Part shown: piece after piece, positions 1-34,789 of the stretch
Position numbering within the stretch: position 1 is the first letter of the stretch
How the letters are laid out: every line of letters begins with the position of its first letter
Assembly: GCA_947165115.1 (NCBI GenBank)
Contig: CAMUZD010000001.1
Location: forward strand, 1-34,789
Reading direction: 5' to 3'
Source of the DNA: an uncultured Clostridia bacterium
Lineage (GTDB): Bacteria > Bacillota > Clostridia > Oscillospirales > Acutalibacteraceae
Length of the DNA stretch: 34,789 bases
Translations under genes and position numbers: made by a program
Notes under the pieces: generated by a model
Told to the model about the DNA's origin: nothing
Seen by the model: only the letters and a program-made list of their open reading frames with translations
Databases searched by the model: none

Positions 1-340
1 ACTGACTATATTTGTCTGCTTCTTCCTTTGTTTCCTGAAAAAAACTATCTTTTGCAAGCTCGTTTTTTGTCACTTTAAACATACCATTTTCAAGACATAA
101 AATATTCATCTTTTTTGAGGCTGACTTAATAACTGCTTCTGGAATCTGAAAACTGAAGTTATTGTTAAGCAAATGCTTCATTTCAGCGCTTGAAAAAGAG
201 TGCAAATGTTCCGTCTCAACTATATACCTAATAAATTCTTGAAGCAGTTGATAAGGACTTTGGTATTTTTTCTCATCTGAAAGTCCCTTTAGTGTTGCGA
301 AAGAAGCCAGCAAGGATGTGGTTGTGGGTTGCTGTTGCAT
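1..340 (-). CDS. Hypothetical protein, 5' part only (runs off the left edge)
   Basis: Absent from the ORF track. Manual translation from ATG 340 (GGAG SD 9 nt upstream; in-frame ATG also at 349) gives MQQQPTTTSLLASFATLKGLSDEKKYQSPYQLLQEFIRYIVETEHLHSF..., open to the window edge. Confidence 0.75.
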   Translation of the reverse strand, partial: MQQQPTTTSLLASFATLKGLSDEKKYQSPYQLLQEFIRYIVETEHLHSFSSAEMKHLLNNNFSFQIPEAVIKSASKKMNILCLENGMFKVTKNELAKDSFFQETKEEADKYSQ

Positions 341-458
341 TTTAATCATCTCCGATAAAATAATTTCAATGTTGGGTAATAATGTTTGTTAACACAAGGT
401 TCTATTATCATAATGTGTAAAAGCTCTCGTATCTTCAAAAATAACCAAAGGCTATTTG

Positions 459-1217
459 TTAACTTAAATTGTCTATATAATCTTCAAAATGATTGCGAAG
501 ATCAGTTACATCTTTTTCTTCAACGCGTTTGCCGATTTCATCAACACAATGAATACAAAATGACAAGGCTTTAAGCAGAGCCCCTTTGCTTACATATTTG
601 TAAAACTCTAATAATTCTTCTCTATCTGAATCTTTATACTCAATTATTCTGTTTGTTCTAATTGCATAATCAACCAACTTGAAATGATATAATGCTTCAT
701 AATAGTATAAATAGGTTTTTTCACCAATCAATTTCCCAGGTGTAATTGGATTTAACAATATTTTTTCGGCTTCTATATTTGTTGTTTTATTAGAACAATT
801 CATATTTGTCATTTCAGATTCGTATGCTTTTTCAAACAAACTTGCACCATAATAAAGTTCCGGAAGGATTTGCGCATAAAAAATAGAAGCTAGTTTATTT
901 CTTCTCTCATCGTTTTTCTTGTTGTCTACCTTTTTTCTAAGTAGAACTAATACTTTAATAACCAAAAACGCAATAATTGAGGAAGAAAAAAACAATAATA
1001 CAAGCAAAACAATTTTAAACATAAGCGAACATATGCCAACGCTTTTTATTAATCTATCCTCTGTTGCAACTGTAATTATTGTTGAAATAAATGGTGGGAC
1101 AATCAGTTCTATAATTTTTTCTGTGTAGTATTCATTTGTCGTATTGATTTCATCAAGTTTTGATTCAATAGAAAACAAATTCTTTTCTACAATTTGCATT
1201 ATTTTATATATTTTCAT
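459..1217 (-). CDS. Hypothetical membrane protein (about 2 N-terminal hydrophobic segments plus a soluble C-terminal domain)
   Basis: 252-aa ORF; hydrophobic stretches IIELIVPPFISTIITVA and IVLLVLLFFSSSIIAFLVIKVLVLL; GGATGG upstream; 14 bp after the upstream gene. Confidence 0.75.
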   Translation of the reverse strand: MKIYKIMQIVEKNLFSIESKLDEINTTNEYYTEKIIELIVPPFISTIITVATEDRLIKSVGICSLMFKIVLLVLLFFSSSIIAFLVIKVLVLLRKKVDNKKNDERRNKLASIFYAQILPELYYGASLFEKAYESEMTNMNCSNKTTNIEAEKILLNPITPGKLIGEKTYLYYYEALYHFKLVDYAIRTNRIIEYKDSDREELLEFYKYVSKGALLKALSFCIHCVDEIGKRVEEKDVTDLRNHFEDYIDNLS

Positions 1218-1231
1218 TTTTAACCATCCAA

Positions 1232-1849
1232 TTAATTACAATAATTAGGGAAAGAATAATCTCTTATTAAGCTTTCCATTTCAGTTATTATTACTTTTAA
1301 AGCTTCCATCTTGTTACTGATTTTAACACTTGCTCCCACTTTGTCTTGTATAATGTTCGAAATAATATGCTTTTGAAACCCAAAGAGATGTCTAACACAA
1401 TCGTTAATAATTATGTGGTTTCTTCGCATGTTTATTAAATCTACGCAGTTCTCATTTATTGTTTCTAGAAAAGCGATTTTTCCTTCAGAGCTTTCATTCA
1501 ATTCTTGCAATAAAACTCGACAAAAATCAACCATATTTGTGTCTGTAAAATAGCTATATCCCCTTTTCTTAAAAAAATATTTAAAACACTTGTTCTTATT
1601 AAGTTTTATAGAGTATTGTTGTCGGAATCTTTCTCTGATATGATTAAGTCCTTTGTTGTATAAAAATATTTGTATATCATCCGTGTTTATTATATCTTTT
1701 ATCGCATCAACTTTTTTATCGTCTGGTATCTTTTTCCTTTCAAAAGTATCAATAGCACCAACAATCAGTGTTGCCCAGAAAAAACCGTTTTTACTTTCAA
1801 GTTTTCTTTCTGCTGCCGTACTCTTAAAAAATCTATAGTTTTTTCTCAT
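1232..1849 (-). CDS. Hypothetical protein
   Basis: 205-aa ORF with AAAGGAG SD upstream; very AT-rich; no family recognised. Confidence 0.7.
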   Translation of the reverse strand: MRKNYRFFKSTAAERKLESKNGFFWATLIVGAIDTFERKKIPDDKKVDAIKDIINTDDIQIFLYNKGLNHIRERFRQQYSIKLNKNKCFKYFFKKRGYSYFTDTNMVDFCRVLLQELNESSEGKIAFLETINENCVDLINMRRNHIIINDCVRHLFGFQKHIISNIIQDKVGASVKISNKMEALKVIITEMESLIRDYSFPNYCN

Positions 1850-2015
1850 ATTTCTATAAGCATCTCCTTTTTTAGAAAAAAATAATTATTCCTCTTAAAT
1901 TGAATAGGCATTTTCAAATAGCAATTATACGCATGAGTTTATTAAAGCTCGTGTTTAATTTATTGCTTTATTACTTATGCGTTTGCTAATGATATCATCC
2001 ACATTTTTTCGATTA

Positions 2016-2564
2016 TTATTCAAAATGAAATGTTATTTGTTCTAACGCTATATCTGCTTCGTCCTGCATAATCTCTTTTTCGTTTGTAACTAATGATATC
2101 AAAAATGCCTTATCTCCTTGATCAACAAAATATCCATATGCCTGTATAGACATAAAAGATAGTTTTACTCGTTGCATTTCGTAGTTTCCGATAGTAACCG
2201 CTTCCGGTTCCGATACTTCAGCACCAATCTGTCTGTATCCTTCAAGTGTTTCAGATAGATAATTTTCAAAACTATCACCGGTATATTTATGCTCTTCAAT
2301 TGAGATATCAAAAGTGATATTTTCATTCTCAATTCGCAATGAATTACCATTTTCTGTTAATGAATACTCTTCCGGAATATGCATTTCAAATGAATCGGAA
2401 GAAACATCCTGTCCCTCAATTATATATGGCGATTTTTCTGTAGTACTTTCGCTTTCCTGTTCATATCCATAAAAAATATCATCTTTTTCGTTGCCAGATT
2501 TGCCGCATGAACTGAGCATCAGTGTTAAAACTAAGATAATTAAAAGCATTTTTATGATTTTCAT
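2016..2564 (-). CDS. Lipoprotein, possibly PsbP/DcrB-like fold
   Basis: Lipoprotein signal MKIIKMLLIILVLTLMLSS-C (lipobox LSSC); GGGAG SD. The fold guess rests only on the FEMHIPEEY pattern and a beta-rich C-terminus. Confidence 0.75.
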   Translation of the reverse strand: MKIIKMLLIILVLTLMLSSCGKSGNEKDDIFYGYEQESESTTEKSPYIIEGQDVSSDSFEMHIPEEYSLTENGNSLRIENENITFDISIEEHKYTGDSFENYLSETLEGYRQIGAEVSEPEAVTIGNYEMQRVKLSFMSIQAYGYFVDQGDKAFLISLVTNEKEIMQDEADIALEQITFHFE

Positions 2565-2590
2565 TTTTCAATCTCCCGTTTATTTAGAGG

Positions 2591-2624
2591 AACGCCGAGC
2601 AAAAAGTGTTTCTAACTCGGCGTT
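2591..2624. other. Intergenic stem-loop between the S8 protease and lipoprotein genes
   Basis: AACGCCGAG (2591-2599) pairs with CTCGGCGTT (2616-2624). A T-run follows only on the + strand, not in the direction of transcription. Confidence 0.6.
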
Positions 2625-2635
2625 TCTTTTGTTTT

Positions 2636-5600
2636 TTACTGCTCTATTATTGGCAGCTTTCCAAACAGCATTCTGAAAAACGCGATTATCTTTGAGAAGA
2701 AATCGGTTTTGACTTTGATAAGTTCGGTTTCGGAAGAACTAATAATCTTGCCGGAGACATCTATTACTTTTGCTTGAACACTAAATGCATCTGTTGCCTT
2801 ATCTACGGTGAATCGTTCACCTTCGCCGGCCTTTTCTCCGTCAATATACCAATAAATGGTCGCATTATCCGGCATATCTTTTGTTATCGCAGTAAATGTA
2901 ATCGTTGCTTTGTAATCAACTGTGCGGGAATTCACATAATTATTGATTCCTATTGATGGTATGGCCAGGCCGTTCTCTTCAAATACCGCGTGGAAGTTTA
3001 AATCATGTGTGGGCATCGTTTCAGGTATTTCCGGAGTCCAGCCTTTAAAAGAATATCCGTTCTTATATGGTTCATCCGGCTTGGTAATTGCTTCACCATA
3101 TTTTAATGAATATTCATATTTGTATTGCTCATCAGCAAAAAAAGTTACAGTAAAGGTTTTAAATTGAAGATTATCAATCGCACTACTTATTGCTTCAACA
3201 TATCCGTCTACTGTTGCCTGATTTGAAACATCAAGATTTCTGTCTATACTATCAATAACATTGTTCAATGCTTCGACAGACTCATCTGTATATATACTCA
3301 AATCTTCGGGAATTGTTGAAAGAATCTCATCAAAACCTGTATAATCGGCAGCATTAGGAATACCTCCCGCATAATTCACATAACGAGAGGACCCTGTTTT
3401 TATTTCAATTGGTGCAAAACCGACATCTTTACTTGTAACTATACAGTAATAATACGGATATTGTTTGTTTCCTTTCGGAACAAATTCCCTTTCATTTGCG
3501 CCTTCAATAGGGACTCCGCCTGTGTTTTTGTCTGAATATGAGCCATACCATTGATATGTTCGGTTAAAGCCCACAACATCGGCATAGAGATATCTCATAT
3601 AGTCATAGAATTCATCAGGCAAGTCTGTAATAACCGCCGATTCAGGCGTTATTTCTATAAACTCGAATCCGTTTTTGCTTGCCCATTGTTCAGCGTATGT
3701 TCCTTTATTCCCGTAAACTGTTACTATACTCCGCTTACTGTTTAAATCTGTGCCTGGATAAAAGTTGCTTATTTTATTAAGCGTTGCGGGTAAAACTAAA
3801 TCAAGATATTTATTCTCCGAACCGTTTCTTGTCACGCCTGAAACTGTCATTAGACTATCATCGATTTCCTTGGTAACAGATAATTCCAGACGTTTAAGGA
3901 TTAGGCTTTGCAATGAGCCTTTACCAAATTTTGTTACATTTGGCAAATCTAAAACATAAGAATGTACACCACAAAACTGTTCGCCATTTCCTTCAATTCC
4001 TTGCTCATTGTTTAAATGATGTAATTTAGAAAGATTGATTTCTTGCGCGCGAATTCCGGTGAAAGTGCCAAACCCTATATATTCAAGCGAAGGCATATCT
4101 ATCGTTCGCAGAGATACACAATTTCTAAAAGCATTGTCCCCAGCTTCATTGCATAGTGGAAAACTAATGCCGCCAAGGGAATAACAGTCGGAAAAGGCGC
4201 TTTCGCCTATTCGTTTGATGTTGGGCATATCTACAAGACTTAAAGAGTAACAATCCTTAAAGCAACTTGATCCTAAGCTTTCAACGGACGGAGCATCAAT
4301 AATAGTAAGATAAGGATTACAAGAAAAAATATCGTTCTTCAGATTTGTTAAATATGATAACGGCCTGATTGTAATACCATAAATTTCAGCATCGGCGAAG
4401 GCATTTGGCGCAATATCATAAACTGTTTTTTCCCATCTTGGGTCATCATCATCTAATACGCAATTCTCTGGTGGCAAATCATATACCATTAGTTCAGGTA
4501 TTATAATGTCGTGTGCACTACCATGGTATGATGTTATTGTTCCATTTGAAAAATCAAACATATCGGGGGTACCAATGGTTTGTACTCTATAGATTCCTCT
4601 AGAACAGTCGCTTTTTAGATAACCATCCTTATATGCAACTGCCCTCAAAACAGGAATGTTGTCTGGCATTTCAATAGGGCCTGTATATAAAATGCCTTCC
4701 TCCTTTGAAGGATATCTCTGGTCAAGTGTATAGTAGATTTCAGTTCCCGGATCTGCTGTAATCTCTACGAATAACTCATTAAGATATTTCCCAGGTTCTT
4801 TATCATATATCGGCGTGTGTAATCGTTCTGTTCCTACAGCATCGATTATATCGATTACACCATATCCAAAAATACTACAGTCATATGACAAAAGCGTCTG
4901 CTTAGCGGTACTTTCAATTCTTCTTTCAATTTCTTTATTTGACATTTCCGGATATATGGTCATCATCTGTGCAAAAGCAGAAGAAACAAACGGTGCAGAA
5001 AGGGAAGTTCCATCACCTATTATAACAGTGCCATTTTTTGATAAATATGGGATGTTTTCCCCTGGAGCCATAAGATCCAGAGTAGAGCCAAATCTACACC
5101 AAGTTGCCGGATAATCGTTATTTGAGCATGCAGCAACTGATACTGTACCTTCATGCGCTGCAGGAAGCCCTATGTCTGTGTATTCTAAGTTGTTGGACCA
5201 ATTTCCGCTTGAAGCAACAACGACTACATCCTTATCTATTGCATAATCAATTGCATCGTGTAATATTGAAGAATTATTCGCCTGAAAACTACAATTAATT
5301 ATATCCACTTCATCATTAGCCGCTTGAATCATTGCTAATGCAAGCGATGTTATACTTGTGACTTCTCCTGCAGCTCTATACATAGCTACTTTAATATTGT
5401 TTGGCGTGCAATCAATAATTGTTGCAGCCGTTCCTGTTCCGTGATCTTCAATATCCATCTCATCATTAAGTTCTCCGACAGACAGAAAATTAGTGTATGT
5501 TCTTATCAATCGATTACTAAAAAATCCAAGGTTATAGTTGATTCCTGAGTCAATCATTCCAACAACTATTTCTTTTGGATTCTTAATGATACTCTTAATA

Positions 5601-6190
5601 TGATCTTTCATATCATAAAGACCTGTAGACACTCCGCCCCAGGAGTTTAATGCTACTTTTTCCCCATTAGCCTTTTTGATATTACCGTACGCATTAGCTT
5701 CACCGTCTAATAAAGTGTTCTCTATTATATCCGGATATACTTCAATAATACTTGTTTGAGATGCATAATGAGTGTAAGCGAATTTAGTATCTTCTTCATC
5801 TCTAAATTGAATAATATACCAATCCTTGAAACCATTTGCCATTCCTGTAGAATTGAGTTTGTCTGGCGTTTTTGAGGCTTTGATAATCAAGCGGCAAGTT
5901 TGAAAAGCGGTATCGGAAAATGGAACTTCATTATCCCAACTAGAGTTTTCACGAGATTCTTTTTTGATCGAATTATCTTCATTGCTACTAGATTTCTTTT
6001 TAGTTGTTTCCGCAACATAGTCATTGTTACGATCGTGTTCTTGAATTATCTGTACAGCATTATGTATAAACGATTTTATCTCTGCATCTTCGTTCTCAAC
6101 ATTCTCAATTGCGTATATACTGTTTATGCCAAATGAGATTTGAGATATAAGAATTACAGCAAAAGCAATAAATGATACTATCCTTTTCAT
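2636..6190 (-). CDS. Secreted multidomain S8 (subtilisin-family) serine protease with Fn3-associated/CHB_HEX_C-like domain, BspA-type LRRs, FIVAR-like helix, InlB B-repeat and a C-terminal Ig-like domain with amphipathic tail
   Basis: Signal peptide; catalytic motifs MIDSGI (Asp), DHGTGTA (His), SSGN (oxyanion Asn), GTSLSAPFVS (Ser); EIYYTLD...YTGPI; IGESAFSDCYSL-type repeats; DLSIYTDESVEAL; P.KNGYSFKGW; tail KTDFFSKIIAFFRMLFGKLPIIEQ. Confidence 0.92.
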   Translation of the reverse strand: MKRIVSFIAFAVILISQISFGINSIYAIENVENEDAEIKSFIHNAVQIIQEHDRNNDYVAETTKKKSSSNEDNSIKKESRENSSWDNEVPFSDTAFQTCRLIIKASKTPDKLNSTGMANGFKDWYIIQFRDEEDTKFAYTHYASQTSIIEVYPDIIENTLLDGEANAYGNIKKANGEKVALNSWGGVSTGLYDMKDHIKSIIKNPKEIVVGMIDSGINYNLGFFSNRLIRTYTNFLSVGELNDEMDIEDHGTGTAATIIDCTPNNIKVAMYRAAGEVTSITSLALAMIQAANDEVDIINCSFQANNSSILHDAIDYAIDKDVVVVASSGNWSNNLEYTDIGLPAAHEGTVSVAACSNNDYPATWCRFGSTLDLMAPGENIPYLSKNGTVIIGDGTSLSAPFVSSAFAQMMTIYPEMSNKEIERRIESTAKQTLLSYDCSIFGYGVIDIIDAVGTERLHTPIYDKEPGKYLNELFVEITADPGTEIYYTLDQRYPSKEEGILYTGPIEMPDNIPVLRAVAYKDGYLKSDCSRGIYRVQTIGTPDMFDFSNGTITSYHGSAHDIIIPELMVYDLPPENCVLDDDDPRWEKTVYDIAPNAFADAEIYGITIRPLSYLTNLKNDIFSCNPYLTIIDAPSVESLGSSCFKDCYSLSLVDMPNIKRIGESAFSDCYSLGGISFPLCNEAGDNAFRNCVSLRTIDMPSLEYIGFGTFTGIRAQEINLSKLHHLNNEQGIEGNGEQFCGVHSYVLDLPNVTKFGKGSLQSLILKRLELSVTKEIDDSLMTVSGVTRNGSENKYLDLVLPATLNKISNFYPGTDLNSKRSIVTVYGNKGTYAEQWASKNGFEFIEITPESAVITDLPDEFYDYMRYLYADVVGFNRTYQWYGSYSDKNTGGVPIEGANEREFVPKGNKQYPYYYCIVTSKDVGFAPIEIKTGSSRYVNYAGGIPNAADYTGFDEILSTIPEDLSIYTDESVEALNNVIDSIDRNLDVSNQATVDGYVEAISSAIDNLQFKTFTVTFFADEQYKYEYSLKYGEAITKPDEPYKNGYSFKGWTPEIPETMPTHDLNFHAVFEENGLAIPSIGINNYVNSRTVDYKATITFTAITKDMPDNATIYWYIDGEKAGEGERFTVDKATDAFSVQAKVIDVSGKIISSSETELIKVKTDFFSKIIAFFRMLFGKLPIIEQ

Positions 6191-6227
6191 ATTTCAGTTC
6201 CTTTAGATAAAAAGTATGACAAACGGG

Positions 6228-6262
6228 CTTAAGCCAAGCGACAATGCACCGCTTGGCTTAAG
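6228..6262. other. Perfect 13-bp intergenic stem-loop between Rhs1 and the S8 protease
   Basis: CTTAAGCCAAGCG (6228-6240), 9-nt loop, CGCTTGGCTTAAG (6250-6262); no U-tract in the minus (sense) direction. Confidence 0.7.
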
Positions 6263-6270
6263 GTTAATAA

Positions 6271-9200
6271 TTAGAGTGAAATAAATATTCCCTCTTTTAG
6301 CGCATATATTCTTATTTCAGGAGCAGCTTTCCATATCTTTAGGTATTTATCAGCATTCGGGTCACTTTTTCTAACTTTGACAATGTTGCTTTTCTGATTA
6401 TTTAATATCCATCCGTCTCCCCAACAAGCATTTACTTTATTGACTGCAGCAGTTGCTGTTTTTCCAACATAATGTGCAAACAAATCAGAGGAAACTCTTA
6501 ATGCATTCATTTCATTAATATTATATCCAAGTTCAGGTGACCATGTGCCATACTTCTTAATTATTTGATTTGCAACAAGCATACACATTGATCTGGAAGC
6601 AAACATTTCATCCATTTTAATATCAAAGCCGTTTGCCTGCCATTCAACGCCCGAATAATCTCTTGACCATAAAGCAACAGTATCGGGTATATTAACAGTA
6701 TTATTGTTACAGAATAAATATAGATTTACGTCTAATGGATTATCTGAACGTTCAGTCAGTTTTTCCGGCGATTCCGGAGAAACATATCTACCCCAAGATG
6801 AAGAATAACATCTTCCTTGGTTATAGTATAAACCGCTCTCATAATCATAAAGATAACCGTGGTATAAAGAAGGACTATGCATTAATGTTAAAAGCGTAAC
6901 AATCTGCTGTATCCAGTTCCCGGAAAGTGTAACCATCGGAGATCCCCATGCATCATATTGTATTGAGCATGTATCAGTCCCATCTGTATATACCAATGAC
7001 AGAACGCTTTCATTAATATCTTTCTTGAAAAGGTATGGAACACCATCATAAGATATATATCCAGCTGGTGCGCCTTCTTGATCATAAATAATCATAGCAG
7101 ACTGAGTGTTATACCTTTGTCCTATTGAGTCAACGGATGAGTAAAGAATACCGGAAAGAACACCATTATTCCAAACATAATCAATGATAGATGTCTTATT
7201 ATATGTATATGTATCATTTCCGCTTGCAGTTTTAGTGTAAATTGATTTTGATGTTCGATAACCATTCGCATCATAACTGTATTCATATCTATTGCTGTCA
7301 GTTTCAAAAGACACTAATCGGTTTCCGTTCCACTCTAAATCTCCCTTTATAATCCTTTGAGCACTTTTAATACTAATAGCATTATAATTAACTAAATCAA
7401 GTGTTTTATCTCCCACATAATTCAACGGGTTTCCCATCTTGTCATATGAAATGGTTTCATAGACTGAATCGTCAACATTGTCATCAGTAAAACCAGTATC
7501 AGAATAGCTTACTACACGATCCTTCCAAACCAAATCATATTGATAAGTTACTCGTCTTATTTCAGAACCAATAGAAATGATTTGTCTTGTAGTCATATTA
7601 AACAAATTGTTTGGAAAATCATAATATACTTTTGCGGTAAGGTTTCCTCCTGTATTATATGTATAATGAATAAGAAAATGATTATAAAAATCAATTTCGG
7701 TTATTATTTGATTTGCATTATCATACTCATAATACTGATTGGGGGCGATATTGTTTCCGTTTTCCTCATAAACAAATGCAATATTCCCTCGATTATCATA
7801 CTCAAACTTTCTGTTGAGACTCTGGCAGTTGGTAATTGTTGAATTCTGATTCTCTTTATAGAAAGTTTGTGTATATTCCGAAACCAATCCGCTTGTTCTC
7901 CCATTACCCAAATCAACATATTCATAATTTACTTCAGAAACTAGATTCCCGGGATTATTATCTCTTTGGTAGTTTGAAGCAACTGTCTTGCTTTCTATTC
8001 TGTTAAAATAATCTCTAACGCTTTCTTTTTCATATTCATAGTATCCATGGTAATAATTTGTAGAGTTAGCAAAATATCTCGTATTTTTAACGATATTTGT
8101 AGTTGACTGAATTGATCTCGTCCCATCGGGATTATTAGTGACATTTGTAACGGATGTTGCGACCGTATCAAATGATGTGTTTTCAGAATCGGAATAAGCC
8201 CTTTGCCCGTATTCTTCGTCAACAGTTCCATCTGAATTGCTCGTTTTTTCATATAACACATCATAATCAGATAACTCATAAGAATCTAAATCGGAGCTAA
8301 TATATGAGATCGTAAGTCCCGATTGAGTATCATATACACTATTTAGCACATTGTCTTCATCATATGTATAAACATACGATTTAATAAGTGTTTCGTTTTG
8401 TCCATCAACCGAGTAGCAACTGATTGTTTTCGTGGTATTGCTTTGATTGGTTCCGTTTAAATATTTGATTCTGTAACCATTGCTATAATCGATAACACTT
8501 AAATCACCGTTTGAATATGTATAATCCATACAATATTCATCATTATTTCCATTAAGCAATGCATCACTGTCAGAATATGTTTCCGCTAAAGTGCCATCGG
8601 GATTATACTCAAAGACATGTATAACCCCATTATGCTGGACTTCTTCTACTCTGCCTGAAGTATTATAGTATTCAACATCAAGCGTAACATTGGCGTTTGT
8701 TTCAACATTCTGAATAATCTGCTCCGATCTTTTTAATAACGAAGACGCATCATATTGCAAACTCTTCACATCGCTGATAACATTGTTGCTGAGTGTGTGT
8801 CCTATACCCGATAATTCTCCTGTTCTGGAATTGTATTTGTAATAAGTTGAATTACCGTTATAATCAATATATTCTTGTAATTTTCTATTATTATATGAAT
8901 ATGAGGCGGACATATATAAATCGTTATCGTTTTCCCTATCCCAGGTGACTGTCTCTTCGGTAACAAGTCCATTGCTGTAAACATATTCCATTGGATTGGA
9001 AATTAGCATACCATCCAAGTCCGAATCTGATTTCACAGATTCAAACATTGTTAAGTCATCAAAATAAACGGCTCCACGTTGATTGTTATATAGGAGTTTC
9101 AATCTAACAACTGACTCTTCGTCTAACTTAAACCCCTGCAATCTGTACTGCCACGAATTATGGATTGTGTTGTCAAATCTAATAAAACTGATTTCAGTAT

Positions 9201-11496
9201 AATCCAAGTCAGTTATGTTTTCTACCAATGTGTTTTCAACAGACGCTGCTTCTATTACAATCCCAATCTCATTATCAGCATCAAGAACATTATTAGTGGT
9301 ATATAACCACCCGCCAAACACATATGTTTTATCAGCTTCAAATATCATTTGTCCCAAACTATCCCCTATAGCTTGAGAAACAAATAATGTCGTTTCGTTA
9401 TTATTGCCGTTAGTTAGCATTAGAGAATTACCCGATTTTGAATGCGCTGAACTAGTATAAATTAAATCGTCATTATTAACACTTCTAGACCAATAATCCA
9501 TTCCTAAGGTTTCGTCAAATTGATTGTTTCGGATTAACTCGTTCTCGCCTGATGAAGCAATAAACGTGTTTCCATCACCATAATTAACGCACTTATACTC
9601 ACCATCACTGCCTCTGTATATGTTTAATCTGTATTGATCATCATAACCAATTAGTTCTATTGTACCATCGGCATGTGTGAATGTGCGCATATAGCTGTTA
9701 TCTTTATTAATCAAAAGAGAATCATACGGGTTTTGTTCATTTTCTCGATAAAGAGTGTAACCAGTTATATGATTTGTAGCTGGACTGGCATATCCGGCAT
9801 TAGTTGCATAATCTATTTCACAGATGTTTCCCTGTTCATCTTCAACGCTTACCAATCTTCCATCAAAATCATAAACAAAATTACACACATATTCATTATT
9901 AATTTGAACTGATTGAATTAACTTGGTATAATCATTTGAAAGATCTGAATTAAAAACGACTTCCAAATTTTGACCAATTGGTTCATTTGTGGAATCCATA
10001 GCGGTTATGTTTGTAATGCAATATCCACCAGTGTTATTATCAACAGCATACTCAAAGTATAAATAACTCCCATCTGATACTGATGTTACTTTTTCCAATA
10101 AATCAGGACTCACATATGTAAAAGTAAAAACATCGTTATTATTTCCAGATTCCTTGATGGCAGATAGATTGCCATTATTATTAAAAGTATATTTTAAACC
10201 ATCTGCAACAATATATAGATTTGAATATGAGACTTCGTTTGTAGATGTAAATCCACTAATTTCAGTAGTCTTCACCCATAACCTAGGCACGAAATTGCCT
10301 ATATTGTTTATGCTGTTCCAAAGTTGATAATCTCCTTGCGTTAGCAATGGGGAAGAAGGTATAAACTTAATTGTATCACCATTAGGCATTAACCATTTAG
10401 CATAATTATTATATAGTGATAATGAGCTTTCATAATTAAACTTCATGCCTACTCCGGCAGCATTTTCAAGAGGGGAATTATCAGCAGAATCGTAACTTCT
10501 ACTTACATTAAATTCATAATTTGCATATTTAAGCCCTATAAGCTTTTGATCAATCCTAAAAGTGGTTGTAGCATCATTAACATATAAAATACCGGCTTTA
10601 CTCATATCGCAAGAATGATATGTATAATCCAAATCGTTAGAATCCACTTCAAGATATCTTATAATCAAACAAGGATTCAAAACAGTAAAACTACCGCTAG
10701 TTGATTCATTTTTTATTGCCACGCCATTATTCTCTGTTTCTCCTCTGTCCCACCTGCTATACAGATCGGTAATATCCCAAGAATATGTTTGACCAACTTG
10801 CGTTATCGGCATAGTTTGAACTGTCAAAACATTATTTCCATCAAATGATGGAATTGCCCCACTATTTGACCAACCAGATGTAACCTCATAAACATTTGAT
10901 TGTGATATGGACGAAACAGTACAAGTAGCAGATATTCCAGCATAAACTACTAATTTATTGTTTGACAAGTAGTAGTGTAAATTTTCAGGCTTTACCGCAA
11001 AGCTCTTTCCGCCAGCTACTATACGGCGTCCGCCAAATGCAGCTTGCGTATCTCCCCAATTTATAACAAGACTTTCTGCTGTTTCAGATCGATGATTCTC
11101 CTGCCGCGATTCAAGGCTCATATCATCCATTGATTGAATGCTGCTCAACACTTTTTCAACAGAATCAGCTTCACGTTTATAATTAGAGATATCAACCCAC
11201 TTCCCATTAACGCTTTTATGCAGTGGAAAGTAAGAAAAGATTGAACATATAGAACCATCTTCAAGTAAAAACTCTTTTGCATACTCTTTTCGATTGGAAG
11301 AGATTTCACAAACAATATTAGGCATTCTATCTTCAGTTGAAAAAACGGGTTCAGTATCAATTCTATCATCTATCCGCTCATCATCAATTAGATTGACAGA
11401 AAAAGCAGCAATTTGAACAACTTGAAGCAACAATAAGATTGAAACTAAAAGCGAAGTTAGTTTTAAACTGATTTTTTGGTATCGTTGATTTTTCAT
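6271..11496 (-). CDS. Secreted WapA-like Rhs/YD-repeat protein (Rhs1) with DNRLRE-like N-domain and degenerate Rhs core end
   Basis: Signal peptide; YSWDITDLYSRWDRGETENNGVAIK (DNRLRE-like); YD repeats (YDNRGNI, YDKMGNP, YDANGYRTSK); Rhs core YDAWG...YHGYLYDYESGLYYNQGRCY; CNNNTVNIPDTVA instead of NNPxxxxDPxG; AGGAGG SD. Confidence 0.9.
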   Translation of the reverse strand: MKNQRYQKISLKLTSLLVSILLLLQVVQIAAFSVNLIDDERIDDRIDTEPVFSTEDRMPNIVCEISSNRKEYAKEFLLEDGSICSIFSYFPLHKSVNGKWVDISNYKREADSVEKVLSSIQSMDDMSLESRQENHRSETAESLVINWGDTQAAFGGRRIVAGGKSFAVKPENLHYYLSNNKLVVYAGISATCTVSSISQSNVYEVTSGWSNSGAIPSFDGNNVLTVQTMPITQVGQTYSWDITDLYSRWDRGETENNGVAIKNESTSGSFTVLNPCLIIRYLEVDSNDLDYTYHSCDMSKAGILYVNDATTTFRIDQKLIGLKYANYEFNVSRSYDSADNSPLENAAGVGMKFNYESSLSLYNNYAKWLMPNGDTIKFIPSSPLLTQGDYQLWNSINNIGNFVPRLWVKTTEISGFTSTNEVSYSNLYIVADGLKYTFNNNGNLSAIKESGNNNDVFTFTYVSPDLLEKVTSVSDGSYLYFEYAVDNNTGGYCITNITAMDSTNEPIGQNLEVVFNSDLSNDYTKLIQSVQINNEYVCNFVYDFDGRLVSVEDEQGNICEIDYATNAGYASPATNHITGYTLYRENEQNPYDSLLINKDNSYMRTFTHADGTIELIGYDDQYRLNIYRGSDGEYKCVNYGDGNTFIASSGENELIRNNQFDETLGMDYWSRSVNNDDLIYTSSAHSKSGNSLMLTNGNNNETTLFVSQAIGDSLGQMIFEADKTYVFGGWLYTTNNVLDADNEIGIVIEAASVENTLVENITDLDYTEISFIRFDNTIHNSWQYRLQGFKLDEESVVRLKLLYNNQRGAVYFDDLTMFESVKSDSDLDGMLISNPMEYVYSNGLVTEETVTWDRENDNDLYMSASYSYNNRKLQEYIDYNGNSTYYKYNSRTGELSGIGHTLSNNVISDVKSLQYDASSLLKRSEQIIQNVETNANVTLDVEYYNTSGRVEEVQHNGVIHVFEYNPDGTLAETYSDSDALLNGNNDEYCMDYTYSNGDLSVIDYSNGYRIKYLNGTNQSNTTKTISCYSVDGQNETLIKSYVYTYDEDNVLNSVYDTQSGLTISYISSDLDSYELSDYDVLYEKTSNSDGTVDEEYGQRAYSDSENTSFDTVATSVTNVTNNPDGTRSIQSTTNIVKNTRYFANSTNYYHGYYEYEKESVRDYFNRIESKTVASNYQRDNNPGNLVSEVNYEYVDLGNGRTSGLVSEYTQTFYKENQNSTITNCQSLNRKFEYDNRGNIAFVYEENGNNIAPNQYYEYDNANQIITEIDFYNHFLIHYTYNTGGNLTAKVYYDFPNNLFNMTTRQIISIGSEIRRVTYQYDLVWKDRVVSYSDTGFTDDNVDDSVYETISYDKMGNPLNYVGDKTLDLVNYNAISIKSAQRIIKGDLEWNGNRLVSFETDSNRYEYSYDANGYRTSKSIYTKTASGNDTYTYNKTSIIDYVWNNGVLSGILYSSVDSIGQRYNTQSAMIIYDQEGAPAGYISYDGVPYLFKKDINESVLSLVYTDGTDTCSIQYDAWGSPMVTLSGNWIQQIVTLLTLMHSPSLYHGYLYDYESGLYYNQGRCYSSSWGRYVSPESPEKLTERSDNPLDVNLYLFCNNNTVNIPDTVALWSRDYSGVEWQANGFDIKMDEMFASRSMCMLVANQIIKKYGTWSPELGYNINEMNALRVSSDLFAHYVGKTATAAVNKVNACWGDGWILNNQKSNIVKVRKSDPNADKYLKIWKAAPEIRIYALKEGIFISL

Positions 11497-11800
11497 AAAA
11501 GTCCTCCTGATTTATTTTTAAATTTAGATTATATAATATATTATTTGCCGATTCTAAATCTAAGTAATTATCATATACGCTTATTGAAATAACACTATCA
11601 TCTTTTTTGAAAAATAGATAAATGCAGTAAAAGATTCTCCCAACTAATCAGAGCTTTTTGCTTACACGCTGAAGCTTTAGATTCTTAGTAATTTCAATGT
11701 ACTATTTATAAAAATCAATTAATATCCCTTCAATTATCCGTTATATTAAAACCAAATTATCAAATTAGTTTTAACTTTATTATCCATATTAGTGTTCGTA

Positions 11801-12400
11801 TCATATAGTATGCCTCTTTTTTTTATTTGACACTTGCTTGATTTTACCGGCACTCAATAGAATCGCTTCCAATGAATCTGCCACACAGATTGAGTAACAA
11901 ATTCTTTGAACACCTGTTATTATCAAAGCTAAAGATATAACAAGATATATCAATAATAATAGAAGAGATATAATGCTGTATTTTTCTTTCTCGTTTTTAG
12001 ACAAAGGTTTTTCTTCAGTATCGAGAGGAGAAAAAATAATAATAATCAGAGAAGAGGCTATTAGCAAGCTGACATATACACAAGTCAGTTCAAAGCTAAT
12101 GAGCAGTTTTAAGCCTAAAGCACACATAATTATGGAAATGGAAGTGTAAAAAAAACACATCCATTCCTTATCAGCGTGAACGCCGCCGGCATAAGCTCGA
12201 ATAATGCTGAATAAGACATAGAAAACTAAGCTTTCAAGAACAATGTTCAAAATCACTCCAAATATCAGTGATATGATGAGGAACAACAGTTTTGAAATCA
12301 ATATATAGAATCCATATGCATAAAGTTCAACATCTTCATTCTGTATAACAGAAGAACGAGCCAAACCGACGGCTAAACGCTCTGACAATTTACTTAACAA
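11801..12400 (-). CDS. agrB: AgrB-family peptide-processing membrane protease (intact copy)
   Basis: ELYAYG, RAYAGGVHA (catalytic His), WMC (catalytic Cys), SPLDTEEKPL; multiple TM helices. Likely start is TTG 12400, overlapping the end of agrD, rather than the track's ATG 12481. Confidence 0.9.
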   Translation of the reverse strand: MLSKLSERLAVGLARSSVIQNEDVELYAYGFYILISKLLFLIISLIFGVILNIVLESLVFYVLFSIIRAYAGGVHADKEWMCFFYTSISIIMCALGLKLLISFELTCVYVSLLIASSLIIIIFSPLDTEEKPLSKNEKEKYSIISLLLLLIYLVISLALIITGVQRICYSICVADSLEAILLSAGKIKQVSNKKKRHTI

Positions 12401-12545
12401 ATTTGTTTGCCTTTTTAAATTTGCTGAGAGATGCCGGTGCTTTAGGCTGATAAATAGCGGTACAGGTAGTGCTGTTCGCATCTCTTCTTAATGTTTTTTC
12501 CGCAACGATTTTAACGACCTTTGCAGTTGTTTTCTTAAAAGTCAT
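12390..12545 (-). CDS. agrD: AgrD-like cyclic autoinducer propeptide, copy 1 (51 aa)
   Basis: Manual translation MTFKKTTAKVVKIVAEKTLRRDANSTTCTAIYQPKAPASLSKFKKANKFVK; AAAGGAGGGA SD; clostridial-type C-xxx-Y-QPK-x-P pattern; overlaps the agrB start. Confidence 0.9.
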   Translation of the reverse strand: MTFKKTTAKVVKIVAEKTLRRDANSTTCTAIYQPKAPASLSKFKKANKFVK

Positions 12546-12567
12546 TATTATCCCTCCTTTCAATGAC

Positions 12568-12640
12568 AGAATAGCAAAATCAATTACACAAAAGCAATAA
12601 AACTGTCAAACTGCAATAAAATCGTGCATAAATGTAGAAT
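12568..12640 (-). promoter_or_regulatory. Putative agrD promoter with upstream imperfect direct repeats (candidate LytTR/AgrA site); identical copy at 27936-28008
   Basis: Minus strand TTGCTT-18nt-TATTCT with TG extension; upstream TACATTT and TGCAGTT are 21 bp apart; GCAATAAAA occurs twice on + (12594, 12613). Confidence 0.45.
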
Positions 12641-12761
12641 TTCACATCATTTCAAAACAGTTAAAAAATTTTTCTGATTATTCATAATATAACAAAACTG
12701 TTCTGTTATGCATTCTGTTAAAACTCCAAAGGATAATCTAAAATTATCCGAGGTGATAACA

Positions 12762-13079
12762 ATGAGTAATACCCAAAATCTAATTGGGCTCCGAATTATG
12801 CAAAGAAGAAAAGAATTGCGGCTAAGCCAAGAAAAGCTTGCGGAAAAACTAGGTATATCCAAGAACCATTTATCAAACATTGAACGGGGCAAATATATGC
12901 CAACAACAGAATGTATATTCAAGATCTGCAGCGCGATGGGAAACACTCCGGATTTTTATCTGGTCGGCACGCCCACTTCGGAAACCGATGAAATTGTTTG
13001 CTTGATCAAAGCTATGCCGTTAAACGAACAAATGAAACTTGTTGAATTGCTTCGCTTCTATATTGATAATCTCATTTAG
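12762..13079 (+). CDS. XRE/Cro-C1 family HTH transcriptional regulator, copy 1
   Basis: IGLRIMQRRKELRLSQEKLAEKLGISKNHLSNIERGKYMP is a classic HTH_3; GAGGTG SD favours ATG 12762 over 12708. Confidence 0.92.
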   Translation: MSNTQNLIGLRIMQRRKELRLSQEKLAEKLGISKNHLSNIERGKYMPTTECIFKICSAMGNTPDFYLVGTPTSETDEIVCLIKAMPLNEQMKLVELLRFYIDNLI

Positions 13080-13097
13080 CATTGACTTTATCTACTC

Positions 13098-13165
13098 TTG
13101 ACAATCAGAACACCGCATGATATAATATCGACAAATCAAGAAATCAAATCCTGATTTGTCGATAT
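13098..13165 (+). promoter_or_regulatory. Consensus sigma-A promoter with overlapping 14-bp inverted repeat, upstream of the AAA ATPase
   Basis: TTGACA (13098-13103), 17 nt, TATAAT (13121-13126) with TG extension; ATATCGACAAATCA (13125-13138) pairs with TGATTTGTCGATAT (13152-13165). Confidence 0.8.
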
Positions 13166-13188
13166 AATTGCTTTGAGTAGGTGAATTA

Positions 13189-14448
13189 ATGGACTATATT
13201 AAGCGTAATATCGAAGAGCTGGTTAAAAACTCGGAAAAAACATTTAAATGTGTATTGGTAACCGGAGCGCGTCAGACCGGCAAATCCACTATGCTTAAAA
13301 CTTTATTCCCTGATAAGAAATATGTACCAATTGACGATCCTTTCATTGAGGAGCAAGCAAACGAAAACCCCAATATGTTTATAATGCTGAATCCTCCTCC
13401 CGCATTTTATGATGAGGTTCAGAGGGCACCCGGCCTTTTTCGCTTTATTAAGATTAAATGCGATGAAAGCAACCAATATGGATTGTTTTGCCTATCAGGG
13501 TCACAGCCTTTGGAACTGATGGAAAATGCATCCGAATCTCTTTCGGGTCGAGTTAGTATAGTCGAATTAGCTGGTTTGTCGTTGCGCGAGATTCAGAGAT
13601 CTGCATTTAATGAGCCATTTGTTCCTACAATGGATTATGTTAAAAAACGCAGTCAATCAGCCAAAGCTCCCGATAATATATGGGAGATAATTCATAAGGG
13701 AGGGTATCCTGAGCTTCAAAACCCTGATTTGAATTGGTCATCATTCTTTTCCAGTTATGTCAAAACATATCTTGAGCGAGATGTTCGTAAACTGTCAGCC
13801 GTTCAAGACTTAGATGATTTCAGACGATTTATGATTGCAGTAGCTGCACGAACAGGACAAATGCTTAATTATGCCAATATAGCTGATGAAATAGGAAAAG
13901 ATGCCGGAACAGTCAAAAAATGGATGTCTATTTTAGAAGCTTCCGGTATTGTATATTTGCTGGAGCCTTATACTCCATCTGTACTTAAAAAAGCAATCAA
14001 AACTCCTAAGGTTTATTTTAGAGACACAGGTCTTGCAGCTTATCTCACCCGTTGGCTCACTCCTGAAGCGTTGGCTTATGGTGCTATGAGCGGTGCTATG
14101 TTTGAAACATATGTAATAACAGAAATACTTAAATCTTATTCAAACCAAGGCATTGACTACAGATATTGTGTCTCATATTATAGGGGCAGAGATAAAAAGG
14201 TAACTCGCAAAGACGGTCTTGAAGTGGAAACCGAGAGCGAGATTGATCTTATTATTGAAGAAAATGGTGTTCTTTATCCTATCGAGATTAAACAAAGTTT
14301 TTCAGTAACAGCCGATCAAGCCGGTACCTTCAAAGTTTTGGATAAAGTTGAAGAAAAGAAACGCGGAATGGGGGCAATAATATGCACTTGTCCTCAGCCT
14401 AATCTGTTGCGTGATAATCTGTTGCAACTACCGGTTTGGTTTATATAA
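13189..14448 (+). CDS. AAA_14 family ATPase with DUF4143 C-terminal domain
   Basis: Walker A GARQTGKST, Walker B FYDEVQR, SGS, ESLSGR, GGYP, TYLERDV, KTPKVYFRDTGL, GAMFETYV, EIDLII...PIEIK. Confidence 0.93.
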   Translation: MDYIKRNIEELVKNSEKTFKCVLVTGARQTGKSTMLKTLFPDKKYVPIDDPFIEEQANENPNMFIMLNPPPAFYDEVQRAPGLFRFIKIKCDESNQYGLFCLSGSQPLELMENASESLSGRVSIVELAGLSLREIQRSAFNEPFVPTMDYVKKRSQSAKAPDNIWEIIHKGGYPELQNPDLNWSSFFSSYVKTYLERDVRKLSAVQDLDDFRRFMIAVAARTGQMLNYANIADEIGKDAGTVKKWMSILEASGIVYLLEPYTPSVLKKAIKTPKVYFRDTGLAAYLTRWLTPEALAYGAMSGAMFETYVITEILKSYSNQGIDYRYCVSYYRGRDKKVTRKDGLEVETESEIDLIIEENGVLYPIEIKQSFSVTADQAGTFKVLDKVEEKKRGMGAIICTCPQPNLLRDNLLQLPVWFI

Positions 14449-14470
14449 TTTAAATATATTAAAATGAAAC

Positions 14471-14499
14471 CTCCCCAACTTAACAAATCAGTTGGGGAG
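14471..14499. terminator. Probable (bidirectional) terminator between convergent genes; member of a repeated palindrome family
   Basis: CTCCCCAACT-9nt-AGTTGGGGAG; near-identical arms at 30536-30561. Confidence 0.65.
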
Positions 14500-14594
14500 T
14501 TACTTATACGATGAATTAATTAAGAAATCAGTCAGCAAGTAATCCAGTAATTAATTGCGGCTTCCATATTTTAAAATCTACGCTTGTTTATCAT

Positions 14595-15032
14595 TTAATC
14601 ATTGTAAATCATTACTATAGCTGTAACAATTCCTATAATTATTGCTATTCCTTCAATAATCAAAAACGGTTTTTTCAACACTGTTACATCTCTTTTTTCT
14701 ACCCTTCGAATGATAAAGAGGAATAGAAAAACAACCGGAATAATAAGAAATGAACAACCAATCACAGTGTAAGGCAGTCCGATTAAAAGATAAGTAATGA
14801 TGTCAAACAAACCTTCCTCATATTTAAGCATAGTATATAGGAAGGGGACTATTGATAAAGCGATAGATAAAGCAAACAATATTAAGGTTATTAGTTTCGA
14901 CTGCTTATTCTTGTATCTAAAAACGCAGTATTTGTATGAACTGAATAATACTATTGCGGGAATAAGGCAAAAAAAGCTAAATAGTGAAAGGGAATTCATA
15001 ACTATTTCTATATAACTAATGATAGAGTCCAT
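14595..15032 (-). CDS. Putative membrane immunity protein of the orphan Rhs tip (about 4 TM helices)
   Basis: 145 aa, hydrophobic; overlaps the 3' end of the orphan Rhs; its SD GGAGG lies inside the toxin's W-R codons. Confidence 0.7.
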   Translation of the reverse strand: MDSIISYIEIVMNSLSLFSFFCLIPAIVLFSSYKYCVFRYKNKQSKLITLILFALSIALSIVPFLYTMLKYEEGLFDIITYLLIGLPYTVIGCSFLIIPVVFLFLFIIRRVEKRDVTVLKKPFLIIEGIAIIIGIVTAIVMIYND

Positions 15033-16141
15033 TAAGATTCATCCTCCAAATAGTTTCATATACTAATGATCTGATTTCTCTTTCTTTTCCTTCCTCTTGT
15101 CCGATTGAAATAGGGTCCGAGTGAGCATAAAGGAATCCGATTACTTCATTTGGCACCATATAATTTTCAGGATTATACATAACAGCATATTTTAGTAACT
15201 TAGCCTCATCGACCGTAGCATAATATAAAAAGGTATGAGCATATATTTCTTTAGCAACTCTTTCTTTACTGCCGGCACCATCGACCCAAGTGTAATACTT
15301 AGCAACAATAGAACAAATTTTCTTATCTCTAAATGAACGACAAACATCAAAATCGCATCCAGATTCTTTTTTTCCTTGAAATATAACCAAAGAGACATAA
15401 AAGTAGTCACCAAGATTATAGCAGTTTGATAATAAATATAGTCGTTCATTAAAAGGAACGCCAGAAAACAACAGTAAAGCTGTACCTCCTAATTTATAAA
15501 ATACTTTTAACGCTTCATTCTCTGTCGAAACTTCATAAACATTCCCCCTCGGATCCACAAACATCACAGGATTATTCAGACAATACGCAAACATATTGGT
15601 GCTGTTGATGTGGTCGCCGGCTACAAGGTAAGCGTCGGCCGAGATAAATCTGCCCGTCTGCGGATCGTAGTAACGGCTCTGGAGATAATACAGCTCGGAT
15701 TCTTCATCATAGACATATCCGCGATATCTCAGAGGATTAAAGTATGCAAGATCTCCGTAACCGGTTGTTATGGTGGAAGTTCCGGGTTTTCCCCACGCGT
15801 CATATCTGTACTTTACGACCACATTACCGCTTGCATCAGCAAGTCCGAGAACATCACCCTGTATGTTAAGGATGTAGTAATATACTGTGTTGTCATATTT
15901 CAGAGCAAAAGGTCTGCCGTCCGCTCCGTAAGAAATATCAAGCGTATGTCCCGATACTTCGGTTCTGACAAGCTGAGAACCGGAATAGTAGTAACTGTAA
16001 TCATCGTATCCTGTATTTCTTTCCGTCCTCAATCCGTTTTCATCATAGGCAAATGTCATACTGTAGTTAGAATCTGTCAGTGACATAAGCCGGTTGCGGT
16101 CCCAGGTCATTGCATGTCCGCGGTAAGATGTCGGATTGCCG
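15016..16141 (-). pseudogene. Orphan Rhs core plus C-terminal tip module (ORF 15016-16110; no signal peptide or N-terminal body)
   Basis: Starts mid-YD repeat with homology to Rhs2 from about 16141; YYYILNIQGDV, YDAWG, LRYRGY, LYYLQSR, NNPVMFVDPRG, then a variant tip; no SD visible before ATG 16110. Confidence 0.85.
16099..16141 (+). repeat. 43-bp exact repeat shared by the orphan module and Rhs2 (17661-17703)
   Basis: GTCCCAGGTCATTGCATGTCCGCGGTAAGATGTCGGATTGCCG in both; a second 37-bp exact match lies at 15549-15585 / 17114-17150. Confidence 0.9.
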
Positions 16142-16146
16142 GCATT

Positions 16147-16563
16147 TTATCTCAAGAATACTTTTGTCACAATCATTATGATTGTTGATGCGCCGACAAA
16201 AGCTGCATACAGAATCCAAAATATAGGCGCAATCTTTTTTTTATCTGTTTTTGCAGTTATTATTAAAGGAATTGGAATAAGTACAGAGAATAAGCCGGCA
16301 TATCTTGTAAATGAGATTATTGGAGTAGTTATCAAGGATATAAATGCCCAGGTTATGTCATCAAATGCAAACAGAATTGTAGGCAGAATCATAGCAAAAC
16401 CAATAATAATTAATAACACTTTCACAACAAAAGGCTTCTTCTTAAATGTTCCGAAAGCATAATAATAGAACAACAAAGATATAGAATAGAAAGGAAACAA
16501 AAAGTAAAGTATGCACCAAAATATATCTTTTATATAATCAGGCGCATTTTCAAAAAAAATCAT
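16147..16563 (-). CDS. Putative membrane immunity protein of Rhs2 (about 4 TM helices)
   Basis: Hydrophobic ORF; ATGA overlap with the Rhs2 stop and GGAGG 5 nt upstream favour ATG 16563 over 16575. Confidence 0.72.
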   Translation of the reverse strand: MIFFENAPDYIKDIFWCILYFLFPFYSISLLFYYYAFGTFKKKPFVVKVLLIIIGFAMILPTILFAFDDITWAFISLITTPIISFTRYAGLFSVLIPIPLIITAKTDKKKIAPIFWILYAAFVGASTIIMIVTKVFLR

Positions 16564-19500
16564 TTGATCCTCCAAATCATATCATAAAACTTTAAAGCTG
16601 CATTTGAATCATGCCCAATATCAATAAGGTCCGTGCGGTTATTCAAAAATTTTATCATATATTCTCCAAATCCTTCAAATGCAGCATATTCGCTATAATT
16701 ATTTATTATTGTATTCTTATTATAATCTGTTGCATAGTAAACAACTGCATGAGCAAATATTTCTTGTGGTGTTGCGCCAAATTTAGAAGGCAAATATGAT
16801 GCAACAATTATACAAACTTTTTTGTTTTGAAAAGACCTACAAACTTCAAAATGTAAAGCATCATTTTTGTTTTTATCTTCATTTACAAACACTCCATTAT
16901 CGGCATCATTTTCTAATTTAAAAAGTAAATAATACCTTGAGAAAAAAATTATAGTAGCTATATATGTGTAATCTCCAACATCATAAACATTTTCATATAA
17001 TTCTTGGATGCTTGAAGGTGAAACGCCTGATAAAATCAAGAGAACATCTCCAAATGTCTTAAAGAAAACTTTCAAAGAGTCGTTTGTTATATTTGCTTCA
17101 TATGCCTTTCCCTTCGGATCCACAAACATCACAGGATTATTCAGACAATATGCAAACATATTGGTTGAATTTATGTGGTCACCGGCAACAAGGTAAGCAT
17201 CAGCAGAAATAAATCTGCTTGTACCCGGGTCATACCAGCGGCTCTGGAGATAATACAGTTTAGTCTCCGAGTCATAATAGTATCCTCTGTATCTCAGCGA
17301 GTTATAGTATCCGACAGTTGAGGCGAGAGTTCCTGTTCTGGATACCGGTTTGCCCCAGGCATCATAGGCATAATTTACTACAACATCACCGTTTGAATCA
17401 CAAATGCCGACAACATCACCCTGAATATTCAGAATGTAATAATAGAGAGTGTTGTTGTATTTTAATGCATAAGGTCTTCCGTCTGCGCCGTAATAATAGA
17501 ATATATCGATTGAGGTATACTTTTCCCTTACAAGCTGTGTGCCGGAATAGTAATAGTTAGTTACCATACCGAAAACATCTCTGGATGTCCTGAGACCGTT
17601 ATGATCATAAGTATAGGTAACATCGTAACCGTTGTAACCGACAGTAGTGAGTCTGTTCCTGTCCCAGGTCATTGCATGTCCGCGGTAAGATGTCGGATTG
17701 CCGTTGGCATCATATGCTATCGTATCATTACCGAACTGCGTTACACCGTTTTTCCAGTTGTTATTTGTGTATGAATATGAAATGCTGTCAGAGAGCGTAC
17801 TCGGATATATAGTACCCGTTGTATACCAGTAGCTGTCTTTTGACAGTATGTCGCCGTTTACATCATAGGTATAAACGGAGGTTTCGTATGAATAATAATT
17901 GTCTTCTCTGACAAGACGGTTCAATTCATCATAATGATACCCGATTTTCTGATTGCCGTTTTCATATACCTTGGTTATGTTGCCGTTGCTGTCATAATCA
18001 TAACTCAGGGTAGGATAGAGCTGCGATGTAACTCCGCCGATGGTTTTATTGTAACTTACAGCATCAATCCTTCCTGTCTGATTGCTGCCGTTGGCCTCAT
18101 ATGTATATGAGTTTGATACAGAGTCAGTTGTTCCGATTGTTCCTGTTGATGATGTCAGCCGGTTCAATCCGTCATATGAATAGGAAATGTCGCTGCCGAT
18201 TGTTTCAAGCGAAGTTCCCGAAACTCTGTTTTTGGTATCATATGAATATGACTGCTCGTTTATAACTTCGTTATTGTCAGTAATCACGGATTTAACGGGT
18301 CTGCTCTGAGCGTCATAGGCAAACGCACTGTTTTTACCGTCGCTCTTAGATATGCCGACAGTTCTTCCCGCAGGATCATAGAGATAGGATGTAGTTACAT
18401 CATTTTCGGCATCATATACTTCGGTAAGAGCATCGTTATCGTTATACTTGTATGTATATGTGAGATTGCCGTCGTATGATGTAGATGTAAGTCTGTCTTT
18501 ATCATCATATGTATGGGTGGAATATGTGCCGTCGGCAGAATCCACTCTTGAAACAGTGCTGTCAGAATTGTAGGTTAACTCGGTAAGCGTATTTGAGCCG
18601 TTTGTTATGGTGTCGCTTCTGCCGTATAAGTCATAAGTGAAACCATATGATATATCGGTATTGGAAATGTTTGTAAGTCTGTTTATACCATCATACTGAT
18701 AATTGACCTGAGCGACATCATTGCCGACATCGGCATATATGCTGCTGATCAAATCACTGCTGTTGTATGAGTAATTTGTTTCATTGCCGTTAGGGTCGGT
18801 TACCTTGGTAAGATTACCCGAACTTGCATCATACGCATATGATGTGACTGCGCCCGATGAATCGGTTACGCTTGTTAAATAGTTGTTATCAGATGAATAT
18901 GCGTATGAGGTTGTTGCCGACAGGTTATCGCTTCCGGTTACGGTAGCGGTTACAGGCAGGCCTTTATTGGGCGAGGGATATGTGTATGATGTGGTAATTC
19001 CGCTGACTGAATCCGATGCGGTGAGGATATTATGGTTGTTATCATAGGTATAAGTCACATTACCCAATGTGACATTATTGGATATCTGCTGAATGCCGGA
19101 AACATCGTGAGTGGTGCCGTTATATGAAATTTGCTTTGAGTTTCCGATACCGTCAGAAACGGCGGTTACCTGACGGTTGTTATTGTAATCATAATTATAC
19201 CCGTAAACCACGCCTTTGTAAAGGAACAAATCTTTAAAAGAAGCCGAGGATGCCTGTTTGTCATTATGAAGTTCTATTCTTACCGAATCAAAACTATAGT
19301 TCGAATGAATTTTTGTTAAAACATGATTCCATTCTTCCGTGTTAGGATCACCCGGCAAAGAAACAATCTCTCTGTCAGAACCGCCAGATATGAATACAAT
19401 CTTTACACCGTAATATGAGTCAGAACCCAAAGGGAATGATTTTGATTTTTCAGAAATACCAAATACAAATTCTTCACCGGCATTCCCTTTCAAAGGAAAT

Positions 19501-22500
19501 GTTTCTTTTAAAATCTGTGTATAAGTTAATGTAGCTCCGACAGTTGCGCGGCCATCATATGTTGTCCAGTTACCACCGTCTGTTTGCCAGTAATTTGAAA
19601 CTGAGTTGTTAACATTTTTGAATCCGGGATCCGGAATCATATTATACGATTTAATTGTATTTCCCTCAATTGCTTGTGCAATATCGCAGTAAACAGTTCC
19701 GGTAAAATCTTCAAACACTAGATATACACTGACTGTTGACTGGCCTGCAGGAACCGTAATTGAAGTGCTTAACGGCATCCACGAATTGGCTGTAGTTGTT
19801 ATGGCAGGGCTGGTAGACTCAGCACTTCCCGAAACAAGCTTCAGATATACTTTTCCGCTCTGAAGAGTATCAATAATATTAAGTTCAACACTGACAGAAT
19901 ATGTATTACCGGGGGTTGCCGTAAAACCTTCAGGCCATGAGCCCGGCCTGAAAGAACCCCATGAACCGTTTCCGGTTATCTTTTTGGCAGTAGGATAATT
20001 GTTTGTTCTTTCCGTACTCAAAGTAGATGACAGAGTCGACGGTGAAGAATACAAAGACCAGTTTTTCATCTGCCTGTTATCTCTGGAAAAAAGATTATCA
20101 TTTCCCGAAAACGGATTTGACTTGTATGATACAGTGTTATTCAGATTCCCGTTATTGTTGTAACCTATTTTTGAAGTGTTGCCTTTTGATGTATAAGAAA
20201 CCGGTCTTCCTAACCAATCATAATCTATACTGACAGAATCATCATGATTGTTCTGAACTAACGATTGGAATGTATAGTATGTGAAATTCAGTTTATCATT
20301 ATAACTGCCGGAATTGTTTTCACCATATACAGTCACGGACTTCATTTTTGTATACAGATTTGTATATAAATACAGTGTGTCAAATTCAATTACCCATCTG
20401 GCATTCACGTTATTCTTTATCTCATTCAGATAACTGTTTGAATATGACAGGTAAGTGTGCTTTCCGTCGGGATAAGTTATACCCGTCAAAAATACTCCTG
20501 TATAGGTATAGCTTGTTTCCCTGCCGGCATTGTCGGTGATTTTGGTAAGGTAGTTGTTTGAATCATATGTAAATGATATAGTCTGATTTGCTCCGCTTGT
20601 CACCTGTGCTATCTGATTATTGGTATATGTAATCTGAATGGTATTGTTATTTGTATCCTTTATCTCAGTTAAGAAACCGCTTGAATTGAAAGTTTTTGTT
20701 GCTCCGTTTAAATATGTCAGCCTGTATCCGCCGCTGATTGTTGTATATATTGTTGTGGGATCATCCTCGACTCGGTATGCGCTGTCTTTCCATACTATTT
20801 TATGCTCAGTTCCATCCGCATCCAGATATGTGCTTGAAGATATTTTCTCGATAAGATTAAGCTTGAAGCCCCTGCCGAAATTCATATTGCCGTAGTTTAC
20901 GTTATACATATCGGGACTTCCGTAGATATGAGAAACACCGACGGGCAGAACAAGTCCGCTCGTTGCAGCGTCATTATGAACATAGTAATACGCGCCGTTA
21001 TATGTATTGGTATAGAGCGTTCCGCTTCTGCCCATATCTACTGTCTGAAAATCCCAGTAATCTTCTAATCCAATATTAGTGTTGTAGTACAGAGTTACAT
21101 AAGGAGTATGTGACGAAGCTTCCGATGAATAGAACGACGGCTGGCAGTTTTTATTCTCGTTGCTGGTGGAAATCATAAAGCCGTTATTGTTACTGCTATG
21201 GTTATACCAATACCGTACTTTACTGGTAATATCGACACTGTATAGATGATTACTGCCACTTTTTCCTTCGATGGAGGCCAGAACAGGTGTGCCATCGGTC
21301 TGAGGACCGTTTTTTGTAGTGGACAGCGGCTGATTATTCCAGGTGATTCCGCTTTCTGTCCATGATGAATAACCTGTTAAATCGAACAGTTTTATATATT
21401 TAACATCGTCGCTGAATGAATATGACAGGCTTTTCTGCGTGAAATTCAAACTGGCATGCCAAATTATTGTGTTATCGGGCATACCCGGAAGCGTAAACTT
21501 CATATATGACCTTCTGAGACTAAGAAAACCGTTGCCCGAGTAAAGAGTATCCTCATTGCCGTAGTTTGTAGTATTCTGCAGATATCTGACCGAAGCATCG
21601 ATAAAACTGCTCGATGAGATATTTACAGTTGGATCGATTCTTACCGGAAACTCTCTTTTATTGCTGTTTATCCATTTGGCATTTGCAGTAACGGTCAGGA
21701 TATTGTCTTCAAGTTTCATTTCCACTTCATCGCTATATTCGCCGTTTGCGTCAACCATATACGGTGCCGCGAATGTATATATGGCTTCCTCATCGTCTTC
21801 GGATTTGAAGAAACCGATCGAGCCGTCATCATTTATTACAGGAATCAGATCGCCGTAATTGAGTTCAAACTTATATTCATAATTATCATGTTTGCTGTTT
21901 ACGACTATATCTTCCTTTATTTTTGAGGAGCTGACCGTATATTCCAAATCTGCACCGTTAAGTGCAGCCTTATATTCAACTTTAGAGGCAGAAGTTTTTG
22001 ATTCTATAGTTTCAGCATTAGCTATTTTGATTACCGAAGTATCTTCCCCGTAATCCACAACATCTTTTGCGGCATCTGTTACAACTGTTTTTTCACTTTT
22101 ATTATCTTTTCCCGAAAGGACACTCATACTGAAATCATAACCGTCTTTTGAAAACTCAATTTTGCTGCCGTTTTCAATAGTCTGAGGCAATCTCAGATCA
22201 ATACCCGAAGCTTTGGGTGAATATGCTCCGTCTTTAAAGACAAGAGAATTATCGATTTCTTTCCAAGCGCCGTCTGAATCCTGATAATGAACGGGTTCGG
22301 AATACACAACAGCAACATTTGCACCGTTTTCGAGACTGAAATGCTTTACATTCTCCTCACGCAATCCCTCTATCTCGCCGCTAATACGGGAATCGCCGTC
22401 GTAAAACGTCTTGATTTCCTGCTCATCGACGACATTGCTTTCACTCTCAGCTACATTTGACGCAAAGCCCACCACGCCGGTCTGGAACACCATAACCAGT

Positions 22501-22547
22501 GTTAGAAGGATTGATAGGGCTTTAAGAGTAATTTTCATTACTTTCAT
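16560..22547 (-). CDS. Secreted WapA-like Rhs/YD polymorphic toxin (Rhs2) with DNRLRE-like domain, probable carbohydrate-binding-like inserts, Rhs core and C-terminal tip
   Basis: Signal peptide; FPVRIDP; TNYG...RSYMKF...VDITSKVRYW...NNGFMI; many YD repeats; YDAWG, YRGYYYDSETKLYYLQSRWYDP, NNPVMFVDPKG cleavage motif; GGAG SD. Confidence 0.93.
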   Translation of the reverse strand: MKVMKITLKALSILLTLVMVFQTGVVGFASNVAESESNVVDEQEIKTFYDGDSRISGEIEGLREENVKHFSLENGANVAVVYSEPVHYQDSDGAWKEIDNSLVFKDGAYSPKASGIDLRLPQTIENGSKIEFSKDGYDFSMSVLSGKDNKSEKTVVTDAAKDVVDYGEDTSVIKIANAETIESKTSASKVEYKAALNGADLEYTVSSSKIKEDIVVNSKHDNYEYKFELNYGDLIPVINDDGSIGFFKSEDDEEAIYTFAAPYMVDANGEYSDEVEMKLEDNILTVTANAKWINSNKREFPVRIDPTVNISSSSFIDASVRYLQNTTNYGNEDTLYSGNGFLSLRRSYMKFTLPGMPDNTIIWHASLNFTQKSLSYSFSDDVKYIKLFDLTGYSSWTESGITWNNQPLSTTKNGPQTDGTPVLASIEGKSGSNHLYSVDITSKVRYWYNHSSNNNGFMISTSNENKNCQPSFYSSEASSHTPYVTLYYNTNIGLEDYWDFQTVDMGRSGTLYTNTYNGAYYYVHNDAATSGLVLPVGVSHIYGSPDMYNVNYGNMNFGRGFKLNLIEKISSSTYLDADGTEHKIVWKDSAYRVEDDPTTIYTTISGGYRLTYLNGATKTFNSSGFLTEIKDTNNNTIQITYTNNQIAQVTSGANQTISFTYDSNNYLTKITDNAGRETSYTYTGVFLTGITYPDGKHTYLSYSNSYLNEIKNNVNARWVIEFDTLYLYTNLYTKMKSVTVYGENNSGSYNDKLNFTYYTFQSLVQNNHDDSVSIDYDWLGRPVSYTSKGNTSKIGYNNNGNLNNTVSYKSNPFSGNDNLFSRDNRQMKNWSLYSSPSTLSSTLSTERTNNYPTAKKITGNGSWGSFRPGSWPEGFTATPGNTYSVSVELNIIDTLQSGKVYLKLVSGSAESTSPAITTTANSWMPLSTSITVPAGQSTVSVYLVFEDFTGTVYCDIAQAIEGNTIKSYNMIPDPGFKNVNNSVSNYWQTDGGNWTTYDGRATVGATLTYTQILKETFPLKGNAGEEFVFGISEKSKSFPLGSDSYYGVKIVFISGGSDREIVSLPGDPNTEEWNHVLTKIHSNYSFDSVRIELHNDKQASSASFKDLFLYKGVVYGYNYDYNNNRQVTAVSDGIGNSKQISYNGTTHDVSGIQQISNNVTLGNVTYTYDNNHNILTASDSVSGITTSYTYPSPNKGLPVTATVTGSDNLSATTSYAYSSDNNYLTSVTDSSGAVTSYAYDASSGNLTKVTDPNGNETNYSYNSSDLISSIYADVGNDVAQVNYQYDGINRLTNISNTDISYGFTYDLYGRSDTITNGSNTLTELTYNSDSTVSRVDSADGTYSTHTYDDKDRLTSTSYDGNLTYTYKYNDNDALTEVYDAENDVTTSYLYDPAGRTVGISKSDGKNSAFAYDAQSRPVKSVITDNNEVINEQSYSYDTKNRVSGTSLETIGSDISYSYDGLNRLTSSTGTIGTTDSVSNSYTYEANGSNQTGRIDAVSYNKTIGGVTSQLYPTLSYDYDSNGNITKVYENGNQKIGYHYDELNRLVREDNYYSYETSVYTYDVNGDILSKDSYWYTTGTIYPSTLSDSISYSYTNNNWKNGVTQFGNDTIAYDANGNPTSYRGHAMTWDRNRLTTVGYNGYDVTYTYDHNGLRTSRDVFGMVTNYYYSGTQLVREKYTSIDIFYYYGADGRPYALKYNNTLYYYILNIQGDVVGICDSNGDVVVNYAYDAWGKPVSRTGTLASTVGYYNSLRYRGYYYDSETKLYYLQSRWYDPGTSRFISADAYLVAGDHINSTNMFAYCLNNPVMFVDPKGKAYEANITNDSLKVFFKTFGDVLLILSGVSPSSIQELYENVYDVGDYTYIATIIFFSRYYLLFKLENDADNGVFVNEDKNKNDALHFEVCRSFQNKKVCIIVASYLPSKFGATPQEIFAHAVVYYATDYNKNTIINNYSEYAAFEGFGEYMIKFLNNRTDLIDIGHDSNAALKFYDMIWRIK

Positions 22548-22862
22548 GTTTTCTTCTCCAATCTTTACTTAGTTTTTAGATATGTGTGCTTACTCCGTTA
22601 ACACAAGCGCACGATAATCAAATTGCTATTTTAGTATTAATATACTAGCTATAAGCATACAGTGAAGTGCTTCAGCATCTTAAAAAACGCTTATAGTTTA
22701 GTGAATTCTTGTTTTAATAATCTTTGGAAAGATATTGTATTCTATGCCATAATTAACTAGATACTTGAAGGATGTATTTACTCTTAATTATTATACTAAC
22801 GAGAAAGAAGATGGGTTGCTATATGTTTACTTTTAACTCGTTGTTATATCTATAAAGCAATG

Positions 22863-22888
22863 TTTTTATTGTTGAACAACAATAAAAA
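22863..22888. promoter_or_regulatory. Perfect 12-bp dyad (operator-like) in the Rhs2 upstream region
   Basis: TTTTTATTGTTG-AA-CAACAATAAAAA; the 2-nt centre fits a protein-binding palindrome better than an RNA hairpin. Confidence 0.4.
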
Positions 22889-22910
22889 TGAATAAATGGT
22901 TAATTAATGT

Positions 22911-22949
22911 AAACTGAATTCTGCAATATCCAAATGCAGAATTCAGTTT
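22911..22949 (-). terminator. Probable terminator of the NlpC/ricin gene
   Basis: AAACTGAATTCTGCA-9nt-TGCAGAATTCAGTTT, about 30 bp after the stop at 22979. Confidence 0.65.
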
Positions 22950-22978
22950 ATTCACATATGATAAATTGTTTTTCTCTT

Positions 22979-24028
22979 TTAAGCTGGAATAAAAAACCAG
23001 TATTGATAATTTGTACTAGAATCACTATAAAGATTGATGGGAACGCCATTATTTGAATTGTTATATTGAGGTTTTATCACCTTGGAATACCCAGAACCAT
23101 AACTGGCTATTTTATATGCGCCCTTAGAATTTTGATAAATTTTAAACTTTTGTGAATTTAAGTATCCATTGTTAGGAACCGTCCAAATTTGAACCGGTGT
23201 ACCTACTACATTTAGATTGTTTTGAACTTCAATTGCAGAATTGAGAGCATTTTGAGGTATAAAAGAATAACAATAGTCAAGTATATTATAATCTATTCTG
23301 AATTTCTGGTTGCTAGCCCTCACATAAGACCATTGCTGAACAATAGTTCCATCACTTGAACTAGGTCCACAAATATCCAAAACCTTCCCATTTCCATAAT
23401 TTAGCGCATATACAATCTTATATTTAGGTTGCCACTCTATCATATAGATTTGTGCTTGGTCTTCCGGAGTTATTAGCGTTCCCGAATGATGATTCTTATT
23501 AGAACTTCCTCTTTTTGAAATATCCCAATAATTATCGTTGCCATATATTCTTATACCGTTGTATTCATAGCTATATTCAACAACACCATCACATCTTGAA
23601 AAAGTAATATCTTCCGGCTGAACTTTTATGTTGCTTCCTGAACTATAATTGATCTGTTGCAAAATAGTATATGTTATGTTTTGATTGGCTAAAGCTTGTG
23701 CAGTCGCAACTATATCATTTCTTTTGTCAGATGATGGTATGCCTGAAAAAGGATAATAAAAGCCCTTAAACACTTTTTCGCCAGGAATAAAACTATCCCA
23801 TGTACCATATCGCACAGTATTAAATATATTAGATGCTTGAACAACCGCATTTGTATTTTTAGGATGCTCGTAATTCATAAGTGCTGCATGCCAATGCTCC
23901 CCAACTGCTTGATCTCTATATACGGCATATCCTTCAAAACCTTTTGCTGCGTATGATAAGGTCGAAAAAGAGATGACCGTCACGATAAACAAAGCGATAA
24001 TTAATATTGGTTTTATTGTTTTATTCAT
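22979..24028 (-). CDS. Secreted protein: permuted papain-like (NlpC/P60, YiiX-type) domain plus C-terminal ricin-B lectin domain
   Basis: Signal peptide ending SYA; His-before-Cys order (HWHAAL ... FSRCDGVVEYSYE ... ITP); ricin repeats GKVLDI...VQQW...NQKF, VQIW...SQKF, YQYW; AGGAG SD. Confidence 0.75.
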   Translation of the reverse strand: MNKTIKPILIIALFIVTVISFSTLSYAAKGFEGYAVYRDQAVGEHWHAALMNYEHPKNTNAVVQASNIFNTVRYGTWDSFIPGEKVFKGFYYPFSGIPSSDKRNDIVATAQALANQNITYTILQQINYSSGSNIKVQPEDITFSRCDGVVEYSYEYNGIRIYGNDNYWDISKRGSSNKNHHSGTLITPEDQAQIYMIEWQPKYKIVYALNYGNGKVLDICGPSSSDGTIVQQWSYVRASNQKFRIDYNILDYCYSFIPQNALNSAIEVQNNLNVVGTPVQIWTVPNNGYLNSQKFKIYQNSKGAYKIASYGSGYSKVIKPQYNNSNNGVPINLYSDSSTNYQYWFFIPA

Positions 24029-24044
24029 TTAAACACTCCTAATT

Positions 24045-25109
24045 CTAGTCAAGGTCAAAACTTTTATTTGCTGGCTCTGCGGTTTTAGATAACACTATCG
24101 TTAAGTCGTAATTATTTTCAGTTTTTTCTATGGCCTTTTTAAGCTCATATATTGTTTCACTAATCGGGCGTATTTCCATCGCTTTTATTGCCGTTTTAAT
24201 GACTTTATCTGTAGGCTCTTTTGATAAGGCATCAATTATGGTTTTATAGTTTTTTGAAATTGCTGCGCTTTTCATAGTTTCTTCTACCAAATCACTTTCA
24301 ATCAGATATGACAACGCTCCAATATATCTCATATCTGACAGTGAAATGATAATAGTAGATGTTAGACTATAGTCGTTTGATTGTACGCTTTTATTCAATT
24401 CGTTATTACAGTAAGAAACCCATCTGTTCTTCTTTTTTTCATCGCTTGATTTTCTAAGATCCTGAGATATTACCATTATAGCAATTCTTTTTCTCTCGCC
24501 TTCTATATTGTTTTTCAAGAAATCATTTGCTATCATCACAGCTTTCTTTGAATCGTCCATGTTTAGTCTTCTAAGAGCTTGGAATGCTAACCCATCATTA
24601 TTACCAAGTGCAATGTATTCCATAAGTTTATTTGTTGCGGAACTATGAGGCAATATCCATATAATATTTTGAAGAATACTTTCACTTTCTTCTTGTTTTT
24701 TTAATATACTATGCAAATCAGATAAACTATCACTGTCAAGCGCAACTTCATTGTATTCAAGTATTTGTAAAAGAATAATCCTAAGGTTCTCACTATTGCT
24801 AGTATCGGTGATCATTTCCACTAGCTGGTTTGATTCATAATCCTTAGATTTTTGGGAAAGAACTGATGCATGTGTAATGAAATCGGATAATTCCGCTCCT
24901 TCTTCACTAAGATCATTTACTTCTTGACATATTTCTTCAAACGACATATTTGTTATTGTATTTGCGATCTCAGCTGATGATTCATTATTGTATTTGATTT
25001 TTGAGTTTTTCACAATAGGTGATGAAAAAACAATAGTCATAGTTAACAATGATACAATTATAATTGCTAGTGCAGAAACGAATATTTTTTTACTGTAGTT
25101 TCTTTTCAT
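24045..25109 (-). CDS. Exported or membrane-anchored helical (HEAT-like) hypothetical protein
   Basis: N-terminal hydrophobic segment, amphipathic helical repeats; AGGAG SD; 16 bp before the NlpC/ricin gene. Confidence 0.7.
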   Translation of the reverse strand: MKRNYSKKIFVSALAIIIVSLLTMTIVFSSPIVKNSKIKYNNESSAEIANTITNMSFEEICQEVNDLSEEGAELSDFITHASVLSQKSKDYESNQLVEMITDTSNSENLRIILLQILEYNEVALDSDSLSDLHSILKKQEESESILQNIIWILPHSSATNKLMEYIALGNNDGLAFQALRRLNMDDSKKAVMIANDFLKNNIEGERKRIAIMVISQDLRKSSDEKKKNRWVSYCNNELNKSVQSNDYSLTSTIIISLSDMRYIGALSYLIESDLVEETMKSAAISKNYKTIIDALSKEPTDKVIKTAIKAMEIRPISETIYELKKAIEKTENNYDLTIVLSKTAEPANKSFDLD

Positions 25110-25248
25110 ATTTACTCCTATTAAATGATTAATCTATTGGTGCTTATATATAAAGAATACTCTTATTGTCATTTAAAAGTTAGACATACACTAATAAAAC
25201 TGTGATTATTAATTATTTTATAATAACCTTAATCTTGTTTGCATTTTA

Positions 25249-25797
25249 TCATTCTTGAATATATAAATCGTAATATAATGGAATACAGCCATCTTTTAAA
25301 CTACAAAACTTCGAACTACCTAATTCCTTAAATCCATGTCTTTTAAAAAAGCTTGTCGTACTTTTGTATGAAGTCAAAGTGATCTTACCTGCTCTGAAAT
25401 ACTTGTCAGATAAACCTTGTATGGTTTCAATTATATCGTCAAATAATAAGTCACTTAATTTTTGCGAACTATCTTGGCCATATGGCATATGTTGATAATC
25501 CTTTGAAATTGCAAAATACTTGATATCAACGGTAGGAACTTTTTCTTTAACTGCAAAAGTATTCTCATCACAAATTTCAATTGATGAACAAGACAAGGTT
25601 ACAAAAGCGATTATTTCACCCGAATTAGCATCTATATAAACAAATGTATTTGAAAATACGTCATCAAAAGACTGTTCCTTCAAATACTTATTGATTCTTT
25701 TGTTTCCGCAATCAAAGCTTTCATAGTGAATATCTTTTTTGGTGTGTTCGTTAAACAATTGAAATGTAACTATCTTAATGCTTTTTCTATATCTCAT
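25249..25797 (-). CDS. GNAT acetyltransferase, TacT/AtaT-like toxin candidate
   Basis: SFDCGNKRINKYLK (FxCG...xNxYL signature), IIAFVTL, IKYFAISKDYQ, FFKRHGF; GAGGTG SD; abuts the upstream small ORF. Confidence 0.8.
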   Translation of the reverse strand: MRYRKSIKIVTFQLFNEHTKKDIHYESFDCGNKRINKYLKEQSFDDVFSNTFVYIDANSGEIIAFVTLSCSSIEICDENTFAVKEKVPTVDIKYFAISKDYQHMPYGQDSSQKLSDLLFDDIIETIQGLSDKYFRAGKITLTSYKSTTSFFKRHGFKELGSSKFCSLKDGCIPLYYDLYIQE

Positions 25798-25977
25798 TCA
25801 CTTAACCACCTCGTTTTTATACTTTGAGAAACTGACTCCATTATTTTTTCTTAACATTTTTGAATTACTGCGAACTAACATTTGCTGTTGCTTTGAAGTT
25901 CTGCTACAAATAATTGTATTCCGATTATTATTTCCAATTACATAATTACACCCTTTAGGTTTGGTTAATACTGCCAT
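25798..25977 (-). CDS. Small basic protein (59 aa), putative antitoxin of the GNAT
   Basis: AAGGAG SD before ATG 25977 (MAVLTKPKG...); its stop is directly adjacent to the GNAT ATG. Confidence 0.6.
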   Translation of the reverse strand: MAVLTKPKGCNYVIGNNNRNTIICSRTSKQQQMLVRSNSKMLRKNNGVSFSKYKNEVVK

Positions 25978-26046
25978 TTCTTTACTCCTTTTATAATTGA
26001 TTAATAACAATTTCTTAAAATCATTAGAATTGCAGATAACTTGGGG

Positions 26047-26273
26047 GCGTGAACGCCGCCGGCATAAGCTCGAATAATGCTGAATAAGACATAGAAAACT
26101 AAGCTTTCAAGAACAATGTTCAAAATCACTCCAAATATCAGTGATATGATGAGGAACAACAGTTTTGAAATCAATATATAGAATCCATATGCATAAAGTT
26201 CAACATCTTCATTCTGTATAACAGAAGAACGAGCCAAACCGACGGCGATACACTCTGACAATTTACTTAACAG
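26047..26273 (-). pseudogene. agrB: Truncated agrB (5' part only, ending at GGVHA; start position is CTG)
   Basis: Near-identical to 12174-12400, then abruptly unrelated sequence (frame stops at 26001); lacks the catalytic Cys and C-terminal helices. Confidence 0.88.
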
Positions 26274-26418
26274 ATTTGTCTGTTTTTTTGAATTTGCTGA
26301 GAGATGCCGGTGCTTTAGGCTGATAGATAGCGGTACAGGTAGTGCTATTTGCATCTCTTCTTAATGATTTTTCTGCAACAATCTTAACTAACTTTGCAGT
26401 TGTTTTCTTCAAAGTCAA
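26263..26418 (-). CDS. agrD: AgrD-like propeptide, copy 2 (51 aa, TTG start)
   Basis: MTLKKTTAKLVKIVAEKSLRRDANSTTCTAIYQPKAPASLSKFKKTDKSVK; AAAGGAGGGA SD retained, promoter region not retained. Confidence 0.85.
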   Translation of the reverse strand: MTLKKTTAKLVKIVAEKSLRRDANSTTCTAIYQPKAPASLSKFKKTDKSVK

Positions 26419-26469
26419 AATTGTCCCTCCTTTCAATGGAATATTATTTTGTCCAATTAATAGTTTTGT

Positions 26470-27105
26470 TCAGTCAGCATCATCAGAATATTCTGCATTT
26501 AGTTCAATTCTTGTTCTATCAAATGGAATTTCTTTTTTGCAAGCTTCAACAGCTATGTTATATTCATCCGACCTAAATATTTTGTCAAATTTTTCGGCAT
26601 TTAAAATGGAATTGCCAATATTCATTATTTTAATATTCCCGTTTTTACCATATATTCCGGGGGTTCCGTCATGTCTTACGGCACCATAGAAAACACATAT
26701 ATCATTTCCCTCGGGTAAAAAGTCGCCGTCTTCAAGAACAAGTTGTTTTGTTCCCCAATAGTAGCCACCATATTTATGAAACTGAAAGCTTTCGTTTTCT
26801 TTGAGGTTTCCTTTTAAGCACTCTAATACAGTTATGTTCAACAAGGTATATGGAGTTCCAATATTATCTTCAGCAAATTGTTTTTCATACTTTGTTTTAC
26901 TTACACTATTTACTCTTCCAATAAAAACGAAATCAGCTATTCCTGTCATTGCATAAGGATTATCCACATCTATTACATAGTCAACATCCATAATATTCGA
27001 TTTTGCAGTTAAATACATATGATAGAATCCAAAGCCTGTTCCAGTTATTACTGTGGCAAAAAGCAGCAAGCATATTATTATGGTTTTGGTTTTATTCTTT
27101 TTCAT
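26470..27105 (-). CDS. Membrane-anchored hypothetical protein, likely partner of the metalloprotease
   Basis: N-terminal TM helix; ADFVFIGRV ... PYT...VLECLKG ... GG pattern; AAGGTG SD; co-oriented after the protease. Confidence 0.75.
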   Translation of the reverse strand: MKKNKTKTIIICLLLFATVITGTGFGFYHMYLTAKSNIMDVDYVIDVDNPYAMTGIADFVFIGRVNSVSKTKYEKQFAEDNIGTPYTLLNITVLECLKGNLKENESFQFHKYGGYYWGTKQLVLEDGDFLPEGNDICVFYGAVRHDGTPGIYGKNGNIKIMNIGNSILNAEKFDKIFRSDEYNIAVEACKKEIPFDRTRIELNAEYSDDAD

Positions 27106-27138
27106 ACAGTTTTCACCTTCTCATTAATAACTTTATAA

Positions 27139-27666
27139 TTAATAATATGTATATGCGAGATCATAAGATGCTTTATCATCGACTGTTAGTGTAGTGTTTT
27201 CACTTTTGCCCTGTTTCATTACATTGGTTGACAAACTGTAGTTATTCTCACCCAATCCAAGTGCATGACCCAATTCATGCATAACTGTCTTTAATCTGTT
27301 GTTATAGTTCCAGGATGAATTGTTTAAATAATAGCTATTTAATTGTATTCTTGCGGACAAATATTCTGTCTTGCCTGCCCAAATAACATTGCTACTATTT
27401 GTATCTATTATTTTTACATCTTGAATGGTTAATATCGTGTCCGGCCTCAATATGCCCGCTTTATAATTATTCCATTTTTGTACCGCAGTAGTTATATAAC
27501 TTCCATAGCTCGATTGATTTGCATCATAATCACAATGTTTATTTGAATCCACCAAATCAAATCCAGATATTACGGCATTGGCAGCGAAAGCATTAATTGA
27601 AAAAATTGAAAAATATATACATAGCACCATAACAACGGAAAACAGTTCAATTATTTTATTCTTCAT
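27139..27666 (-). CDS. Secreted matrixin-like (metzincin) zinc metalloprotease
   Basis: Signal peptide ending AFA; AVQKWN; HELGHALGLGE; Met-turn NVMKQ; LTVDDK..Y...Y; AGGAG SD. Confidence 0.85.
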   Translation of the reverse strand: MKNKIIELFSVVMVLCIYFSIFSINAFAANAVISGFDLVDSNKHCDYDANQSSYGSYITTAVQKWNNYKAGILRPDTILTIQDVKIIDTNSSNVIWAGKTEYLSARIQLNSYYLNNSSWNYNNRLKTVMHELGHALGLGENNYSLSTNVMKQGKSENTTLTVDDKASYDLAYTYY

Positions 27667-27730
27667 TTGTAAAACTCCTAGTTTAATAGTATCAAAAATC
27701 TAATAATGAAATAGTTGGTTAAATACAATG

Positions 27731-27768
27731 AAACCGACGGCGATATGCTCTGATAAATTACTTAACAA
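27731..27768 (-). pseudogene. agrB: agrB stub (about 12 codons)
   Basis: TTG-start MLSNLSEHIAVG matches the agrB N-terminus MLSKLSERLAVG; homology stops at 27731. Confidence 0.8.
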
Positions 27769-27913
27769 ATTTGTCTGCTTTTTTGAATTTGCTGAGAGAT
27801 GCCGGTGTTTTAGGCTGATAAATAGCAGTGCAAGTTGTGCTGTTCGCATCTCTTCTTAATGTTTTTTCCGCAACGATTTTAACGACCTTTGCAGTTGTTT
27901 TCTTAAAAGTCAT
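27758..27913 (-). CDS. agrD: AgrD-like propeptide, copy 3 (51 aa)
   Basis: MTFKKTTAKVVKIVAEKTLRRDANSTTCTAIYQPKTPASLSKFKKADKFVK; AAAGGAGGGA SD; full promoter region retained. Confidence 0.9.
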   Translation of the reverse strand: MTFKKTTAKVVKIVAEKTLRRDANSTTCTAIYQPKTPASLSKFKKADKFVK

Positions 27914-28129
27914 TATTATCCCTCCTTTCAATGACAGAATAGCAAAATCAATTACACAAAAGCAATAAAACTGTCAAACTGCAATAAAATCGTGCATAAA
28001 TGTAGAATTTCACATCATTTCAAAACAGTTAAAAAATTTTTCTGATTATTCATAATATAACAAAACTGTTCTGTTATGCATTCTGTTAAAACTCCAAAGG
28101 ATAATCTAAAATTATCCGAGGTGATAACA

Positions 28130-28447
28130 ATGAGTAATACCCAAAATCTAATTGGGCTCCGAATTATGCAAAGAAGAAAAGAATTGCGGCTAAGCCAAGA
28201 AAAGCTTGCGGAAAAACTAGGTATATCCAAGAACCATTTATCAAACATTGAACGGGGCAAATATATGCCAACAACAGAATGTATATTCAAGATCTGCAGC
28301 GCGATGGGAAACACTCCGGATTATTATCTGGTCGGCACGCCCACTTCGGAAACCGATGAAATTGTAAATCTGATAAAAACTATGCCAACAAGCAATCAAA
28401 AGAAGATTACCGAATTGCTTCGCTTCTATATTGACAATCTCATTTAG
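28130..28447 (+). CDS. XRE family HTH regulator, copy 2
   Basis: HTH identical to copy 1; differs by F->Y and in the C-terminal segment NLIKTMPTSNQKKIT. Confidence 0.92.
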   Translation: MSNTQNLIGLRIMQRRKELRLSQEKLAEKLGISKNHLSNIERGKYMPTTECIFKICSAMGNTPDYYLVGTPTSETDEIVNLIKTMPTSNQKKITELLRFYIDNLI

Positions 28448-28449
28448 CA

Positions 28450-28508
28450 TTGACTTTATTTGCTCTTGTTGATAAAATAACCTTGCAGTTATTCTGCAAG
28501 GTTATTTT
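28450..28508 (+). promoter_or_regulatory. Sigma-A-type promoter for agrAC, overlapped by a perfect 15-bp inverted repeat
   Basis: TTGACT (28450-28455), 17 nt, TAAAAT (28473-28478) with TG extension; AAAATAACCTTGCAG-TTATT-CTGCAAGGTTATTTT (28474-28508). Confidence 0.7.
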
Positions 28509-28521
28509 TGTAGGTGGTAAT

Positions 28522-29220
28522 ATGAGAATACTGATTTGCGACGACGAACAAAAATATGTAGATGAATTGCAGGTATTTATCGAAAAATATATGCAGAATC
28601 ACTTGTATTCCTATACTTTGACAACTGCAGTCAATCCGCTGAGCATAATTGAATCGGGTGAGGCTTTTGATTTGATTCTGCTTGATATTCAAATGGAGCC
28701 GTTCAACGGTATTTCCGTTGCAAAAGAGCTCAAATCAAGGAATAAAAAAGCGGTAGTATTCTTTATCACTTCATATAACGAATACATTGATGACGCAATG
28801 GATATTCAGGCATTCCGGTACTTTGATAAACCGTTTCAACCCAAAAGACTTTATTCCGGTCTTGATAAGGCAATGGAATATATTGATAACGCTTATGTGG
28901 ATGTCTTTGTCGTCGGTAGCAACGATTCCTGCAGGGTGATTATCGATGACATAAAATACATTAAATATGAAAATCGTAAAACACATATGGTCACAAATCA
29001 CGGAACTTTCATTACAAAACAGCCGTTTTCATATTGGTGTGAAACAATTTCTAATTCGTTCTTCTACAGAGTTCATAAGTCGTTTTTGGTTAATCTTCAT
29101 TTTGTGGATTATTACAGATATAAAGAAATAATACTGTTTGACGGAACTCGTATATCTGTTGCTCCGCGCAGGCAGGCGGATTTTCGTAAATTCTGGTTTT
29201 TATACCTGCAGAAAAGGTGA
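28522..29220 (+). CDS. agrA: LytTR/AgrA-family response regulator
   Basis: MRILICDDE, DLILLDIQM (phospho-Asp), FITSY, YFDKP, FYRVHKSFLVNL; AGGTGG SD supports ATG 28522. Confidence 0.9.
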   Translation: MRILICDDEQKYVDELQVFIEKYMQNHLYSYTLTTAVNPLSIIESGEAFDLILLDIQMEPFNGISVAKELKSRNKKAVVFFITSYNEYIDDAMDIQAFRYFDKPFQPKRLYSGLDKAMEYIDNAYVDVFVVGSNDSCRVIIDDIKYIKYENRKTHMVTNHGTFITKQPFSYWCETISNSFFYRVHKSFLVNLHFVDYYRYKEIILFDGTRISVAPRRQADFRKFWFLYLQKR

Positions 29221-29226
29221 AACTAT

Positions 29227-30510
29227 ATGATTGAATATATCTTTTTGATAGCAGTCACTTTTGTTGAAATGCTCATCTCATATATAGTATTCTCTCATCT
29301 TGCCGATCTTAAGCGTCCATTATGGACCTGTTTCCTTGCAGGAGCATTTATTTTTGAAAGCGCAGTTGCGGTAAATGTGTTTCTTTCAAATAATATATGG
29401 GTAAACGGAATTTATTTTGCGATAATAAATATCGCATTTGCGCTTTTGTTTTTCTATATTTCACCGGTTAAAGCAATATTCTATTCCGTGTTGCTTGATA
29501 TTTTTTCAACGGCTCTTGAATTTGCAACAATCTTTTTATTCTCAATGATTTTTAAGGTTGATATCAGAGAATACAACTCAAGTATTTCCATTCTCATTAT
29601 TGAGGGAACAATAAGTAAAGCGGCATTTTTTATCGTATGTCTGTTGCTTATTAGGTTTATTCATAAAGAAAGTGTAAAATCAAAGTTTCCGAAGAGTTTT
29701 TATATCTACCCGGCTTCCACAATGATTGCTCTTTTGGCATTTTGGAAAATATGTATTGACGATACTTTGTCACCGGTAAGTCAAATACTGTTTTCGGTAA
29801 TCAGCTTGCTTTTATTTATCGCCACTGTAGTGTTGTTCATTACTTATCAGCATCATATAGAAAAAGAAAGCACTTTAATTGCTATGCAGGGTGAATTATC
29901 AAGGTTAAAGACCGAAAAGTCGTATTATGATATTCTTGAGCATCAGGACGAACAACTACTGGCATATGCGCACGATACTAAGAATCATCTATCTGCAATC
30001 AAGAATCTGAATGACAATCCGCTGATAGATGCATATCTTGATGAAATGGCGGAGAATTTGAAAATATACAGGAATGTATGCAGAAGCGGAAACATCACTT
30101 TGGACGTAATTATCAATAAATACATAACAGAATGCAAAATCAAAGGAATTACATTCACGCATGATGTACGAGTATCAAATCTTAAATGTATCGACGATTT
30201 TGATCTTGTAACCATTCTCGGAAATCTTCTCGATAATGCGATAGAAGCAGCAGAGAAGTCGGCGCAGAAAAGTATTTCAATCGAAACCGATTGCAGAAAT
30301 AATTACAGCATAATAATAGTTTCAAACAGTTGCGATTTTGCCCCGAAGTCACGCGGAGATAAACTGCTGACAACTAAAACCGATTCATCCGTTCATGGAA
30401 TAGGTGTGAAAAATGTTGCCAAAGCCGTTAAAAAATATGACGGTGACTTGTCGTGGGAATATGATATAAGTAATAGCACATTTAAAGTTACCATTATGAT
30501 GAAGTATTAG
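29227..30510 (+). CDS. agrC: AgrC-like sensor histidine kinase (multi-TM, GHKL domain)
   Basis: About 6 N-terminal TM helices; AHDTKNHL (H-box), LGNLLDNAIEA (N-box), TTK...HGIGVKNV (G-box). Confidence 0.9.
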   Translation: MIEYIFLIAVTFVEMLISYIVFSHLADLKRPLWTCFLAGAFIFESAVAVNVFLSNNIWVNGIYFAIINIAFALLFFYISPVKAIFYSVLLDIFSTALEFATIFLFSMIFKVDIREYNSSISILIIEGTISKAAFFIVCLLLIRFIHKESVKSKFPKSFYIYPASTMIALLAFWKICIDDTLSPVSQILFSVISLLLFIATVVLFITYQHHIEKESTLIAMQGELSRLKTEKSYYDILEHQDEQLLAYAHDTKNHLSAIKNLNDNPLIDAYLDEMAENLKIYRNVCRSGNITLDVIINKYITECKIKGITFTHDVRVSNLKCIDDFDLVTILGNLLDNAIEAAEKSAQKSISIETDCRNNYSIIIVSNSCDFAPKSRGDKLLTTKTDSSVHGIGVKNVAKAVKKYDGDLSWEYDISNSTFKVTIMMKY

Positions 30511-30535
30511 TTTATAGTAATATATGTTAATAAAA

Positions 30536-30573
30536 CTCCTCAACTAATGTCAGTTGGGGAGCTCTGCTTTTTT
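30536..30573 (+). terminator. Rho-independent terminator after agrC (same palindrome family as 14471-14499)
   Basis: CTCCTCAACT-AATGTC-AGTTGGGGAG followed by CTCTGCTTTTTT. Confidence 0.65.
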
Positions 30574-30632
30574 AGTCCGTATTTTCGGACTTTGTTTTTG
30601 TTAGACTATATAATGGAAGATTAAGAAAGGAA

Positions 30633-33500
30633 GTGATTTCAGTGAAAGATTCGAAAGAGTTTGCCCGTGAGCATTCATACAAAATCCCTATGCTTGATGC
30701 GTCGGTAATCTGTCGTCTTAACGCTTCCGACAGCGGATTGAAACTGTATGAAAGAGTCAAGGACTCAAAAGGAAATGAAAAATACAAACCGAACACTGCT
30801 CTTTTCAGCGGTGCGCTGAAATGCTGCCTTGAAACAGAAAAACTGGAATCGGTATATAAAGAAACATTCAGAGTAAAATCTTTTTGCTCGGTTCATAATG
30901 ATAACAGATATTCCGATGCGTTAATAAGCGTTTCCTTTGATTCAACATATAAAGAATACAATCTGTTCGGCAAGGTTGAAGGATATCACGGCGAAGGCAA
31001 ACTGTATGTAAAAGCCGGTTACTATTATGAAAACAGTAAGGTTATTGATTCAAACGGTAATGAATATGGGATTACAGATAATATCTGCTTAAATGGTGAT
31101 GAAATACTCGCCGTGGTAACAAATATCCCTGTGCAGAAGACTAATCTTCCCGTCGGTTGCCATAATTTCGGATTTGATGCAAAAAATAACTGCTATACAT
31201 TCAGACAGGCAAAAACAATACTGTCTACATCAGATTTGAGAGAGCTGCTCTATGATAATGGATTTACTATGCTCAACGCTAAAGGCAATCCGATTGAATA
31301 TGTCAGGTATAAACGCAGCGCAGGTATGAGCCGCATCGGCAAGTGCTATTTTATCCGTAAAGAGATGTATAAAAAAATGATGGCCTGGAGCGATTTCAGT
31401 CCGGGTAGTTCAAAAATAAATGCGGAACTGAAAGAATACGGTCTAACGCTCATATCGGATCCCGTTGCTCACGAAGCATATACGGCTCTGTCTCTGAGCA
31501 CCATAGAAGATACAGTTGAAATCCCGCTTGACTCAATTCTTTTTATGAGGGATGTAGAAGGATTCTCAACTCCCGATGCAATCAATGTAAAATGCGAAGA
31601 AGGCAAAGTTGTTGCAAAGAGAGAAAGAGTCAACATCTCAAGTATCCTTTGGGACGGTGAAGCTCTGCTGGATGAATCTGTTTTTGAGCAGGCCGGCAGA
31701 AGTAATAAGGGAATGATGCTGCTCCGCAACAGATATTTCAAATCCTGCGCGTTCAATACCAGATTACAGGAATGGTTTAATACAAGTAAGATTAAAGAAG
31801 TTTCTCAGTTAAACGGATTTACTCTCGCTGCCGATATCTCGCAGGTCAAAATGGTAGTAACCGAATCAAGTCTTAAATTTCTGAAGATGTTCGATGGTGA
31901 ATTTGAAGATAAGATCAGATTTTGGGTTGAACATGTCAAAAATAACGGTGGTAATGTATTCGGCATAGTCAAGAGTGAAAAGCCGACAAAGTTTGCCGGC
32001 GGTCAGTATGTAAGAACAAGTTATCAGTTAATCAATACGATAAATATTACAGAGGAAGAAGCGAAAACGCTTGTTGTCCCTGTGAAAGAATTCAAGCGGA
32101 ATCTAAGAAATGATTACCGCTATATGAAGTATTATCTTGATGAATTTCGCTCTGACGATTCCGATGCCGGTTTTAATCCTCTTCTTTATAAGAAGAAAAT
32201 TGTTTCCCGTATTCTCGATAAATATCCGGAATTTGCCGAAACAAAAATGTATTATGGTTTCAGAAATGATATTATCGGAGAAATAAATAATTCGATTAAA
32301 CACGGCAAACTGCTTGTCCGCGGAACAAACGCGGTATTATTCGGAAACGGATTGGATTTACTTATTTCATGCGGCTATAAAGATTATCATCCGTGGAGAC
32401 TGTTTATTGATGATCCTGACTATATATCCGTATACTCATCTTTTTTCAAAGAAAGAGCCAGGATTTTATGTGCCCGCAGTCCGCATATTACTATGGGCAA
32501 TATTATAGTTGCGGATTCAATAAAGGAAGAATATGATCATTATTTCAATCTTACGGATAACATTATCTGTGTAAATGCAATCGGAAGCACGGTCCAGCAT
32601 CGTCTCAACGGCTGTGATTATGATTCCGATGTTATGCTGATATCGGATAACAATGTTCTTTCACAAGCCGCACTGAGAGATTACGGCAGTTTCCCCGTTC
32701 CTTTTAATGGCATAGAATTCGACAAATCCGAAAACAAATCACTTGCCGAAATCGACCGTCTTATCAGTGAAAACAAAATCGGCGAGATAGTCAATCTTTC
32801 TCAAAAGCTGAATACAATCTACTGGTCAATTATCAACACACCCGATATATCCATAATTTCTCCTGAAGAACTGTATGAAGATATCTGTATTCTTGCCGTG
32901 CTTTCCAATACCGAAATTGACAAAGCAAAGCGTATATATAAAGTTGATGTTGATTCCGTGCTTGATGAACTCAAAGCGAAATATCTAGGCATATTCGGCG
33001 AGTATTTTAACGAGCCTGAATTCTGGAGATATATCAATATTTCAAGCGGAAAGCCAAAAAAGCAGGATAAAGACTATGAATGCCGCTCTCCGATGGCATA
33101 TCTCTATAATGAAGCTTGTGCCGATAAAACTCCGAGAAGCAGAAACGGCAAATTCTTCTCCGACTTGCCCGGCATTGATTACAGCAAAATCAAGGGCGTA
33201 AAAAAAGATGAAATAGCAAAGATTCTTGATACAGCAAATAAAACTGCAACGGCGTATAACAGAGCGATAACGAAAATACTCAGTGCCGCCAACAAACACG
33301 GCAGGCACGGGCAAAACAACACCGATGCCAGAATGAGCGATATCGCTGTTATCCTGACATCGGGTATTGAAAGAATATCAAAGTTGTGTAAAACCGAGGC
33401 ACATCGTCTTGCCGTTCTGCGTGAGATTGATAATATGATGCATGTGCAGAAAAGAGCCGAAACTGAGCAGTGGGTGTTGTTGGCTGGAGTGTGGGAATAA
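30633..33500 (+). CDS. YonO-like / RdRP-homologous single-subunit two-barrel RNA polymerase
   Basis: 955 aa; LCARSPH (RSPH at 32475-32486) followed by RLNGCDYDSD (NGCDYDSD at 32607-32630; DxDGD-type metal-binding loop, three Asp kept); also WDGEALLD, RNRYFKSCAF, SYQLINT, IGEIVNLS, EIDKAK in the order I recall for YonO-like proteins; TATAAT at 30609 and AAAGGAAG SD. Confidence 0.78.
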   Translation: MISVKDSKEFAREHSYKIPMLDASVICRLNASDSGLKLYERVKDSKGNEKYKPNTALFSGALKCCLETEKLESVYKETFRVKSFCSVHNDNRYSDALISVSFDSTYKEYNLFGKVEGYHGEGKLYVKAGYYYENSKVIDSNGNEYGITDNICLNGDEILAVVTNIPVQKTNLPVGCHNFGFDAKNNCYTFRQAKTILSTSDLRELLYDNGFTMLNAKGNPIEYVRYKRSAGMSRIGKCYFIRKEMYKKMMAWSDFSPGSSKINAELKEYGLTLISDPVAHEAYTALSLSTIEDTVEIPLDSILFMRDVEGFSTPDAINVKCEEGKVVAKRERVNISSILWDGEALLDESVFEQAGRSNKGMMLLRNRYFKSCAFNTRLQEWFNTSKIKEVSQLNGFTLAADISQVKMVVTESSLKFLKMFDGEFEDKIRFWVEHVKNNGGNVFGIVKSEKPTKFAGGQYVRTSYQLINTINITEEEAKTLVVPVKEFKRNLRNDYRYMKYYLDEFRSDDSDAGFNPLLYKKKIVSRILDKYPEFAETKMYYGFRNDIIGEINNSIKHGKLLVRGTNAVLFGNGLDLLISCGYKDYHPWRLFIDDPDYISVYSSFFKERARILCARSPHITMGNIIVADSIKEEYDHYFNLTDNIICVNAIGSTVQHRLNGCDYDSDVMLISDNNVLSQAALRDYGSFPVPFNGIEFDKSENKSLAEIDRLISENKIGEIVNLSQKLNTIYWSIINTPDISIISPEELYEDICILAVLSNTEIDKAKRIYKVDVDSVLDELKAKYLGIFGEYFNEPEFWRYINISSGKPKKQDKDYECRSPMAYLYNEACADKTPRSRNGKFFSDLPGIDYSKIKGVKKDEIAKILDTANKTATAYNRAITKILSAANKHGRHGQNNTDARMSDIAVILTSGIERISKLCKTEAHRLAVLREIDNMMHVQKRAETEQWVLLAGVWE

Positions 33501-33508
33501 TAAAAGTA

Positions 33509-33554
33509 TTGATTTTTAAGATAATATGTGATATACTACAATCGCAACACATAT
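33509..33554 (+). promoter_or_regulatory. Promoter of the abiE operon with short inverted repeat
   Basis: TTGATT (33509-33514), 17 nt, TATACT (33532-33537) with TG extension; ATATGTG (33524-33530) pairs with CACATAT (33548-33554). Confidence 0.55.
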
Positions 33555-33562
33555 AGGAATTA

Positions 33563-34192
33563 GTGTATATAGAAAGTAGTATAAATATGTCAAAGATTGA
33601 AAAAGCAAAAAGTATTATATTTGCGCACGGAGGAATTGCTAAAACCTCGGACTTTATTGCGGAAGGTTTTTTCAGGTCAGATTTGGGCTGGCTTATATCT
33701 AAAGGTGTAATAGAGCGTGTTCGTCAAGGTTACTATCAGCTTGCTGATAATTATAATATTACTGAAGCGGAGTACATCTCTAAACTCCTCCCTGAAGGAA
33801 TAGTGTGTGTTGAGTCCGCTCTGTTTTATTATGGTTATACCGATTTTACACCTCGCGAATGGTCAATTGCTGTTCCTCGCACGGTTTCATATGCAAAGCT
33901 AAAATCGTTTATTGTTCCTCATAAAATATACTATATTCAACCGGATAATTATGAGTTGGGAAAAACTCAAGCGGATTTCGATGGAATTATCCTTCCGATT
34001 TATGATAAAGAGCGAACAATATGTGACTGCTTTAAATATCGCAACAAGCTGGATAGCGAACTATTTGCCAAAGCAGTCAATGCATATGTTGTTGATAAAG
34101 AGAATAATCTTTCCAATCTCAGCAAATATGCAAAACAGCTTAGGGTCCATAATAAGATGATGAATATGATGGAGGTTTTGCTCAATGGCTGA
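33563..34192 (+). CDS. abiEi: Type IV toxin-antitoxin AbiEi-family antitoxin
   Basis: GVIERVRQGYY (wHTH), GIVCVESALFYYG, YDKERTICDCFKYRN; start may be ATG 33587; overlaps the abiEii start. Confidence 0.88.
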   Translation: MYIESSINMSKIEKAKSIIFAHGGIAKTSDFIAEGFFRSDLGWLISKGVIERVRQGYYQLADNYNITEAEYISKLLPEGIVCVESALFYYGYTDFTPREWSIAVPRTVSYAKLKSFIVPHKIYYIQPDNYELGKTQADFDGIILPIYDKERTICDCFKYRNKLDSELFAKAVNAYVVDKENNLSNLSKYAKQLRVHNKMMNMMEVLLNG

Positions 34193-34789
34193 TATAGGCG
34201 CATCTGTTCTTGCAAAATTGAGAAACAAGGCTAAAGAGACTGGCAGAAGCAACCAGCTTTGTATGCAGCTCTTTTGTCAGGAGGAATTTCTTAGGCGGCT
34301 TGAAAAATCAAAATACGCTGACAATTTTGTGCTTAAGGGCGGCTTATTTCTTTATACAATAACAGAATTTGACAGCCGCGTTACGGTAGATGTAGATTTT
34401 TTGTTGCGCAAGATTCCTAATACTCCTGAGAAACTTCGTGAGGTTATAAATGACGTTATTGAATCTGATACGACAAATGACTTCATCATGTTTGAGGTTA
34501 AGGATGTTTTGCCTATTTCTGTTAACAAACAGTATCCGGGAATTCATGCCGATATAGTGGCGCATATTAAAAATACTCGCACACCATTCGGAATTGATTT
34601 TGGTATTGGCGATATTATTGTGCCCGGTGCTGAAAAACGAAAGATTCCAACTCAGCTTGATGATTTTCCGTTACCCACCATTAACACATATTCTATTGAG
34701 ACAACTGTAGCCGAAAAGCTTGATGCTATTCTGAGTCTTATGGAATTCTCAAGCAGAATGAAAGACTATTATGATATTTACTACCTTGC
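34185..34789 (+). CDS. abiEii: AbiEii/AbiGii-family nucleotidyltransferase toxin, partial (runs off the right edge)
   Basis: Absent from the ORF track. Translation from ATG 34185: MADIGASVLAKLRNKAKE...QEEFLRRL...FVLKGGL...SRVTVDVDF...AEKLDAI...SRMKDYYDIY. Confidence 0.9.
   Translation, partial: MADIGASVLAKLRNKAKETGRSNQLCMQLFCQEEFLRRLEKSKYADNFVLKGGLFLYTITEFDSRVTVDVDFLLRKIPNTPEKLREVINDVIESDTTNDFIMFEVKDVLPISVNKQYPGIHADIVAHIKNTRTPFGIDFGIGDIIVPGAEKRKIPTQLDDFPLPTINTYSIETTVAEKLDAILSLMEFSSRMKDYYDIYYL

What the first reader, a model, noticed from the sequence alone, without database searches (positions are those of the whole stretch)
30633..33500. Stand-alone YonO-like two-barrel RNA polymerase between an agr two-component system and AbiE, with no phage genes in view
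Seen: a 955-aa ORF with RSPH and NGCDYDSD motifs, its own -10 and SD, a terminator upstream, and an independently promoted abiE downstream. Known: YonO of Bacillus phage SPbeta is a single-subunit DNA-dependent RNAP homologous to eukaryotic RdRPs and transcribes late phage genes. Here there are no structural, integrase or replication genes for 30 kb on the left. Inference: it could be a domesticated polymerase dedicated to the very long Rhs/protease operons, a defence-linked enzyme working with AbiE, or the core gene of an undescribed mobile element carrying quorum-controlled toxins.
Basis: partly seen in the sequence, partly recalled or inferred. Interest (0 to 1): 0.85.

Follow-up and report, generated by a model that had tools for sequence, protein, structure and literature searches.

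The report
Phage-type RNA polymerase on mobilizable island
A gut Clostridia genome carries an intact gene for a predicted single-chain RNA polymerase of the kind some phages use for their late genes, but close relatives sit on conjugation-mobilizable defence islands rather than in phages, where the enzyme likely transcribes the island's own transfer genes.

Summary
The ORF is real (likely 952 aa from GTG 30642). It folds like QDE-1/RDR2, keeps all eight two-barrel catalytic residues and aligns with SPbeta YonO (profile probability 98%). It is neither a prophage gene nor domesticated. Close relatives are a recurrent backbone gene of integrative mobilizable elements: att site, polymerase, variable defence cargo, ParM-like, oriT, MobV relaxase, recombinase. 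In the same genus, 5 of 5 genomes with the close ParM have the polymerase; 0 of 7 with distant ParM do. The window's right arm is probably contig C11 (not physically joined). agr, Rhs and AbiE are occasional cargo (3, 3 and 10 of 64 larger loci). Phage relatives keep SPbeta late-operon synteny. A motif, TAATnnnCGTA(A)TAG, follows the gene both in phages and in a sister island clade, a candidate promoter, but I did not find it in this window's clade. Best reading: an element-private RNA polymerase for the transfer module (45%); rivals are priming and defence. The scan found this twice before on other DNA, and a 2012 review notes such enzymes on selfish elements. Interest 0.55.

The parts
30633..33500 (+). 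YonO-type single-chain two-barrel RNA polymerase gene (likely start GTG 30642, 952 aa); catalytic set D341, R365, K370, R615, P617, D662, D664, D666
32616..32630 (+). DYDSD metal-binding motif codons
   Evidence: sequence; aspartates invariant in 22 of 22 island sequences
30536..30561 (+). terminator-like hairpin after agrC; similar hairpins precede the gene in several relatives
30574..30591 (+). palindromic box AGTCC-N8-GGACT where homology to close relatives begins; overlaps the -35 position; likely operator/promoter element
30599..30633 (+). extended -10 candidate, TATAAT and Shine-Dalgarno
   Evidence: sequence
33509..33537 (+). sigma-70-like site before abiE
   Evidence: consensus match only
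33563..34192 (+). abiEi antitoxin, first gene of the variable cargo slot
34185..34789 (+). abiEii nucleotidyltransferase, cut by the contig end
28076..30510 (+). HTH, agrA-like LytTR regulator and agrC-like kinase: upstream cargo
   Evidence: similar modules upstream in L093 and L095
2636..27931 (-). low-GC cargo: S8 protease, three Rhs genes, agrB (one whole, one short), three agrD-like genes, secreted proteins

Best explanation
The gene encodes a predicted YonO-type DNA-dependent RNA polymerase that likely belongs to the backbone of an integrative mobilizable element and likely acts as the element's private transcription enzyme, reading an element-specific promoter towards the partition-oriT-relaxase module instead of a phage late operon. 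Shown: fold, catalytic residues, purifying selection, position in relatives' elements, co-occurrence with ParM. Inferred: that contig C11 is this element's right arm; that host polymerase makes the enzyme from the boxed promoter; that the enzyme was taken from a phage with SPbeta-like late-gene order; and what it transcribes. YonO lacks the flap used for hairpin control and pauses little (PMC5467207), so it could read through host terminators between cargo genes (inference).
For: Model pLDDT 87.7; top PDB matches RDR2/QDE-1, Z 18-24 over 530-640 residues. Profile match to YonO 98.1%, E 6.5e-14; same PHROG 8308. dN/dS 0.10-0.19 in 7 of 8 pairs, one saturated. No locus carried both phage and mobilisation markers (67 phage, 50 island, 52 unclassified); island proteins form two supported clades with no phage-marked member. 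In 50 of 50 loci where a relaxase or ParM gene was visible it lay downstream on the same strand. att repeats place the gene first or second after attL in G201 and G202. ParM test 5 of 5 vs 0 of 7; relaxase test 14 of 19 decidable places. C11 shares 3.45 kb at 93% with L006, whose polymerase is 91% identical to ours, has the same GC and is held by the same two runs. Motif TAAT-N3-CGTA follows the stop on the sense strand in 8 of 38 phage and 12 of 33 non-phage loci, reverse strand 1 of 71; upstream of the relaxase in 9 of 12 polymerase-bearing, 1 of 6 close polymerase-less and 0 of 11 distant elements, chance 0.024.
Against: The motif was not found after the gene, before parM or anywhere convincing in this window's clade; a phage-trained matrix scored only 5 of 33 non-phage loci at p<0.05; kin share motifs by descent. 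Five elements with the same oriT-like sequence and close relaxases lack the polymerase, so transfer genes do not always need it. In the HTH_36 clade a terminator-like hairpin follows the gene. 100 of 130 upstream cargo families are also co-oriented, which weakens the orientation argument. Truncated or split copies exist (L210, L093, L108, L111, L003, L008). C1 and C11 are not physically joined. Loci are not independent (L144-L147 are near-identical). No activity or expression was measured.
Confidence: 0.45

Rival explanations
1. The enzyme makes primer RNA or transcribes single-stranded DNA for replication of the excised circle or after conjugative entry (the primase idea of PMC3417536).
For: It lies on the non-relaxase side of the oriT-like site, the side that enters first (PMC11541004 passages). 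In three polymerase-less elements the slot holds an HTH_36-like gene or an unassigned gene plus a DnaC-like ATPase. No Rep was recognised in the ParM/MobV elements. QDE-1 starts de novo on ssDNA (PMC9508822 passages). A structured stretch precedes parM (DNA fold z -3.0, -1.9, -5.3, -2.7).
Against: YonO is processive and displaces its RNA (PMC5467207). Three polymerase-less elements have sugar-use genes and no Rep in the slot. One polymerase element also has a primase-type zinc finger and D5-like helicase (L211). No Frpo-like long hairpin at the gene's promoter (z -1.2 to -1.9); no compensatory pairs before parM, 0 of 42; one polymerase-less control folds as well (z -3.5).
Confidence: 0.2
2. 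The enzyme serves defence: it keeps the defence cargo expressed when a phage blocks host polymerase, or it mis-transcribes YonO-type phages.
For: PADLOC matches among downstream cargo in 7 of 9 close loci scanned (one weak): RM, DRT, CBASS, AbiTii, AbiE, SIR2-like. The five close polymerase-less elements showed no such cargo directly upstream. Patchy in the genus, 8 of 60.
Against: No PADLOC match for the protein itself. It co-diverges with ParM while cargo changes. Cargo such as abiE has its own sigma-70-like site. L268 carries defence cargo without the polymerase.
Confidence: 0.2
3. Domesticated polymerase dedicated to agr-controlled Rhs/protease operons.
For: agr modules lie upstream in the window, L093 and L095; Rhs genes upstream in L093 and the distant L262.
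Against: 3 of 64 for each; agr also occurs on polymerase-less elements (L266, L270); no second box in the window; low GC and patchy distribution.
Confidence: 0.05
4. Prophage gene or decaying phage remnant with no role.
For: Relatives at 30-41% identity head phage late operons; the contig ends 1.3 kb after the gene; some copies are broken.
Against: dN/dS about 0.1 and invariant active site; no relative found in viral contigs with close patterns; no late-gene match in the genome.
Confidence: 0.05

Closest known systems
YonO of Bacillus subtilis prophage SPbeta (Forrest et al. 2017, PMC5467207)
   Same: Single chain, same PHROG 8308, 517 aligned columns at 23% identity, same catalytic residues; 30-41% phage relatives keep the order yonO-yonJ-yonG-terminase-portal-yonD.
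   Different: No late operon; sits in a relaxase-bearing island; DYDSD instead of DNDGD; about 110 aa longer; activity untested.
Eukaryotic cellular RdRPs QDE-1 and RDR2
   Same: Best structural matches over nearly the whole chain.
   Different: 11-14% identity; no Pfam RdRP match for this protein; no RNA-silencing partners seen.
RdRP-like enzymes of bacterial selfish elements (PMC3417536, citing Iyer and Aravind 2011, which I did not see)
   Same: Two-barrel enzyme on a non-phage mobile element; primase role proposed there.
   Different: The passages name REase, URI and RNase H neighbours, not relaxase, ParM or serine recombinase.
MobV-type integrative mobilizable elements such as Tn4451 (PMC5704250 passages)
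   Same: MobV-like relaxase, oriT-like inverted repeat, large serine recombinase, att repeats, no secretion system seen.
   Different: Carries an RNA polymerase and a ParM-like module; no such polymerase appears in the passages read.

Membership tests
Two-barrel polymerases | Eight invariant residues (QDE-1 D709, R738, K743, R962, P964, D1007, D1009, D1011; PMC2919709) | tested here: met
   D341, R365, K370, R615, P617, D662, D664, D666 matched by motif and spacing; invariant in 22 of 22 island sequences
Two-barrel polymerases | Two double-psi barrels in one chain | tested here: met
   Whole-chain match to QDE-1/RDR2 Z 18-24, and a lone DPBB matches 560-673; barrels not inspected residue by residue
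YonO-like proteins | Sequence homology to YonO across the catalytic region | tested here: met
YonO-like proteins | DNA-dependent, processive RNA synthesis | not testable with these tools
   needs purified enzyme
YonO as phage late polymerase | Upstream of terminase/portal operon | tested here: not met
   abiE follows here; defence cargo and ParM/MobV in close relatives
Integrative mobilizable element | Relaxase and oriT | tested here: inconclusive
   Met in relatives and on own contig C11 (Mob_Pre E 2e-28; below the NCBIfam MobV cut-off); C11 is not joined to the window; the oriT call rests on a recalled MOB_V pattern
Integrative mobilizable element | Integrase and att repeats | tested here: inconclusive
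   Met in G201 and G202; C11 has a 91-bp repeat after tRNA-Val but no integrase, and none is in the window
Integrative mobilizable element | No own type IV secretion system | tested here: inconclusive
   None seen in G202's bounded element; one VirB4-like probe found no match in the incomplete genome
Known anti-phage system | Match to a described defence protein | tested here: not met
   No PADLOC v2.0 match at E 1e-5; the library dates from 2023

The most novel reading that the evidence does not exclude
Mobilizable defence islands of gut Clostridia captured a phage late-gene RNA polymerase together with its promoter (TAATnnnCGTA(A)TAGG) and run their transfer module, or their defence cargo, on a private host-independent transcription system that polymerase-less satellites keeping the motif can borrow in trans.
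Probability: 0.3. Interest if true: 0.78.

Novelty: new variant of a known kind. Interest (0 to 1): 0.55.

Why it matters
The papers read leave two questions open: what YonO-like genes outside phages do, and what promoter YonO reads (PMC5467207, PMC2919709). This work places one large non-phage branch on mobilizable defence islands and offers a candidate promoter motif, so both become directly testable. These are also among the bacterial relatives of the eukaryotic RNA-silencing polymerases. The general idea of such enzymes on selfish elements is in print, and this scan noted the island setting twice before.

Tried and rejected
Pfam, NCBIfam, PADLOC and PDB sequence searches gave no match for the protein. 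Close-pattern scan of viral contigs found nothing. No tRNA or Rfam family in the window. No RNA holder was listed, which says nothing on expression. No contig overlap extends C1 or C11, and the rest of abiEii was not found. The upstream box as a polymerase promoter for Rhs operons: one copy in the window; similar boxes precede hsdM in L001 and an HTH-like gene on own contig C54, so it looks generic. A fixed partner gene (lead from e1-4166488): none recurs beside the gene in this clade; a LexA-like gene precedes it only in L211. Obligate primase/Rep replacement (lead from e1-2134871): partly seen, not general. A conserved box about 190 nt before parM (10 places in close and 56% loci, not in 7 polymerase-less ParM elements) could be this clade's promoter but has no match after the gene in other clade members. 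In SPbeta the best motif match inside the published primer interval scored p=0.056. Monophyly of all island polymerases is unresolved (support 0.44). The ESM Atlas gave only unnamed or RdRP-labelled clusters. Literature searches listed no paper whose title or abstract start describes a YonO-like gene on a relaxase-bearing element; subscription papers, including Iyer and Aravind 2011, were not searchable. I did not search for fused or shorter forms.

Full report
Observation. The window is all of contig C1 (35.3% GC) of a 70%-complete genome with 46.7% GC. The ORF at 30633-33500 is open; SD spacing and alignment with relatives favour GTG 30642 and 952 aa.

The protein. A search scored 7,996 candidates and found 929 relatives. 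An 89-sequence alignment gave a confident model (pLDDT 87.7, pTM 0.86) whose best solved matches are RDR2 and QDE-1 (E about 1e-14; Z 18-24), followed by phage single-chain polymerases. The best viral model match has TM 0.70. The profile aligns with SPbeta YonO at 98.1% probability, and both belong to PHROG 8308. The eight residues listed as invariant in PMC2919709 (passages) map by motif and spacing and do not vary in 22 island sequences. dN/dS is 0.10-0.19 in 7 of 8 pairs, one saturated.

Where relatives live. I fetched 11 genome, 63 viral and 80 metagenome loci (the last two are the best 80 of 150 and of 562 matches). Viral loci (30-41% identity) show polymerase, yonJ-like, yonG-like, terminase, portal, yonD-like, the SPbeta order. 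Most other loci show no phage gene but relaxases, TnpV, recombinases and defence genes. Of 169 loci, 67 had phage markers, 50 mobilisation markers, 52 neither, none both. A tree of 96 sequences (154 thinned at 93%, partial ones under 560 profile positions left out) puts island proteins in two clades (support 0.97 and 1.0) without phage-marked members; their union is unsupported. Among 97 loci without phage markers, all 50 with a visible relaxase or ParM gene have it downstream on the same strand; of the 64 that are 8 kb or longer, AbiE was found in 10, agr in 3, Rhs in 3 (not dereplicated). 100 of 130 upstream families are also co-oriented.

The window's clade. Close relatives (56-94%) follow tRNA-Glu, rlmD, ppdK, a recombinase or agr cargo, and precede variable cargo, then ParM-like, a small gene, an oriT-like repeat and MobV. 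In G202 the last 18-22 bases of ppdK recur at the recombinase end about 31 kb away; in G201 two elements lie in tandem at tRNA-Glu, each starting with DUF6061 and the polymerase. Homology starts at the palindrome at 30574 and stops at the stop codon; a contig in three runs also diverges at 30580. Downstream cargo matched PADLOC in 7 of 9 loci scanned. Searching 60 genomes of the same genus separately for polymerase (8, one a fragment) and ParM (12): all 5 with ParM at 75% or more have the polymerase, with matching divergence, and none of 7 at 54-65% do; two polymerase genomes with short contigs lack ParM. Own contig C11 (35.4% GC) carries cargo, ParM, oriT-like repeat, MobV and a 91-bp repeat after tRNA-Val; it matches L006 over 3.45 kb at 93%, and runs X1 and X3 cover both contigs in 29-30 of 30 bins, but no join exists. 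L093 and L088 share identical blocks and together show agr, Rhs, polymerase, abiEi, CBASS and ParM; L093 lacks the middle, by deletion or assembly. Record titles of genus mates read Clostridia or Acutalibacteraceae.

Sister clade. In 201 genomes of another family, 21 places had a relaxase at 68% or more; 14 have the polymerase upstream, 5 do not, 2 end too early. The five share the oriT-like sequence and carry sugar genes, an HTH_36-like gene or conjugation genes instead. The gene is therefore common and fixed in place but dispensable.

Candidate promoter. An unguided word search downstream of the stop gave TAAT-N3-CGTA as the top gapped word shared by phage and island sets. Counts are in Best explanation. 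It stays beside the gene when cargo is inserted in L262 but beside oriT in L263. SPbeta has two similar sites, about 110 nt after yonO and inside the published primer interval (p=0.056). It was not found in the window's clade.

Mechanism. Parsimony with YonO (upstream of, and co-oriented with, its target operon) and the retained motif favour element-specific transcription towards the transfer module (0.45). Priming (0.2) and defence (0.2) remain open. Nothing enzymatic was measured.

Prior knowledge. PMC5467207: parts 1-2 of 5 of the text, passages, supplement 1 whole and passages of supplement 2. PMC2919709, PMC7824862, PMC3417536, PMC5303251, PMC11541004, PMC9508822, PMC5704250: passages only. 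Other papers: search listings only. PMC3417536 states that RdRP-like enzymes occur on bacterial selfish elements and may be primases. The MOB_V oriT pattern, rlmD as an integration hotspot and the rlmD/ppdK labels are from recall of sequence features (rlmD family confirmed on a cluster member). Two earlier notes of this scan describe the same arrangement in other genomes; they are leads, not support. My island reading was written before seeing them.

Verdict. A new variant of a known kind: YonO-like by sequence and fold, not a phage late polymerase by context, likely an island-borne private RNA polymerase. Interest 0.55.

Noticed in passing
window 12390-12563, 26263-26436, 27758-27931 (-): Three near-identical agrD-like genes with the same core, in repeats of 200-740 bp; two tested match TIGR04223. 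One agrB is whole, one short, one absent; a contig in run X9 skips 26341-27837.
   Followed up: partly
window 6271-22547 (-): Two long signal-peptide-type Rhs genes plus an orphan Rhs end, with small membrane genes after two of them, likely immunity; the 1995-aa one is 88% identical to one in L093.
   Followed up: partly
window 13189-14448 (+): AAA_14/DUF4143 ATPase matching PADLOC PDC-S01.
   Followed up: no
window 14471-14586: Reverse-strand match (87%) to the stretch that directly precedes the polymerase box in L093, suggesting rearrangement of the cargo.
   Followed up: no
L221 11215-11250 and 10434-10455 (-), phage SPbeta: Two sites resembling the candidate promoter motif, one just after yonO, one inside the published start-site interval.
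   Followed up: partly
L026-L107 phage loci, 50-150 nt after the polymerase stop: A second upstream element, roughly GGACAY(A/T)TTTAGACA, precedes the motif in about ten phage loci.
   Followed up: partly
L001 19358-21493; L168 10962-12485: DRT-type reverse transcriptases (UG19, DRT4) as cargo of these islands.
   Followed up: no
L045, L059, L064 and similar: Phage polymerase genes split into two ORFs, some around an HNH gene, likely introns.
   Followed up: no
L277 (NZ_CP120752.1): A 36-kb record listed as a plasmid has phage tail genes, ParM and a 30% relative of the polymerase: likely a plasmid-phage.
   Followed up: partly
L211 9567-16888: Polymerase element with LexA-like gene, MOB_P relaxase, primase-type zinc finger, D5-like helicase and tyrosine integrase.
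   Followed up: partly
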